The position numbers and the translations under genes are program-made. The notes beneath the pieces are model-generated. The model ran no database searches. It saw only the letters and a program-made list of their open reading frames with translations, and was not told the origin of the DNA. 64,000 nt of DNA from Candidatus Pacearchaeota archaeon (GTDB lineage Archaea > Nanobdellota > Nanobdellia > Pacearchaeales > GW2011-AR1): positions 4,602-68,601 of the forward strand of contig JAGLWM010000005.1 of assembly GCA_023133415.1 (NCBI GenBank), given 5' to 3'. Below are positions 1 through 64,000 of the stretch, one piece after another; the first letter of the stretch is position 1, and each line of letters opens with the position of its first letter.

Positions 1-7
1 TTTTAGT

Positions 8-511
8 GTGTCTTTGGCTAGAGAAAGAGTAAGACCGGATATAGAAAATATTGAAAACATAGAAATTATTGGATGGTATTTTCCTTCATTTTTTGAAGAC
101 TATAAGGAGAAGATAAAAGAATATAATGAAAAGGCGGAGGCGATTCTTATATTTGCTACTCATACAATTAAATATGAAAATAGGGAGATTGTTCCTGTGA
201 GAGAAGTTATGAAATGGACTGTTCAAAATAGTCAGATACCTGAGTTTAGTTTTTGGGATTTTATGGCGGATAATGGTGTATTATTTTCGGTTCAAGTATC
301 TTTTTATAATCAGGGCTATAGAGCAGGAGAACTTGCCAAAAAAATATTAATTGATGGAGAGAGGCCTATTGATTTGTCGATTGTTTCTTCTACAAAAGAA
401 GATGTTATAGTTAATCTTGCAAGGGCAAATATGTTGGGTTTAAAGATCAAAAGTTCTATTTTGGTTAATTCAGAAGTTATTGAGGAATTTCCTTGGGATA
501 AGAAAATATGA
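8..511 (+). CDS. ABC-type substrate-binding-like sensor domain, C-terminal part (5' truncated by window edge)
   Basis: The frame is open back to base 2. The ending 'QGYRAGELAKKILIDGERPIDLSI...VNLARANMLGLKI' resembles the end of the ABC_sub_bind family. Confidence 0.6.
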   Translation: MSLARERVRPDIENIENIEIIGWYFPSFFEDYKEKIKEYNEKAEAILIFATHTIKYENREIVPVREVMKWTVQNSQIPEFSFWDFMADNGVLFSVQVSFYNQGYRAGELAKKILIDGERPIDLSIVSSTKEDVIVNLARANMLGLKIKSSILVNSEVIEEFPWDKKI

Positions 512-1560
512 ATTTTTTAAGTATTTTAATTTTAATTTATGTTATATTTAGTTTTATTGGATTCGGATCTTTACTTATTTATAATGTTAGCTACGGTAAT
601 GATGCTATTAGAGTCCAGACTCTTAATCACTTAAAAGATATCGCTTATTCTAAGGCAGATAGAATTAATCTGTTTCTTGACGAAAGAAAAGCAGATGTTA
701 TTTTTTTGGCGGCATCTGAGAACGTTCAAAATGCTTTTGGTGAAGATGGTAAGGTAACTATCGAGCTAGATAGAGATATGAGACTTTTTCAGAAGTCAAA
801 GGGTTATAATGATCTGATTTTAATTAATACACAGGGAGATGTTATTTGGGTTGCTAAGGAGGATGGTGAACTTGGAATAGATTCACATATAGTATCTTGT
901 AAGGATGTGGGATTAGTGGAAGTCTACAGAAAGACGAAGAAAGACTTGCAGATTGAAGTTATTGGTCCTATTTATTGTGATGATCATAATATGTCTGAAA
1001 TTTTTATCACTTCTCCTGTTTTTGATATTGATGACGTAACTAATAAAAGGAATTTAATTGGTATTGTGGCTTTGGAAATTAATAGGAAGCAAATTGAAAA
1101 ATTGGTGACAATGGGGATTATGGTTGAAGATATTGGCGAGATTTATATTGTGGATAGTGATAATAATTATATTACTCCTTTGAAGAATAATTTTGAAGAT
1201 AGTAGTTCGTATAATAAAGAAGCGCATTTCTATAAGGTTTATTCAGAAGGAATTGATGCTTGTTTTGAAGATTATAATTATTATTTTGAAAGGCATGGAG
1301 GGAAGATTGAAGGAATTGATAAATCCGGAATTTACAAAAATTATTATGGGATTCCTGTTTTGGGGGCGTATGAGTATATTTCAGAATTTGGTTGGTGTGT
1401 TTTAGTTGAGATAAATGAAGAGGAATTTTTTAGGCCTATCAATGCGGAAAATATATTTTTATTGTACGTATTTTTGGGTGGTTTGGTTTTTATTTTTATT
1501 GTTTCTTTGATTATTGATTCATATTTTTATGTAAAAAAAAATAGGGGATATAATTTGTGA
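508..1560 (+). CDS. Membrane-anchored Cache (dCache-like) domain protein with no cytoplasmic output domain
   Basis: N-terminal TM, 'INLFLDERKADV', 'GEIYIVDSD', 'YYGIPVLGAYEYISEFGWCVLVEI', C-terminal TM, then only a ~12-aa tail. Confidence 0.7.
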   Translation: MNFLSILILIYVIFSFIGFGSLLIYNVSYGNDAIRVQTLNHLKDIAYSKADRINLFLDERKADVIFLAASENVQNAFGEDGKVTIELDRDMRLFQKSKGYNDLILINTQGDVIWVAKEDGELGIDSHIVSCKDVGLVEVYRKTKKDLQIEVIGPIYCDDHNMSEIFITSPVFDIDDVTNKRNLIGIVALEINRKQIEKLVTMGIMVEDIGEIYIVDSDNNYITPLKNNFEDSSSYNKEAHFYKVYSEGIDACFEDYNYYFERHGGKIEGIDKSGIYKNYYGIPVLGAYEYISEFGWCVLVEINEEEFFRPINAENIFLLYVFLGGLVFIFIVSLIIDSYFYVKKNRGYNL

Positions 1561-3578
1561 AAATTGGAAGTGTTTTTTTAGTTGTAGTTTTCTTGGCTCT
1601 ATTTGGAGTTGGAATTGCTTTGACTTATAATATGACTTTTGTTGAGGATGATATTTTTAATCAGGAAATTACAAATCATTTAATCGATATATCTGAATCA
1701 AAAGCGGAGCAGATAATAGATTATTTTGGCGAGAGGGAAAAGGATGTTAGGTTTTTGGTAGAGTCTGAAAAAGTTAAAGAATTATTTAAGGAACCTCTTA
1801 ATTCGAAGGATTTTCTTGTTAAGTGTCTCATAGAGCATAGAGGAAGGATTATTACAAAAGAAATTGAGAATTACTTGAGGGCTTTTCCTAAGATGACTTT
1901 GAAAGATTTACAGAATAGTTATGATTTTCAACAGATTGCTGTTCGTTCGATTGGAGAGGAAGGTTATAGTGTGATATATAGAGTTAGTGATTTAGTTATT
2001 TATTTTCATGGGGATCCTAATATGATTGGAACAAATATGGAAGATTTAAGGGGAGAATTTCCAGAATTTCTTAATATTATAGATAGGACAAAGGAGGAGC
2101 CAGAGGTAGAAGGATTTTATAATTGGAAAGATGCTTATGGCAATGTGAGAAGAAAATATGGGAGTTTTGGAGTTGTTCCTGTTACAACGGCTGATGGTGT
2201 CGAGCTTGTTTCTGTAACTTCGGATTATATTGACCAGTATAAAGTTTTTGATAATGTTTCGTCGGAGATAGATAAATATCTAAAAGATTTTGCGGAAGTC
2301 TCCGCTTATCATAATTTAATTTTAATTTCTCCAGATGGTTATATCGCTTATATGATTAAACAATTGGAGGGTCTTGGGGTTAATCTTGAACGTGGTGAAT
2401 ATGCAGGAAGCGGTCTTACTAAAAATTATTTTGATATGTATTTTAATGCTAAAAATATTAAAAAGGGAGAAGTGGTTTTTTTTGGACCGTATGTTAGGTA
2501 TTATGGAGAACCTTATTTAAAGATTTCTGTTATGGCTCCTGTTTATGATGGAGACGAATTTCTTGGTATTGTTGGATTAGTATCTGATATGAATAAAGTT
2601 TCGGAGATAACTAGAAAGTCTGTGGGGCTTGGGGAGACGGGAGAGGCATATTTGATTAATGAGGACAAACTTTTAATTACTAAATTAAAACATAGAGTTT
2701 TTGATTTATTGGTCCAATCTATTAAAACTGAAAGTTCTGAGATATGTATTGGTTACTTTGCAGATTCGGAGAAATCAGATATTAGTGCAGAAGAAATTCA
2801 TAAGAGAAATATCAGGAAGGGGTTGGAATATCCGATGATTCCTTTTTTAGATTATAAGGGAGATATGATATTGGGTATGTATTATCCTATTTCAGGTGTA
2901 AGATGGTGTTTGATGTCGGAGATTAGTTTGGAAGAGGTATTTATTTTGTCTAGGCGGGGGAGGATTAGGCAGTATATTATTGTTGTTTGGAGTATTTTAG
3001 GTATTTTAATTTTGTTTAGTGTTTTTATTCAAAAATATTTGGATAAGAATTTCTTTATTGGGAAAAGAAAAATCAGAAGGTATCCTTGTAGGCGTGAGAG
3101 AGGATTCAAATTTTGGTATTGTGTATTGGTTTATGCGAGATATAGAGATTATTTTGGCAATTATTGCAGGAGGGTTGTTAGGGCAATAAATTATTGTTTA
3201 AAATTAAAAATTAAAAATTATTTTTTGTTTGCTTTAATTTTTGCAATTGTTTATTTTTTTATTGTGACATCATTTTTTCAGGGATGGCAAAATGCTAAAC
3301 TTTTTGACATAATTCCTGATTTATTTATTTTTATTGTTGGATTTTTATTCATTCATTATTCTTTGAAGAGATTTCCTGGGAAGAGTATTTGTAATTTTGT
3401 TTTTTTTGGTGGGGTGTTGATATGTTTGGGAAAGCTCCTTGAGGTTCCCTTTCAAGAATATCAGGAGATGGTAGGTTATGCTCTGAGCTGGGTAGTCTGG
3501 TTTCCTATTTTGGTAGTGGATTATCTGGGTTTATTATTTTTGTTGTTTGGTTTTAGGGGGTTGAAAAATGAATTTTGA
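1557..3578 (+). CDS. Multi-Cache-domain membrane protein with C-terminal multi-TM region
   Basis: 'GETGEAYLINED', 'DYKGDMILGMYYPISGVRWCLMSEI', 'GFYNWKDAYG'. A basic linker precedes ~4 hydrophobic helices. No kinase or MCP domain is visible. Confidence 0.7.
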   Translation: MKIGSVFLVVVFLALFGVGIALTYNMTFVEDDIFNQEITNHLIDISESKAEQIIDYFGEREKDVRFLVESEKVKELFKEPLNSKDFLVKCLIEHRGRIITKEIENYLRAFPKMTLKDLQNSYDFQQIAVRSIGEEGYSVIYRVSDLVIYFHGDPNMIGTNMEDLRGEFPEFLNIIDRTKEEPEVEGFYNWKDAYGNVRRKYGSFGVVPVTTADGVELVSVTSDYIDQYKVFDNVSSEIDKYLKDFAEVSAYHNLILISPDGYIAYMIKQLEGLGVNLERGEYAGSGLTKNYFDMYFNAKNIKKGEVVFFGPYVRYYGEPYLKISVMAPVYDGDEFLGIVGLVSDMNKVSEITRKSVGLGETGEAYLINEDKLLITKLKHRVFDLLVQSIKTESSEICIGYFADSEKSDISAEEIHKRNIRKGLEYPMIPFLDYKGDMILGMYYPISGVRWCLMSEISLEEVFILSRRGRIRQYIIVVWSILGILILFSVFIQKYLDKNFFIGKRKIRRYPCRRERGFKFWYCVLVYARYRDYFGNYCRRVVRAINYCLKLKIKNYFLFALIFAIVYFFIVTSFFQGWQNAKLFDIIPDLFIFIVGFLFIHYSLKRFPGKSICNFVFFGGVLICLGKLLEVPFQEYQEMVGYALSWVVWFPILVVDYLGLLFLLFGFRGLKNEF

Positions 3579-3828
3579 AATTATAGTATATTCGGTATTG
3601 GCGTTGATTTTTTCTATAATTATTTTATGGGTAACGAGTCTAAGTATGATTCGTGATAAGAATATTTTTGGATATTTAGCATTTTTTGCATTAGGAATTG
3701 TTCTTGTTGTTCATTCTACTTTTATGGTATTTGAATTTTTTTGGGGTTGGCAATGGGTGATATTAGAGTTGTTGATATTTTTTAATTTAATTTGGATTTT
3801 GATGGAGATGGGGGGGTTTAATAAATGA
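3568..3828 (+). CDS. Small multi-TM hypothetical protein
   Basis: Three hydrophobic segments; overlaps both neighbours (translational coupling). Confidence 0.6.
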   Translation: MNFEIIVYSVLALIFSIIILWVTSLSMIRDKNIFGYLAFFALGIVLVVHSTFMVFEFFWGWQWVILELLIFFNLIWILMEMGGFNK

Positions 3829-4316
3829 TTTTGAATGCATTTTTTATGGTAGTTGCTGTGGCTCAGAGTGTTCTTTCGGTAGTAGGATTTGGAGTTTTGA
3901 TTAATAGAATTTTTAATAAACAAATAAAAGGTGGATTAGATATTTTTCTATTTGTCTCTGTTTTTATTTTGTGGTGTAGCTTTTTCGGATTTTGGTTTTA
4001 TGGTGTTTTTTTTGATGGATTATCTAGAATGTTTAGTTTGGTTTCTTTTTATTCGTTGATATTGGGGGTTGTTGGAGTTGCTATTTTGATGGCGAGATTT
4101 TCTAGGTTTGTAAATAAGTCGTTGGTGATTCTTGAATCGCTGCTTTTTATTTCGGTTATAATAGTGATTGGGTTTGATGGGTATAATTATACGTCGGGAG
4201 TGGTTGAGATTATGTTGATTTTGACTTTTTTTGTAATTGTCGTGGGTTATTTTATTGCTATCGATTTTTTTATTCGGAAAAGTAGGGGCGGGATGGAGGA
4301 GGTCGGTGGTAGGTAG
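3825..4316 (+). CDS. Multi-TM hypothetical protein
   Basis: About five hydrophobic segments; 4-nt ATGA overlap with the upstream gene. Confidence 0.6.
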   Translation: MILNAFFMVVAVAQSVLSVVGFGVLINRIFNKQIKGGLDIFLFVSVFILWCSFFGFWFYGVFFDGLSRMFSLVSFYSLILGVVGVAILMARFSRFVNKSLVILESLLFISVIIVIGFDGYNYTSGVVEIMLILTFFVIVVGYFIAIDFFIRKSRGGMEEVGGR

Positions 4317-4378
4317 TAGGTGGTACCCGCGCGGCTTGGTGATAAGCGATAAGCTTGGTGCGAATAATGGAGGACGGG

Positions 4379-4858
4379 ATGAAGAGTAAAACTTGGTTAT
4401 TGGTGGGATGCATGATTTTGGTTAACATTGTAGGTGTTTCAGCTTTGAGTTTAGGTGTACATGTGCCTGAGAAATATACTGATGTTATCGCTGGTGAGCG
4501 GCTTTACTTTGAGATTGAGATTCAGTATCCGGAGAATCCATTACGTAAGGATTTACGGTTTGAGTATGACATTTTGACGGAGAGTGGGGACCTAGTGTCG
4601 CAATCCAAAGCTCTGAAGGCTGTTGAGACGCAGGCATCATTTATTGATTTTATTGTGATTCCTAGAGATGTTGAAAATGGGCTTTATATTATTAATGTGA
4701 AGGTTAAGGATTATGAGGATTTGAGCGAGGAGGTAAGTTCGAGTTTTTATGTTAGAAAGTTGGAGAGTGATCAGATTATGATTTATTTAATGATTATTCT
4801 TGGAGCTGTTATTTTGGTTGGCATACTTGTTGTGTTGAGTATTGTTATGAAAGAATGA
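4379..4858 (+). CDS. Secreted, C-terminally anchored hypothetical protein (Ig-like beta domain likely)
   Basis: Signal peptide MKSKTWLLVG..., beta-rich core, C-terminal TM. GGAGG lies upstream of ATG 4379. Confidence 0.6.
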   Translation: MKSKTWLLVGCMILVNIVGVSALSLGVHVPEKYTDVIAGERLYFEIEIQYPENPLRKDLRFEYDILTESGDLVSQSKALKAVETQASFIDFIVIPRDVENGLYIINVKVKDYEDLSEEVSSSFYVRKLESDQIMIYLMIILGAVILVGILVVLSIVMKE

Positions 4859-5979
4859 AACTTAAAAGATTGTTGAATCGTAAAAGGTTAGTAGTTTTAA
4901 TTTGTGTGTTATTGTTGGTTTTAGCTGGATATTTAATTTTTAATTCTTATATAATGTATGAAATGACCAGTCATAGTTATAGGGCTGAGATGGTGGATGC
5001 AATGGGACAAAGAATGAATTTGTTGTTTTTGGAAATTAATGATTTTCCGCGAGATGCGGGGGATGATATTTTGTATTTTGGGAGGTCGGAATATTTGAGG
5101 CATTTTATTAATTCTGTGGGGGCAGTTAGGGAAGATTTTAAGAAAGAGTTGGAAAGAGATTTGGTGTTATTTTTGGACGTTAATGAAGTTTATTATCAGT
5201 CGAGGTATATTGATGAGAATGGCGATGAAATTATCAAGGCGGAATTTGATGGGGAAAAGTATTCTATAGTGGAAGAAGAAAATTTACAAAATAAAAAAGA
5301 TAGATATTATTTTAAAGAGGCTTCAATGCTTGGTCCTGGGGAGATTTATGTTTCTTATCTCGATCTTAATATGAAACATGGGGCTTTTGAGAATATAGGA
5401 ACTATTGAAAACCCAAAATATATTTCAATTATCAGATATGCTATGCCTGTTTTTGATGATTTTGGTGTGAACAGGGGTATTGTGGTTTTGAATGTTTATG
5501 CAGATTATTTTTTGGAGGATATCAGGAGACTTGCTAAGGAAAATGATATTTCTTTTTTGATTGATAAGAATGGGTATTATCTTGCGCATCCTAATAAATC
5601 TAAGGAATTTTCGTTTATGTTTGATGACGATGAGGATAGTATATTGAAAGACTATCCTGATGCTTCGCGGGTGATTTTAGGGGGTTTTGATGAGAGGATT
5701 TTTGAAAATGAGGATTATATTTTTACTTTTAGGTATATTTATCCCACTATTGGTACTTTTGAAATGTATGAGGGTTCAAAAAAGGTATTTGGAGAGGATT
5801 CTGAGAAGGAATATTATTGGGTTTTAGTTAGTGTTTCCGATAAGAGTGAAGTAAATCAAAGTGTTAAGGCTGTGAGATATAGGTTTATTGTTTTTGTATT
5901 ATTTTCTATTTTGATGGTTGCGCTGATGTTTGTTTTGTTGTTGATAATTCTGGCGATAAATGGGAGTTTGAAAAGGTGA
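4855..5979 (+). CDS. Membrane-anchored dCache domain protein with no output domain
   Basis: 'YYQSRYIDENGDEIIK', 'LQNKKDRYYFKEA', 'IIRYAMPVFD', 'FLIDKNGYYLAHP'. The protein ends 6 aa after the second TM. Confidence 0.72.
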   Translation: MKLKRLLNRKRLVVLICVLLLVLAGYLIFNSYIMYEMTSHSYRAEMVDAMGQRMNLLFLEINDFPRDAGDDILYFGRSEYLRHFINSVGAVREDFKKELERDLVLFLDVNEVYYQSRYIDENGDEIIKAEFDGEKYSIVEEENLQNKKDRYYFKEASMLGPGEIYVSYLDLNMKHGAFENIGTIENPKYISIIRYAMPVFDDFGVNRGIVVLNVYADYFLEDIRRLAKENDISFLIDKNGYYLAHPNKSKEFSFMFDDDEDSILKDYPDASRVILGGFDERIFENEDYIFTFRYIYPTIGTFEMYEGSKKVFGEDSEKEYYWVLVSVSDKSEVNQSVKAVRYRFIVFVLFSILMVALMFVLLLIILAINGSLKR

Positions 5980-6013
5980 AGTTGAAAGTTGCGTTTCTGT
6001 TTGGTGAGTGATT

Positions 6014-7204
6014 TTATAGCCAGCCCATAAAAATAGATAATAACATTCCAGTTCCAAGTAATAGAATTATTATTCCTGCGATTAAATGAAGTGTTTTAAG
6101 TTTTGAAGTTCTCCAGCTTTCTGCTTTTTCCGTTGTTGTTATCCCAAAATAAATTCCGAAAGTTATTCCTATCATTGGCAATATGAAGATTAGGTTGTAT
6201 AATAGTAATAAAATTATTGCATATTTTTGCGTGGTCATATTTGCCAGTAATCCTAGTATGACTATGTAGGGGCCTGATGTGCAGGGCAGTAAGAATAAGC
6301 TAATTATGAAACCCACGAAGAAGGCTCCGGGGATAGAAGTTATTCCTTTTATTAGTGATTTCATTTTTGGACGCCATTTTAATGGGACCTCCATCACGAA
6401 CCATTTTCCATACCACAAATAATCTTTGAGATTGAATAAACCGATTATTATTGCTAATATTGCGACGACAATATAGAATGTATGAGTAATTCCTGCTGCC
6501 TGAATTGCGGAGTATAATCCTAACCCCATTAAAAAGTAAGATATGAAGATAGATAGTGAAAATGCTAGTCCTGCATATAGCGCTCTTTTTCTTTTTCTGG
6601 ATGCCAAAATTGTTGTAACTAATATTATTAAAACCGCAAAAGCGCAAGGATTAATTGCGTCTACTACTGCTGCGGAAATTACTGCAGGAATTGTTATTGT
6701 TTTTTTAAGTTTTGTTTTTTTAGGGTCTTCTACTGGCGAGGATCCCCCAATTATTTGGGTGACGTTATTGTCGCCTATTTTTTCTAATGGATTGATACAT
6801 TCTGTAATTCCGCACCTATCGACTTCTTGTTCTATTTGTTCTCCAATAGATGATGAAAATCCTACGATTATTTTATTATCAATAAAAATTGTAGGAACTC
6901 CTCGTATTTCTGTATTATATGATTCGGAAAGTTCTTCAAAGAGCACTCTATTTTCATTATTGAAATAAATTTCATAATCTTTTACAATAATATTAGGATT
7001 TTTTTCTTGCATATCTTTTAAGAAAGAATCTAGTTGGATACAGTGAGGGCATCCTCTTCCGTAGAATTTGATAATTATAACTTGATTTTCTCCTAAGGGA
7101 TCATTGCTTGTTTCTCCTGTTATTGAATTTGCATAAAAAAGTCCTGATAGGACTAATACTATTATTAATGTTATGCTGGTTGTTATTGTTTTTTTTGTTT
7201 TCAT
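6014..7204 (-). CDS. Thioredoxin/glutaredoxin-like domain fused to CcdA/DsbD-type membrane redox domain
   Basis: CPHC motif; 'VVDAINPCAF' and 'LPCTSGPY' conserved Cys motifs in a multi-TM region. Confidence 0.8.
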   Translation of the reverse strand: MKTKKTITTSITLIIVLVLSGLFYANSITGETSNDPLGENQVIIIKFYGRGCPHCIQLDSFLKDMQEKNPNIIVKDYEIYFNNENRVLFEELSESYNTEIRGVPTIFIDNKIIVGFSSSIGEQIEQEVDRCGITECINPLEKIGDNNVTQIIGGSSPVEDPKKTKLKKTITIPAVISAAVVDAINPCAFAVLIILVTTILASRKRKRALYAGLAFSLSIFISYFLMGLGLYSAIQAAGITHTFYIVVAILAIIIGLFNLKDYLWYGKWFVMEVPLKWRPKMKSLIKGITSIPGAFFVGFIISLFLLPCTSGPYIVILGLLANMTTQKYAIILLLLYNLIFILPMIGITFGIYFGITTTEKAESWRTSKLKTLHLIAGIIILLLGTGMLLSIFMGWL

Positions 7205-7476
7205 TTTTCTATTCTTATTGCTTTTGCATTAATTATAGCGTCGGCTATTTTTTTTCTTCCGGAGAATAATATTCTTGATAGGGTTGATTGGGATATGTTC
7301 ATTTTGTTTCCCGCTTCTATTTGAGATATTTCTTTAAAATCTATTAATCTTATTGTTTCAAATTCGGGCATGGATAAAACTATTTCATTTAGATCTGTCA
7401 TTTTTATTCCTGCGGGTTTAAAGTAAGAAGAATTAGGTTTGCCCCTAATCCTTCTGCTTTTATATGGTCTTGGCAT
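7201..7476 (-). CDS. DUF134-family DNA-binding protein
   Basis: 'MPRPYKSRRI...YFKPAGI...EFETIRLID...MNISQSTLSRIL..GRKKIADAI'. Confidence 0.8.
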   Translation of the reverse strand: MPRPYKSRRIRGKPNSSYFKPAGIKMTDLNEIVLSMPEFETIRLIDFKEISQIEAGNKMNISQSTLSRILFSGRKKIADAIINAKAIRIEK

Positions 7477-7485
7477 TTTGGTTTT

Positions 7486-7644
7486 TTATTGGTTTCTATT
7501 TCTAAAACCTCTAACTCTGCCACATCTTCTTCCGCAAGGTCTAATTCCTCTTTCGTCAGTGGGTTTTGTGTCTTTGCAATTTCCCATTTGTCTTCCTGTT
7601 TTGGATCCTTTTCCCTCTGGTCCTGTTTTGTCTTTATTTGGCAT
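7486..7644 (-). CDS. DUF5320-like small Gly/Arg/Cys-rich protein (52 aa; below the ORF-track cutoff)
   Basis: Hand translation: MPNKDKTGPEGKGSKTGRQMGNCKDTKPTDERGIRPCGRRCGRVRGFRNRNQ*. It lies directly upstream of DUF134. Confidence 0.7.
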   Translation of the reverse strand: MPNKDKTGPEGKGSKTGRQMGNCKDTKPTDERGIRPCGRRCGRVRGFRNRNQ

Positions 7645-7675
7645 TTTTATTTTTCTCCAGTTTAGTTATGAATTA

Positions 7676-7724
7676 GTATGCATAATAGTATTTAAATGTT
7701 TTGTTTTGGGCATGTATGCATAAT
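7676..7724. promoter_or_regulatory. Pair of GTATGCATAAT boxes flanking the promoter of the DUF5320-DUF134 operon
   Basis: Identical 11-mers at 7676-7686 and 7714-7724, each containing the palindrome TATGCATA, on either side of a minus-strand TTTAAATA. Confidence 0.4.
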
Positions 7725-7865
7725 TAATTAGAGAGAATTTTGACAAATAATATTTTTAGATTATTGTTTTGATTTACTTATGTTAAAATTATGAATAATT
7801 TGTTTTCTTTTTGATGATATTTCTTGAATGAGAAAGTATATATTTATGTCGTTATTTGTAACATT

Positions 7866-8063
7866 GGAGATAACAAAAGTCGTTTTGCAAGAAACACTTT
7901 GTGGTGCTCTGTTGATTACCATTCATTAAGGTTGCGTCTAGAGATTAGCTTCCTGAAAGCAGTGGTCAATAAGTTAGCTGCAATAAAAAAAGATTAGCTT
8001 TATTTTCCTCGTTAGTGATGAAGGGGATTAAAAAATCTTTTTGGCTTGATCTAGGTTATCTCC
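7866..8063 (+). ncRNA. Unidentified ~200-nt structured RNA, copy A
   Basis: GGAGATAAC (7866-74) pairs with GTTATCTCC (8055-63). Other helices: GTTTT-GCAA-GAAAC hairpin, AAAGT/ACTTT, CTAGA (7938-42)/TCTAG (8050-54). TATATATT at 7837-44 and a T-rich tail follow the expected layout. Confidence 0.75.
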
Positions 8064-8423
8064 ATTTTTATTTTTTGGTGTTATAATAATTGGACTATAT
8101 TCGAAAATTATATATTTAATTTATGTTGGGTGATTGATATTCTTTGAATGTTTGGGATCGAAGATTTTGAGGGTAGGGTTGATATTTGGGATTGCGATTT
8201 TGTTGTGGGGATTGAATAATCTTGGGATATGGTTTGAATTAATATGTGCAAAGTGTAAGTTAAGGTGCGAAATCTTTAGAATTTTTGTTTATCTGTTTTG
8301 CTAATTGTGATATTATTAATGAGATGATTTTTATCAAAAGTTAAATTATGATTTTGGTATTTTATATTTAGATAGTATTTTTGTTTTAAAAAAATATATA
8401 ATTTCAGGATTATAGTTATTGTT

Positions 8424-8625
8424 GGAGATAACATCGGTTATCCTTGGAAAGGACGCTTACAAGCAACTTTCGTTAATGGTTGTGGTTATTAAATCGGCGA
8501 CGGGACTATACCTCGTTGTATGAAACCCACGATTTGAGAGTTGTGTTGCCTCGGAGAAGAACAAAAGGTTTGCCAGTAAAATGGTGGGTCCTGCGGATCT
8601 TTTTCGCCGTGTCCCGGTTGTCTCC
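8424..8625 (+). ncRNA. Unidentified ~200-nt structured RNA, copy B
   Basis: GGAGATAAC (8424-32) pairs with GTTGTCTCC (8617-25). TCCTT-GGA-AAGGA hairpin; CGGGAC (8501-06)/GTCCCG (8611-16); TATATAAT at 8395-8402. Confidence 0.82.
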
Positions 8626-8635
8626 ATTTAGTATC

Positions 8636-9181
8636 ATGAAAAAAAAAGTAGAAAAAGTAGAAAAAGTCGAAAAGGTTAAGACAAGTCTTAAGCAGAGAGT
8701 GGCTGCTATGAAGAATATTAAGAAGGCACAGGCGAAGTGGAAGGGTATGACTAAGGCGGAACATGCGGCGGCTCAGCCAGAGGGGCGCGCTAGGGAAAGA
8801 CCGGGTGCTGGAGGAGGAGAGTTTTTTAGAGTTGTTGTTAGGCCAAAGACGGAGTTTAAGACATTCAGGGCTCATGATGTTGGGAAGAAGGGGCATGTCG
8901 AACGTTTGGCTGGGCAGCGGGCTAATGGAAGTTGGGATACTCAGGCGTGGTTGATTAGTAAGAAAGAAGCGGATGTTGTCGGTGGAGTGCTTATGGGGAA
9001 GAGTAAGGATGTTAGGGATGTTCTTGCAAAACTTCAATCTGAGCCTAAGCAATTTCGGGGAGATATATTTAAAGCTAAGCCTAGGAGAAATGTTCCAGAA
9101 GAAGAGAAGCCGACTCCTGCGATGAAGAAGGCGCAGATGAGGAATATTAAAAAGGCACAGGCTGCAAGGTGGAAGAAATAA
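8636..9181 (+). CDS. Highly basic conserved-looking hypothetical protein with duplicated M(K/R)NIKKAQA motif
   Basis: The real start is probably ATG 8636; the track's 52-aa extension overlaps RNA copy B. The motif appears near both termini. Confidence 0.75.
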   Translation: MKKKVEKVEKVEKVKTSLKQRVAAMKNIKKAQAKWKGMTKAEHAAAQPEGRARERPGAGGGEFFRVVVRPKTEFKTFRAHDVGKKGHVERLAGQRANGSWDTQAWLISKKEADVVGGVLMGKSKDVRDVLAKLQSEPKQFRGDIFKAKPRRNVPEEEKPTPAMKKAQMRNIKKAQAARWKK

Positions 9182-9182
9182 A

Positions 9183-9614
9183 ATGAAGGTATCTTCTGAT
9201 TTTTCAGATAATGATAAGATTCCGGTAAAGTATACTTGTGATGGCGAAGATGTCAGTCCACCATTGATAATTTCAGATATTCCTTCTCATGCAAAAACTC
9301 TTGTTATAATTATTGATGATCCAGATGCTCCTACGAAAACATGGGTTCATTGGGTTATTTTTGATATACCTGCATCTCCTCCGGAAATGCAAATAATAGA
9401 TAATTCGTTGGGTAAGGAAGGGGTGAATGATTTCAAAAAAGTTGGTTATAATGGGCCATGTCCTCCTTCTGAAATGCATCATTATCGTTTTAAGGCGTAT
9501 GCTTTGGGTGATGAGCTTGGCTTATCTCGAGGGGCAACCAGCGAGGAAGTTGAGGATAAAATGAAGGGGAAGATTTTGGAACAAGCTGAACTTGTTGGAA
9601 TATATCAAAAATAA
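9183..9614 (+). CDS. YbhB/YbcL-family (PEBP/Raf kinase inhibitor-like) protein
   Basis: 'YTCDGEDVSPPL', 'DDPDAP..TWVHWV', 'YNGPCPP', 'HHYRFKAYAL'. Confidence 0.92.
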   Translation: MKVSSDFSDNDKIPVKYTCDGEDVSPPLIISDIPSHAKTLVIIIDDPDAPTKTWVHWVIFDIPASPPEMQIIDNSLGKEGVNDFKKVGYNGPCPPSEMHHYRFKAYALGDELGLSRGATSEEVEDKMKGKILEQAELVGIYQK

Positions 9615-9629
9615 ATTGGTTAATATTTA

Positions 9630-10250
9630 ATGTTTGAAAATAGGATTGATGCAGGAAAACAACTCGTGGAGAAACTTAAGGGATATGAGGGGAAGAGTGA
9701 TGCGATAGTTCTTGGAATTCCTCGCGGAGGGGTTACCGTTGCGTCTGTTGTTTCTAAAGCTCTTCGTTTGCCTTTGGATGTCATTGTTATAAAAAAAATC
9801 GGACTTCCGGAGAATGAGGAATTTGCGATTGGGGCTACGGGACCGGAAATATTTCATATTGATAAAGAGAGAGTTAAGGAGTTTAGTGTTGACAAAGGGG
9901 TTCTTGATGCTAAAATCAAGTTGAGGAAAAAGGAGGCTATGGAGAGGTATGATTTTTTGTCTAAAGGCAGGGCTCCGAAGTCGTTGAAAGATAAGGAGGT
10001 GATTTTGATTGACGATGGTATTGCGACTGGGGAGACGATGAGTCTTGCTGTGGAGATTGTGAGGAAGCAGTCTCCAAAAAAGATTGTTGTTGCTGTTCCT
10101 GTTGCTCCGGAGGATTCGTTGAAGAGATTGAATGTGGATGAAGTTGTTTGTATTTTGAAACCGAAGAGCTTGGGAGCAATCGGTGAATTTTATACGGATT
10201 TTTTGCCTGTTGAAGATTCTGAAGTAAGGGGGATGTTGGTCCGGCAGTAG
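9630..10250 (+). CDS. Phosphoribosyltransferase-family protein
   Basis: 'VLGIPRGGV' and the PRPP-binding loop 'VILIDDGIATGET'. Confidence 0.9.
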   Translation: MFENRIDAGKQLVEKLKGYEGKSDAIVLGIPRGGVTVASVVSKALRLPLDVIVIKKIGLPENEEFAIGATGPEIFHIDKERVKEFSVDKGVLDAKIKLRKKEAMERYDFLSKGRAPKSLKDKEVILIDDGIATGETMSLAVEIVRKQSPKKIVVAVPVAPEDSLKRLNVDEVVCILKPKSLGAIGEFYTDFLPVEDSEVRGMLVRQ

Positions 10251-10273
10251 GCAATAGGAATTAGGCAATAGGA

Positions 10274-11024
10274 TTTGTTGCACTCTGTAGAGCGCTCATG
10301 TTGCACGGTTTGTCTGTGCTTGAAGAAAAAATGGAAGTGAATGATGTTAAGATAAAAATTAAGGATGTGGAATTGAGTGGTATACTTGAGGTTCCGCAGG
10401 GGGCTGAGGCAATTATTTTGTTTGCTCATGGGAGTGGTAGTAGTAGGCTTAGTCCGAGAAATCAGTTTGTTGCGAAGGTTTTGAATAAGGCAGGATTTGC
10501 AACTCTTTTGATGGATTTGTTGACGGAAGAAGAAGAGGTTGTTGACGATAAGACTGGTGAGCTTAGGTTTGATGTGGAGTTTTTGGCGAAGAGGTTGGTT
10601 ATGGCTACGAAGTGGTTGCGAGAGAATGAGGAGACGAAAGATTTGAGAGTAGGTTATTTTGGATCTAGTACTGGTGCGGCTGCGGCGTTGATTGCGGCTT
10701 CAAAAGTTGAGGGTATTTTTGCTATTGTTTCGAGGGGTGGTCGTCCGGATTTGGCATTGGAATATTTGGATAAAGTTTCTTGTCCGACTTTGTTGATTGT
10801 TGGTGGCGAGGATAGCGAGGTAATTGGGATGAATAAGGAGGCTTTGGAGAAGTTAAAATCTAAAAAGAAGTTGGAAATAATTTCTGGGGCTACGCATCTT
10901 TTTGAGGAGAAGGGTGCGCTTGAAAAAGTTGCTGATATTGCGGCTGATTGGTTTGTGAAATTAGGAGATGGGTAATAGGATATAGGCAATAGGCAATGGG
11001 GTTTGTTGCGCTCTGTGGAGCGCT
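10274..11024 (+). repeat. Two intergenic 23-bp hairpin repeats (10274-10296, 11002-11024), each preceded by TAGGCAA heptamer runs
   Basis: TTTGTTGCACTCTGTAGAGCGCT versus TTTGTTGCGCTCTGTGGAGCGCT, 2 mismatches; the second folds as GCGCTC-TGTG-GAGCGC. Confidence 0.65.
10331..10975 (+). CDS. Dienelactone-hydrolase-like alpha/beta hydrolase
   Basis: 'FAHGSGSSR', nucleophile elbow 'GYFGSSTG', 'SRGGRPD', 'GATHLFEE'. Start taken at ATG 10331. Confidence 0.88.
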   Translation: MEVNDVKIKIKDVELSGILEVPQGAEAIILFAHGSGSSRLSPRNQFVAKVLNKAGFATLLMDLLTEEEEVVDDKTGELRFDVEFLAKRLVMATKWLRENEETKDLRVGYFGSSTGAAAALIAASKVEGIFAIVSRGGRPDLALEYLDKVSCPTLLIVGGEDSEVIGMNKEALEKLKSKKKLEIISGATHLFEEKGALEKVADIAADWFVKLGDG

Positions 11025-11080
11025 AGCAAAAATGAAAATGAAGGTTGTAAAATGAGGTATAAAAATGTGGGGTATAAGAT

Positions 11081-11905
11081 TTGAAATATATTTTGACAGA
11101 TTCTGTTAAGCATCTTAAAATTCCTTCGGTCAAAATTGAGAAAAGTTTTTTCCCGGAGGGTGAGCTTAGTTTGAGGATTAAGGAGGACTTGAAGGGAAAG
11201 GATGTTGTAGTAATTAGTAATATAACGACTGAGAATATTTTGGAATTTTTGTTTGTTGTTGATGCGGCGAAAAGGATGGGAGCTAAAGTGAAGCGGGTTG
11301 TGATTCCGTTTATGAGTTATGCTCGGCAGGATAAACTTTATACTCGTGGGGAGGCGGTTTCTGGAGCGGTTATTTGTTCGATTCTTAAATCTCTTAAGGT
11401 TCCGATTAGTGTTTTTGATGTGCATAGTTTAATGCTTCGGAAATATTTGAAATTCAGGAATGTTTCTTTGCTTCCTATGCTTGTTGAACAGCTTCCGAAG
11501 AAAGATTGGGTGGTTGTGTCGCCGGATAGGGGTGGGGCTGAGAGGGCGAAGAAAATAGCTAAGATTCTTGGGGCGCCGTTGGTTGTCATTAAGAAAATTA
11601 GGGAGGATCATGTTGATATGTGGCTTGATGAGGAGCTTCCGAGGAAGGATGTTTTGATTGTGGATGATATGGTGAGTAGTGGGACGACGCTTTTGAAAGC
11701 TGCTAAGATTTTGAAGGAGAAAGGGGCTGAAGATATTTATTGTATTTCTACGCATGGACTTTTTGTTAAGGGAGCTAGGAGTAAGTTGTTGGGGTCGGGT
11801 ATTAAGAAAATTTTTGTTACGAATAGTCTTAATGTGAAGGGTTCGAAGCAGATTCGGGTTAGGAGGATTGAGAGTTGGATAGTTGGTAGTTCGCTTCGCT
11901 GGTAG
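11081..11905 (+). CDS. prs: Ribose-phosphate pyrophosphokinase
   Basis: 'FPEGE', 'MSYARQDK', 'VVSPDRGG', 'VDDMVSSGTT', 'STHGLF'. Confidence 0.9.
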   Translation: MKYILTDSVKHLKIPSVKIEKSFFPEGELSLRIKEDLKGKDVVVISNITTENILEFLFVVDAAKRMGAKVKRVVIPFMSYARQDKLYTRGEAVSGAVICSILKSLKVPISVFDVHSLMLRKYLKFRNVSLLPMLVEQLPKKDWVVVSPDRGGAERAKKIAKILGAPLVVIKKIREDHVDMWLDEELPRKDVLIVDDMVSSGTTLLKAAKILKEKGAEDIYCISTHGLFVKGARSKLLGSGIKKIFVTNSLNVKGSKQIRVRRIESWIVGSSLRW

Positions 11906-11996
11906 TTGGTAGTCGGTAGTATTTTTGCGCTCTTAGTTCGCGCTTTGCCGATGGTTGGGTGATTGGGGAAGTTGTGAATAGGTAATTTGTTTATGT

Positions 11997-13688
11997 TTAT
12001 ATTGTTTCGATTTCGATTTTGAGTTTTTCTATAAATTCTTTAAGGTTCATTGTTTCGATTTTTTTTGAGTCTCTTGCCTTGACTGCAATTTTGTTTTCTT
12101 GTTTTTCTTTTTCTCCTATTGTTACTAAATAATTGAATCTTTGGATTTGTGCATCTCGAGCTTTTTTACCCATTGTTTCGGATTTGTCATTTAATTCGAC
12201 CTGAAAGTCTGCGTCGAAAAGTTTTTGGTATACTTCAGAAGCGTAATTCTTAACATCATCGTTCAGTGTCATTACTTTGATTTGGTTTGGGGAAAGCCAG
12301 AGAGGGAATTTTCCATTGAAATGTTCTGTTATAATTCCGATGAATCTTTCGAGTGAGCCATAGATTACTCTGTGGAGCATAATTGGTTTTTGGTTTTGGT
12401 TGTTTTTGTCTTGATAATTTAGCTCGAATCTTTCTGGTAGTGCCATGTCAAGTTGGATTGTTGAGCATTGCCATGTTCTATCTAGCGAGTCTTTTAGATG
12501 AAAATCTATTTTTGGTCCGTAGAATGCCCCGTCGCCTTCGTTAATCACATATTTCATTTTTAATTTTTTTAGAATTTCTTCTAGTGATTTTTCTGCCAAA
12601 TCCCAGATTTTTTCTGAACCTACTCTTTTTTCTGGTCTGGTTGAAAGTTCGACATGATCGAATTCTAATCCGAATGTGTTGAATATTTTGTTAATTAGCG
12701 CGATGACTTTTTCGACTTCGGACCCGAGTTGGTTTTCTGTGCAAAAAATGTGTGCGTCGTCTTGTGTAAATTGGATTAATCTAAAGAGGCCGCCCAGTGT
12801 TCCGGAGAGTTCGACTCTATGGACTATTCCGACTTCGCCGACTCTTAGCGGTAGGTCTTTGTATGTTTTTGGGGTTGTTTTATATACGAGCATTCCACCT
12901 GGACAATTCATTGGTTTTACCAAGAAGTCTCGTTTTTCATATTCTGTTTTGAAATTGTTTTCGCCATATTTTGACCAATGTCCCGAGATTTCCCAGAGTT
13001 TTCGATCCATGATTTGTGGAGTTGATATTTCTTCGTAGCCTGCAGTTCTGTGGAGGTTTCTCCATAATTCGATGAGTTTATTTTTTATGTGGAGTCCTTT
13101 TGGATGCCAAAATACCATTCCTGGCGCGACATTATTAAAGCTCCATAAATCCATTTTACTTCCGATTATTCTATGGTCGTTTTCTTTGAGTTTGGATGTG
13201 TCTAGTTTTGCTCTAGATACCTGTCTCAGAAGTTTTTCTCTTTGTTCTTCGGAGACATCTTCTTCTTCGTTTCCTTGGATTTTAAATTCGCGGGAGAGTT
13301 CGGATAGGGGATGGCCTTTTACTTTTAGTTCGAACGTTTTGTAATAGCCGAATGGGGCTCGGATTACTCTTAGGGGAGATAGTTGTTTTGCTGTTTCGTT
13401 TAAGATTTCGATTGCTGTTTCGGGGGAGGATAGGTCGCTTGATAGGTGTGCGTATGGGTAGAGGACGATTGTTTTGGGCTTGATTTGTTCGGCTATTTTT
13501 TTGATTGATTCTACTAGTTGCGGAACTGATTCTTTTGTGTCGGATTTTTCTACGGCGGTTAGGACTACAAGGCATTCTTTTGTTTCGTTTTCTAGAGTTT
13601 GGTCGGGTGCGATTTCATCGATTGATTTCATCGCTTTTTTTAGTGCTTTGAATTTAATGTAGTCGCAATGCAGATTGAGCGTTTTCAT
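11997..13688 (-). CDS. thrS: Threonine-tRNA ligase with archaeal-type N-terminal editing domain
   Basis: 'HCDYI', 'YPYAHLSS' (editing domain); 'KPMNCPG', 'FTQDDAHIF', 'GAFYGPKIDF', 'HRVIYGSLERF'. Confidence 0.95.
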   Translation of the reverse strand: MKTLNLHCDYIKFKALKKAMKSIDEIAPDQTLENETKECLVVLTAVEKSDTKESVPQLVESIKKIAEQIKPKTIVLYPYAHLSSDLSSPETAIEILNETAKQLSPLRVIRAPFGYYKTFELKVKGHPLSELSREFKIQGNEEEDVSEEQREKLLRQVSRAKLDTSKLKENDHRIIGSKMDLWSFNNVAPGMVFWHPKGLHIKNKLIELWRNLHRTAGYEEISTPQIMDRKLWEISGHWSKYGENNFKTEYEKRDFLVKPMNCPGGMLVYKTTPKTYKDLPLRVGEVGIVHRVELSGTLGGLFRLIQFTQDDAHIFCTENQLGSEVEKVIALINKIFNTFGLEFDHVELSTRPEKRVGSEKIWDLAEKSLEEILKKLKMKYVINEGDGAFYGPKIDFHLKDSLDRTWQCSTIQLDMALPERFELNYQDKNNQNQKPIMLHRVIYGSLERFIGIITEHFNGKFPLWLSPNQIKVMTLNDDVKNYASEVYQKLFDADFQVELNDKSETMGKKARDAQIQRFNYLVTIGEKEKQENKIAVKARDSKKIETMNLKEFIEKLKIEIETI

Positions 13689-13749
13689 ATTGAAAGAAAA
13701 TAAAGAGAATTTATAAAAGTATTGTAAGGAAAAGGCTTATAAGACATTA

Positions 13750-14388
13750 TTGTTTTGGTGTTTTATGAAAGGTCGAAATTTAATTAATAAGATCAGTTCT
13801 GGTTTGAAGCAGTTTGGTTTTAGTAGAGATGAAAGTGGAAAAGTTCTTGATAAAGTTGGTATTGTTGCGGGGATTTCTGATGATGGAAAAACTTTTCGGC
13901 ATTCTGTGGGTGTTGCAGAAAATTTCAAAAAGATTGGAGAATTTTATGGATTGAATGTTCCTTGTTGTTACGTATCTGGGCTTCTTCATGATATTGGCAA
14001 ATCTGTTGTTTCTTCAGAAATCGTTGCCTTTGATAAGAAATATAATGATGCAATGTATGAAGAGATGAAGAAGCATGTTAATGTGTCAATTTTGGATGAG
14101 CTTCTTGGGGGAAATTTTTCATTTATTCGTGATGTCTGTTCTTATCATCATGCTTTTCAGAAGAGGAAACCTTATCCTAGGATAAGGGAAAGTAGTTTTA
14201 GTGGTAAGAGGGGAAAGAAAGTTTTTTTGTATGCTCAGGCTTTGGCTTGGAGTGATTTTGCGGATGCGATACATAGAAATGATGGGGGCATGGCAAGTCA
14301 TTCTCTTATTGAGAGTAAGGAAAAAGTTTTTGAGGAAAATTACCCTGCAGCTTGCACTGTTATAAAATTTTTGCCTACACCTATATAG
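13750..14388 (+). CDS. HD-domain metal-dependent phosphohydrolase
   Basis: 'RHSVGVA', 'GLLHDIGK', 'YHH', 'DFADA'. Confidence 0.75.
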   Translation: MFWCFMKGRNLINKISSGLKQFGFSRDESGKVLDKVGIVAGISDDGKTFRHSVGVAENFKKIGEFYGLNVPCCYVSGLLHDIGKSVVSSEIVAFDKKYNDAMYEEMKKHVNVSILDELLGGNFSFIRDVCSYHHAFQKRKPYPRIRESSFSGKRGKKVFLYAQALAWSDFADAIHRNDGGMASHSLIESKEKVFEENYPAACTVIKFLPTPI

Positions 14389-14488
14389 ATAATTTATTTA
14401 AAGATGAAAAGATTATAAGAATAGTTAAAACAAATAGTTAGTTTTAACTTAACAAAGAATTTATAAACATTTGTGCTGTGTTCTAATT

Positions 14489-15208
14489 ATGGTAGACGAG
14501 GTGATAGATAGATGTCCGACAGGGGTAGTTGGTTTTGATAAGATTTGTCGGGGGGGATTTGTGCGGAATTCTGATAATTTAGTTGTTGGCGGTCCAGGGT
14601 CTGGGAAGTCAACTTTTCTTTTGCAGTTTCTTTGGAATGGGGCTACGCAGTTTGGGGAGAATGGTCTTTATTGTTCTTTTGAGCCGGATATTGCTGAGAC
14701 ATTGAATGATGCGATGGCATATGGTTGGGATTTTTCTAAGTTGAGTAGCGAGGGGAAGATTAAGTTTATGAGGTTTTCACCGCAGACTTCGATTGAGGAG
14801 CTGAAGAAGGAGTTGATGAAGGTGATTGCGCAAAATAGTATTAAGAGAATTTGTTTTGATCCGATTTCGGTTTTGGCGTTGAATTTGAATGATAAGGGGA
14901 AGATTAGGGAGACAATTTTTGAGTTGAGTTCTTTGATTAAGCGACTTAAGGTTACGACGATTTTTGTTGATGAGAGTTTGGAGGGCGAGATGGGTTTGAC
15001 TCGGGATGGAGAGTGGACAAAGACAGATATTTTGAGATTTCTTAGTGATTCTGTAACGGTGTTTTATGAGTCAGGGATTGCTGGGGTTGGAGATCGGGCA
15101 GTTCGGATTGTAAAGATGAGGAGGACGGCACATGAGAGGAAGGCCGTTGGGATGAAAATTGGGGATTCTGGGATTTTGGCTGGGGAAGATGTTGTTACGA
15201 ATGAATAG
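14489..15208 (+). CDS. KaiC/RAD55-like RecA-superfamily ATPase
   Basis: 'TGVVGFDKI', Walker A 'GGPGSGKS', 'YCSFE', 'IVKMRRT'. Confidence 0.88.
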   Translation: MVDEVIDRCPTGVVGFDKICRGGFVRNSDNLVVGGPGSGKSTFLLQFLWNGATQFGENGLYCSFEPDIAETLNDAMAYGWDFSKLSSEGKIKFMRFSPQTSIEELKKELMKVIAQNSIKRICFDPISVLALNLNDKGKIRETIFELSSLIKRLKVTTIFVDESLEGEMGLTRDGEWTKTDILRFLSDSVTVFYESGIAGVGDRAVRIVKMRRTAHERKAVGMKIGDSGILAGEDVVTNE

Positions 15209-15246
15209 TTACAAATAGAAAGGTTTAAATAGAATGATTTGCTGTA

Positions 15247-15567
15247 TTGTTTATGAAAACACTTGGAAAAATTATTGCTGGGGCTGCTATTCTTGGAGTA
15301 TTAGCTGGGGGAATGTATTTAAATGATAAGGGAACAGTGAGCGATAGAAATAATTTGACTTATCAGGGATATCACCCAGATAGACAGGATGGTTTTGACT
15401 TATTGATTTTTGATGATGCACCTCTTACTTATAGAACGACTGATCCAGATTTGAGGGCTATTGGAGATTCAGATAGATTTGAGATCGGTACGGATTACGA
15501 TGTTAGAGTTAAAACTCCAAGATGGTTTGGATTAAAAACTGTTGAGCCAATAAAACAAAGTGATTAA
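15247..15567 (+). CDS. Small secreted or membrane-anchored hypothetical protein
   Basis: N-terminal hydrophobic helix after MKTLGK. Confidence 0.6.
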   Translation: MFMKTLGKIIAGAAILGVLAGGMYLNDKGTVSDRNNLTYQGYHPDRQDGFDLLIFDDAPLTYRTTDPDLRAIGDSDRFEIGTDYDVRVKTPRWFGLKTVEPIKQSD

Positions 15568-15611
15568 TTATTTTTAGGATGAATTTAAAAAAATATATTT
15601 TTTAGATTGTT

Positions 15612-16073
15612 ATGGTATTAGTAGGTTTGGCTCTTGAGTATATTGATGGAGATGGACGCGATAAGTGTATTGTTGCTTCTCATATTGATATTGATAATAG
15701 TATGTGTGCGCAATATTCCAGAATAATTGCAAAGAAAGTGTTTGGTCGTGAATATACTCCTGCGAATGCGTGGGATTTGAAATATGCTAATAGGGCTGTT
15801 GTTCCTGAGGATGGCTTAAGGAACGGGCAACGTGGCGACATTGTTACTTTTTTTAGTCCGTTGAGTAGGCATAATACTAGGGGCGCCAAAAATCTCGATA
15901 TTAAGGGAAATGTTCGGAATTGCACTCATGCCGGGTTGATTTATGATTTTAATAAAAATGGTGATCCTGTAGTTGTTCATCAGTATCTTTCTACGTTTGA
16001 AGTTGGATTGCTGAGCGAGATAGAAAAAAAGCGAAGAATAAGGGTTGTTGAAATAATTCGGACTAAAGATTAG
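15612..16073 (+). CDS. CHAP/NlpC-P60-like cysteine amidase domain; N-terminus interrupted by an in-frame TAG
   Basis: 'CAQY...ANAWD...GDIVTF...THAG' ordering of Cys and His motifs. The upstream in-frame ATG 15579 gives MNLKKYIF*IVMVLVGLAL. Confidence 0.6.
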   Translation: MVLVGLALEYIDGDGRDKCIVASHIDIDNSMCAQYSRIIAKKVFGREYTPANAWDLKYANRAVVPEDGLRNGQRGDIVTFFSPLSRHNTRGAKNLDIKGNVRNCTHAGLIYDFNKNGDPVVVHQYLSTFEVGLLSEIEKKRRIRVVEIIRTKD

Positions 16074-17182
16074 TTTTTGAAAAGGAATTTGTCTATTTGT
16101 TTGTCCGCATTTTCTCTCTGTTTTTGATGTTCGGATAGGATTGTGTTTATTTTGTTTATTAGAATTGTTTTGACTTCGCCTGACAATAGTTCTCCTTTAG
16201 AATATTTATTGTAGATATCTACTAGTTTTTCATCGTCATGTTCGAAATATTTTAACCATTGGCATGCGACATCTACTTCTACGTTTCCGCCTTTCTTTCG
16301 ATGTTCTTTGATTGTATCTCTTCCTCCACTGAAGGCGTATTTGTTAATTTTCTTTTTGACTGTTTTTGCATTATCTGTCATTAGTATTGTTTTTGAGGAA
16401 TCTGAGCTGCTTGATTTTCCTTTGATGCCGGTTAGTGGGGACATAAATTTTGAGTGGAGGATTGCGGGTTTTTTGTGTCCGAGTTTTTCTACGACGTCTC
16501 GAGAGATTCTGAAGTGTGGGTCTTGATCGATGGCTAGTGGGATTAGGCAGTATTCTGATTTTTTGTTTAGAATGTTTGGGAGGAAGATTGGGACGGTTTG
16601 CATGCTTGTGTAGAAGATTGAGCCGATGTTGTTTGAGTCGGTGAATCCGAATGCGGCTTTGATTGTTGAGAATGTTATTTTTTTTGCGACTTTGATTGCT
16701 TCGGGGTACATTATGCCAGCGTGTTTTGTGTCGATTAGGAAGTGGGTTTTTTTAGGGTTGAATCCTATCGCTATTACGTCTAACATATTTTCATGGGTCC
16801 ACTGTTGGATTTCTTCATAGGTTTTGTTTTTGTAAAGGAATTTTTCGTCGTCGGTGAATTGGAACCATAGCTCGACGTTGAATTTGTCTTGAAGCCATTT
16901 GACGAAGTTCCAGATAGAATAGTGTCCGAGGTGGATTGGGCCTGAGGGTCCGCAACCAGTGTAGAGGAAGAATTTTTGTCCTGCTTCGTATGCGTCTAGA
17001 AGTTTTTCTAGGTCTCGGTGTGCGAAGAAGATTTCTCGTTTTAGGTAGGGGTGAACTTCGCCTGTGATTTTTTTGATTCGGGTTAGAAGTTTTTTGTCGA
17101 TTTTTTTTATTCCGAATTCTGTGATAAGTCGGTCATAGTCGATTTTGCCTTCAACTTCGTAGGGATTAACTCTTGTTTTCAT
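16070..17182 (-). CDS. trpS: Tryptophan-tRNA ligase (archaeal type)
   Basis: 'YTGCGPSGPIHLGH', 'AIDQDPHFR', 'KGKSSSS', 'YAFSGGR'. Confidence 0.95.
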   Translation of the reverse strand: MKTRVNPYEVEGKIDYDRLITEFGIKKIDKKLLTRIKKITGEVHPYLKREIFFAHRDLEKLLDAYEAGQKFFLYTGCGPSGPIHLGHYSIWNFVKWLQDKFNVELWFQFTDDEKFLYKNKTYEEIQQWTHENMLDVIAIGFNPKKTHFLIDTKHAGIMYPEAIKVAKKITFSTIKAAFGFTDSNNIGSIFYTSMQTVPIFLPNILNKKSEYCLIPLAIDQDPHFRISRDVVEKLGHKKPAILHSKFMSPLTGIKGKSSSSDSSKTILMTDNAKTVKKKINKYAFSGGRDTIKEHRKKGGNVEVDVACQWLKYFEHDDEKLVDIYNKYSKGELLSGEVKTILINKINTILSEHQKQRENADKQIDKFLFKN

Positions 17183-17282
17183 AGTAATGTGTTATGGGGA
17201 TTCTTTTTATATTTATTGATGTCTTTGGAATGAAGCATGAATTGTTCACAATATTTATATAGTAAAATTTCGTGGATGGGAT

Positions 17283-19388
17283 ATGAAAAAATTGGGATAT
17301 TTGGTAATTTTTGCTTTGATGAGCGCGGGGGTTTTGGCTGAGATTTCTATTTCGGAGCCTAGTGCGATTTATAATTTAGGGGATCGGCTTTATGTGAGTG
17401 CTGAGGGGTTGGTCGGGGCTGAGCATGGAAATTTGAATGTGGATTTGCTTTGTGGGAATCGGACGATAAACTTGGAGAAAATGTCTGCGAGAAGATATGG
17501 TTCTGGGGAAGTATTTTCCTATAGTTTGCCTTATAAATTTTTAAACAGGGAAGATTTGGAGATTGAGAATTTAGGTGAGGTTCTTGGTGAGTGTCAGATT
17601 CGTTTGGCTCTTGGGGATAGTGAGTCTTTGACGAAGACTTTTAGTATTAGTGATGGTGTCGTTGTTAGTGTTTCGCTTGATAAAGTTTTGTATAACCCTG
17701 GTGAGGCTGTTAGTATAACTGTCGAGGCTGTTAAGGCGAATGGGGCAAAGTTGAATGGTTTTGTTGAGGGATTTGATGTTGCCGTTTTTAGTAAGGCGAT
17801 TGAGGAAGGTTTTGTTGAGGAGATTTTTGTTTTACCGGAAACGATTGAAGCCGGGAGTTATTATTTAAATGTTAGCGCTTATGATGTTGGATCTAGTGGT
17901 GTTTTGAATCATGGAGTGAGTGGTGTTTCTTTTGATGTGGCTCAGGTTGCGTCTTCTATGATTATAAGTTTATCTGGAGAGGAGGCTGTTCCTGGTGAGA
18001 ATTTTAGTATTGGTGTTGAGGTATTTGATCAGTCTGGCGTTGAGATGATAGGTAATGTTTTATTAAAAATTTTGTCTTCTAATGGAGAGGTAATTGAGGA
18101 TAGTGTTAGCGCTGGGGAGTTTGGTAATATTGATTTTGTTTTAAATTCTAGTGTTGGAACGTGGAAGGTTGTTGCGCATTTTAATGAGATGGTTAAGGAG
18201 CGGGAATTTGAGATGGTGGCTTTGCAGAAGGTTGAGTTTGATTTGGAAGATTCGATTTTAAGTATAACGAACGTTGGGAATGTTTTATATAATAAGACTA
18301 TTGATGTTGAAATTGGTTCTGAGGTTTTGATTTTGGAATTAAATATTGGAGTTGGGGAGGTTAGAAAGTTTGATATTGGAGCGCCTACGGGGGAATATGA
18401 AGTTGTTGTTGGAGATGGAGAGAATTTTTTTAATAAGCGGGTTTTGTTGACAGGGAATGCTGTTTCGGTTAAAAATTTAAGAACCGTTGGTATTTTTAAT
18501 AATTATTTTATTATTTGGTTTTTTTTAATTTTAATTTTGGGAGGTATTGGAATGTTTTTATTTGTTAGGTATCGGAAGACGAAGACTATTGGGAAGCCAA
18601 GTATTGTTGGAAATGTTGTCAGGACAGTCGGGAGGGTGAAGCAGAATGCTGGTAAAGAGGTAATCAAGAAGGTCCCGACTTGTGTTAAATCACATGTCAA
18701 TCATAGTTTGAATTTTACGAATAAGTCTCCTTCTGTTCAGGGACTTGATAGTAAGAATTATAGTCATAAAGATAAGACGATGGTTGATTTGACTAGTGGG
18801 ACTAGTGCCAGTGCCGAGTCGGCCTTGGTTTTGAAGGGGGAGAAACTTGTGTCGGGTATTGTTTCTTTGGTTATTAAGAATTATGAGGATTTGAGTGAGA
18901 TGGCTAGGGCAAATTTGCATAAAATTGTTACTGAATCTAAAGGAAAAGGCTTGATTGATTGGAGAGGGGAATATGTTTTTGTTGTGTTTTCTCCGCTTGT
19001 GACACGAACTTATGGGAATGAGAGTTTGGCAGTTAAGTGTGGGATGGAGATTGTTAAGAGATTAAATGAGCATAATAAGAAATTTAAGGATAAGATTGAG
19101 TTTGGTCTGGGAGTTCATGTTGGGGAACTTATTGCATCTAAGGCTGGAGAAAAGTTGAAGTATACGAGTATTGGGAATACGATTTCTTTTGCGAAGAGAA
19201 TGAGTGATGTTGATTCTGGGCGAGTTATAATATCGGAGGTTGTGAGGAAGAAGTTGATACGGGATTTGAAGGTTGTGAAAGGGAAGGAGATTGGGGAGAA
19301 TGTGACGTATATTGTTAAGGAAGTGAAGGATAGAAGTGGGGATGCGGCTCGGTTGAAGCAGTTGTTGGCGAGAAACAAAGTTTCTTGA
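17283..19388 (+). CDS. Single-pass membrane protein: large extracellular beta domain plus cytoplasmic degenerate class III nucleotidyl-cyclase domain
   Basis: Signal peptide, TM near residue 410, then 'FGLGVHVGELI', 'YTSIGNTISFAKRM', 'GRVIISE'. The first metal-binding Asp is not seen. Confidence 0.65.
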   Translation: MKKLGYLVIFALMSAGVLAEISISEPSAIYNLGDRLYVSAEGLVGAEHGNLNVDLLCGNRTINLEKMSARRYGSGEVFSYSLPYKFLNREDLEIENLGEVLGECQIRLALGDSESLTKTFSISDGVVVSVSLDKVLYNPGEAVSITVEAVKANGAKLNGFVEGFDVAVFSKAIEEGFVEEIFVLPETIEAGSYYLNVSAYDVGSSGVLNHGVSGVSFDVAQVASSMIISLSGEEAVPGENFSIGVEVFDQSGVEMIGNVLLKILSSNGEVIEDSVSAGEFGNIDFVLNSSVGTWKVVAHFNEMVKEREFEMVALQKVEFDLEDSILSITNVGNVLYNKTIDVEIGSEVLILELNIGVGEVRKFDIGAPTGEYEVVVGDGENFFNKRVLLTGNAVSVKNLRTVGIFNNYFIIWFFLILILGGIGMFLFVRYRKTKTIGKPSIVGNVVRTVGRVKQNAGKEVIKKVPTCVKSHVNHSLNFTNKSPSVQGLDSKNYSHKDKTMVDLTSGTSASAESALVLKGEKLVSGIVSLVIKNYEDLSEMARANLHKIVTESKGKGLIDWRGEYVFVVFSPLVTRTYGNESLAVKCGMEIVKRLNEHNKKFKDKIEFGLGVHVGELIASKAGEKLKYTSIGNTISFAKRMSDVDSGRVIISEVVRKKLIRDLKVVKGKEIGENVTYIVKEVKDRSGDAARLKQLLARNKVS

Positions 19389-19484
19389 GTTTTTTAGAAA
19401 GTTATATATATATGAGGTTAGTCGTAATCTTGGAGATGATGGTGATGAGAATTTCTGGTTATTCGAAATGTAGAATGGAAGAAG

Positions 19485-20408
19485 ATGAATCAATCTCGTG
19501 AGGTTACATTTCCTTGGATGGGTAAAAAATATACGGAGTTACTTGCACAGGGTTTGAATAATCTTGGGATGAATATCCGACTTCCTCCTAGAACTACGGA
19601 TAAAACTATTCAGGTTGGGGTAAGAAATACTGCGGAAATGGTTTGTTTTCCTTTAAAGCCGACGTTGGGAAATTTTATTGAGGCTCTGGATAATGGTGCG
19701 GATACTCTTCTTATGTATGATTCCAGAGGGCAATGTCGGCTTAGGCATTATTGGAAAATTCAAGAATTTATATTAAAGGATATGGGGTATAATTTTGAGA
19801 TGTATAATGTTAATTTAAATAATATTTTTCCCGTTTTGCATAAGTTGGGTGAAGCATCTTATTATAAGATAGCGAAAGAATTATTTCAGGTTTATAATCA
19901 AATAAAAGAAGTTGATACGGAAAAGGAAAGATGGTCTGAGAATAAGCCAAATATTGGTATAATTGGTGAAATTTTTACGTGTTGTGACGAACGAACTAAC
20001 CACGGCATAGAAAAAAAAATTGAAAATCTCGGGGCAAATCCCGTAAATACTGTGACTCTATCTAGTTTTATTAGAGATAGTATTTTTAAAAAAATTCATC
20101 GTCCAAATGGAAGAAAAGAATACGACAAAAAAGCTGAAAAATACTTTAATGGAGGCTTGGGAGGGCATGGTAGAGAAAATATTTCGTATCTTCTCGAATT
20201 AGTCGATAAAAATATTGCGGGAGTTCTTCATTTGTTACCTATGAGTTGTATGCCAGAAACTTCTATTGAGCCGTATATTAATAGTATTTGTCAAAAATCT
20301 AAAACGCCACTTCTTCGGATACCGATTGATGAAAATACCGCAGAGGCAAATCTAGAGACAAGATTAGAAACGTTTGTCGAACTTATAAAAATGAGGAGTA
20401 ATAAATGA
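19485..20408 (+). CDS. Acyl-CoA dehydratase activase-related protein (DUF2229-like)
   Basis: 'FPWMG', 'VCFPLKPTLGNFIEAL', 'GQCRLRHY', 'GIIGEIF', 'PMSCMPE', 'TRLETF'. Confidence 0.75.
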   Translation: MNQSREVTFPWMGKKYTELLAQGLNNLGMNIRLPPRTTDKTIQVGVRNTAEMVCFPLKPTLGNFIEALDNGADTLLMYDSRGQCRLRHYWKIQEFILKDMGYNFEMYNVNLNNIFPVLHKLGEASYYKIAKELFQVYNQIKEVDTEKERWSENKPNIGIIGEIFTCCDERTNHGIEKKIENLGANPVNTVTLSSFIRDSIFKKIHRPNGRKEYDKKAEKYFNGGLGGHGRENISYLLELVDKNIAGVLHLLPMSCMPETSIEPYINSICQKSKTPLLRIPIDENTAEANLETRLETFVELIKMRSNK

Positions 20409-21334
20409 AAACATTTATTGGTTTTGACGTAGGAAGTGTTTCGGTTAAGGTAGCGAGAATAGATGAAAATGAAAAATTAATTGATTCAATTTATTTAAGA
20501 AATTGTGGGCTAATAGACACGGTAAAGAAGGGGTTGGAAGCAATTGCTGATGATTCGGAAGTTGGTGGTGTTGGAGTGACGGGGAGTGGGAGAAAATTTG
20601 TTGGAATGTTTGTTGGTGCTGATTTGGTCAAAACAGAAGTTTTGGCACATACGGTTGGAACACTTGCTTATTATCCGGAAGTTAGAACTCTTATGGACAT
20701 CGGTGGAGAGGATTCAAAATTGATGACGCTTACCGATGGTGTTTTAGAAAACTTTGAACTAAATTCAATTTGCTCTGCAGGAACTGGGAGTTTTTTAGAA
20801 TCTATTGCCGGGAAGATGGGAATTAAAATAGAAGATGTTGGAGAAATTGCTCTAAGAAGTAAACAGAGATTGGATTTTCCTTCGAAGTGCGGCGTATTTA
20901 CTCAATCGGCGGTTGTCTCAAAAAAAAATGCCGGGGCAGCTAAAGAAGATATTTTGATGGGTGTTTGCAGATCTTTAGTTTCGAATTATTTAACAATGGC
21001 GAAAGGAATCAGGTTAGAACCACCTTTTGTTTATCAGGGTGCAACCGCAAAAAATATTGCTATTGTAAAAGCATTTGAAGAAGAGCTTGGTCATAAGATT
21101 ATAGTTCCAAAATATTGTGATGTGATGGGTGCGATTGGAATTGGAATTATGGCGAAAAGAGCTTATTCGTCAAAAACAAATTTTAAAGGATATAGTATAT
21201 TGGAGAAAAATTATGAAACCAAAACCAAAATCGCGGACGGTTGTGATAATCATTGCGAATTAACTTTACTTTTTGAGAACAATAAATATGTTGGGTGCAT
21301 TGGGAATAAATGTGAAAAATGTGCACGACCTTGA
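20405..21334 (+). CDS. ATP-dependent [4Fe-4S] CoA-dehydratase activase (HgdC/ASKHA family)
   Basis: 'GFDVGSVSVK', 'DIGGEDSK', 'NSICSAGTGSFLE', 'CGVFTQS', Cys-rich C-terminus. Confidence 0.85.
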   Translation: MKTFIGFDVGSVSVKVARIDENEKLIDSIYLRNCGLIDTVKKGLEAIADDSEVGGVGVTGSGRKFVGMFVGADLVKTEVLAHTVGTLAYYPEVRTLMDIGGEDSKLMTLTDGVLENFELNSICSAGTGSFLESIAGKMGIKIEDVGEIALRSKQRLDFPSKCGVFTQSAVVSKKNAGAAKEDILMGVCRSLVSNYLTMAKGIRLEPPFVYQGATAKNIAIVKAFEEELGHKIIVPKYCDVMGAIGIGIMAKRAYSSKTNFKGYSILEKNYETKTKIADGCDNHCELTLLFENNKYVGCIGNKCEKCARP

Positions 21335-21482
21335 TTTGAAGTGAATTATTTGGTGAGGATGATTTTAGATGTTCGTAACTTCTGTTCAAAATTGGTGGGC
21401 TTTTTCTAAAATACTTTTAATAAGAAATAAAAATCCCGTAGTGCAAAAGGTATTTAAATTAAAGTCACAAAGAAACAGTAAG

Positions 21483-22100
21483 ATGTCAAATTCAGAAAAT
21501 TTAAATATTCATGAAATGAAGAGAAATCCTATTTTTATGGAAGTTAATGTAGAAAGGGGACATCCCGAAATAGCAGTTGATAATTTAACTGGCAAGTTAG
21601 AAGATTTGGGCTTTGAAGTTGAAAGAGGACCGAGTTCTATCACCAACGACGATATTGCTGATGGAGTTAAAGATTACAAAGAATACGTTGAAGCAAGTCG
21701 AACTGAAAAAAGATTCAGAAAAAATGCTAAAGAATACAAGAGATATTCATTAATTGGTTTGGGAGTTACAACTTTATTACTATTAATTTCAATATTACAA
21801 AGGGGATTCATTGCTTTATTTTTAATTTCTTTAATTGCCACAATTGTGGTATATATATTATCTAGACCTACAGAGATAAAGGATAATGTGTATATATGGA
21901 TTGTGGGAAAAGTTTATGCTGGGACAAAAGCAAGAGAAACGAGAGACTCGGACAAACAAAAAGCTGGGACAACAAGGCTGGCATCTACTACTTATGTGCA
22001 TTCTGAAGTTAAATTTATTTTATCTGGAGATAGCGAGATTTCAGTTGATAGACTAAGAAAAGACATTGGAACTATCTCAAAATATTTACAAAAAATTTAA
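21483..22100 (+). CDS. Hypothetical membrane protein (2 TM)
   Basis: Open frame with a central hydrophobic hairpin. Start taken at ATG 21483. Confidence 0.6.
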   Translation: MSNSENLNIHEMKRNPIFMEVNVERGHPEIAVDNLTGKLEDLGFEVERGPSSITNDDIADGVKDYKEYVEASRTEKRFRKNAKEYKRYSLIGLGVTTLLLLISILQRGFIALFLISLIATIVVYILSRPTEIKDNVYIWIVGKVYAGTKARETRDSDKQKAGTTRLASTTYVHSEVKFILSGDSEISVDRLRKDIGTISKYLQKI

Positions 22101-22211
22101 TTGAACAATAAACAATTTTCATTTTATTTGAAAGGTTTATTGCTTTACCTAATGTCCATAACCAATCCTTTTCGATTATATGTTTATACATGTTTCTTGA
22201 GTAGATGAATT

Positions 22212-22343
22212 ATGGAAACAGAAATAAGTTAGGACATTGGAAATGATATTTTACTTGCTCTAGATAGAATCAAATTGAAAATGATGAAAAGAAATTTGGA
22301 GGCAATGAATGAAAAAGAATGCACAGCTTCACCTTCTTGTTGA
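22212..22343 (+). pseudogene. Possible small gene interrupted by an in-frame TAG
   Basis: METEIS*DIGNDILLALDRIKLKMMKRNLEAMNEKECTASPSC*; overlaps the next ORF. Confidence 0.3.
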
Positions 22344-22521
22344 AACCAGATTTGTTGCCAAGCTAAAAAAAGAAGCAGAAGAATGCAATACTGGATTTTC
22401 TGAATATTGTAGAAAGAAACTTTGGAGGAATCCACAATTAGACAGGATTGAGAGGAAGTTGGATAAATTGATTGGAAAAAGGAAAAAAGGAAATAAAAGA
22501 CTTATTGATAAAATGGGATAA
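22309..22521 (+). CDS. Small basic protein, ribbon-helix-helix-like DNA-binding candidate
   Basis: 'AQLHLLVE...KLKKEAEE...FSEYCRKKL' strand-helix-helix pattern. Confidence 0.5.
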   Translation: MKKNAQLHLLVETRFVAKLKKEAEECNTGFSEYCRKKLWRNPQLDRIERKLDKLIGKRKKGNKRLIDKMG

Positions 22522-22577
22522 TTGATATTTAAGCAGAATAGAGCAAATGTTAAAAACACCTTTTACCAATATTATGT

Positions 22578-23903
22578 ATGAGAAAAACAATAGATATAAA
22601 CAATTTAATGGTTAATCCTGAAAACTATCGTTTTGACCCAGTTGAAACTCAAAGTGATGCTATTGACTTAATGTTAGAAGAAAAGGGTAATGAAATTTTC
22701 AATTTAGCCAAACATATTATCTATAATGGAATAGACGAGGCAAAGAATTTAAGAGTAAGCGAAATCAAAAAGGATTTATACAAAATTCTTGAAGGCAATA
22801 GAAGGGTTACGGCAATTAAATGTTTAAATGACCCAAATTTAATAAAAGGAGATTCTCTTAAGAATAAATTCAAGAAATTAACTGAAGAAGCCAAAAAAGA
22901 AAAGAAATCTTTCCCTTTGAGAATTAATTGTTTTGTATATAAAACTGAGGAAGAAGCTGCGACTTGGATTAAATTAGACCACACTGGGAAAAATGATGGT
23001 GTTGGATTGGTTGAGTGGGGGAAAGCAGAAAGAGATAGATTTGAGCAAAAATTCGAAGGTAAATCAAGCCCGGCAACCCAAGCCGTTGATTTATATGAAT
23101 CTATTATGAAAACAAAAATTAAAGATAGAAATAAATTGAAGCTATCTACAATTAATCGTATCTTGTCAAATGCAGAATCTAGGGCATATCTTGGACTAGG
23201 AAAAACTAATGAAGAAATCTACCCCACAACTTCCCTGAAAGAAGTTGGAGAAAGATTAGATAAACTTTTCAATAAAATGATTTTGGAAGACATTAATGTG
23301 AAAGAAGTTTATACAGCAGAATTAACAGAACAATTTATGAAAAATCTGTATGGAGAAAAACCAAAACCTTCAAAACGAACCGTAAAGGTTCCTCCTAAAG
23401 CGAAAAAGAAAGCGAAAAAGAAAGCGAAAAAAAGATTACCTAAATCTAATGGAAGAAATATATTAATCCCAAACACCTGTGATTTAGAAATACAAGAAAA
23501 AAAGATAAATAATATCTATCATGAACTAATGGAAATTCCATTAGACAAACTCACAAATTCAGCAGGAGTATTATTTAGAGTTTTTTTAGAAGTTAGTTTG
23601 GATAAATACGCAGCACAAAAAGGAATAAATTTCTCCCCTCAAGCAAAACTATCAAGTAAAATAGCTACAATATCTAAAAAGTTAGAAGATGAGGATGTGG
23701 CAAGCAAAGAACAGCTTAGAAACATAATAAAAGTTGGGACAAAGGGCAATTCCATACTTTCAATTGACCACTTTAATGAATATGTTCATTCTATAAAAAT
23801 TCAGCCACTCCCAGTGGATATGATAAACGCATGGGACAACCTACAGGAATTTTTCGAGATATTATGGGAAGAGATTTCGAAAAAGGAAAAGGTAAAAAAA
23901 TGA
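22578..23903 (+). CDS. ParB/Srx-like N-terminal domain protein with HEPN-like C-terminal domain
   Basis: 'NPENYRF', 'ILEGNRRVTAIK'; C-terminal 'AGVLFRVFLE...NEYVH'. Confidence 0.6.
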   Translation: MRKTIDINNLMVNPENYRFDPVETQSDAIDLMLEEKGNEIFNLAKHIIYNGIDEAKNLRVSEIKKDLYKILEGNRRVTAIKCLNDPNLIKGDSLKNKFKKLTEEAKKEKKSFPLRINCFVYKTEEEAATWIKLDHTGKNDGVGLVEWGKAERDRFEQKFEGKSSPATQAVDLYESIMKTKIKDRNKLKLSTINRILSNAESRAYLGLGKTNEEIYPTTSLKEVGERLDKLFNKMILEDINVKEVYTAELTEQFMKNLYGEKPKPSKRTVKVPPKAKKKAKKKAKKRLPKSNGRNILIPNTCDLEIQEKKINNIYHELMEIPLDKLTNSAGVLFRVFLEVSLDKYAAQKGINFSPQAKLSSKIATISKKLEDEDVASKEQLRNIIKVGTKGNSILSIDHFNEYVHSIKIQPLPVDMINAWDNLQEFFEILWEEISKKEKVKK

Positions 23904-24739
23904 CATTTTATTCCCCACTAAGATATCCTGGAGGTAAGGGGAAAATGTCTAATTATTTTAAAAAAGTATTTAAAGAAAATTCTTTAATGGGCGGAACTTA
24001 TGTGGAGCCATATACTGGAGGAGGCTCTGTAGCTCTATCTTTGCTAATTGAAAAATATGCTTCAGAAATTATAATTAATGATGTTGACCGTTCAATTTAT
24101 GCTCTTTGGTATTCAATATTAAATTATACTAATGAGCTATGTGAGTTAATCGAGAAAACTCCCATAACAATAAAAATATGGAAGAAGCAAAAAGAAATAC
24201 AAAAAAATAAAGAAGAAGAAGATGTTCTAAAATTGGGATTTTCTACATTTTTCTTAAATAGAACCAATCGTTCTGGAATATTAGGAGCTGGGGCCATAGG
24301 AGGATTAGAGCAAAAAGGAAACTGGAAAATTGATTGTAGATATAATAAAAAAGCTCTAATAGAAAGAATAAAGAAAATTGCTTCTCATAAAAAAAATATC
24401 CAACTTTATAATTTAGACGCGGTGAAGTTAATTGAAAAATTACAGAGTGAGCTTTCTGAAAAAACTCTTTTTTACTTAGACCCTCCTTATCATGAAAAGG
24501 GTAAGGAACTTTATTTAAACCATTATGATAACGATGACCATAAAAAAATATCTCTTGCGATAGGAAAAGTAAAAAAACAAAAATGGCTAATAACTTATGA
24601 TAATACAGAATTAATTAAAAAATTATATAAGAAATATAGTAAATTGGATTATCTTTTAACATATACGGCCGGCAAAACAAAAAAGGGTAAAGAGTTAATG
24701 ATATTTTCAGATAATATGAAAATTGTTGAATACCAATAG
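23900..24739 (+). CDS. DNA adenine methyltransferase (D12/Dam class)
   Basis: 'SPLRYPGGK', 'EPYTGGGS', catalytic 'DPPY'. ATGA overlap with the upstream gene at 23900-23903. Confidence 0.92.
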   Translation: MTFYSPLRYPGGKGKMSNYFKKVFKENSLMGGTYVEPYTGGGSVALSLLIEKYASEIIINDVDRSIYALWYSILNYTNELCELIEKTPITIKIWKKQKEIQKNKEEEDVLKLGFSTFFLNRTNRSGILGAGAIGGLEQKGNWKIDCRYNKKALIERIKKIASHKKNIQLYNLDAVKLIEKLQSELSEKTLFYLDPPYHEKGKELYLNHYDNDDHKKISLAIGKVKKQKWLITYDNTELIKKLYKKYSKLDYLLTYTAGKTKKGKELMIFSDNMKIVEYQ

Positions 24740-24740
24740 A

Positions 24741-24923
24741 TTATTTTCTACATATCTTTCCAAACACTCTCCTCAAAACAAACAACTCCCCACTCCTCCA
24801 CTCCGTCAAATCTTCCTTTCCCTCCAAATCCAAACTATCCAAATAAGCCCCCCACAACTCATCCAACAACTTCCCCTCGACAACAATCCGCTTAGGCTCT
24901 ATCATATCCAACCTCCATCTCAT
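24741..24923 (-). CDS. Small hypothetical protein downstream of the integrase
   Basis: 60-aa ORF overlapping the integrase 3' end. Confidence 0.4.
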   Translation of the reverse strand: MRWRLDMIEPKRIVVEGKLLDELWGAYLDSLDLEGKEDLTEWRSGELFVLRRVFGKICRK

Positions 24924-26049
24924 TTACCTTCACCATAATCATTTTCATCTGTGCCTCCAAAACCTTAATCTTATCATTAGATATCTCCAACTTCTTTTCC
25001 GTATACGAAAGCTGTTGCTCCAATTCCGTCTTTGTAGTATCCACAAACATATCTTCTTCGCTAATCGTATCTTTCATCCCCAGCAACTCAGAATAATAAT
25101 GAATTTTATCACTCTTCTTCCACCCAAAACGATATTTTAAAGCAGATTCAGACTTATATCTAGTCAGCCAATAACAACAACTACAATGTCTAAAGTCATA
25201 CATCGTAAGTTGCTTATATTTTTGCCCAGCCTCACTCATATCATCCCCAAAGACTCTTTCCGCCAACCTGTTGAAATATTTATTTACAGTCTGTGGTTTT
25301 ATTGGGAAAAGATAATCAGTTGGTTTAAGTTGATTATACTCCACATGTTTTCTTAACAAATCGGAACAAAGCATCAATTTTATTCTTCGCCCAAAAGTCT
25401 TACTAACCTCGTCTCTAATATTAACTTCTTTGTAATTGTTATGCAAATCTCCAACCTTAACATTAATCAATTCAGTCGGCGACCTAATTCCAGTATCATA
25501 TAGAAACATAATAAGAGCCTTGTAGTGAGGTTTTGCACTATCACTCAACCTTTTCACCTGCTCTTCTGTCAGGTATACCCATTTTGGCTTAGTCCCCCTG
25601 CTATCTAAATCTACGGTTACATCTTGAATATCCATATCCTTCTTCCTATTCACTATTTGCCACCAATGCCAAAACGCCTTGAAAATTTTTACAAAGGAAG
25701 GCATTGACAAATATGGCTTCCCATCTTGTCTGCAGATTTCCCCCTTTCGCATCTTTGAAAAGAATAACATTACTTGCTCCTCTGTTATTTTAGTTATATC
25801 ATCTAAGCCGTATACCTCATCAAATCTTTTAGCATAATAAACCATCTTCTCAGTCAAAGAATTTAACCTAATATAATTCTGTCCACCCTTAACGCTCTTC
25901 GCTGAGACATTAAGCCCATGCTCCATGTCATGCAAATACTGCTTTATTATTTCAGAGTTCTTTTTGCTTATGTCTGGAATTCCGTTAGCAGTATTTGCCT
26001 TCCACCTATTCCATCTTTCTTCATGTTTATATGGGTCAATCTTTACCAT
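24892..26049 (-). CDS. Tyrosine recombinase/integrase
   Basis: Catalytic R in 'YDTGIRSPTE', 'YDFRH', 'RFGW', nucleophile in 'IHYYS'; C-terminal coiled-coil tail. Confidence 0.92.
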   Translation of the reverse strand: MVKIDPYKHEERWNRWKANTANGIPDISKKNSEIIKQYLHDMEHGLNVSAKSVKGGQNYIRLNSLTEKMVYYAKRFDEVYGLDDITKITEEQVMLFFSKMRKGEICRQDGKPYLSMPSFVKIFKAFWHWWQIVNRKKDMDIQDVTVDLDSRGTKPKWVYLTEEQVKRLSDSAKPHYKALIMFLYDTGIRSPTELINVKVGDLHNNYKEVNIRDEVSKTFGRRIKLMLCSDLLRKHVEYNQLKPTDYLFPIKPQTVNKYFNRLAERVFGDDMSEAGQKYKQLTMYDFRHCSCCYWLTRYKSESALKYRFGWKKSDKIHYYSELLGMKDTISEEDMFVDTTKTELEQQLSYTEKKLEISNDKIKVLEAQMKMIMVKVNEMEVGYDRA

Positions 26050-26091
26050 AAAAATCTTAGATAAAAATTCTTTATAAAAAACCTATAATGG

Positions 26092-26109
26092 ACCTGTACA
26101 TGTACAGGT
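26092..26109. promoter_or_regulatory. Perfect 18-bp palindrome upstream of the integrase
   Basis: ACCTGTACATGTACAGGT, 43 nt upstream of the integrase start codon. Confidence 0.55.
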
Positions 26110-26151
26110 TCTGTAGGTAATATTTAAATATATATTTTATCTGCATACCTT

Positions 26152-26778
26152 ATGATAAAACAATTGAGTTTTCAAAACTTTTATGTCTTTGAAATAACTC
26201 TAGGAATTTTATCGATATTGGCGGGATTTAGTTACGGAACTCAAATCAGTCCATATTTTTTATTATTGTCATTATTGGGCGGGGGAGTGGTTTTTGATGG
26301 AATAAAAAGGTGGTATGAAGTTCAAAAAAACAAAGAGATATTAGAAGGTTTAGATTTAGATTTTGATATAAAACGTATTGACGCAGAAGCAGATTTGGAA
26401 TTCATCCCCGAAGATATTGTTGATGGACAACCTGTTGGAGAATGGCATACTGAACATAATGTTAAGTATAAGATTGAAATAAATGTTTTTAATCCTTCAA
26501 CTATAGAAAATGTAGTAAGGGACATCAGGGTAGAATTTAAAAAAAATAAACGAATTTCAGATATAGGAATAAAGTCTTCCGAAGATTTAAACAGATTCCC
26601 AATTTCATTAAAAGGAAGAACTCATGAAAGAATTATTTTCCATACCGGTTTTTCAAACACTTTAGGGAAAAAAGGGGACAAATTAAAAATAACTTTGGTT
26701 ACAATAGACAATAAGAAAATTTCTAAGGATATAAAAATTAGCCATTATAGAGAAGGCGAGCAATTGAGAAGAGGGTAA
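26152..26778 (+). CDS. Hypothetical membrane protein
   Basis: Two N-terminal TM segments and a soluble beta-rich C-terminus. Confidence 0.6.
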   Translation: MIKQLSFQNFYVFEITLGILSILAGFSYGTQISPYFLLLSLLGGGVVFDGIKRWYEVQKNKEILEGLDLDFDIKRIDAEADLEFIPEDIVDGQPVGEWHTEHNVKYKIEINVFNPSTIENVVRDIRVEFKKNKRISDIGIKSSEDLNRFPISLKGRTHERIIFHTGFSNTLGKKGDKLKITLVTIDNKKISKDIKISHYREGEQLRRG

Positions 26779-26813
26779 AAGCTCACCAATTTTGTACACT
26801 TTGTACGACCATT

Positions 26814-26824
26814 CGGTTGGGGCG
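26814..26824 (+). repeat. att-like core identical to the tRNA-Asp 3' end, inverted relative to the array
   Basis: CGGTTGGGGCG equals the last 11 nt of the tRNA at 51550-51621. Confidence 0.7.
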
Positions 26825-26903
26825 CAGAAAGAAATGTTCAATTCGTGTGAACTTTTGATTGATTTTTAGGTAGTTTTTTATAATCATTAAACATGTTATA
26901 GCT

Positions 26904-27119
26904 ATGACAAAAAGGAAAGGACATGCTAAAGGATTTATCACAGGATTAGTTTTTTTACTTTTAGGAGTCAGCTCTTATTATATTCTTACTTTCAGACAAA
27001 TGGCTTCTTCGTCTCCCAATCCCCTTGTGATTATGGGGGGGATGTATTTTGGTGGTTTTTTAGCTCTTTTTGGTTTTGTCATTCTTGGAGCTTCTTTAGT
27101 AAAATGGCTTGATCTATAA
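26904..27119 (+). CDS. Small 2-TM hypothetical protein
   Basis: Two hydrophobic helices. Confidence 0.55.
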   Translation: MTKRKGHAKGFITGLVFLLLGVSSYYILTFRQMASSSPNPLVIMGGMYFGGFLALFGFVILGASLVKWLDL

Positions 27120-27206
27120 TCCAATCAAACAATTAGGTAATTAATATTAAGGCTATACTCTCCTATTACTAGCGGTTGGAGGCATGAGAACCTTCTAGCA
27201 ATTTGT

Positions 27207-28628
27207 CTATATTTTTATCCATGAAGGTTCGATTAACAAATTATCCATTAAATTCAACTGCAAACTAAGCTTGGTTTCTGTTCCCACGCTATCAATAGGA
27301 GTTGTCAAAATATTCCCCTGTGCATTTGAAAGATCAATTAATCCCTCTCCTCCGATATCTGCTTGATACATAATAACAAGAATTATTTCGGAATCTTTTT
27401 CATTAATTAGTTCTGGCATTCCAGCAATCTCTCCTTCGATTAAAGGAATAAATTTGCCATCATCTCCTCTGAGATTTTCAATAATTTTAAGTACAATTTT
27501 CACAGCATTAGTAGCTTTTAGTTTTCCAAAAGCAATATAATTTGTTGCAAAAATTGGCGTCCATCCTTTAATTTTAATCTCCTCAATTGCCCTTCTAATA
27601 TCTTCCTCTAAACAATCCCCATTGCTAATTGAGATTATTTTTTGACCAATAAAGTTTCCCTTAGTTTTATTAAAACGATATGAAAATAAATCTTTTGACC
27701 CAACGACTCTGTCATCAAATGTGAAAGGCACAATTTTTTTAATTATATCGTTAGCTAAGTGGTTTTCATCAGCATCAACTTCTGTTGTATCATAACTTAA
27801 TTCTTCTGAAAACTGATTATTCTCTTTGATATAATCAATTGCATTCTTAAAAATATTAAGAGCATGATTATAATAAACAGGAATATCTTTTTTCTGTCTC
27901 TTAAGTTTTTCTTTCATTTTCTGAAAATCAGGAGAGCTAGCACTTAATATTGCTCTTTCAGGATGAGGCATCATCCCAAGAATTCTTCCACTATCATCAC
28001 AGATTCCTGCAATATCTTTCAAAGAACCATTTGGATTAAAAGGAAATTCTCCCTTAGATGACTCCCCATTTGGAAAAGTGTAAGTAAAAACAATTTGGTC
28101 GTTCTTTTCAAGTTCTTCTAATATATATTCACTTGCAAAAAATTTTCCTTCACCATGTGCTACAGGAATATATAATTTGTCAAGACCTTTTGTAAAAACA
28201 CATTTAGTATTATTGTTTTTAAGGTATACCCATCTACATTCATATTTTGTAGAATTATTAAAAGTTAATGCGGCCTGTCTTTTTCCATAATCTTTATTCA
28301 GCGAAGGTAATAATCCTAAATTAATTAAAACTTGAAAACCATTACAGATTCCGATAATAAGTTTACCTGAATTAATAAACTTCATTAATTCATCCCAAAG
28401 ATTCAATCTTATTTTGTTGGCCATTGCATTACCAGAGCCGGTATCATCACCATAAGAAAAACCACCAGGAAAAGCAAGAATTTGATAATCATTTAAGTTT
28501 TTTTCTTTATTTATTAAATCGTTTACATGAACAATTTCTGTGTTACCTCCTGCAAGATCGAATGCATGTTTTGTTTCTCTCTCGCAATTAATTCCATATC
28601 CTGATAACACCAGTATCCTCGGTTTCAT
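27207..28628 (-). CDS. purQ: FGAM synthase glutaminase subunit PurQ fused to degenerate, truncated PurM-like segments
   Basis: 'GGFSYGD', 'GICNGFQ', 'AHGEG', 'MPHPER'. The tail has 'SYDTTEVD', 'NYIAFGKL', 'GEIAGMPE', 'PIDSVGT'. Confidence 0.85.
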   Translation of the reverse strand: MKPRILVLSGYGINCERETKHAFDLAGGNTEIVHVNDLINKEKNLNDYQILAFPGGFSYGDDTGSGNAMANKIRLNLWDELMKFINSGKLIIGICNGFQVLINLGLLPSLNKDYGKRQAALTFNNSTKYECRWVYLKNNNTKCVFTKGLDKLYIPVAHGEGKFFASEYILEELEKNDQIVFTYTFPNGESSKGEFPFNPNGSLKDIAGICDDSGRILGMMPHPERAILSASSPDFQKMKEKLKRQKKDIPVYYNHALNIFKNAIDYIKENNQFSEELSYDTTEVDADENHLANDIIKKIVPFTFDDRVVGSKDLFSYRFNKTKGNFIGQKIISISNGDCLEEDIRRAIEEIKIKGWTPIFATNYIAFGKLKATNAVKIVLKIIENLRGDDGKFIPLIEGEIAGMPELINEKDSEIILVIMYQADIGGEGLIDLSNAQGNILTTPIDSVGTETKLSLQLNLMDNLLIEPSWIKI

Positions 28629-31597
28629 TATTTTTTAAACCTCCTCTTGTAGCCATCTGTCAAATCTTTTACATTTATTTTTATAATTTCATTACCTTCT
28701 AATCCAATTACACTAAATTCCTCTTCAACAATTTTACCGATTTTTGCAAAACTGACATTCTTAAAAATTTCTTCAAACTTTTCTTTATTTTCTGGAGCAA
28801 TTGTAACAATAATTCTTGATTGACTTTCACTGAACAAAATAAAATCATCTCTGTCAACATTTTCAGCCCGATTTAATCCTGTCAAATCAATTTTCGCGCC
28901 CAATTGTCCAGCAATACAAGTTTTTGCTAAAGCAACTCCTAGTCCTCCACTATTAACAGGAATACTACTTGCAATCACACCTTCATTAATAGCCTTATTA
29001 AACGCAGAATATATTTGATAAGCCATTGAAGCATTCACTTTTGGTACAGAATTTCCAACATATGGCTCACCTCTTTCATTTTCTCCAACAAGTTCAAAAT
29101 ACTCACTCGCACCAAGCTCATTTTTGGTTTCCCCAATTACATAAACTAAATCATCTGTAAACTTGGCATCAAGAGAGACAATCTTATTATAATCATCAAC
29201 AATTCCAATAGAAGAAACAAGCAAGGTAGGCAAAACAGAAATTTTCGTTGGATTGTCATTTTTATCATATCCCTTAAAATCATTAAACATACTATCTTTT
29301 CCAGAGATAAAGGGTGTCTTATAGGCTATAGAATAATCATAACATGCTTTAGCAGCCGCTTTCAGTTGGCCCAACCTTTCCGGGTCATTAGAACTACACC
29401 AGCAAAAATTATCAAGCAAAGCAAGTCTGTTTAGATCTCCTCCGGCAGCAATAACATTTCTAACCGCCGTATCAATTGCAGATGCAGCCATATCATATGT
29501 ATCTATTTGACTATATTTTGAATTAATACCTTGACTTATAATAATTGCTTTATTGGAATCATATAAGGGTTTTGTCGCTGTCGCATAGGCATTAACCTCT
29601 CCTATTCCTTGCAGTGGTTTTAAAATTGAACTCGCTTGAACCTCGTGGTCATATTGCCTTGATATAAATTCAAAACCTGCAATGTTATGTCTTGATAGCA
29701 TTTTTAATAAAATAGAATTCAAATTGAAAGGGAAACTAAAATTGGGTTCCTCATAAGTTTGTTTTGTATATGTTGAACTTAATGTTTTTTTAGGGGCTCC
29801 ATCATGCAAGAAATCCATATCTATATCAAGAATAACCTTCTCTTTATATTTAACAATAGCCCTGTTGCTATCATTAAATTTTCCAATGACGGTGGCCTCA
29901 ACGCTTCTCTTCTCCATTAGCTCAAGGAAAGCTTCGATTTTGTCCTTTGGCACTGATAAGGTCATTCTCTCTTGTGATTCGCTAATCCAAATCTCCCATG
30001 GCTGAATCCCAGGATATTTTACAGGATTCTTTTCCAAATCCACCACAAAGCCGCCGCATTCTCTCGCCATCTCTGCAACAGAACACGAAATCCCTCCCGC
30101 TCCGTTGTCCGTAATACTATTATATAAATTGAGATCACGAGCTCCTTTAACAATGGCATCACTTAATTTTTTTTGTGTTATTGGGTCTCCAATTTGAACT
30201 GCTGTTGCAGGACTTCCAGAATCCATTGCCTCTGAAGAAAAAGTAGCACCATGAATCCCATCTTTTCCAACTCTTCCTCCAACCACAACAATATAATCCC
30301 CGGGTTGTGCCTCTTTAGTATGACTTGGTTTTCCCTTAAGATCTCGTGGTATTAAACCAATTGTGCCAACAAATACCAGAGGTTTCCCACGATAACTATT
30401 ATCAAAATAAACAAATCCCTGAGGAGTTGGAATCCCCGAACAATTTCCTCCAACTTCTACCCCTTCTATTACACCATCCATAATTCTTTTTGGAGATAAT
30501 ATTTGATTTGTTTTGTTTTCTCCTCTAAATAATAGGCTTTTATCTTCAGGATATCCAAAGCAATAACCATATCTATTAATTATAGGCATAGCTCCCTGTC
30601 CAAATCCGATAGTATCTCTATTGACGCCCACAATGCCAGTAATGGCTCCCCCAAAGGGGTCGAGTGCAGAGGGGCTATTATGAGTCTCTACTTTATCTGT
30701 TACTAAATAATTTTCATCAAAAATTATTGCCCCTGAATTATCTTTAAACACGGATACGCAAAAATCTCTGTCTCCTCTTTCGGTTCTTATTTTATTGGTA
30801 GCATTTTGTATATATTCCTTGTAAATCCCTTTTTCAATTTCATCTATTTGATTAGCAAAAATAGTATGTTTACAGTGTTCAGACCATGTTTGTGCAATTG
30901 ATTCTAATTCAATATCAGTCGGCATTCTCTTCTCTTTTTTAAAATAATCTCTAATAATCTTCATAGAATCCAGATCAAGTGCCAAGGGGCCTCTTCTTGA
31001 GCCATCTTCATTCATAATTCCCTGCTTGCCAATTTTAATTAATTCTTCGTCATTTATATCTATATTTACAATATCTGATTTTGGTTCTTGGAGTAATTTA
31101 ATTCTAGGAATAATGTAATCCATGCCATTATCTTCCATATATTTTTGTTTATTTTTTACATGAACTCTTTGAATAACCTTATTCGAAAGATCTTCTGCTA
31201 TATTCTTTATATCTTCTTCCTTAAAATCGCCTTCGATAAATATCATTTGTGAAGTGAAAATAATAGTTTTATCAAATTTTATGCCGAACAAATCATGAAT
31301 ACTCTCTTGTGTTGTATGCGCGACATTGTCTGTAACTCCTGGAAGAAAACCAATTTCTATAATCCAATTTGTTTGCATATCGGTTGGAGAATTTATTTTA
31401 TATGTTTGTGTTATGGGATTCGCAAGCATCTTCGAAATCTTTTCTAGTTCGTTAGAAGAAAATTCGTAATCAAGTGTATAAACATAAGTCAATTTAATAT
31501 CTTTAATATTAGAGAACCCCATCTTTTCAATTCCAGTTTTAATGGCTGTTGCTTGAGCATCTGAAATTTTTGAACTAATTTCAATTCTGTGAGTCAT
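28628..31597 (-). CDS. purL: Phosphoribosylformylglycinamidine synthase PurL with PurS-like N-terminal extension
   Basis: 'WSEHCKH', 'ETHNSPS', 'ITDNGAGG', 'SESQER', 'ISGKDS', 'FSESQSR'. Confidence 0.93.
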   Translation of the reverse strand: MTHRIEISSKISDAQATAIKTGIEKMGFSNIKDIKLTYVYTLDYEFSSNELEKISKMLANPITQTYKINSPTDMQTNWIIEIGFLPGVTDNVAHTTQESIHDLFGIKFDKTIIFTSQMIFIEGDFKEEDIKNIAEDLSNKVIQRVHVKNKQKYMEDNGMDYIIPRIKLLQEPKSDIVNIDINDEELIKIGKQGIMNEDGSRRGPLALDLDSMKIIRDYFKKEKRMPTDIELESIAQTWSEHCKHTIFANQIDEIEKGIYKEYIQNATNKIRTERGDRDFCVSVFKDNSGAIIFDENYLVTDKVETHNSPSALDPFGGAITGIVGVNRDTIGFGQGAMPIINRYGYCFGYPEDKSLLFRGENKTNQILSPKRIMDGVIEGVEVGGNCSGIPTPQGFVYFDNSYRGKPLVFVGTIGLIPRDLKGKPSHTKEAQPGDYIVVVGGRVGKDGIHGATFSSEAMDSGSPATAVQIGDPITQKKLSDAIVKGARDLNLYNSITDNGAGGISCSVAEMARECGGFVVDLEKNPVKYPGIQPWEIWISESQERMTLSVPKDKIEAFLELMEKRSVEATVIGKFNDSNRAIVKYKEKVILDIDMDFLHDGAPKKTLSSTYTKQTYEEPNFSFPFNLNSILLKMLSRHNIAGFEFISRQYDHEVQASSILKPLQGIGEVNAYATATKPLYDSNKAIIISQGINSKYSQIDTYDMAASAIDTAVRNVIAAGGDLNRLALLDNFCWCSSNDPERLGQLKAAAKACYDYSIAYKTPFISGKDSMFNDFKGYDKNDNPTKISVLPTLLVSSIGIVDDYNKIVSLDAKFTDDLVYVIGETKNELGASEYFELVGENERGEPYVGNSVPKVNASMAYQIYSAFNKAINEGVIASSIPVNSGGLGVALAKTCIAGQLGAKIDLTGLNRAENVDRDDFILFSESQSRIIVTIAPENKEKFEEIFKNVSFAKIGKIVEEEFSVIGLEGNEIIKINVKDLTDGYKRRFKK

Positions 31598-31687
31598 GAG
31601 ATAAATTAGTACTTTTCATTTATAAGAATTTATATACCTAAAGACTATTTGAGAAGTTTTTATAAAGTGAGGTTGTGATTAATTGAT

Positions 31688-32344
31688 ATGGTGATACGTG
31701 CGATATTTTTTGATTTTGATGGAACGATTTCGGATGCTAGGAAGATTGCTGAGGATTCGTTGGTTTTGACTTTGGATGAGTTTGGTTTTGAGTACGATAA
31801 GAGGGTGGCTTTTGGTTTGTTGGGAATTAAGATGCGGTTTATTTTGGAGGGATTAGGGTTGAAGAATGAGGATATTAGGACGGTGCGGAAGAGGTTTTAT
31901 GAGCATTTTACACGGATGGCGAAGGAGGGCGGGATTAGTCCGTGTGTTTCGTTGAAGCCGCTTTGGGAGATGAAGAAGGATTTGCCGTTGATTGTTGTTT
32001 CAAATTCGGATGTTGGATTTTTGAAGGTGTCGATAAAGAGGTTGAAGCTTGAGGGGTTGTTTAGTGAGGTTTATGGAGCGGAGAAGGATTGTCAAAAGGA
32101 TGAGATTTTGAAGAAGTTGTTTGAGAAGATAGGGATTAAGGCGTCAGAGACTATTTATATTGGGGATAGATTTTCGGATGTTGATTTTGCACGAAAGGCT
32201 GGTTGTGTTTCTGTGGCGATTCATAATAAGTGTTCGTGGTCGAGCTTGGCTGATATTAAGAAGGAGAAGCCGGATTTTATTGTGAGAGATTTTTATGGGT
32301 TGAGAGCGGTCATTAATGGTATCAATGCTCAATCACTGTTGTGA
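31688..32344 (+). CDS. HAD-superfamily hydrolase
   Basis: 'FDFDGT', 'VSN', 'YIGDRFSD'. Confidence 0.9.
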   Translation: MVIRAIFFDFDGTISDARKIAEDSLVLTLDEFGFEYDKRVAFGLLGIKMRFILEGLGLKNEDIRTVRKRFYEHFTRMAKEGGISPCVSLKPLWEMKKDLPLIVVSNSDVGFLKVSIKRLKLEGLFSEVYGAEKDCQKDEILKKLFEKIGIKASETIYIGDRFSDVDFARKAGCVSVAIHNKCSWSSLADIKKEKPDFIVRDFYGLRAVINGINAQSLL

Positions 32345-32514
32345 TTGGAAAGGCTCACTTTGTGGAAAGGCTCAATTCTTTTTAAGAATTGGTGAGGCTC
32401 ATGCTTCGCATGGAGGCTTGGCGAGTGGTTGGAAGAATCGACGGAAAAGTTTACTTCGTGGAAAAGTTCAGCTTTGCTGGAGACTTGGCGAGTGTGAAAC
32501 CGTGTGTTTGTCTT

Positions 32515-33648
32515 TTAGTTTTCTTTGACGAATGCAAGAAGTATTGTTGCGATGATTGCCACTGCGAATATATAGGTGAACATTATTTGCGGTGAGATGT
32601 CCCAAAGGATTCCGGCGATTAAGCCTGCTGCTATGTTCACGAGTCCTGTTACAAAATAGTAGACTCCCATTGCTGTTGCTTTCATATCGCCTGCGAAATC
32701 TGAAACGAGTGCTTTTTGATTTGAGAGTGTGATTGCGCTTACGAGACCGTATGCTGCGAAGATTATTGTTATTGATTTTAGGTCTGAAGTATTGAAGACG
32801 AATGCAAGGCTGACAGCTGCAAAGAGAAGAAAGCCGGATAATAGGACTTTTTTTCTTCCTATTTTGTCGGAGAGTTTTCCGAAGAAGATCATGAAGGCTG
32901 CGGAGATTATATTGAAGAGAAGGTAACAGAGAAGGGGGATTACAAAGCTGCCTGTGATGTTTTTGATCATTAGTAGGATGAAGAGATATAGTCCGAAGTT
33001 TGCGAGTGTGAAGACGGATAGGGTTAAGATTATGTATTTTAGTTTTGGGTTGAGGCTGTTTAGAGATTTTAGGAAGTTGGTTTTTTTGGGTTTTAGTTTT
33101 TTGGTTTTTAGGAAAAAGAGCGGAACAAGAGAGAGTGTGGATATAGCTGCTGCTGTTAGTATGATTTTTGGGAAGGACCATTGGAATTTCCAGAAAAGAA
33201 GGAGGACGAATAGGGAACCTATGATTGCGCCTGATGTATCCATAGCTTGGTGGATTCCAAAGCTTCGGCCTCTTTTTTTTGCTGTGTCAATTAGGATTGC
33301 GTCTCGTGGGGCGTCGCGAATTTTTCCGAATCTTTCGAGGGAGATGAAGGTGATGATTTGGTGCCATGATGTTGCGAAAGCTAGGAATACTCTGAAGATG
33401 ACTGATGTGAAGTAACCTAGGAATATGAAATGTTTTCGTTTGCCCGTGATGTCGGAGAGGTAGCCGCCTAGAAGTTTGACTAGGCTTGAGAGTCCTTCCC
33501 TGAGGCCGGAGATTAGACCTAGTGCGAGACCTGCTCCTCCGAAGGCTGTTATCATAAAAGGAAGAAGAGGGGTTATCATTTCACTGCCGATGTCGTTTAC
33601 TAGACTAGAGCCACCTAATAGGTAAATATTTTTGTCACCCTTTTTCAT
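32515..33648 (-). CDS. MFS transporter
   Basis: About 12 TM segments; 'GYLSDITGKRK', 'GKLSDKIGRKK'. Confidence 0.92.
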   Translation of the reverse strand: MKKGDKNIYLLGGSSLVNDIGSEMITPLLPFMITAFGGAGLALGLISGLREGLSSLVKLLGGYLSDITGKRKHFIFLGYFTSVIFRVFLAFATSWHQIITFISLERFGKIRDAPRDAILIDTAKKRGRSFGIHQAMDTSGAIIGSLFVLLLFWKFQWSFPKIILTAAAISTLSLVPLFFLKTKKLKPKKTNFLKSLNSLNPKLKYIILTLSVFTLANFGLYLFILLMIKNITGSFVIPLLCYLLFNIISAAFMIFFGKLSDKIGRKKVLLSGFLLFAAVSLAFVFNTSDLKSITIIFAAYGLVSAITLSNQKALVSDFAGDMKATAMGVYYFVTGLVNIAAGLIAGILWDISPQIMFTYIFAVAIIATILLAFVKEN

Positions 33649-33679
33649 ATTTTAGTGAGGGGCTTTTGGTTTATAAATT

Positions 33680-34228
33680 TTATAGAAGATTTATTAGGTA
33701 GCCGAAAATAATTATTCCGATTGCTCTCGGGATTAATCCGTATATTATGAAATTTCTTGTTGAAAAGTTCATTGCTCCGAAGAGGACGGGAAGATAGGGA
33801 AATGGTGAGATTGCTGTGATTGGTATGATTATTTTTCCATATTTGTTTGTGATCAGTGTTAGTTTTTTTGTTGATTTTTTTGATGTTAAGATGTCTACGG
33901 CTTTGAACATATATCTCTTGCCTAAAGAAAATCCTATGATTGAGCCTAGTGTTGAACCTATGATGGTGGCTAAGATTGCCAGAGTTGTATTTATGTTCGT
34001 AAAAATTGCTGCTGCTAGGATCATTGCTGGGGAAAGCATTTGAGGGATGAGATCCAATAGAAAGGAGATAACGAAGATTCCGTATAGTCCGTAAGTTTGG
34101 ATTTGGGATGATGCTTGGTCGTTTACGATGTCTTGATTTATCAGGCTGTATGACAGTATTGCTAAGATTGTTAATATTATTATTGCGTTTACAAATTTTA
34201 TTATGTTTTTAGTTTGAGCTTTTTTCAT
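33680..34228 (-). CDS. DedA/VTT-family membrane protein
   Basis: 'GSTLGSIIGFSLGK', 'AISPFPY', 'F..YGLIPR'. Confidence 0.7.
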   Translation of the reverse strand: MKKAQTKNIIKFVNAIIILTILAILSYSLINQDIVNDQASSQIQTYGLYGIFVISFLLDLIPQMLSPAMILAAAIFTNINTTLAILATIIGSTLGSIIGFSLGKRYMFKAVDILTSKKSTKKLTLITNKYGKIIIPITAISPFPYLPVLFGAMNFSTRNFIIYGLIPRAIGIIIFGYLINLL

Positions 34229-34700
34229 TTAACTGGAGTGCAGATTTCAAAATATTTAGTTCGAGGTCTTGATTTTTTTTGAGGAATTTATTGAAAAGAG
34301 ATTGGATATTTTTGTCTTGTTTTCTTTTTGTTCCTTTGATGTTTTTTAGTTTGGCGTAAAGTTTTACTTCTTTGTCAGAGAGATAGAGCAGTGGGCAGTG
34401 GGCAGTAGGTAGTGGGTAGTGGAATTTTCCCCTGATGATATTTTTGAATATGTCTTCTGCTATCTGGGAGAGATTATCTGCGGAGATGTTTGGAGAGGTT
34501 GAATGTTTTAGTTGAAATTTTGTTTGGAGGATTTGTTTTAGGGTGGCTGTGTTTAGGTCGTTGCTTTTTTTGAGTGTGAAGAGCTTGTTTTTTGGGAGCA
34601 TCTGGAATCTTCGGATTGTTCGGAAGACTTTTCGTTCGAAGTAGTTTAGGAATTCATTTTTGTTTAGTTCGCGACCGTTTGTAAATTTCCAGACTTTCAT
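34209..34700 (-). CDS. Hypothetical protein resembling a degenerate TtuA/Ncs6-like tRNA thiolation fragment
   Basis: 'FLNYFERKVFRTIRRF', 'PLLYLSDKEVKLYAKL'; no PP-loop. It is next to the thiouridylase-like gene. Confidence 0.45.
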   Translation of the reverse strand: MKVWKFTNGRELNKNEFLNYFERKVFRTIRRFQMLPKNKLFTLKKSNDLNTATLKQILQTKFQLKHSTSPNISADNLSQIAEDIFKNIIRGKFHYPLPTAHCPLLYLSDKEVKLYAKLKNIKGTKRKQDKNIQSLFNKFLKKNQDLELNILKSALQLNEKSSN

Positions 34701-35632
34701 TTTAATTTAGGGGCTAAAGATTTTTTTTCGCTTAATTGATATATTGTGAATTTATTTCGTTTTTCTTCGTTGTCTCCGGTTGAGTAGGCTTCTTGGAGCT
34801 CCAAAGCTGTGTTTCCGCTTGGTCGCTGATGCATGTATACCGATGGTTTACCTATATCATCTGGAATATGGTTTTTGAATGTTGAGATGATTTCGGATTC
34901 TTTGGCGTTTCGTGCGACGACGAACCATGTGTCATTGATAAAAAAGTGTCTGCCGATTGTTGTTAGAGGTAAGGTTTTTTCTGTAATTAGATTTTTTTCG
35001 AGTAGGTGTTTTATTCTTGAAGCTGGAACTTTTTCGCAAAGAAGACAGCCACCTCCAGGAGAGGGGTATTTTATTTTGTATTTTTCTGCTAATTTCATTT
35101 GCTCTTTTCTTCCTCTTCCAGTGATTTTGAGAAGCTTGTTTCTGTCGACTAGTCCGGATTTTTCGAAGGAAGTTTCTTTTAGTTTTTTTGCGCAAAGTGG
35201 TCTTAGGATTTCGAAACCTAATTCCTCGTCGATTGTTTTTATTGCTGAAGGGACTTGGGACATTGGTCTTTGACCTATGACTTCGCCTGTTGCTATGATT
35301 TGGATTTTGTGTTTGTTGGCGTATTCTTTGGCTTTTTTTAACATAAATATTTTGCAGTCTTTACATGGATTGATTCCGGCTCCGGCTCCGTATTTTGGAG
35401 ATTTTAGGATCTTGAGATATTCTGAGAGGAGGGGTTCTTTGTGGACGTCGAGGATTTTTAAATTGATAGGTTCTCTTTGAATGAGGTTGAGGTTGCAGTT
35501 CATATTGCTGCATCCGCAGCCGAATGGGAGAGCGAAGTAGAGAGCGGTAATTTGGAAGTCTTGATCTTGGAGGAGGCGTATGACTAGGCGAGAATCGAGG
35601 CCGCCAGAATAAAGGACGAGTGCTTTTTTCAT
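34697..35632 (-). CDS. PP-loop tRNA thiouridylase-like (ThiI/MnmA-related) protein
   Basis: 'SGGLDS', 'PCKDCK', 'TGEVIGQRPMSQ', 'PSPGGGCLLC'. Confidence 0.78.
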   Translation of the reverse strand: MKKALVLYSGGLDSRLVIRLLQDQDFQITALYFALPFGCGCSNMNCNLNLIQREPINLKILDVHKEPLLSEYLKILKSPKYGAGAGINPCKDCKIFMLKKAKEYANKHKIQIIATGEVIGQRPMSQVPSAIKTIDEELGFEILRPLCAKKLKETSFEKSGLVDRNKLLKITGRGRKEQMKLAEKYKIKYPSPGGGCLLCEKVPASRIKHLLEKNLITEKTLPLTTIGRHFFINDTWFVVARNAKESEIISTFKNHIPDDIGKPSVYMHQRPSGNTALELQEAYSTGDNEEKRNKFTIYQLSEKKSLAPKLK

Positions 35633-35664
35633 AAAGATGTTCAGGGAAACTAATTTAAGAAGTT

Positions 35665-36141
35665 TTAGATTTCAGCAAATATGGTGACGTAGTTCTTGCC
35701 ATATTTTTTTGAACATTTTGGACATGTCGGGTGGTAAAAATACAAATTCTTGATTTCTTTGTTTTGAGTTTTGACATATTCTTTCATTTGCTCGACCCAT
35801 TGTTTCATATTTTTACGTGGACCTTCGAATACTTTTGTTAGAAATGTGCCGGAGACTTTTATGTCGAGCGCTCTTTTTATTGGTTTTTTTGCGCTGATGT
35901 AAACATTAGAATAAAATGGGGATTTTTCGTCAGAGAGCACTATTCTTTCTTTGTCGTAGGCTTTTGCTGCTTTTAGTCTTTTGATGTTTTGAGTTATGAC
36001 GCTGTTGAAATTTAGTGGAATGTGGAAAAATGAGAAGACTTTATCTTTGACGAAAAGTTTGTCTTTCCATGTTATTTTTTTGTTGTTCCATTTTTTGGGA
36101 TTAAATTTTGGACAACAAAAGTTCGTATCACCTTCTTTCAT
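35665..36141 (-). CDS. Conserved hypothetical protein, GyrI-like 'hydrolase' family
   Basis: 'CCPKFNPKKW', 'FFHIPL', 'FLTKVFEGP', 'YHPTCPKCSKKYGKNYV'. Confidence 0.7.
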   Translation of the reverse strand: MKEGDTNFCCPKFNPKKWNNKKITWKDKLFVKDKVFSFFHIPLNFNSVITQNIKRLKAAKAYDKERIVLSDEKSPFYSNVYISAKKPIKRALDIKVSGTFLTKVFEGPRKNMKQWVEQMKEYVKTQNKEIKNLYFYHPTCPKCSKKYGKNYVTIFAEI

Positions 36142-36204
36142 TGTTAGTTGAAGTTGAATTTCTATTTAAAGGTTTGGATGGTGGGGGTCATTCGGTGGTG
36201 GGTA

Positions 36205-36293
36205 GGAAGGTTCCGAGAGGTCAGATGTCAGAATTCAGGGGTCGGATGACTTGGTGGGTGGTTGGAAGGTTATGAGAGGTCAGATGACTTGGT
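36205..36293 (+). repeat. Short intergenic direct repeats
   Basis: 23-mers at 36205-36227 and 36264-36286 (21/23 identical); GATGACTTGGT twice. Confidence 0.6.
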
Positions 36294-36305
36294 TGGTGGT
36301 CGGGA

Positions 36306-36758
36306 TTAGTATCCACCATAGACTTCTAGTTCTTCAGAGTATCCATTATGGTCGAAATCGAAGTTGAAGATGAATAGGAATTCTATTGTTGGGCGGACAC
36401 CTAAGCCGGCTTCTTTGACAAGTTTGTGGAGGTGAGTTGTGAAGCAGAGGGGGCAGACGTGGACGGATTTTTGGCATACGACGCAGGGTTTTGATTTTGC
36501 TTCTATATGATTGTGGTATTTCATGAAGGGTTTTAGTTTTGCCTTGATTTGTTTCGCTTCGGGGAATTTTTTTATCCATTCTTCAAAGGCTTTTGCTATG
36601 CAGTTAGGGCAGAGTGGGTGAGTTATGTCGTTGCCGCAGGAAAGGCAATAGTTGTGGATTTCTTTTTCAAAATTATATGTCTGTTTAGCGACATTTCTTT
36701 TCTTTTTCATTTGAAATGTCGCGTGATTAATAGAACTTAACAATAGCAAATCCGGCAT
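36306..36758 (-). CDS. Cys-rich (zinc-binding) hypothetical protein
   Basis: Four CxxC motifs: CLSC, CPNC, CVVC, CPLC. Confidence 0.7.
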   Translation of the reverse strand: MPDLLLLSSINHATFQMKKKRNVAKQTYNFEKEIHNYCLSCGNDITHPLCPNCIAKAFEEWIKKFPEAKQIKAKLKPFMKYHNHIEAKSKPCVVCQKSVHVCPLCFTTHLHKLVKEAGLGVRPTIEFLFIFNFDFDHNGYSEELEVYGGY

Positions 36759-36832
36759 AGGATAAAAGGGTATTAGAATTCCAAGTACAGTTCATCCTTT
36801 TTGTTTGCATGAATAAAAGAGGAAGAAAGGGT

Positions 36833-37858
36833 TTATATATTTTTTGGGTAGGCTAGTTTTTCGAGTTTTTCGAGTTCGTCTCTTTTGGATTCTATTTCTG
36901 AGAGTAGGTTTGTGATATGTTGTGCTGCTGTATTTTTAACGTCGAGAGGATGGATGGATTTTTCTTTGACTGCTTTTTCTAGTTCTTCGTAAGTTTGGAA
37001 TTCTAGGTTGCCACCGAATTTTTCTGGACGTTCTATGAGTAGTTTTTCGTTTTTGTCTCGGAGAAGTGTGAATATGATGTATTTGAAAAATGCCATTGTT
37101 CCGTTGTCTGGGTTGCCCTCTTTGAAGTCTGCCAAGTTTACTTTTTTCTGGATTGTTTTTTTATCGTCCATTAATCCTATTTTTGAGGCTTCTATCGATG
37201 AGGACATTTTTTTGCCTATGAGTCCTGGCAGGAAGGGTACCATTAGTTCGATTCGTTTTTTGTATCCGAGTTTTGGCAGTTGTTCTCGCGCTAGAACGAA
37301 AATTTTTCTTTGGTCTATCGCTCCGATTTGCATGTCGACTTTTAGATATTGTTCGTCGAGGGCTTGCATTAGTGGGTAGATGTAGCCAGAGAGTTTTGGG
37401 TTGGTTCCCATTTTTACGACTTCGCTTGCGGCTTTGTGGCAGTCGTGGACTGAGGTCATGCTTGAGAGCTTAAAGATGTCGAGGACGTATTCTTTTGAGA
37501 GTTGGAAGTCGCTTCCTTTTACGAATTCTAGTTTTGTTATGTTGGTGCCCATTGCTTTAATCATTAGTGGGATTATTTTTGAGTAGAAGTTGTATCGGTG
37601 TTCGAGGATTTCCCATGGTGTGTTGTCTAGTGCTGCGTGTAGGTCGGCGATTAGGACTTTGACTCTAAATCCTGCGTTTAGTAGATCTGCAAGTTTTAGT
37701 CCCCAGATGAAATAACCGATGTGTGGGGCTCCTGTTGGTGCGGTTCCGATGTAGACCGAGAGTTCTTTGTTTGATTCGAGGAGTTCTTTGAGTTCGTCTT
37801 CTCCGATTATTTCGGCTGTGTTTCGTTTTATTAGTTCGAATTTTTCTTGGGGGTTCAT
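36833..37858 (-). CDS. tyrS: Tyrosine-tRNA ligase (archaeal type)
   Basis: 'YIGTAPTGAPHIGY', 'YPLMQALD', 'GAIDQRK', 'KMSSS'. Confidence 0.95.
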   Translation of the reverse strand: MNPQEKFELIKRNTAEIIGEDELKELLESNKELSVYIGTAPTGAPHIGYFIWGLKLADLLNAGFRVKVLIADLHAALDNTPWEILEHRYNFYSKIIPLMIKAMGTNITKLEFVKGSDFQLSKEYVLDIFKLSSMTSVHDCHKAASEVVKMGTNPKLSGYIYPLMQALDEQYLKVDMQIGAIDQRKIFVLAREQLPKLGYKKRIELMVPFLPGLIGKKMSSSIEASKIGLMDDKKTIQKKVNLADFKEGNPDNGTMAFFKYIIFTLLRDKNEKLLIERPEKFGGNLEFQTYEELEKAVKEKSIHPLDVKNTAAQHITNLLSEIESKRDELEKLEKLAYPKNI

Positions 37859-37895
37859 GGGAAGATATGGGAGTTGAAGTTTTTAAGGGTTTGTT

Positions 37896-37939
37896 TGGGT
37901 CAATCTTCCCATGAAAAACTTAGATAAAAATTCCTTATA
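37896..37939 (-). pseudogene. Relic of the integrase 5' end (promoter region plus first codons)
   Basis: 40/45 identical (1 gap) to 26032-26076, which spans the start of the intact integrase. Confidence 0.75.
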
Positions 37940-38011
37940 ATAAATTTGTAGCGGTGTTGTAGTGGATTTTGAGATAAAAAGTTTAATAAGTGAGTAAGCC
38001 AATTTATTTAC

Positions 38012-38527
38012 ATGATTTACAATATTGCTTTAGTTTTCGAGGAAAGAATTAATAAGCAGATTCATGATTTTTATGGGATAATTAAAGATAATTTGAATCT
38101 TGAATTTGGTTTAGAGAGTCGATCCATTCCGCATGCTACACTTATAAAATTTGAATCTAAAGAGGAATTGAACTCAGAAAAGCTTTCGAGCATAATTGAA
38201 GACATGGCTGATGATATTAAAGTGGATTTTTCTGGTATCACATTACTTCCTTCTAAATCTTCTATTGACTGCTGGGTAGAGCTATCAATATTAAAAAGCC
38301 AAAAATTAATCGAGATTCAACGAGTTCTCATTAGCAAGTTAAAAGATTATGATATTGTAAGTGGTATTAATGATAGATTTAGGCCGCATATCACTTTTTG
38401 TAAAACTAAAAATTGTGAATTTAATATCATGAATTTGGATTCTTCGCTCTTAAGAAGAGGTGGGGTTAATGCGAGGTTGGTTATTGGTGGTGTCGATTCT
38501 AATTTTGAGTTTTTTGAAATAAGATGA
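38012..38527 (+). CDS. 2H phosphoesterase (2'-5' RNA ligase family)
   Basis: Two HxT motifs: 'PHATL' and 'PHITF'. Confidence 0.85.
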   Translation: MIYNIALVFEERINKQIHDFYGIIKDNLNLEFGLESRSIPHATLIKFESKEELNSEKLSSIIEDMADDIKVDFSGITLLPSKSSIDCWVELSILKSQKLIEIQRVLISKLKDYDIVSGINDRFRPHITFCKTKNCEFNIMNLDSSLLRRGGVNARLVIGGVDSNFEFFEIR

Positions 38528-39018
38528 AATCTAAAATAATAATTGTAGATGAGAAAGATGAGGTAATAGGACATAAATTAAGAGGCACATTAGATAAAGA
38601 AGATATTTATCAAGTATCTGCACTTTGGATTACTAATTCCAAAGGAGAAATTCTTTTAGCTAGACGCCATCATACAAAAACTCATCATCCAAGAAAATGG
38701 GGTCCTGCTGTTGCGGGGACGGTTGATGAGGGTGAGAGTTACTATGATAATATAATTAAGGAAGCGGAAGAGGAATTGGGACTTAGAGATATTGAGCTTG
38801 AACTTGGTCCCAAGAGAGAAACGAATGGGGAGTATCATCATTTTACTCAATGGTATCATTTGGTTATTGATAAAGATATTAACGATTTTACAATACAAGA
38901 AGATGAGGTTGAAGAAATTAAATGGTTTTCTTTAGGAGAATTAGAAAATCAATTAGAGGTAAATCCTGAGGAATTTTTGCCTAAAATGAAAAGCTACTTT
39001 GAGTTATTTAAGTCTTAA
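38524..39018 (+). CDS. NUDIX hydrolase (IDI type 1-like)
   Basis: 'IVDEKDEVIG', 'AGTVDEGESY...IIKEAEEELG'. Confidence 0.85.
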   Translation: MKSKIIIVDEKDEVIGHKLRGTLDKEDIYQVSALWITNSKGEILLARRHHTKTHHPRKWGPAVAGTVDEGESYYDNIIKEAEEELGLRDIELELGPKRETNGEYHHFTQWYHLVIDKDINDFTIQEDEVEEIKWFSLGELENQLEVNPEEFLPKMKSYFELFKS

Positions 39019-39093
39019 CATCCCTCAAAAATCGTAAGAATGTATGTACTTTTTGTCCAGCAAGAATTTCTAAAATATACTAAAATGAGAAGA

Positions 39094-39142
39094 TGTCCCA
39101 ACCGCCGTGGCCGGAGAGATGTGTTTTTGGGGGGTGGACTAA
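39094..39142 (+). repeat. att-like site: degenerate core plus right arm
   Basis: TGTCCCAACCG (9/11 core match) followed by a 38-bp arm 33/38 identical to 44382-44419. Confidence 0.8.
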
Positions 39143-39158
39143 AGGGGTGACCACAGAA

Positions 39159-40085
39159 TCACTTTTTCTTATTTTTTGTAGACACCTCTTTTAGTGTCTT
39201 TTTATATTGCTTAATTAATAATTTAAGAGTAGGTTTTAGGTCGTCCCTTCTTGAATATTCGTATAGTGATTTATAATATTCTTGTCTATCTTCGAGCATA
39301 ATATTTATTGGAGGATAATTATTTTTTAATAATATATAATTTAGTAATAATCTTCCTACTCTCCCATTTCCATCTTGGAATGGGTGAATGTGTTCGAATT
39401 GATTATGTAATATTGCTGCCAGAACTAAAGGTTTGAATTTATTTTGATTTTCTTTATACCATTCAATAAAATCTTTAAGATAATTTCTTAGTTCTTCTTT
39501 TGGAACTCCCGTATGAAGAATTTTTCCTCTTGGGTTTCTTATGGTCACATTAACATTTCTGAATTTCCCAGAAAAAGGCTTTGAGCCTTTAAAACAAAAA
39601 TCGTGTAATTTTAACAATAATTTTAATGATAAATCTTCTTTTGTTTTTCTTATATATTCTATTGCTTTTGCAACACCTTTTATTTCAATTTCTTCTGCAT
39701 TTTCGGCTTTTTTCTTGTGAAGAATTTCTGCAACTTCATTTTCTGCTATCGTAGAACCTTCAATTGCATTAGTGTTATAAACAAAATCTTCTGTAAAATT
39801 TTCCCATTCTTTTTTGCTTAAGTGAGTAATTTTAATTTTATTGTTATAATTATTTAATGTTTCTGTTTGTTTTTTTGTTAATGTAAAAAAGAATACTTTG
39901 GTATTTATTTCTTCAAGTAATTCTAAAATTATTTCTTCAGCTTTTTTCTTTTTTCTTTTTAGTTCTTCTTCTGAGAGATTGACCCCTAAATATCTTCTTA
40001 TTTTTTCAACTTTATTATTTTCTCTGTAGGAATGGACTAAATAATATTTTATATTTTTTCCAGATTTTCTTTTTTCAATATACAT
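39159..40085 (-). CDS. Fic-domain protein
   Basis: Canonical 'HPFQDGNGRVGR' and 'YNTNAIEG'. Confidence 0.93.
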   Translation of the reverse strand: MYIEKRKSGKNIKYYLVHSYRENNKVEKIRRYLGVNLSEEELKRKKKKAEEIILELLEEINTKVFFFTLTKKQTETLNNYNNKIKITHLSKKEWENFTEDFVYNTNAIEGSTIAENEVAEILHKKKAENAEEIEIKGVAKAIEYIRKTKEDLSLKLLLKLHDFCFKGSKPFSGKFRNVNVTIRNPRGKILHTGVPKEELRNYLKDFIEWYKENQNKFKPLVLAAILHNQFEHIHPFQDGNGRVGRLLLNYILLKNNYPPINIMLEDRQEYYKSLYEYSRRDDLKPTLKLLIKQYKKTLKEVSTKNKKK

Positions 40086-40253
40086 GATATATTAAGGGTG
40101 CCCACGTTTATAAATACTTGTAATTTTGTGGTCACTGGGATGATTGCTAGATGTCTATGGAGGAAATAGAAAACAAATTAAATAAGTTTCAATCAATGAT
40201 GGATGCTTTAGAGTTGAGATTGATGAGGAAGCTAATGAACGGAAATGAAAAGA

Positions 40254-40282
40254 CGCCCCAACCGCCGTGACTAGAGATGTGT
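40254..40282 (+). repeat. att-like site: core plus right arm
   Basis: CGCCCCAACCG followed by CCGTGACTAGAGATGTGT. Confidence 0.85.
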
Positions 40283-40515
40283 CTACTTGATGGATGGAGA
40301 AAATTCTAAAGCTCTTTGGTTCTAATTATGCAATCAGTAAAATATGCAGTTTTACAATCGGAACAATAATTTGGGCAATGAACAATAAGGCTGTTTTAGC
40401 ATTTATTTCAGTCATTTCTTTTATTATTATTTTTCGTTCAATTTGAAACTTATTTTAAAAATTCTGTTTAGGTTTTCAAAGAAATATTTATATAGAAAGC
40501 TAATCTAAATAGAGT

Positions 40516-40713
40516 GGAGATAACACAAGTTAACCTTGGAAAGGTTGGGACTTGATAGTAGCTGTCAAATGCTTGACTACGATTGCGGGAATGGACTATA
40601 ACTCCTGCATGAAGATGTGCTTGCTGGTCTATTGGGTTTCGAAAACGGATGGGAAACGGTAATGAGTTGAATTACCCTACCTTTGAAATTTTCTACTGTG
40701 TCCAGTTATCTCC
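40516..40713 (+). ncRNA. Unidentified ~200-nt structured RNA, copy C
   Basis: GGAGATAAC pairs with GTTATCTCC. AACCTT-GGA-AAGGTT hairpin; CAAGTT/GACTTG; TGGAC (40592-96)/GTCCA (40700-04); TTTATATA at 40487-94. Confidence 0.82.
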
Positions 40714-40722
40714 ATTTATAAT

Positions 40723-40821
40723 ATGGTACGAACAAAAACAAAAGAGGCGAAAGTAAAGAAGCTAATTAAAATTGCTAAAGGTTCGAAAAAGAATCAGAAT
40801 AAAGATTTAAAGTGTAGATGA
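40723..40821 (+). pseudogene. Short basic ORF, probable remnant of the gene that follows RNA copy B
   Basis: MVRTKTKEAKVKKLIKIAKGSKKNQNKDLKCR*, starting 9 nt after the RNA (10 nt for copy B). Confidence 0.4.
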
Positions 40822-40848
40822 TTGGGAAATAAATTATTTAATATTCTA

Positions 40849-41020
40849 ATGTTTAAAGATAGAATTGATGCGGGAAAGCAACTTGCGGAGAAGCTTAAAA
40901 TATATAATAAGAGGCGCGATGTGATAATTCTTGGAATTCCACGTGGGGTGTGATTGTTGCGTCTGTTATTTCTAAGGCTCTAAATCTTCCTTTAGATGTT
41001 ATTATTATAAAAAAGATTGT
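40849..41020 (+). pseudogene. Truncated, frameshifted paralog of the PRT gene at 9630-10250
   Basis: MFKDRIDAGKQLAEKLK...ILGIPRG, then a 1-nt deletion, then VIVASVISKALNLPLDVIIIKKI. Confidence 0.85.
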
Positions 41021-41274
41021 TCCTAGAAAATCAGCTATCGGTTTCCAGAAAAAACCTTGAAGCCCTTGGCTATTTGCAAAAATCATATCTAATGAAGCGT
41101 CTAAGATGGCTAGAAGCACTAAAATTATCCATGCCCATAGCTTTGACAAAACCACTTTAGGTTTTTTATTTTCTTTTTTCATGATTTTTTATGGGGCAAG
41201 AGTATAAAATAAAACTCTTATAATAATTAGGAGAGAAAGGTATAAAATGTTTAGAATGAAACTCTAGGATTCCA

Positions 41275-41285
41275 CGCCCCAACCG
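41275..41285 (+). repeat. att-like core
   Basis: Perfect CGCCCCAACCG. Confidence 0.8.
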
Positions 41286-41434
41286 ATAGTAGTAAGGAAA
41301 CTAAGGGTATTCGGTGGGTTTATCCAATCTTAACGAAATTGATTTCCTAGAGATAGGTTACTAGGGGAAGTTGGAAAAATAAGAGGATTGTTTGAACCTA
41401 TCTAGTTTATATAGGCAATTTTTGCTATTATATT

Positions 41435-42760
41435 ATGGAATTTAAATCATTAAAAATCATTGAGCCGATATTGAGGGCTTTGAAAGATAAGGGCTATAGC
41501 GAAGCCACTCCGATACAGGACAAGACTATTCCACTGTTATTGGATGGGAAAGATGTTGTTGGAATTGCCCAAACTGGAACGGGGAAGACTGCTGCTTTTG
41601 CTATCCCTATTTTACAGAAATTGTCCACTGAAGGACAGGGCCCACATGCTTTAATTTTGGCTCCTACAAGAGAGTTGGCTGCCCAGATTGCTGAGGAATT
41701 TAAGGCTTATGGAAAATATTTAAATTTTAATTATCTGGCCGTTTATGGTGGTGTTGGAATTATTCCGCAGATTAAGACATTAAGTCGGGGTGTTGATATC
41801 TTGATTGCTACTCCCGGAAGATTGATTGATTTAATGGATCAGGGGAAAGTTAATTTGAAGAAAGTTGAGTTTCTGGTTTTGGATGAAGCGGATAGAATGC
41901 TTGATATGGGATTTTTAAGAGATGTTAAAAAGATCGTTAAGACCACACCCGAAAAGAAGCAGGTTCTGTTGTTTTCGGCTACTATGTCAAAAGAGATTGG
42001 TGAAATTAGCGAGGAATTTTTGACGAATCCATCCAAGATTCAAATTACTCCGGAATCTACTCCTGTTAACAAAATCGAGCAATGTGTATTTTTTATTGAT
42101 AGGAAGAATAAAGAGGAGTTATTACTGGATTTAATTAAGCAACAAAAAATGAACAAGGTTTTGGTTTTTGTTAGCATGAAGCATAAGGCAAATAAGATTG
42201 CTGTTATTTTAAATAAGAACAAGGTAAATGCTGCTGCTATTCATGGGAATAAATCTCAGTTCCAAAGAGAGAAAGCCTTGAGGGAATTTAAATCTGGGGC
42301 GGTTAGTGTTTTGGTTGCGACTGATATTGCAGCGAGAGGTATTGATGTTTCTAATATTTCACATGTTGTTAATTATGATTTGCCTAATGAGCCTGAGAAT
42401 TATGTTCATCGGATTGGAAGAACTGCTAGGGCTGGAACTAAAGGTGTTGCTTATTCTTTTTGTGAAGCTGCAGATAGAAATTATTTGAATCAGATTGAGA
42501 GGGTTATTAAAAAGAAACTTGAACATGCTGGGCATAAGTGGCACAGTGTTAACGCCAAAAGTGCTGAGGCTAAACCTAAACCTAGGGGCCAGGGTATTGG
42601 TCGAGGACGAGGTAGAGATAAAAGAAAGACTGGCGGTGGAAAGAGTAAAGGTGCTGTCAAAAACAAAGTTAGAAGCAGGGGTAGAGGAGCAAAGTTTGGA
42701 CGAGGTAAAGCTTCTGGCTCTAGGAGAGTTGCTATGGGACGAACTAGAAGTCGAAGATAA
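41435..42760 (+). CDS. DEAD-box RNA helicase (RhlE-like, bacterial type)
   Basis: 'AQTGTGKT', 'PTRELA', 'DEAD', 'SAT', 'ARGID', 'HRIGRTAR'; basic Gly/Arg tail. Confidence 0.95.
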   Translation: MEFKSLKIIEPILRALKDKGYSEATPIQDKTIPLLLDGKDVVGIAQTGTGKTAAFAIPILQKLSTEGQGPHALILAPTRELAAQIAEEFKAYGKYLNFNYLAVYGGVGIIPQIKTLSRGVDILIATPGRLIDLMDQGKVNLKKVEFLVLDEADRMLDMGFLRDVKKIVKTTPEKKQVLLFSATMSKEIGEISEEFLTNPSKIQITPESTPVNKIEQCVFFIDRKNKEELLLDLIKQQKMNKVLVFVSMKHKANKIAVILNKNKVNAAAIHGNKSQFQREKALREFKSGAVSVLVATDIAARGIDVSNISHVVNYDLPNEPENYVHRIGRTARAGTKGVAYSFCEAADRNYLNQIERVIKKKLEHAGHKWHSVNAKSAEAKPKPRGQGIGRGRGRDKRKTGGGKSKGAVKNKVRSRGRGAKFGRGKASGSRRVAMGRTRSRR

Positions 42761-42870
42761 AACAACGCAAATAAGACCATTCTATTTTAATATTCATAAT
42801 AGTTTCACAGGATAACATTTAAAATTATTTGCATTTCCTTCGGCTCCCATTAACCATACAATATAAAATA

Positions 42871-42930
42871 ACCACAAAGCTTACAGCGTACACCCATGAA
42901 TGTTTCAAAAGTGCTGAACGCCCCAATCGG
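42871..42930 (+). repeat. att-like site: left arm plus core
   Basis: 51/60 identical to 51502-51561; core CGCCCCAATCG at 42919-42929. Confidence 0.88.
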
Positions 42931-42945
42931 TCTTCTAACTTTTTG

Positions 42946-43977
42946 TTAGACCCCCAAAATATTATTATCGTTAATATATTTTTGAACTAATTTGATGGCA
43001 TCATCATTAAAATGAGTTTTAAGCCCTTCTTCTATCTTAACCCATTTCCACTCCTTGAATTTTTCGGGTTCCATCAATATTGGCTCTCCATCAATAGAAC
43101 AATAAAAAAGATGAACTATATCATCCTTCCAAGACCCTTTTATCTCTCCAATAAAATCAAGAATCTTAAAATCTGAGCTTTTTATTCCGATTTCTTCAAA
43201 CACTTCTCGCTTTAAGGCTTCTCCAATTGTTTCACCCTTGTCACACCTACCTCCGGGAAAATTCCAAACAGATAACTCCTTTTCCTGATATACCCTATTT
43301 CCCAATAATACACTTCCATCCCTTATTATTATGGCAGCAGTGCAATTATTTTCCATTGCCCTGATATTAAGAACCTTATTTAATGTTAAATTTTCATTGA
43401 ATGGAATTATTCCAAAATCCATAGTCTCTGCTTTATGTTGCATCCGTTCATTTATTGTAACCCCTTTTCTTTTTGAAACGTTTTTTGCAGACTCTATATT
43501 GTTTACCTTAAATTTTCGATTTCTTAAAGCTTCAATTCCCTCTTTTCCAATTAGCTCATTATTTTTGATATTAAATGCAAGTGCTTGTATAGTAAATGGC
43601 ACTCCTTCTAACATGTTTTCTATCGTTGGTTTAAGCTTCTTCTTAGCAATATACTCATGTTCAGAAATTGGGAATATATCAACCTCTACATTTCCCTTCT
43701 TAAAAGTAGGATTACCAAATTTTTGATATGAAACTTCCCATCCCTCACTTGCAGTTATTTTTTCATTTAACTTATCAACAACAAAGTCAAAATCATTTGT
43801 TTCTTGCGAACCACCATAAAGTTCTCTTGCCAAAGTTCTACTTACAGCCCCTCCAATAATGTAGATATTCCCTTCTGAATTTTCCTTAACTAATGAGATA
43901 ATTTCTTTATACTCCTGTATCTCTCTTAACTTTTTAACTAAGATTTCTGAGAGGGATTTTTCATCAAATTTGACCAT
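42946..43977 (-). CDS. Fusion of a CCA/poly(A)-polymerase-like nucleotidyltransferase head and a NUDIX hydrolase
   Basis: 'YIIGGAVSR..DFDF', 'PFTIQALA'; NUDIX box 'PGGRCDKGETIGEALKREVFEEIG'. Confidence 0.78.
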   Translation of the reverse strand: MVKFDEKSLSEILVKKLREIQEYKEIISLVKENSEGNIYIIGGAVSRTLARELYGGSQETNDFDFVVDKLNEKITASEGWEVSYQKFGNPTFKKGNVEVDIFPISEHEYIAKKKLKPTIENMLEGVPFTIQALAFNIKNNELIGKEGIEALRNRKFKVNNIESAKNVSKRKGVTINERMQHKAETMDFGIIPFNENLTLNKVLNIRAMENNCTAAIIIRDGSVLLGNRVYQEKELSVWNFPGGRCDKGETIGEALKREVFEEIGIKSSDFKILDFIGEIKGSWKDDIVHLFYCSIDGEPILMEPEKFKEWKWVKIEEGLKTHFNDDAIKLVQKYINDNNILGV

Positions 43978-44370
43978 AATTAGAAGAATAGTTCAGGGTA
44001 TAATAATCTAACTAATCTTAATCAGATTTATTGGAGGCTTCTTCAATTCTATGCCTCTCTTCTCAGTGCTTCTCAAAATTTTCTCTAAGTTCCTTATTAT
44101 TTGGGTTTCTTAAAGCAATAACATATTCTTTGAAGTCTTCTTCAATTTCACCTAAAAATAAGATAGGGTTTATTTTTATCATCCCTCCAAATTCATTTAG
44201 AAATTGAATTGTAATATCTTTATTATATTTATTAAATTCGTGGAGGCCATAATCATCTTCTTTGGTGTTTTCTCAGACTATTTTATGACGGTTAATGTCT
44301 CTCTCTCTGCCATAAAAAATAGACACAAATTTCACTTAATAAGATTTAGAGTGTATAACATATAGTTAAA

Positions 44371-44419
44371 CGCCCCAACCGCCGTGACTGGAGAGATGTG
44401 ATTTTGGTGGGTGGATTAA
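44371..44419 (+). repeat. att-like site: core plus right arm
   Basis: CGCCCCAACCG followed by CCGTGACTGGAGAGATGTGATTTTGGTGGGTGGATTAA. Confidence 0.88.
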
Positions 44420-44433
44420 TAATATTACAAGAC

Positions 44434-45108
44434 TTAGATAATTTCTACAATCTCACCAATATTATTTTTTAGAGAGTAAAGCATTGGAGGTCTATGTGAT
44501 ACATTTTTCTTTAATTCTTCTTCCCTTAGAATATTAAGTGAAATAATTTTCTTGGCAAAATTTCTTTTATCAAATCTTTTATTAAAAACGATTTCATAGA
44601 TTTTTTGTATCTGGCTTATTGTAAATTTTTGTGGAAGTAAGGAAAAGGCGACAGTTGTATATTCAAACTTCCATTTTAATCTTTTTAAGGAATAGTCTAA
44701 AATCTTTTTGTGATCAAAGGCGAGAGTGGGAATTTTTTTAACTGAAAACCACTTAACGTCTGAAACGTCTGTTGTTGCTTTCAGTTTGATATTTTCAGAA
44801 TTTGTAAGAGCCATATATGCAACAGTTATTACTCTTCCCCTGGGATCTCTTTTTATATCTCCAAAACTAAACAACTGCTCAAGATAAACATTCTGCACAC
44901 CTGTTTCTTCTTTTAATTCTCTTTTAGCGGCATCTTCTAAGGACTCGTCCATTCTAACAAAACCCCCCGGAAGTGCCCATTTCTCCCTAAAGGGATTAAT
45001 ATCTCTCTTCACAAAAAGAACTTTTAGTTCGTCCTCCCTAATCGTAAATATAACTATATCCACAGTTAAAGATGGCTTTCCAAAATTATGTATATTTTCC
45101 TCTTTCAT
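44434..45108 (-). CDS. nrtR: NrtR-family regulator (NUDIX plus winged-helix domain)
   Basis: 'WALPGGFV...AAKRELKEETG', 'YLEQLFSFG..RDPRGR', 'LAFDH', 'FDKRNFAKK'. Confidence 0.9.
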   Translation of the reverse strand: MKEENIHNFGKPSLTVDIVIFTIREDELKVLFVKRDINPFREKWALPGGFVRMDESLEDAAKRELKEETGVQNVYLEQLFSFGDIKRDPRGRVITVAYMALTNSENIKLKATTDVSDVKWFSVKKIPTLAFDHKKILDYSLKRLKWKFEYTTVAFSLLPQKFTISQIQKIYEIVFNKRFDKRNFAKKIISLNILREEELKKNVSHRPPMLYSLKNNIGEIVEII

Positions 45109-45143
45109 GTTGTTGGTAAAACAATAAGATATTTAAATTTACC

Positions 45144-45923
45144 CTAGAATCCCTCAATCACTCTTAACGGCTTTTCTGATAATTTAATTTCAACAATATC
45201 TCCTTCATTAAAATCGTACAATTTAAATCCGATTGCAATTATTCCACCAGAATCTCTTTTTGATTCAAAAGAAATTTTTTCATCAGATAAAATATCTCCC
45301 CCTAAAACTGTCGAAACATAAACTCTTTCTCCATAATATGGCTCTCTAACTATAAAGCCAAGTTTTTTTTCGTTTGCATTGAATTGTTTTCCACCCGCAG
45401 ACTTAAACCAGCCACTAGAGCCAGTTCCAGTAGAAATAATAACTCCCGAACTTCGCTGTTCTTCCTTCTTGTCCCTATAGTTAATTATATATCTGGAAGT
45501 ATGAAAATTATTTTCCGCACCAACATAAACCTCATTAGAAGCACGCTCATCTAAAACTTCGCCGTTTAACTTTACCTTCGCCCTCTGTCTCTCAATAACA
45601 TTAAGTTCCCTATTTAATATCTCTTCTAACTTCCCTACTTCATTCATAGATAAGCTTGTCAGTGCTCCTTCACTTGAGCTCGGATGAGAATTTATTCCCA
45701 AGATATAAGAATCTTCTATTCGATTAGCAGCCTCTATAAATGTGCCATCTCCACCAAGAGTTATCACCAAATCTGCATTATGCATTTTTTCCTTCTTTAA
45801 ATTATCATAAAAAGTCCAGAAAAAATCAAATCCGTTCAATGCCTTCATTAGCTTTTTAGAACTTTCTAGGTGTTCACTGGTATTCTTCTTACTTTCAACA
45901 ACAACAACTTTTTCAAATTTCAT
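45144..45923 (-). CDS. nadK: NAD kinase
   Basis: 'LGGDGT', 'NE', 'STGTGSSGW..SAGG'. Confidence 0.88.
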   Translation of the reverse strand: MKFEKVVVVESKKNTSEHLESSKKLMKALNGFDFFWTFYDNLKKEKMHNADLVITLGGDGTFIEAANRIEDSYILGINSHPSSSEGALTSLSMNEVGKLEEILNRELNVIERQRAKVKLNGEVLDERASNEVYVGAENNFHTSRYIINYRDKKEEQRSSGVIISTGTGSSGWFKSAGGKQFNANEKKLGFIVREPYYGERVYVSTVLGGDILSDEKISFESKRDSGGIIAIGFKLYDFNEGDIVEIKLSEKPLRVIEGF

Positions 45924-46342
45924 TTTTTATTTCCAAATTTAGTTATATAATCATCTAATATTTTCTTATGATCAAAAGCTAAGTCTGGTAAGTCGTCTAA
46001 TGGGAAAAATCTCGCGTCTTTTGCATCGTCAGCGGCCCTAAGCTCTCCGCTAAAATTTTTTACAACATAAACATGGGTAATGTAATGTCCTCTTGGGTCT
46101 CTATCTGGCTCTGAATAAGCTCCAACTAGTTCAAGGTCAGAAAGATTTACTTTTAAGTTTGTTTCTTCAAATAATTCTCTCGCAGCAGCTTTCTCGGTTG
46201 TTTCTTCCCCATAATTAATATGTCCTCCTGGAAATGCCCACATATCTCTGAATGGCTTAATCTCTCTTTTAATTAAAAGAATTTGGCTTTGTTTTTTAAC
46301 AACGATATCTACAGTTGTACAAGGATTTCTATACTCGGTCAT
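45920..46342 (-). CDS. NUDIX hydrolase (ADP-ribose pyrophosphatase-like)
   Basis: 'FPGGHINYGEET..AAARELFEET', 'RDPRGH', 'LAFDH'. Confidence 0.88.
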   Translation of the reverse strand: MTEYRNPCTTVDIVVKKQSQILLIKREIKPFRDMWAFPGGHINYGEETTEKAAARELFEETNLKVNLSDLELVGAYSEPDRDPRGHYITHVYVVKNFSGELRAADDAKDARFFPLDDLPDLAFDHKKILDDYITKFGNKK

Positions 46343-46895
46343 TGTAAAGTCCCTCCCTAATTATATAATTTTCCACTTCCGTGAAAACTAATCTAGAGAT
46401 AGGTTTGCCCTTAGCAACTCTCTCTCTTATCTCCGTCGAAGATACTTCAAAAAAAGATCCTCTTTGGACTGTCATATCTTGGGGTTCTTTTCGAATTAAA
46501 TAGCCTTTTCTTTCGAAAACAAGGAAGTTAACTAGCTCCACCAATTCTTCATTCTTTTTCCAGTAGGGCAAATCAGGTAAAACATCAGAACCAATAATGA
46601 AATAAAAATCATGGTTGAATTCTTTCTTTAATTTCCGTACAGTATCAATAGTATAATTAATACCTTTAGAATTCAGTTCAACACGATTAATTTTGACACT
46701 ATCTATTTCTTTAATTGCATATTCAATCATCCTAATCCTTTGCTCAGAATTTAAAAGATTCTTACCAAAGGCATGTTCTTTACAAGGAATAATCCATACC
46801 TCTTCGACAACCTTGGATTCTAAAGTTTTATTGATAACTTCTATATGAGACTTGTGAATAGGATTAAAGCTACCGCCAAAAAGTCCTACTTTCAT
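46329..46895 (-). CDS. nadD: Nicotinate-nucleotide adenylyltransferase (bacterial NadD type)
   Basis: 'GGSFNPIH..H', 'YTIDT', 'IIGSD', 'VSSTEIR'. Confidence 0.92.
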   Translation of the reverse strand: MKVGLFGGSFNPIHKSHIEVINKTLESKVVEEVWIIPCKEHAFGKNLLNSEQRIRMIEYAIKEIDSVKINRVELNSKGINYTIDTVRKLKKEFNHDFYFIIGSDVLPDLPYWKKNEELVELVNFLVFERKGYLIRKEPQDMTVQRGSFFEVSSTEIRERVAKGKPISRLVFTEVENYIIREGLYNDRV

Positions 46896-47731
46896 TTTTC
46901 CACCTCATAAGATAAATTTAGTTCACCAATTAGGGGAATCTCTCTCTTGTGCTGCGTAATCCTGTGTCTTCTTGCCACATCATTAATAATTTCTTTCTTA
47001 AATCCTGTAATTTTTTGGATTTGTATTGAGGTATACTCCTGATCAAATCCATTTTGAATCAGTTCTGCCTGCTCGTAAGTATATCCGAGTTCTCTTTCAT
47101 CAGTCTGTCCCTTCCACAAGGCTGCAGTTGGAACCCTATTAACGAGATCTTCTGACACACCCAAATGTTTTGCCAAATCTTTCACTAATCTTTTTGGAAT
47201 ATTGCCCAAGATATTATTATCGACGGCACCATCCCCTCTTTTAGTAAAATACCCTAAAACATAATCCTCATCCTTGTTTCCTGTTCCCATCACTCTGCAG
47301 TTTTTAGCTGCAGCTACTCTGCTCAAAACGACTGCCCTTACTTCAGAATATAAATTACCTCTATGAAATTCTCCCTTAATGTCTAGGATTTGGTGTGCAA
47401 ATGCTTCAGCTATCGGTTCAATTGGAATAACCAGTGATTCAATTCCAATATTTTTTGCTACTCTTAAGCCATCCTGTCTATCTACTTCACGATTTGCATT
47501 TGAGGGCATTATGACGCCATAAAGTTGTAATGGATTATTTAGATTTTCCTGATTATACATATTAAAAGCGTAATTGCACAGGTAGGCAATTGTTGTCGAA
47601 TCAACACCACCGCTTAAACCAACAACGCCACCGTCCGCACCAGTTCCTTTCGTAAACCTAATTATTTCTCTAGCTAATTCGTCGATTGCCTTTTCTACAC
47701 CATTAGTAAAATATGCTCTTTTTATTTTCAT
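46892..47731 (-). CDS. nadE: NH3-dependent NAD synthetase
   Basis: 'GLSGGVDS', 'GTGNKDE..LGYFTKRGDG', 'PTAALWKGQTDE.ELG'. Start set at the ATGA overlap. Confidence 0.93.
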   Translation of the reverse strand: MKIKRAYFTNGVEKAIDELAREIIRFTKGTGADGGVVGLSGGVDSTTIAYLCNYAFNMYNQENLNNPLQLYGVIMPSNANREVDRQDGLRVAKNIGIESLVIPIEPIAEAFAHQILDIKGEFHRGNLYSEVRAVVLSRVAAAKNCRVMGTGNKDEDYVLGYFTKRGDGAVDNNILGNIPKRLVKDLAKHLGVSEDLVNRVPTAALWKGQTDERELGYTYEQAELIQNGFDQEYTSIQIQKITGFKKEIINDVARRHRITQHKREIPLIGELNLSYEVEK

Positions 47732-48642
47732 TTTTCTGCCTCCAATAAATACGGAGTTAAACACAGCCTACAAAATTTATCTCCTCGCATAAATTCCTCA
47801 ATTTTATCATCTGTATTAGCAAGCAAAAAAACATCACTAACCTTTAGATTCAAATCATGCTTTTCATTTATTTCCTTAATTATCTTTTCTTGTATCGGTC
47901 TATATTTTTTGTACAACTGTCCTGGCTTAATTCTATCCAGAATTCTATCAGTTACAACTAACGAAAAAATATTCTTAAACCACTTATTCGCAATCAATGT
48001 TTTTAGAGGTTTTCTGGTAAAGGTAAAACCTGATCTTAGGTAATACATGCCAAACGGCTTACTCATTGAAGCAACAACCGCGACTACATTGGGATGGCTA
48101 ACATCAATTGCGTAGTGTCTCGTCATACCTAAATATGCTAGGTCATAAATCACCTTGTGGGTCTCACAAATTTTCTCGACCACTTCATTCTTTATTATAT
48201 TACCGTCTCTACCAGAAGGATTCGATATAAAAAAATATCCTGGTTTCAATTTCGTAAAATCCTCGTCCTCATCAACTTCGACAATTTTTATATTGAGTCG
48301 AGTTGCATATTCTGAGTAACCCTCATACTCTCCGTCGAGAACATACACTACCACATCCGGGTTTTTTGTCTTAATTTCAGCAAGTAAATGAAATATACCC
48401 TGCCGCGATCCATCTGTAGAATAACTGTATTTAAAATCTTTCAATGCGGGGACATCGGCGGCATAATACTTGACAAATTTCTTGATAATCGGCTTGTCAA
48501 AATCATCCAAACCCGGATCAATTGAGCTTAAAAAAACGTCGTGTGGAAATTTTTCCGAAACTTCATCTATCACTTTCCTAACCTCAGGAAAATAATAACA
48601 ATAAACTCCCCTAATTGCATTCAGCTTATTCCGATTCTTCAT
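47728..48642 (-). CDS. PLP-dependent enzyme (class I/II aminotransferase fold, short)
   Basis: 'TDGSRQG', 'SNPSG', 'YDLAY', Schiff-base Lys in 'SMSKPFG..LRSG'. Confidence 0.75.
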   Translation of the reverse strand: MKNRNKLNAIRGVYCYYFPEVRKVIDEVSEKFPHDVFLSSIDPGLDDFDKPIIKKFVKYYAADVPALKDFKYSYSTDGSRQGIFHLLAEIKTKNPDVVVYVLDGEYEGYSEYATRLNIKIVEVDEDEDFTKLKPGYFFISNPSGRDGNIIKNEVVEKICETHKVIYDLAYLGMTRHYAIDVSHPNVVAVVASMSKPFGMYYLRSGFTFTRKPLKTLIANKWFKNIFSLVVTDRILDRIKPGQLYKKYRPIQEKIIKEINEKHDLNLKVSDVFLLANTDDKIEEFMRGDKFCRLCLTPYLLEAEK

Positions 48643-49505
48643 ATTAAAATTGCCCCCTTATATTGCCAGTCATATCTTAGATGTCCATCTGGGAAAAAGA
48701 TAATTTGTCGAACATCTTCCTTGCTTGATTCAATTGTTAATGCATTTGTCAAGCAAATATTTTGACCCTCAAAATCATAAATAACGGCTCCATGAGCAAG
48801 CGTAAGCAACTGATTTCCATTTTTCCTAATAAATGATTCAATCTTATCGTAATCATCGTCACTAAGTATATTGTTTATTGTCCACTCATAAACTTTCTTA
48901 CATTTAGATTTCTGTGGTACCGCAAGTTTCCTAAGGCTTAATTGTTCAACATTCCATTTCTTGGTTATCTCTATCAAAGCTCTTGCTTCGTTTTCACTAT
49001 CTACAAAACCCTTAATTAAAGTACAGCTAAATCTCACAGTATATCCAATCGCATGTAACTTGTCAACCAGTTTTTCCAAATCAATATATTCTCTATGTGG
49101 GGTAAAAATTTCCTTATTTTTTCCCTTATCATAATGAGCAATTGAAATCGCAATGGTGGTCAAGCCAAGCTTATACCATTCCTCTAAATGTTTATTGTAT
49201 TTCTTATCCAATAGAACAATTCCATTCGTCTGAATCTCAATAAAAGGAAACTCGAATCTTTTTAACTTCATTAAAAACTCTGTAATTTGTTCTGGAAAAA
49301 GAGTCGGTTCACCCTTACCTGTTATTAACACAGTACTCACACTATTCATCTTGGCAAAATTGCAGGCTTTCTCAAAATTTCTCCAATTAACAACTGGTTT
49401 CTCTTTGCCAATACCTTGTTTTGGAGTCATCTGGGAAACACAATAAGGACATTTGGCATTACAAGCCGAACTTCCTGCAACAATTGTAAATGTCTGTATT
49501 TTCAT
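48639..49505 (-). CDS. Radical SAM protein of unknown function
   Basis: 'CNAKCPYC' (CxxxCxxC), 'ITGKGEPT', 'EIQTNG'. Confidence 0.9.
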   Translation of the reverse strand: MKIQTFTIVAGSSACNAKCPYCVSQMTPKQGIGKEKPVVNWRNFEKACNFAKMNSVSTVLITGKGEPTLFPEQITEFLMKLKRFEFPFIEIQTNGIVLLDKKYNKHLEEWYKLGLTTIAISIAHYDKGKNKEIFTPHREYIDLEKLVDKLHAIGYTVRFSCTLIKGFVDSENEARALIEITKKWNVEQLSLRKLAVPQKSKCKKVYEWTINNILSDDDYDKIESFIRKNGNQLLTLAHGAVIYDFEGQNICLTNALTIESSKEDVRQIIFFPDGHLRYDWQYKGAILI

Positions 49506-50155
49506 ATTCTATCCTCTAAGATATTTTTAGTTGTTGTAAAATTAACTCCGGCATTTTTCCACTTTTCTAAAACTTTTTCGGTATCCAGGGGAGTTCCTGC
49601 TAGGTCTGGTAAATCTTTCATGGCGTCTATAATCGCGTAAACTGTCCTTCCTCTCTCAATGTTACCCATTACAGCGAAATCATTGCAAGCATTTAACGCA
49701 ACACCGTAAATTATAATCTTATCAGGATTCAAAATATTTATAGCCTTAGCAGCCAACGGATTACCGGCAAAAACATCAAACTTGTATTTTTCTATAACAA
49801 GATTTTCTGCTTCTCTTAATTTCTTAGTGTCTATTTTTTTTGCATCTCTTGTTAATCTGTATAGGTTTTCGGGACGAGTTGCAGGAACATATTCTGCACC
49901 ACGAGTATTTGCCATGCAATGAGGTGGATATGTATCTACAAAGTTTGGATTTTCTGCGTCAATCTCGTCATCTTCTAAAGTATGCCAATCTGCCGTATTC
50001 ACCACATAAATTTCATTTTGCTTAGCATATTTTGTCAGCTTGGCTAGATTGTCTTCTATTCCTCTCGCATTTGGAACTGGTAATGCACCCTTGAAGCTTT
50101 CGTCATCTCTCATAAAATCATACTGAGTATCTACATTCCAAAATATTTTTTTCAT
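49502..50155 (-). CDS. pncA: Nicotinamidase (isochorismatase fold)
   Basis: 'VDTQYDF', 'DWH', 'PPHC', 'GVALNAC'. Confidence 0.85.
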   Translation of the reverse strand: MKKIFWNVDTQYDFMRDDESFKGALPVPNARGIEDNLAKLTKYAKQNEIYVVNTADWHTLEDDEIDAENPNFVDTYPPHCMANTRGAEYVPATRPENLYRLTRDAKKIDTKKLREAENLVIEKYKFDVFAGNPLAAKAINILNPDKIIIYGVALNACNDFAVMGNIERGRTVYAIIDAMKDLPDLAGTPLDTEKVLEKWKNAGVNFTTTKNILEDRI

Positions 50156-51300
50156 AAGATTTCCTCCAACCTATCACCAGGCAATTCCGTTCGACCAACT
50201 TTTGAGTTAGGAATCCAAATCTGTTTATTCTCATCAAAATATGCACAAATGTCAGACGTTGTCATTATCAAATTTTTTAATCCAAAACTTCCAGTCCCAA
50301 TCGCATCAAATAAAGGCTTGTCATACATTTTCTGATAAATTTTATCAGCTTCTATGAAAGCCGTAGTTTTATTTGCATTAAAGCCACTTGATACAAACAA
50401 TTTTAGATTGCCCAGGTCAGCATTGTCTAAACCTTTTCTCAGACCCCAAACACTTGCTATTGTAACACCTTTGCCTTGTTTATATTTTTTGGAAACATTT
50501 AATTTTGGAAGTTTAACATTCTGGCTCGCTTCTGTATAATTTTCACCACAAGTATCAATTCTAGTTCCAGAAACTGGTATACCTTCTCTTGCAGTCTCAA
50601 CTATGTCTGACAATTCTCGGTTAAATGTGCAACCTAAGATTGTTCGAGGAACTTCTTTTGTTATATGTTTATCAAAAGCTTTTGCGGCCTCAACAGTTGG
50701 ATTACCATCAATATTATTTTGCTCCATGTGTGCTTTATAGGCTAAGAATAGTGCATGGGGTGTTGTTCCCAATCCTACGTTACCCCAAGCCTTAGCGCCA
50801 ATATCTGTTGATGTTCCAGCGAAGCCTTCTTCTTGGCAAATTTTTGCGATTTCTGGGATTAGGTGTGGAGCGAAATGTCGTGCGCTAAAATCAAAAACCG
50901 GCTTACCCTCAGCAGCCTGATAAATATCCCTTGCACCCTGTCTTAAAGCATCCAAATCAACGTCCCCGGTTAAAGCACCAGAAGTTATACTCAAATAAAT
51001 TGTCTCAAGATCAATATAATCCTGAACCCGTCCCTCCATCTTTATCATAGATTCCCCAGTAGCGTACTTCTGACCATTCTTAAGAGTATAAACCTTCCCC
51101 CTATCTCCAACAGAATTCTTAATAAAAGCTGCAGCCTCATCCACTCCCTCAAGCTCGGCAACATCTCGTCTAGCAAAAACCTGATACCTCACAATCGGAT
51201 TAATATTCTCAGCCTCTAATATTTCTTTACTTCGAAGGAAATACTTGTCGGTATATTCTAGACGTTTTTCAATTATTTGTGTTTGTGTTGTGTTTACCAT
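50152..51300 (-). CDS. pncB: Nicotinate phosphoribosyltransferase-like protein
   Basis: 'TDKYF', 'DFSARH', 'GTTPHA', 'RIDTCGE', 'VSSGF', 'KVGR'. Confidence 0.8.
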   Translation of the reverse strand: MVNTTQTQIIEKRLEYTDKYFLRSKEILEAENINPIVRYQVFARRDVAELEGVDEAAAFIKNSVGDRGKVYTLKNGQKYATGESMIKMEGRVQDYIDLETIYLSITSGALTGDVDLDALRQGARDIYQAAEGKPVFDFSARHFAPHLIPEIAKICQEEGFAGTSTDIGAKAWGNVGLGTTPHALFLAYKAHMEQNNIDGNPTVEAAKAFDKHITKEVPRTILGCTFNRELSDIVETAREGIPVSGTRIDTCGENYTEASQNVKLPKLNVSKKYKQGKGVTIASVWGLRKGLDNADLGNLKLFVSSGFNANKTTAFIEADKIYQKMYDKPLFDAIGTGSFGLKNLIMTTSDICAYFDENKQIWIPNSKVGRTELPGDRLEEIL

Positions 51301-51308
51301 AAGTTATT

Positions 51309-51366
51309 GTATGATATACACTATATAAAGACTATTGTGATTAAGTATATGTATTATTTACACTAA
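51309..51366. promoter_or_regulatory. Two candidate NrtR operators (GT-N7-AC) flanking the pncB TATA box
   Basis: GTATGATATACACTA (51309) and GTATTATTTACACTA (51351), 42 bp apart, on either side of a minus-strand TTTATATA at 51322-51329. Confidence 0.6.
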
Positions 51367-51501
51367 GTATGAGATAAATATTAAAGAATTTACCTAAAAA
51401 ACTATCACGCCCTACCTGGGTGTCTCAAATTCAACCAATTTCCATTTCCACCATTTCTTAAAAATTTGTAAAAATTGATGTCAGCAACGATAAACTAGAT
51501 G

Positions 51502-51560
51502 ACCACAACACTTATAACGTCCACCCATGAAAGTTTCAAAAGTCCTGTACGCCCCAACCG
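51502..51560 (+). repeat. att-like site at the tRNA: left arm plus core
   Basis: The core 51550-51560 is the tRNA 3' end; the arm is duplicated at 42871-42918. Confidence 0.88.
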
Positions 51561-51621
51561 GGGATTGAACCCGGATCTCGGCCGCGACAGGGCCGTGTAC
51601 TAACCACTATACTATTGAGGC
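51550..51621 (-). tRNA. tRNA-Asp(GTC), CCA not encoded
   Basis: GCCTCAA/TTGGGGC acceptor stem, CGGCC-CTGTCGC-GGCCG anticodon arm, GTTCAAT T-loop, G discriminator. Confidence 0.97.
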
Positions 51622-51937
51622 TTTGATTTGTTAACTTTTATCGAGCTAACTTTCGATAATATCTTGAGACTTACCGATAGAGTATGAGTGTGTTTTTCTT
51701 TTATAAATTTAACTCTCTTTTGTGCTTTTATTAGACAGACGTGTTTTGTCGTAAGATTCGAATTGGGATGATGGTTGATTTCGACTTGTATTGTTGATAA
51801 CTTAATAGTATTTATGCTCGAATATTTGTCAAATGTTAAATTATATGTAAATATTTTTGGGTTAATGATATTTATTCGGTGATAAGAGCTTGGTTAATGT
51901 TGAGTTTGTTGTTATGGTATGACGTTGGTAATAGGTA

Positions 51938-52156
51938 TTGATGACAATGGTGAAAAATAGTAATAGTAGTGAGAAATCGGTTTTGAAGTTTCTTGGGAAG
52001 AATGATAATGGTTTGACGATTACTGAATTGGTTAGTTTGTCTAAATTTTCTCGTTCTACAATTAGGGTGGTTTTGGCTCGGCTTGAAGGCGCTAATAAAA
52101 TTTCTTTTAGGGAAATCGGGATGGCTAAGGTTTATGTTTTGGGAGGCGGGAAATGA
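51938..52156 (+). CDS. Small winged helix-turn-helix protein
   Basis: 'GLTITELVSLSKFSRSTIRVVLARLEG..KI...IGMAKVY'. Confidence 0.8.
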   Translation: MMTMVKNSNSSEKSVLKFLGKNDNGLTITELVSLSKFSRSTIRVVLARLEGANKISFREIGMAKVYVLGGGK

Positions 52157-54276
52157 ATAAAATTATTTTATCTGTTGTTTTGTTGTTTTGTATAGGCGGA
52201 GTTTTTGCCTCTTCGGTTTCGGTTTGGCAGGGGCAGTATTATACTGGGACGACTTTTAATAGTGGGACTTATACTTTTAATTTTACGGTATATGATGCTG
52301 AGACTGGAGGTAGTGCGTGTTTTAGTAATACTACTAGTTTGACTACTGGGCATTGGGGTCAGTGGCGAACGGAACAGAGTCCTTGGGACTCTTGTGACAA
52401 TGCTTCCAAAGAATATTTTTTGAATATAAATATTGCGGGTTCAGATCAAACTCCCAGGAGAAGATTAACTGTTTCTGATTTTTTGAGGCGTGATGTTTCT
52501 GGTGTTCAAGATGGGAATTTAGTTGTTAATGACAATGTTACGGCTGATTATTATTTTGGGAATGGGAGTTTTTTGGTTGGAATTAATGGGACTGGGGATA
52601 TAACTTCTGTGCATGGTGATAATATTTATATTTATAATGGGAGTGGTAGTGGGGATGTCGTTTTGGTTTTTAATGAGACTAAGTTAAATGCTACGATTGA
52701 TGATAGAGGAGCCGGCGGTGATAATTCTTCTTGGAATGAGAGTTATGCTGATGGGAAATATATTTTGCAATCTGAGGAGGGGAATTTGGATGTGAATTCT
52801 TCAATATACTCTAATTCTACGACTTGGTGGGCATCTGTTTCTTCTTGGTTATCTGGTTGGTTTGTGAATGATGGAGGGGTTTTGGAATTTAATGAGAGTA
52901 AGTTGAACGAGAGTATTGATTCAAAAATAGATGATATTCCGGATGTTGGTTGGTTAAATGATTCTTTTAGCACGAATACTTCTTTGAATGTAATTGTGGG
53001 GGGAAATATAACTACTTCTAATTATGGGTTTTTTGGAGAGATAGGTAGTTTTTTATCAAGAGTTGCAAAATTGTGGGTTGTGGATATTAATGCTAGTGGG
53101 GATGTTAGTATCGGAGAGAATTTGCAAGTGGGTCAAAATGTTAGCGCGGGTTGGTTTAATGGTTTGTTTAATTGGTTTATCGAGGATAATTCTTCTGGTT
53201 TTCTTTCTTTTAATGGTTCTGCCTTGGCCTTTAATGAGTCTCAGTTGGATAGTGAAATTGATTCTGGTATTGCGGCTTCTCAAGTCTTATATTCTCCGAA
53301 TAGTATAGAAACTATCGTCGGAACATTGGATGGGGGAAATTTGACTTCTATTGAGTCTATAAATGATGGGGATACATATAACGTTTCGGAAACAACGAGT
53401 GCACCTGGATTTGTGATTGTTGTTAATTTTAGTGATGTTGAAATTTTTAATCAAATTTATTTGGAAGAATATTATACGGGTAAGTCTGGGCATACGATAG
53501 AGATTCAGTTATATAATTTTAATGATTCGACTTATGATTCTTTTGGAAGTTTTTCTAATCAGGTAGATTTTAATTTTCATAGCTTGGAAGTTTTAGCTTA
53601 TCAGGATTATGTAAATGACTCTAATGTTAGTCTGAGGATTTATCATGTAGATTCCGGGAATCAAAATCATGATCTTTTTATTGATTATGTGGCTTTGAAG
53701 TATGATAGTGCGGGGGTCGTTATTACGGATCATGGTTCTTTAGGAGGTTTGGATAGCGATGACCATTTGCAATATTTGAGAACGGATGGGGCTAGGGTAA
53801 TGACTGGCAATTTGAATGCTTCGGTTTATAATATTACTTCGGTTTATATTTTTGCGAATGGTTCTCAGTTGACGGATGTCTGTTTGTCTAATGGGACGAA
53901 CTGTCTTTCTGCTGGCGATAATTCTTCTTGGAATGAGAGTTATGCTGATGGGAAATATATGAATTTGTCTGGAGGGAATGCCGATCAGGATATAAACGTA
54001 GCTCCATATAATTTTGAAGCGGGAAATGCAACTTTTACGCAGAAAATAACTTTTGCTTTTGGTGATGTAATTGATAATATCGTAAATACTTGGATTAGGG
54101 TTAGTGGAGGGTTGAATGTTACTCAGGGTTTAACTGTTGGGGGAGATGCTGATGTTGGGGGGAATGTCACGACTGAAGGAATTCTCTTAGAGCATGACCC
54201 CGTTAATCACAGAATTTATGATAATTCTACATGTGTGATAATAAGGGGGGATACATCTACAATGTATATTTGTTAA
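52153..54276 (+). CDS. Secreted Asn/Ser-rich surface protein
   Basis: Signal peptide, 'WQGQYY...YTFNFTVYDAETGG', many N-x-S/T sequons. Confidence 0.7.
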   Translation: MNKIILSVVLLFCIGGVFASSVSVWQGQYYTGTTFNSGTYTFNFTVYDAETGGSACFSNTTSLTTGHWGQWRTEQSPWDSCDNASKEYFLNINIAGSDQTPRRRLTVSDFLRRDVSGVQDGNLVVNDNVTADYYFGNGSFLVGINGTGDITSVHGDNIYIYNGSGSGDVVLVFNETKLNATIDDRGAGGDNSSWNESYADGKYILQSEEGNLDVNSSIYSNSTTWWASVSSWLSGWFVNDGGVLEFNESKLNESIDSKIDDIPDVGWLNDSFSTNTSLNVIVGGNITTSNYGFFGEIGSFLSRVAKLWVVDINASGDVSIGENLQVGQNVSAGWFNGLFNWFIEDNSSGFLSFNGSALAFNESQLDSEIDSGIAASQVLYSPNSIETIVGTLDGGNLTSIESINDGDTYNVSETTSAPGFVIVVNFSDVEIFNQIYLEEYYTGKSGHTIEIQLYNFNDSTYDSFGSFSNQVDFNFHSLEVLAYQDYVNDSNVSLRIYHVDSGNQNHDLFIDYVALKYDSAGVVITDHGSLGGLDSDDHLQYLRTDGARVMTGNLNASVYNITSVYIFANGSQLTDVCLSNGTNCLSAGDNSSWNESYADGKYMNLSGGNADQDINVAPYNFEAGNATFTQKITFAFGDVIDNIVNTWIRVSGGLNVTQGLTVGGDADVGGNVTTEGILLEHDPVNHRIYDNSTCVIIRGDTSTMYIC
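52720..53960 (+). repeat. Identical 44-bp intragenic direct repeat (52720-52763, 53917-53960)
   Basis: GATAATTCTTCTTGGAATGAGAGTTATGCTGATGGGAAATATAT (DNSSWNESYADGKY) twice. Confidence 0.85.
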
Positions 54277-57200
54277 ATGAGGAAAGTATTTTTTGTTGGA
54301 TTTGTTGGATTATGTTTATTGGGGATTGTGTCGGCTGGAGGCTCTCAAGAGAAACAACTAGATGAATTTTTTTTTGGTTTGATGGAAAAAATGAAATCTG
54401 TTTTTAGTGATGTTTTTCATTTAGCGAGTGCTTTGGAGTCTAATATTACGGATAGGAATGATAGTTTAGTTAATGTTTTGGAGGATGGTGTGAATATAAC
54501 GGGCGGTTCTTATTTAGATAACATTAGTGAAATTAATTTTACCGAAGAGGAAAATATCACTTTATTAAATTTTTCAGGTAACGAAACTAATTTGTCTCAA
54601 GTTGAAGGGCTTAATAATTCTGATTTGAATGAAACAGGAATAGCTGATAACGATTCAATTCAGTTTGTTAATGATTTTGTAATTAATGAAACGGAGTATT
54701 TTTATTGGGATAGAGTAATTGTGAATAATTATTTTGGGGATTCGGAAGAGGTGAGTGTTAAATTGAAAATTCCTAAGAGGTTGGAGAATATTACTAAGGG
54801 AATTGATTATGAGGAAAAAAATAGTCAGGATTCTTTTTCGGTGATGGTTGTGTCTCAGAAGTTGGGGTGGCTTAAACAAGAATTGAAAAGAGAGTTGGGG
54901 AATAAATATTCTGAGGTTGAGGTTGAAAATATTAGTATTCTGAAAAGGATTAAATTTAATGAATTGGAGTTGGATGATGATTTTTCTTTGGGTGTTGAGG
55001 AGTTGGATTTGAATGATTCTGTGCAGAGCTATGCGATAGATCCTAGTCGGCTTAATTTTACGAATGCCAGTGTTACGCTGGTTGCGAAGGGGAAGGAGTT
55101 GTATAGGTGTAGGGATTGGAATTTTAGTGAGCGGGTTTGTTATGCGGAATGGGAATTGTTTAGGACTGATTTAGTTCCTGGTGAAGAATATTCTTTTATT
55201 TTAACTCCGGATGATCCTGCTTTTAGGGAAGAAATTAACATAACCAATGCTGTGCATTTAGATGAGAATAGGAGTTTTGTTTCGAATATTTTTGATGAGG
55301 TTAGATATCAGGATGGTTTGTGGTCTGAGGCTGTTTATCATGATGAATATGTTAGAGCCACATTTGAGGAAAATTTGACTAATGGGAATGTTGTTAATCT
55401 CTATGTGAGAAATGGGACTTCGGATATGTTTGTTGAAATCTATGAAAAAGATGGGGTTATTTTGCTTGGTTCGATATTTGTGGATGGGGAAAATCAATAT
55501 GATTTGAGATTGCAAAATATGTCTGGCTATAATGATGTTTTTGATATTAGAATAGTGAATGGAGAGAATGATTCAAATGCTTCTCTTGAATTTGATTATA
55601 TTCATGATGCGGGTTCTTTGGCTTCTTTTGATGGGAATTTTTTTGAAGATTTTGAATCGGGAAGTTTGGCTACGAATGGTTGGGCTACGAGCGGGGGGGC
55701 GAGTAGTAATTGGATTGTTTCAATTGAAGATGCATACAATGGGACATATCATGCTGAAGCTGAAAATACTGACAGTAATTCCACTCTTTTAACAAATATT
55801 AGCACTGAGGATTATGGAAATATTTCATTTAGTTTTTGGTATGACACGGATAATTTTGAAGCTGGAGATTATTTGTTTGCGGATTGGTATAATGGGACTG
55901 ATTGGATTAATGTTTTAACTGTTGATGGAACGAATACGGGAGCATATACTTTAAGTAATAATACGCTTACAAGTGATGCGAATAATAATCCGAATTTTGC
56001 AATAAGGTTTATTTGTAATAGTGATAAGAATAATGAATGGTGTCAAGTTGATTATATCCATGTAATTGGGCAAAAAATTCTTTCGATTAATTTAGATGAT
56101 TATTATGGATTGAATAGTTCTTTGGGAAGGGTTGATGAATTTAATAGTAGTAATTTGGAAGAGATAGAATATATGGAGTTGAATTTCTCGATTGATTCTA
56201 CTCAGGTTATAGATAGTTGGTATTTGAATTTTACGGCGAATGGAACAAACGGGTGTAGTTTGGGGAATAAGCAAAGTAGTGTTTGTTATAGTTATGACAA
56301 TGCGACTTATCAGTGGATCCAGTTTATCAATAATACAAATACTACAACTTATGATGGGACGCAGGGGAACCAGGGAGATAGGATTGTTGTAATTCAGACG
56401 GGTTCTGGAAATCAGGTTAATGTTAGTTTGAGAATCGACGAGCATTATAATCCGAACGTTTTCAAGTGGTATGATGCGGAATATAATTTTTCGGATGTGA
56501 GGTGGCAGAATGGGGCTGAGCAGAGAATTACAGGAGATAATCATATTAAGATAGAAATCAATCAGACTTTAGTTCCGATTAATGCGGATCAGTATAAACT
56601 TGATTTTAGAGCAGAATATGGTGGTAATCCGACCCAGCCTCTGGAAGCTTATGCTTGTAATAGTAGTTATGTAGATGGGCATGTTCATGATTTTACTGGA
56701 TGTGTTTTGGTTGCTCAGAAATTTCCAAGTGAATTTCAGGATGTTGGGACAAAGTTTAGGGAAATCTTTACGAGAAATTTAACTGACCAAATTGGAGATT
56801 TTAAGTATGTAGTTCTTGAGACCAATGAGCAAAATACTTCTAATTATTATGCTATTAAAACTTATAAGGCGACTAAGGCGAGTTATACAACTCATTGGGA
56901 ATATTCAACAAACCTTGGAGATAATTGGACAAATTTGAATGATGGCTATGAGACTGAGTTAAATATAAATTGGTTTTATGATGGGGCTGATCCGACGGCT
57001 TTTGTTTATCGGTTTTGGGCGAATGATAGTGATGGAACCGAGGAATATTTGGAAGGGAATATAACTTGGGATATTGATCCTACTAATAATTATCCTCCTC
57101 TTGTGGATCTTAGAAGTCCACTTTCTGTTGGATATTTAAGTTTTCCTTATAATATTACTTTTTTACTTTCTGATCCTAATGATGATAATTTGAATGGAAG

Positions 57201-60200
57201 TTTGTATTTGTATCAGGGAGGGAGTTTAAATAAGACTTTGGTTACGGACATGAATCAGTCTAATGAAAGTTATCTTTGGGATGATTCTACTCCTGACGGA
57301 ACTTATGATTTGGTTTTGGAGGCTTGTGAGTTGGGAACTTCGGATTTGTTTTGTGTTAATATTACTCAGGAAATTACGGTGGATAATAGTGCGCCTTCGG
57401 TAACTAATTTAATTCCGGTTGCCGATACGATTTATTATGATAATATTACTAATACTATTGAAATTGCGGCGAATGTGACAGACGTTTCAATAATTAATGT
57501 TCTTGCAAATATTACTTATCCTGATGGTACTTATGTTAGTGTTGATTTGACGAATGTTTTGGGGGACAAGTATAATAATAGTTTTCAGATACCGTTTGTT
57601 TTTGGGCGTTATAATGTAACAATAGTTGCGAATGATAGTGCGGGCAATAGTAATGATAGTGAGACGACTTATTTTAATTTGGAAGATGTTAGTTCTCCGA
57701 GTGTGGAGATTGTTCATCCTTTGGGGCATTCTTTGGATGAAGATGGGGTGGCTGTGGTAACCCTTAATGTGAGTGATTTGTCTGGGATTGATATGATTTA
57801 TGCAAATATAAGTTCGCCGAATGGGACGAATTATACTTTGACTGGTTTTTCAGAGGGTTTGCAAAGTGATGATTTTGATTCAGATAGTCTTGGTGTTAAT
57901 TGGGAGAATAAAAGTATTTTGTCAACTGGTGCGAATTGTATTGTTGATATTGATTCTACTTTTTCTGGGAAGGCATTTGTTGCGATAAGTAATGCGAGTG
58001 GTGTGTCCTCTGTTCAGTGCGGGCTTAATAGTTTGAAGAAGGTTGATGGAGATTTTGATGTTAATATTTCATTTAATATAACAAATTTTGGAGATGATAC
58101 ATTGTTCTCATTTAGGTCTAATAGTGAGGATAGTTTTTTGCCTGCGGGAATTCGGGTTTATACTGATATTGAAAAAGAGGGAGGGGTGACTTCGTATGTT
58201 TTGGGATACAATAATGGAACTCATTCTAATTCTCAATCTGTTGTTACAAGTGATACGTTTGGGAAATTTAGAATTAAAAGATTTAATACAAGCGAACAGG
58301 TTCCTGTTTTTAATTTATATTATTGGAATAATTCGGGGAGCGAGTGGGTTAATCTGCTTGGAAATATTAGTCTTGGGGGATCTAGTAGAACTCAGTTTAT
58401 ACAAATAAAGCCTGCGTCTATTTCTTCAAATTTTGGAGATATGAATATAACTTTTGATGATTTTCTTTTTAGCGGGGATAATTTGACATTCGCGGAATTT
58501 AATCAAACTAGTCAGTCTGGAAAATATAATGTTTCTGTTTTTGTAAATGATAGCTTGGGGTATATTAATGATAGCGAAACTAGTTGGTTTAATATTAGTG
58601 CTGTTAATGATGCTCCGTCAAGGCCATTTATTACTGAGCCTGATCCCGATGAAATTCTTAATGGATTGTTTAATATTACTTGGGATACTGTCATCGACGA
58701 AGAGGGGGATAGTTTGAGGTTTAATATTAGTTTGTTAAATAGTAATGGTTCAGTTAATTCAAGTATTGTGACTGATTATGGGGATACTAATTCGATTTAC
58801 TATGAATGGAATACCTCTAGTGTCCCTGATGGATTATATGGTATACGTGTTGTTGTGTTTGAGAATGAAACTGCTGAGGGGAATTCGAATTCAGATGATA
58901 TAGATGGAAATTTTACAATTGATAATAGCGCGCCTTCTGTTGTTGTTGTTTATCCCTTGAATCATACATTGAATGAAAATGGGGATGTGGCTATTAGTTT
59001 AAATGTAAGTGATGTAGTTTCTATTGATACAATTTATGCGAACGTGAGTTCTCCGAATGGGACGAATTATACTTTAACGGATTTTGCGACTGGGTTGCCT
59101 AATGATGATTTTTCGAGTGACAGTGAAGGAGTGAATTGGGTGCATAAAAATACTAGTGCTAGCGGTCAAATTTGTTATACTGATATTGATGGAACTGTTC
59201 CTGGTAAAATGTTTTTTTCTGTAGATGGGGGGACTGGTCCGACGACGTTGCAATGTGCGTATAATAGTCTTAAAAGAGTGGATGGTGATTTTGATTTGAA
59301 TTTGACATTTAATATAACTCACTTTGAAAAGGATTCGTTTTTTACTTTGAGGTCAGCTCCGACTGATAGTCTGAGTGCTTCCGGTATAAGAGTTTATATG
59401 GTTCTTACTATGGTAAATGGAGAGAATCTCTATAAGTTTGGGTATAATGATGGGAATAATACAAATGTTTCGGAAATTTCTACGAATGATACTTATGGAA
59501 AGTTTAGGATAAAGAGATTTAATTATAGCACTGGGACACCTGTCTTTAATCTTTATTATTGGAATAATTCTGGGAGTGAATGGATTAATGTTCATGGTAA
59601 TATTAGTTTGCCTGGTTCATCGAGAGCGCAGTTTATCCAGATAAAACCAGGGTCGGAAACATCTGGTTGGGGAGGTTTGAATATGACTGTTGATGATTTT
59701 TTTATTAGTGGAGATAACTATACTTTTGCTATATTTAATCAAACTTCTCAAGTTGGGCAATATAATGTTAGTGTTTTTGCGAATGACAGTGTTAATAATA
59801 TAAATGATACGGAGACAACGACTTTCCATATAGTGGGTGTAAATAATCCTCCTTCAACCCCTCATGTTGAGGAGCCGGAAGTTGGGGATTTTATTGGTGG
59901 AATGTTTAATATTTCGTGGCAATCTGTGACTGATGATGAGGGAGATAGCTTGAGGTTTAATGTTAGCTTGTTGAATCCGGACGAATCTCTTAATGCGACG
60001 ATTGTTTCGAATTATGGGAATTCGAGTTCTATTTATTATGAGTGGAATAGTAGTTTGCATGTGGATGGGGATTATAGAATTAAGGTGGAGGTTTATGAAA
60101 ATGAAACGGCGGAGGGGAATTCGAACAGTGCTACTCTTGGGGGTAATTTTAGTATTGATAATACTTATCCTGAAATTCAATTTGTTTCTCCGACGACTGC

Positions 60201-60672
60201 TGAAGGAAATTATTCGCAGGATTTTATTGTTGCTAATGTGACTGTAGTGGATGAAAATATTGATACGATTACGATTAGTTTGTATAATTCAAGTGGGATA
60301 GTTAATTCGACAACAAGTTCAGCTTCTCCTCTTTTTATAAATTTTACAGATTTGCCGTATGGAACCTATTATTTGAATGCTAGTGTAAATGATTCTGCTG
60401 GAAATATAAATCAAACGGAGACGAAGACAATTACTCTTGAGGTTGTTGATAGTTGTACTTATCCTGGTTCTGGTAATTGGGAAGTTGATTGTTCAGATAA
60501 TTGTTCGATTAGTTCTGATGTTGATGTTTTAGGGAATAATATTTCTATAGTTGGTTTCGGGAGTTTTTATACTACGGCGAATATCACGAATTTTAGTGAG
60601 TTGTATCTTGAGGGGGATAGTGCTGTTAGTAGGTGTGAAGTTTATTGTTCTGGTGGGGGGTGTTTTAAATGA
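54277..60672 (+). CDS. Giant (2131 aa) secreted surface protein with Ig-like repeats and an internal duplicated module
   Basis: Signal peptide; recurring 'DNSAPSV', 'SSPNGTNYTL', 'DEEGDSLRFN.SLLN', 'ENETAEGNSNS'. Confidence 0.8.
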   Translation: MRKVFFVGFVGLCLLGIVSAGGSQEKQLDEFFFGLMEKMKSVFSDVFHLASALESNITDRNDSLVNVLEDGVNITGGSYLDNISEINFTEEENITLLNFSGNETNLSQVEGLNNSDLNETGIADNDSIQFVNDFVINETEYFYWDRVIVNNYFGDSEEVSVKLKIPKRLENITKGIDYEEKNSQDSFSVMVVSQKLGWLKQELKRELGNKYSEVEVENISILKRIKFNELELDDDFSLGVEELDLNDSVQSYAIDPSRLNFTNASVTLVAKGKELYRCRDWNFSERVCYAEWELFRTDLVPGEEYSFILTPDDPAFREEINITNAVHLDENRSFVSNIFDEVRYQDGLWSEAVYHDEYVRATFEENLTNGNVVNLYVRNGTSDMFVEIYEKDGVILLGSIFVDGENQYDLRLQNMSGYNDVFDIRIVNGENDSNASLEFDYIHDAGSLASFDGNFFEDFESGSLATNGWATSGGASSNWIVSIEDAYNGTYHAEAENTDSNSTLLTNISTEDYGNISFSFWYDTDNFEAGDYLFADWYNGTDWINVLTVDGTNTGAYTLSNNTLTSDANNNPNFAIRFICNSDKNNEWCQVDYIHVIGQKILSINLDDYYGLNSSLGRVDEFNSSNLEEIEYMELNFSIDSTQVIDSWYLNFTANGTNGCSLGNKQSSVCYSYDNATYQWIQFINNTNTTTYDGTQGNQGDRIVVIQTGSGNQVNVSLRIDEHYNPNVFKWYDAEYNFSDVRWQNGAEQRITGDNHIKIEINQTLVPINADQYKLDFRAEYGGNPTQPLEAYACNSSYVDGHVHDFTGCVLVAQKFPSEFQDVGTKFREIFTRNLTDQIGDFKYVVLETNEQNTSNYYAIKTYKATKASYTTHWEYSTNLGDNWTNLNDGYETELNINWFYDGADPTAFVYRFWANDSDGTEEYLEGNITWDIDPTNNYPPLVDLRSPLSVGYLSFPYNITFLLSDPNDDNLNGSLYLYQGGSLNKTLVTDMNQSNESYLWDDSTPDGTYDLVLEACELGTSDLFCVNITQEITVDNSAPSVTNLIPVADTIYYDNITNTIEIAANVTDVSIINVLANITYPDGTYVSVDLTNVLGDKYNNSFQIPFVFGRYNVTIVANDSAGNSNDSETTYFNLEDVSSPSVEIVHPLGHSLDEDGVAVVTLNVSDLSGIDMIYANISSPNGTNYTLTGFSEGLQSDDFDSDSLGVNWENKSILSTGANCIVDIDSTFSGKAFVAISNASGVSSVQCGLNSLKKVDGDFDVNISFNITNFGDDTLFSFRSNSEDSFLPAGIRVYTDIEKEGGVTSYVLGYNNGTHSNSQSVVTSDTFGKFRIKRFNTSEQVPVFNLYYWNNSGSEWVNLLGNISLGGSSRTQFIQIKPASISSNFGDMNITFDDFLFSGDNLTFAEFNQTSQSGKYNVSVFVNDSLGYINDSETSWFNISAVNDAPSRPFITEPDPDEILNGLFNITWDTVIDEEGDSLRFNISLLNSNGSVNSSIVTDYGDTNSIYYEWNTSSVPDGLYGIRVVVFENETAEGNSNSDDIDGNFTIDNSAPSVVVVYPLNHTLNENGDVAISLNVSDVVSIDTIYANVSSPNGTNYTLTDFATGLPNDDFSSDSEGVNWVHKNTSASGQICYTDIDGTVPGKMFFSVDGGTGPTTLQCAYNSLKRVDGDFDLNLTFNITHFEKDSFFTLRSAPTDSLSASGIRVYMVLTMVNGENLYKFGYNDGNNTNVSEISTNDTYGKFRIKRFNYSTGTPVFNLYYWNNSGSEWINVHGNISLPGSSRAQFIQIKPGSETSGWGGLNMTVDDFFISGDNYTFAIFNQTSQVGQYNVSVFANDSVNNINDTETTTFHIVGVNNPPSTPHVEEPEVGDFIGGMFNISWQSVTDDEGDSLRFNVSLLNPDESLNATIVSNYGNSSSIYYEWNSSLHVDGDYRIKVEVYENETAEGNSNSATLGGNFSIDNTYPEIQFVSPTTAEGNYSQDFIVANVTVVDENIDTITISLYNSSGIVNSTTSSASPLFINFTDLPYGTYYLNASVNDSAGNINQTETKTITLEVVDSCTYPGSGNWEVDCSDNCSISSDVDVLGNNISIVGFGSFYTTANITNFSELYLEGDSAVSRCEVYCSGGGCFK

Positions 60673-61979
60673 GAAAGTTAATTTTGTGTTTATTTATTTT
60701 GAGTTTGTTTCCTTTGGTTTTGGGGGCAAGTACTTTTATGGACAATCCGGATGATTTTTTTATAATGCCTGACATTGTGACACCGCCTACTCCGGTAACT
60801 CCTCCGACGGCTGGCGGTGGTAGTGTAAAAATAACTCCAGAATGTGTTAATGATTCTGACTGTGATTTGGGTGAATTTTGTTTTGAGAATAAGTGTTATG
60901 CTTATGAGTGTGAGACGGATGCGGATTGTAATGAGACTAAGACTTGTTGGATGCATAGATGTGTTAAGCTTTTTGATATGAAGATAATTGATGTTGAGTC
61001 GCCGATTTATCCAGGGAATTTTTTTGAGTTTACTTATTATTTAAAGGGTGTTGCTGCGATTCACGGGGATGTTGTTGTTAATTTTTGGTTGGTTAGAGAT
61101 GGTGAGGTTGTGACTGAGGGGTTTGATACTATTTATATGGCGGATTTTGATGAGACGACGGAGACGACGGAGTTGTTTTTGCCTAAGACGATTTTGCCTG
61201 GGGTTTATAATTTTTATGCGGAGGTAAATTATGATTCGTATTATGCTCGGGCAGGGAGGATAATTGGAGTTGAGGAAATTCCTGAAGAATTAAGGCCTGG
61301 ACTTGTTACAGGAAAGGCTATAGCAGATGTTGGTGATGTGATAAAAACTAATCTTTCTTTTATCTTAGTTATTGTTGGTATACTTGTACTTTTTGGGATA
61401 ATTTATTGGGAGAGAAAGGAATTAGATAAGGCTTTAATTTCAGAGAGACGATGGCTAAGGAGACATAAGGTTTCTATTGGAACGTTTTTATTTTTCGTAG
61501 TTTTGGTAGGAGTTCTGTTTTATGCTACTAAGGCTGGCTTGATTAAATTGCCTTCACTCCAGATGTCATTTGTAAAGTATATTTATCTTATTGGAGTTTT
61601 TATAGTTCTCTTAGTTATTCTTTCTCGTGCGAGGATTGGAGAGATGCTAATTTCTCTTTGGGAATTCTTCAAGGGTTTTTTTGGAAAAAGACGGAAGTTG
61701 GAAGTTAGTAAAGAAGCGAAGCCAAGGATTAAGAAAGTGGCGGTTAAACCTAAAGTAAAACATGTGAAGGAAAAGAAGGTCGGACGTCGTAAGGGGAGGG
61801 ATTTGTTAAGGTCTGCTGTTAGTGGGTGGAGAAAGAAGGGTTATGATACAGATTCGTTGCATGAAGAGCCGAAGAAGTTGGGACAAAAACGAATGGGTGC
61901 ATGGCTTGAAAAATGGAGAAAGAAGGGTTATGACATTGGATCAATTAGTGAAAGGGGGTTTAAGGAGAAAAGTGAATAG
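60669..61979 (+). CDS. Membrane protein with extracellular Cys-rich repeats and a basic cytoplasmic tail
   Basis: 'CVNDSDCDLGEFCFENKC', 'CETDADCNETKTCWMHRC', three TM segments, repeated 'WRKKGYD'. Confidence 0.72.
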   Translation: MRKLILCLFILSLFPLVLGASTFMDNPDDFFIMPDIVTPPTPVTPPTAGGGSVKITPECVNDSDCDLGEFCFENKCYAYECETDADCNETKTCWMHRCVKLFDMKIIDVESPIYPGNFFEFTYYLKGVAAIHGDVVVNFWLVRDGEVVTEGFDTIYMADFDETTETTELFLPKTILPGVYNFYAEVNYDSYYARAGRIIGVEEIPEELRPGLVTGKAIADVGDVIKTNLSFILVIVGILVLFGIIYWERKELDKALISERRWLRRHKVSIGTFLFFVVLVGVLFYATKAGLIKLPSLQMSFVKYIYLIGVFIVLLVILSRARIGEMLISLWEFFKGFFGKRRKLEVSKEAKPRIKKVAVKPKVKHVKEKKVGRRKGRDLLRSAVSGWRKKGYDTDSLHEEPKKLGQKRMGAWLEKWRKKGYDIGSISERGFKEKSE

Positions 61980-62002
61980 GAGAAAAGTGAAATTGCTTAA
62001 AA

Positions 62003-63556
62003 ATGGCTGAAAAAACAATTCAACGAAGAGATTTTGAAATTTATAGGGATGGCCTTGAAAAATTGAAACAATTTGAGAAGGAACTACGGACGCTGAAGGC
62101 AGAATCAAAATATCCGTCGGAGGTTGTATCTATTAAATCTAAATTAAAGCATGTTTCTGAAATTCCAAATATCGAAAGAGAGCTTAAAACTTTGAAGAAT
62201 AAAATCGCCGGAAAATATAAGCCGAGAAAAAGAGTTAATCAAACCGATAAGAGGATTGAGGAGCTTGAGAAGAAGATTGAGGAGAAATCTAAAAAGATGA
62301 AAGGTGTTTCTGGGATAAAAAAAGACATCAAGGATATAAAAGAAGAATTGGAATCTCATCGGCAGGAGGAGAAAAGGAAAATGGAGATTTTGAAAAGAAT
62401 TAATCCGGAGGTAGATTCGATATCTGATGATGTTTTCAATATGTCTTTGAATGAGATTAAGGTAAGGCTGTCTAATGATTTGGAGAGGAAAGAAGGGGTT
62501 ATTCAGAAAAAGTTGAAAGAAGATTTAAGTGAAAGAGAAAAACTTTTTAGAAAAAAATATTTAGATGTGGAGAAAAAATACCACGATAAATATGAAGAGA
62601 ACCTGAGGAATAAGTTGGGTAGTGAAGTGGAATCAAGGTTTAAGAAAAAAGTTACTGATGAGGTTAAGAAGGTTGCAATTGTGCTGAGTAGTAAAAAGTT
62701 AGAGGAACTTAAGGAAAAGAAAAGAAAAGAAATTGAACTTGAGAAAAATAACTTATCTAAAAAATTCAAAAATGAATTTGAGAACCATAAAGTTAAGTTA
62801 AAGGAGCATTTTAACGAAGAGTTACTGTTGCATAAACACCTTCTTCATAAGAAATTTGATTTAGGGATTTCTAACGAAATCTTGAATTTAGATAAGAAGC
62901 ACAAGGAAAAAGAGCTTAAATATGAAGTCGTTAAAGATGCAGAGCTTAAGAAATTATATGAGACAAAAGCTAGGTATGAAAGTAATAAAGGGGCTGAGCT
63001 TCAGAAGTTGAAGGACAAGGGGCTGGCACTAGCGCAAGAATCGGCTAAGTATAGTGATGCTAAAAAAGCTGAGCTTCAGAGGTTGAAGGAAAAATTGGCT
63101 GGGTATAGTGATGCTAAAAAAGCTGAGCTTCAGAGGTTGAAGGGAAAATCGGCTAAGTATAGTGATGCTAAAAAAGCTGAGCTTCAGAAGTTGAAGGATG
63201 AACGACTAATGTCTATTAAGAGAAAGGAATCTGAATATAAAAATCTTAAAAAAGTTGAACTTCAGAAGTTGAAAGAAAGCGAAGCTGTGTTATTTAAGCA
63301 AAAGCAAAAGCAGAATGAGAAGTTTCAGAAAATAGAACTTCAGAAAGTTAAGGCTATGGAAAAGGCGTTGCAACAAGAGAAAAAGATGATTCATGATTCA
63401 TTAATTAAAAAGGAAGCATGGTTGAAGGAGAAACTAGTTAAGGAATATGAAATCAAGTTAAGACATGAGGTTGCAGAAAAGGAGAAGAAACTTAGAAGTA
63501 AAAATGCTGCTTTGGAAAGGGATATAAAAGAAAAGATTAGGAGCTTTTATGGATAG
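62003..63556 (+). CDS. Long charged coiled-coil protein
   Basis: Lys/Glu-rich throughout with tandem 18-aa repeats. Confidence 0.75.
   Translation: MAEKTIQRRDFEIYRDGLEKLKQFEKELRTLKAESKYPSEVVSIKSKLKHVSEIPNIERELKTLKNKIAGKYKPRKRVNQTDKRIEELEKKIEEKSKKMKGVSGIKKDIKDIKEELESHRQEEKRKMEILKRINPEVDSISDDVFNMSLNEIKVRLSNDLERKEGVIQKKLKEDLSEREKLFRKKYLDVEKKYHDKYEENLRNKLGSEVESRFKKKVTDEVKKVAIVLSSKKLEELKEKKRKEIELEKNNLSKKFKNEFENHKVKLKEHFNEELLLHKHLLHKKFDLGISNEILNLDKKHKEKELKYEVVKDAELKKLYETKARYESNKGAELQKLKDKGLALAQESAKYSDAKKAELQRLKEKLAGYSDAKKAELQRLKGKSAKYSDAKKAELQKLKDERLMSIKRKESEYKNLKKVELQKLKESEAVLFKQKQKQNEKFQKIELQKVKAMEKALQQEKKMIHDSLIKKEAWLKEKLVKEYEIKLRHEVAEKEKKLRSKNAALERDIKEKIRSFYG
63041..63202 (+). repeat. Three tandem 54-bp coding repeats
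   Basis: SAKYSDAKKAELQRLKEK / LAGYSDAKKAELQRLKGK / SAKYSDAKKAELQKLKDE. Confidence 0.9.
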
Positions 63557-63671
63557 TGCTTTTAAAATATTAAATAATTATGCCAGAAACTTTCGGAAGA
63601 ACGATTGTTTTTGGTTTTTTATTTTTTTTAGATAGGCTTTGAGGCTTGGGTGTTAATTGAAGAATTATTAT

Positions 63672-64000
63672 CTAAAAACCAATTGATTTTTTAGTAGTTT
63701 TTATAAAATTGTCTCTATGAGAATGTACTGATTTTTCTAATTTTTCTTGTGTAACATATCCAGCTGTTAATATTTTATCTGTTTTTATATCGGACATTTC
63801 TTTTACTTCTTGTTTAACTGCCGAATTTACCGATTCTGTTATATCAGAGTAGCTAAATCTGTCAGATATTTCTGCCAATTTAGATACATTATATTTTCTA
63901 ATCACCATATATCCTGCTTTATCATTAATCTGCTCTATTGCGTGATTATAAGCAAATTCTCTTTCGGGTTGATTTGGATTTTGAAATATATATGGTTTAT
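63672..64000 (-). CDS. C-terminal fragment of a probable AAA+ ATPase (gene runs off the window)
   Basis: 'LAEISDRFSYSDI' resembles the AAA lid motif; the frame is open toward the window end. Confidence 0.4.
   Translation of the reverse strand, partial: KPYIFQNPNQPEREFAYNHAIEQINDKAGYMVIRKYNVSKLAEISDRFSYSDITESVNSAVKQEVKEMSDIKTDKILTAGYVTQEKLEKSVHSHRDNFIKTTKKSIGF

Follow-up and report, generated by a model that had tools for sequence, protein, structure and literature searches.

NAD biosynthesis and salvage are usually held to be fully mapped. A PLP enzyme embedded among NAD genes has a precedent in the NifS of the Bacillus nad operon, and radical-SAM enzymes that work with a PLP enzyme are represented by BtrN-BtrS and DesII-DesI. 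Gene sets that rebuild NAD also occur on phages, where the NAD reconstitution pathways NARP1 and NARP2 were reportedly described by Osterman et al. in 2024; the NARP types comprise Adps/Namat or Nampt/NMNAT. The regulons of the repressor NrtR combine a NUDIX-wHTH protein, a palindromic operator built around GT-N7-AC, and targets of the pncAB, nadDE and nadK type (Rodionov et al. 2008, PMC2330246). No radical-SAM or HisC-like gene is listed in these published regulons, and the only unexplained pair is nrtX-nrtY (PMC2330246).

The operon described here shows these NrtR features, with predicted operators, but it belongs to a DPANN archaeon and has promoters of the TATA type, and it contains a radical-SAM enzyme (rSAM) and a PLP enzyme. 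Both are related in sequence to BtrN-BtrS, DesII-DesI and NifS at the superfamily level only; the PLP enzymes of those systems belong to the DegT and class V subfamilies, and BtrN has a twitch domain. Unlike the NARP pathways, the viral modules with rSAM are of the Preiss-Handler type (PncA, PncB, NadD, NadE) plus rSAM.

Results

The window, the 64-kb stretch of DNA that was analysed, holds nine genes on the minus strand in the order pncB-like, pncA, rSAM, PLP enzyme, nadE, nadD, NUDIX, nadK and nrtR. All nine reading frames of the first-pass annotation were recovered in that order and at the coordinates given there. The features of the locus are:

51550-51621, minus strand: tRNA-Asp (GTC; ARAGORN), its 3' end forming the upstream cassette boundary
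51305-51365, no strand assigned: two predicted NrtR-type operator boxes before pncB, pattern TAGTGTA-N5-TACACTA
50152-51300, minus strand: pncB-like archaeal type-II phosphoribosyltransferase, presumed nicotinate PRTase (weak NaPRT NCBIfam matches below cut-off; PDB 2i14)
49502-50155, minus strand: pncA, nicotinamidase (isochorismatase/PncA; PF00857, 49.4 bits)
48639-49505, minus strand: rSAM, uncharacterised radical-SAM family with a MoaA/viperin-like fold (PF04055)
47728-48642, minus strand: PLP enzyme, 304 aa, fold-type I, HisC/CobD-like (PF00155)
46892-47731, minus strand: nadE, NH3-dependent NAD synthetase (PF02540, E 1.7e-56; ATGA junction)
46329-46895, minus strand: nadD, NaMN adenylyltransferase (TIGR00482, 150.6 bits, cut-off 112.45)
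45920-46342, minus strand: NUDIX hydrolase, ADP-ribose/NAD(H) pyrophosphatase type (PF00293, E 1.2e-25)
45144-45923, minus strand: nadK, NAD kinase (PF01513/PF20143; NF002255, E 6.9e-20)
44434-45108, minus strand: nrtR, NUDIX plus winged-helix (NrtR_WHD) ADP-ribose-responsive repressor (PF21906, E 3.1e-20; NF050029, 183 bits)
44351-44420, no strand assigned: att-like repeat of family D1, downstream boundary of the NAD cassette, within which the tRNA-Asp 3' end is repeated at 44370-44380

The first eight genes are coupled by short overlaps, as had been claimed, with six ATGA junctions and one 14-nt overlap at the nadD/NUDIX junction. The count of six assumes that nadE, whose open reading frame spans 46892-47764, is read from the ATG at 47731, which overlaps the stop codon of the PLP gene. 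A 35-nt gap (45109-45143) precedes nrtR. Within the Preiss-Handler set, the frames of PncA, NadD and NadE are intact and their family assignments clear, and the PncA translation, read by eye, contains VDTQYDF, DWH, PPHC and a catalytic-type Cys. The PncB-like protein stays below every NaPRT cut-off (115 bits against NF006415, cut-off 243) and matches best the PDB entry 2i14 (archaeal PRTase type, E 1e-15); nicotinate is its presumed substrate, judged from these matches. A PRPP synthetase is encoded elsewhere in the window (11081-11905). Throughout the 836-kb assembly the queried NAD genes are present once, in the operon, and the view of this archaeon as metabolically reduced was upheld.

The operon is flanked on one side by the tRNA-Asp and on the other by a repeat of the 3' end of this tRNA. 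The 3'-end word GGTTGGGGCGT is repeated at 44370, 42918 (1 mismatch), 41274 and 40253; the window contains six matches where 0.3 would be expected. The operon is missing from three genomes of the same genus, one of which has different cargo at the same tRNA. The earlier proposal of a mobile cassette is supported by these repeats and absences, and we regard the locus as a tRNA-linked, repeat-bounded candidate integrated cassette that is probably mobile. The spread of rSAM is patchy and resembles horizontal transfer (9 of the 151 genomes of the class, with an intermixed tree).

The predicted operator boxes overlap the TATA-like CTTTATATA in front of pncB. The box at 51305-51323 has one mismatch and is the best match in the 64 kb, the box at 51347-51365 has three, and both are kept upstream of pncB in loci L003, L036 and L049; their GT-N7-AC core agrees with published NrtR motifs (PMC2330246). 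nrtR has a TTTAAATA box of its own and a TTGTT-N5-AACAA element inside the 35-nt spacer, which is kept in L001, L002, L004 and L036. An NrtR-type palindrome also lies ~20 nt before rSAM in loci of CPR (candidate-phyla) bacteria that carry the rSAM-PLP pair without NAD neighbours. A box was present in 43 of 98 non-redundant cellular loci versus 3 of 64 viral loci, and NrtR was encoded elsewhere in all 14 tested genomes whose module is accompanied by few NAD genes or none. The predicted operators make rSAM, here with its PLP partner, a candidate member of the ADP-ribose-sensing NrtR regulon.

rSAM matched PF04055 with 47.5 bits (cut-off 29.5) and has the motif CNAKCPYC. Its CX3CX2C and GKGEPT motifs are invariant, and the invariance of C15, C19, C22 and G65-E66 in 68 sequences assigns it to the radical SAM superfamily. 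Structure prediction, proposed as a check in the first-pass annotation and run for rSAM, gave an AF2 model (pLDDT 94) with a partial TIM barrel that is nearest to MoaA and the viperins (Foldseek TM 0.70 for MoaA 2fb2 and 0.66-0.69 for viperin-like 9dfn, 5vsl and 6q2p). MoaA and viperin act on nucleotides, and the invariant R158 of rSAM aligns with the lysine of the MoaA 'nvKvN' motif, which we take to be the phosphate-binding K163. rSAM shares the radical-SAM core, CX3CX2C and a GGE-type motif with MoaA and with viperin and the viperin-like ddhNTP synthases, but at a TM of ~0.7 and 12-19% identity this likeness is generic for small radical-SAM enzymes.

Neither family accommodates rSAM. MoaA (GTP 3',8-cyclase) was rejected with 55.9 bits against the 284 of TIGR02666, the match covering residues 13-188 only, and viperin with 36.2 bits against the NF038283 cut-off of 180, its likeness being structural only. 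Unlike MoaA, rSAM has no Cys triad for a C-terminal second [4Fe-4S] cluster in our alignments, and no SPASM/twitch auxiliary-cluster motif was seen there; C251, the sole conserved Cys of the C-terminal half, is invariant among 14 aligned sequences, but no longer so when 68 are aligned. The genomic context is one of NAD genes rather than Moco (MoaA) or antiviral (viperin) genes. No description of the rSAM family was found in the literature searched.

The PLP enzyme matched PF00155 (Aminotran_1_2) with 28.6 bits (cut-off 19.7) and has an SMSK motif. In fold-type I enzymes, the Lys of SxSK forms the Schiff base, an Asp contacts the pyridine N, Asn and Tyr contact O3', and an Arg binds the phosphate. 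The corresponding K195, D167, N141, Y170 and R203 are all invariant among 14 archaeal and bacterial sequences, as are S192, S194, R286, R292 and C294, which identifies a fold-type I enzyme with intact catalytic motifs. The family profile matches HisC 1h1c (E 4.6e-10) and CobD 3fkd, the best solved relatives, which share fold-type I class I/II membership and the SxSK, NPS, D..Y and R..G motifs. HisC (histidinol-phosphate aminotransferase) and CobD (threonine-phosphate decarboxylase) bind phosphorylated substrates. The PLP enzyme differs from them: it is ~45 residues shorter, its N-terminus is rich in Tyr and highly conserved, and its C-terminus carries an RxCLTPY motif; assignment to either was rejected (TIGR01141, 32.3 versus 276.6 bits; TIGR01140, 31.7 versus 290.6), and none of the loci examined had a his or cob context.

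In genomes that lack rSAM, the PLP gene is paired with the gene for c35, a 285-aa protein that is non-homologous to rSAM and for which no structural fold match was found. An NrtR-type box also precedes c35 in L022, and Acidobacteriota L054 has the order PncA-c35-PLP-PncB. rSAM was present in 0 of 6 c35 genomes. Because L063 holds rSAM, PLP and c35 together, flanked by three NadD paralogues, c35 is not a clean substitute for rSAM.

The first-pass annotation had treated rSAM and the PLP enzyme as a pair. Of 56 PLP-seeded loci, 51 indeed have rSAM directly upstream of the PLP gene, but the pairing is not obligate: the PLP gene also occurs with c35, and 45 of 80 species-level rSAM loci lack a PLP gene, as do all 80 viral loci; a PLP gene was present in 0 of 26 rSAM-only genomes. 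rSAM is the core and the PLP enzyme is facultative. All of the evidence rests on MAGs, crude ORF calling and sequence inference. The other recurrent neighbours in the PLP-seeded loci are NAD genes only (NadE 20, NUDIX/NrtR 20, PncA 19, PncB 19, NadK 17), with NadA, NadB, NadR, PnuC, ADP-ribosylglycohydrolase and nucleoside hydrolase as further neighbours, and the 80 rSAM-seeded species loci gave NadK 37, NUDIX/NrtR 32, PncA 30, NadE 25, PncB 22, NadD 19 and NadA 15. The suggested search for recurrent linkage to pnc and nad genes succeeded for both genes in DPANN archaea, CPR and other bacteria, and for rSAM only in phage contigs. Neither family models nor the literature searched assigned the homologs to a known pathway, and the refuting condition named in the first-pass annotation does not apply.

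An rSAM ORF was called in 73 viral loci, of which ~24 have NAD genes (pncA, pncB, nadD, nadE) nearby and 49 have none; several loci are PncA-rSAM-PncB-NadD-NadE modules, and NaPRT was lacking in 8 of 15 near-complete phage records carrying rSAM. In 27 of 73 cellular loci, no NAD gene was found within 8 kb. A Melainabacteria operon has the composition NR-kinase/NMNAT/NadK/rSAM.

Discussion

A catalytic role of rSAM and its partner within NAD metabolism is very probable. Our preferred reading, held at slightly less than even confidence, is that rSAM, here with its PLP partner, provides NrtR-regulon catalysts of a reaction outside the described NAD pathways. With one [4Fe-4S]/SAM site in a MoaA/viperin-type barrel, rSAM would bind an NAD metabolite of the nucleotide type, whether NAD(P), NaAD/NaMN or ADP-ribose, and then start radical hydrogen abstraction on it, and the NAD pool would be re-synthesised or recycled when ADP-ribose signals NAD breakdown. 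The PLP enzyme may add a facultative second step, an amino/keto exchange or decarboxylation of a carboxylated or phosphorylated precursor or product, and c35 would probably perform, with PLP in rSAM-less genomes, an equivalent step by other chemistry. It is possible, though we lean against it somewhat, that rSAM represents a new radical reaction of pyridine-nucleotide metabolism, with the PLP enzyme as feeder or finisher and c35 as an oxygen-tolerant analogue; this could be an O2-independent route to the nicotinamide/nicotinate ring, or radical chemistry that directly recycles or repairs ADP-ribose or NAD(P). A nucleotide-level substrate is a shade more doubtful still, and the position between pncA and pncB (here, in phages and for c35-PLP in L054) agrees no less well with a step at the level of the base. 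Further points against the preferred reading are the generic fold likeness, the low MoaA and viperin scores, the phage records without NaPRT, the cellular loci lacking NAD genes nearby and the co-occurrence of rSAM with c35 in L063.

The main rival to this nucleotide-metabolite reading is precursor supply, which we consider unlikely yet worth serious weight: an O2-independent module would make or unlock a pyridine base (nicotinamide, nicotinate or masked forms) that enters at PncA/PncB, with the PLP enzyme preparing an amino-acid-type substrate and rSAM, or c35 in aerobes, forming or unmasking the ring. Three independent settings place the unexplained genes next to pncA and pncB or between them (this window; phages, L072, L079 and L124 among them; Acidobacteriota L054), PncA is among the commonest genes immediately upstream of rSAM, and the PLP enzyme retains C-terminal Arg residues typical for alpha-carboxylate binding. 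We know of no chemical precedent for pyridine formation by a MoaA/viperin-type fold. PncA is moreover kept, though superfluous for a nicotinate-forming route, and the immediate neighbour of rSAM is NadK, NadE or NadD as often as PncA. Because the Melainabacterial rSAM is tied to NR kinase, NMNAT and NadK, with NaPRT matches that are weak at best, the link extends beyond any single salvage route, and a substrate shared by all of them is favoured. Precursor-supply genes are, on the other side, normal content of NrtR regulons (PMC2330246).

The remaining explanations are less probable. NaMN, NaAD or NAD might serve as feedstock, supplied by the NAD genes, for a modified dinucleotide or another cofactor, which we regard as improbable. 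LarB/LarE act on NaAD, and BtrN/BtrS couple a radical-SAM oxidation to a PLP amination; a radical-SAM enzyme and an aminotransferase in tandem are a known logic for making amino sugars. The nucleotide-type fold of rSAM agrees with such a product, and the NadD paralogues of L063 hint at more than one mononucleotide substrate, but derepression of NrtR by ADP-ribose suits replenishment more than consumption, the PLP step is missing in more than half of the lineages, and the module is retained in ~0.6-1.7-Mb genomes and phages next to complete salvage sets that run through to NadE and NadK. Still less credible is that rSAM (anaerobic) or c35 (aerobic) is a maturase acting post-translationally on the PLP protein or on a different NAD enzyme, in analogy to anSME and FGE on sulfatases: the PLP gene is invariably accompanied by rSAM or c35, mostly exclusive of each other, and Cys294 in RxCLTPY is invariant, but rSAM is widespread without the PLP protein, it has no SPASM/twitch motif, and a conserved alternative target was not seen in these loci. 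The lowest probability, a very small one, goes to rSAM as a viperin-like nucleotide modifier with an antiviral or anti-defence role, linked to NAD genes by shared mobility only. The patchy spread, the cassette and the viral loci without NAD genes would suit it, yet the viperin score is far below cut-off, rSAM is translationally coupled within operons, and predicted NrtR operators stand directly before it even far from NAD genes. Because rSAM adjoins the PLP gene in most PLP-seeded loci, neighbours NAD genes and has an NrtR-type operator ahead, it is not a passenger; neither of the two enzymes is one in the NAD operon.

The rSAM family occurs in two domains and in phages, co-located or co-regulated with NAD genes and without an assigned reaction. 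This pattern suggests a missing NAD step, which might be peculiar to anoxic, host-dependent life or might help phages to counter defence systems that deplete NAD. With a small, soluble family, a short list of candidate substrates and a predicted regulator site, the question is testable at the bench. If rSAM does catalyse a new radical reaction, an enzyme step would be added to the NAD map, which would help to explain NAD upkeep in numerous DPANN archaea and CPR bacteria and the supply of NAD to infected cells by some large phages.

Organization of the NAD operon

Nine co-directional ORFs lie on the minus strand of the window at 44434-51300, and the first-pass annotation described them correctly with regard to strand, gene assignments and short overlaps. 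In order, with assignments from Pfam and NCBIfam (and, for the first gene, PDB), they are:

minus strand, pncB-like gene: divergent type-II phosphoribosyltransferase, under every cut-off for nicotinate phosphoribosyltransferase (NaPRT), closest solved structure the archaeal 2i14
minus strand, PncA nicotinamidase
48639-49505, minus strand, radical-SAM protein (rSAM)
47728-48642, minus strand, aminotransferase class I/II-fold protein (PLP enzyme)
minus strand, NadE, NH3-type
minus strand, NadD
minus strand, NUDIX hydrolase
minus strand, NAD kinase (NadK)
minus strand, NrtR: NUDIX domain plus NrtR winged helix

Genes meet in ATGA overlaps at six junctions and in a 14-nt overlap at one; a 35-nt spacer precedes nrtR. 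The queried NAD genes have no copies outside the operon in the source genome assembly (836 kb, 85.6% complete). All sequences analysed here and below are MAGs or viral contigs with mechanically called ORFs, and negative genome searches are limited by assembly completeness.

Two intact enzymes outside curated families

Judging from their conserved residues, the rSAM and PLP proteins are both intact enzymes. The CNAKCPYC and GKGEPT motifs of rSAM are invariant across 68 homologues, and a second Cys cluster motif, sought in the rSAM alignments, is absent. The PLP protein retains the Schiff-base Lys (SMSK), the NPS Asn, D167/Y170, R203 and two C-terminal Arg residues. Neither protein reaches a curated NCBIfam cut-off: the top scores against the respective cut-offs are 56/284 (MoaA) and 36/180 (viperin) for rSAM, and 32/276 (HisC) and 32/290 (CobD) for the PLP protein. 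PDB profile searches matched rSAM to MoaA, Tes and viperin and the PLP enzyme to HisC and CobD. The AF2 model of rSAM (pLDDT 94) is nearest in fold to MoaA (TM 0.70) and viperin-like enzymes (TM 0.66-0.69), followed by NifB and BlsE. A full-text literature search found no paper that describes the family of these proteins.

rSAM is the core of an NAD-linked module

Searches seeded with the PLP family produced 60 loci, with one genome per species, from DPANN archaea, candidate-phyla (CPR) bacteria, Melainabacteria, Acidobacteriota and others. In 51 of 56 PLP-seeded loci, the gene directly upstream of the PLP gene is rSAM, and apart from rSAM the recurrent neighbour families are NAD genes only: NadE and NUDIX/NrtR (20 each), PncA and PncB (19 each), NadK (17), NadA (8), NadD (7), NadB (6), NadR and PnuC (5), and more rarely ADP-ribosylglycohydrolase (4) and nucleoside hydrolase (3). 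Because gene order differs between loci, this association is not one inherited block. A ~275-aa family (c86) that follows the PLP gene in L019, L033 and L038 was rejected as a new partner, since a weak BLAST match and motifs recognized by eye make it look like a divergent PncA-like protein. In Melainabacteria (L043-L048, L056), the PLP homologue is ~448 aa long, ~130 aa longer than elsewhere. Besides their NadK-linked rSAM, these genomes encode a more divergent second copy, and it is this copy that the PLP homologue pairs with.

The core of the module is rSAM. Seeding with rSAM yielded 171 genomic relatives, and 80 of them were retained; the PLP gene is present in only 35 of these 80 loci, and neighbours include NadK (37), NUDIX/NrtR (32), PncA (30), NadE (25), PncB (22), NadD (19), NadA (15) and NadR (14). 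A genome-wide search found the PLP gene in none of 26 rSAM-only genomes; this search lacked its own positive control, although the same alignment had found the 60 loci. Archaeal, bacterial and viral proteins are intermixed in the tree of 164 rSAMs, where PLP linkage is restricted to a few clades; the sister of the window's rSAM is a MAG archaeon orthologue with 75% identity. The Melainabacterial operon that includes an NR-kinase fusion and a double NMNAT also contains nadK and rSAM, which share a 4-nt overlap. The first gene of the Obscuribacter operon (L204:3051-8888) fuses a Se/S-carrier-like domain with an NR-kinase-type AAA_28 domain; the second encodes 645 aa with two domains of cytidylyltransferase-like (NMNAT/NadD) type, and NadK and rSAM follow. 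The rSAM homologue of G254, the Peribacteria genome that contains L051, has 9 in-frame TGA codons, a pattern that fits an alternative genetic code of this lineage.

The rSAM gene is also carried by 80 IMG/VR contigs. NAD genes are nearby in ~24 of the 73 viral loci having a called rSAM ORF, and several viral modules are of the type PncA-rSAM-PncB-NadD-NadE, whose NAPRTase, isochorismatase and NAD-synthase domains are canonical. The PLP gene was found in viral contigs neither by pattern scan nor by tblastn within 10 kb of the 80 viral rSAMs. NaPRT is encoded elsewhere in 10 of 40 further phage records and absent from 8 of 15 near-complete ones. Isolate phages returned just two weak matches (26% identity), both to uncultured huge-phage records.

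An alternative partner of the PLP enzyme

In five PLP loci that lack rSAM, the PLP gene directly adjoins the gene for c35, a protein of ~285 aa; the order is PncA-c35-PLP-PncB in one Acidobacteriota MAG. Three additional c35-PLP contexts were found, in two of which c35 overlaps the PLP start by 4 nt, and a HisC-like PLP gene adjoins c35 in all loci examined. The unnamed family, represented by L015:8845-9702 and L054:890-1744, has 74 members (P0241-P0314), conserved HDFxH and EYxAxNETE motifs and no Pfam domain; it is unrelated to c86. Genome-wide, rSAM is absent from 6 c35 genomes, while two control genomes matched. One contig (L063:3440-8245) encodes rSAM, PLP enzyme and c35 together, flanked by three NadD-like paralogues. 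The AF2 model of c35 is confident (pLDDT 91.9), has no PDB match at E < 1 and gives weak matches only, to uncharacterised Tupanvirus proteins.

Predicted NrtR-type operators precede rSAM genes

The palindrome TAGTGTA-N5-TACACTA occurs upstream of pncB in the window and in three orthologous promoters, and its GT-N7-AC core agrees with the core shared by published NrtR operators (PMC2330246). The top match in the 64-kb window (51305-51323, 1 mismatch) lies 5 nt from the pncB start, and a second copy is at 51347-51365. CPR loci whose rSAM-PLP pair lacks NAD neighbours (L009, L010, L011, L013, L017, L020, L029, L037, L052, L057 and others) carry the box ~20 nt upstream of rSAM; L022 has it upstream of c35. 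Counted with up to 2 mismatches to an operator defined from a few promoters, boxes occur between operon start and rSAM in 43 of 98 non-redundant cellular loci versus 3 of 64 viral loci, with a shuffled-sequence control giving about one-fifth as many matches overall. In all 14 genomes tested with few NAD neighbours or none beside the module, NrtR is encoded elsewhere. Because boxes precede rSAM genes that lack NAD neighbours and NrtR is encoded elsewhere, co-regulation of the rSAM module with NAD metabolism appears supported independently of adjacency.

The operon lies in a putative cassette array

Behind tRNA-Asp, the region 37896-51621 forms a putative tandem array of cassettes; each closes with either a tRNA 3'-end copy or a related repeat of 70 nt:

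51550-51621, tRNA-Asp, one boundary of the NAD operon
44370, copy of the tRNA-Asp 3' end, other boundary of the NAD operon
42946-43977, cargo: NUDIX fusion
41435-42760, cargo: DEAD-box helicase
39159-40085, cargo: Fic
38012-39018, cargo: 2H-phosphoesterase and NUDIX

Further tRNA 3'-end copies at 42918, 41274 and 40253 and the related repeat at 39074-39143 delimit the additional cassettes. The NUDIX fusion (343 aa) occupies its own cassette beside the NAD operon; its NUDIX domain is C-terminal, and its N-terminal half (~200 aa) is unassigned. Just past tRNA-Asp, ORFs of 707 aa (52153-54276, without Pfam match) and 2131 aa (54277-60672) probably encode large surface proteins.

Of 151 genomes in the class, 9 carry the rSAM gene; it is absent from all 3 of the same genus and all 14 of the same family; PncA is likewise missing from the same-genus genomes. 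At the tRNA-Asp of one same-genus genome, three repeats are followed by different cargo, and in another the site is empty.

Possible function of the module

Several roles were considered and rejected. Ammonia supply for NH3-type NadE was discarded because the pair adjoins short and long (glutaminase-fused) NadE genes alike, and a response to PRPP shortage because PRPP synthetase (Prs) is encoded in the window, outside the operon. As a general role, substitution for NadB in feeding NadA fails because NadA is missing from most loci; in this genome, tblastn with a DPANN NadA query found none. Simple displacement of the NAD(P)HX dehydratase Nnr is contradicted by PF01256 in 12 of 15 rSAM genomes; within the class, PF01256 occurs in 1 of 9 rSAM holders (0 of 8 with strong matches) versus a 20% base rate, a comparison that is uninformative. 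A histidine-to-nicotinamide ring rearrangement, a thought experiment from the HisC likeness, was put aside because the atom connectivity gives no 3-carbon substituent.

A strong rival to our favoured reading is that the module supplies a precursor at the level of the base, for which its recurrent placement between pncA and pncB speaks. Synthesis of an NAD derivative is less likely, as are a maturase and a passenger role. Because rSAM is found alongside genes of the Preiss-Handler, NR-salvage and de novo routes as well as NadK, we favour a substrate common to all routes: rSAM would act on a nucleotide-type NAD metabolite, with which its modelled MoaA/viperin-like fold is consistent, and the PLP enzyme may add a facultative amino/keto or decarboxylation step.
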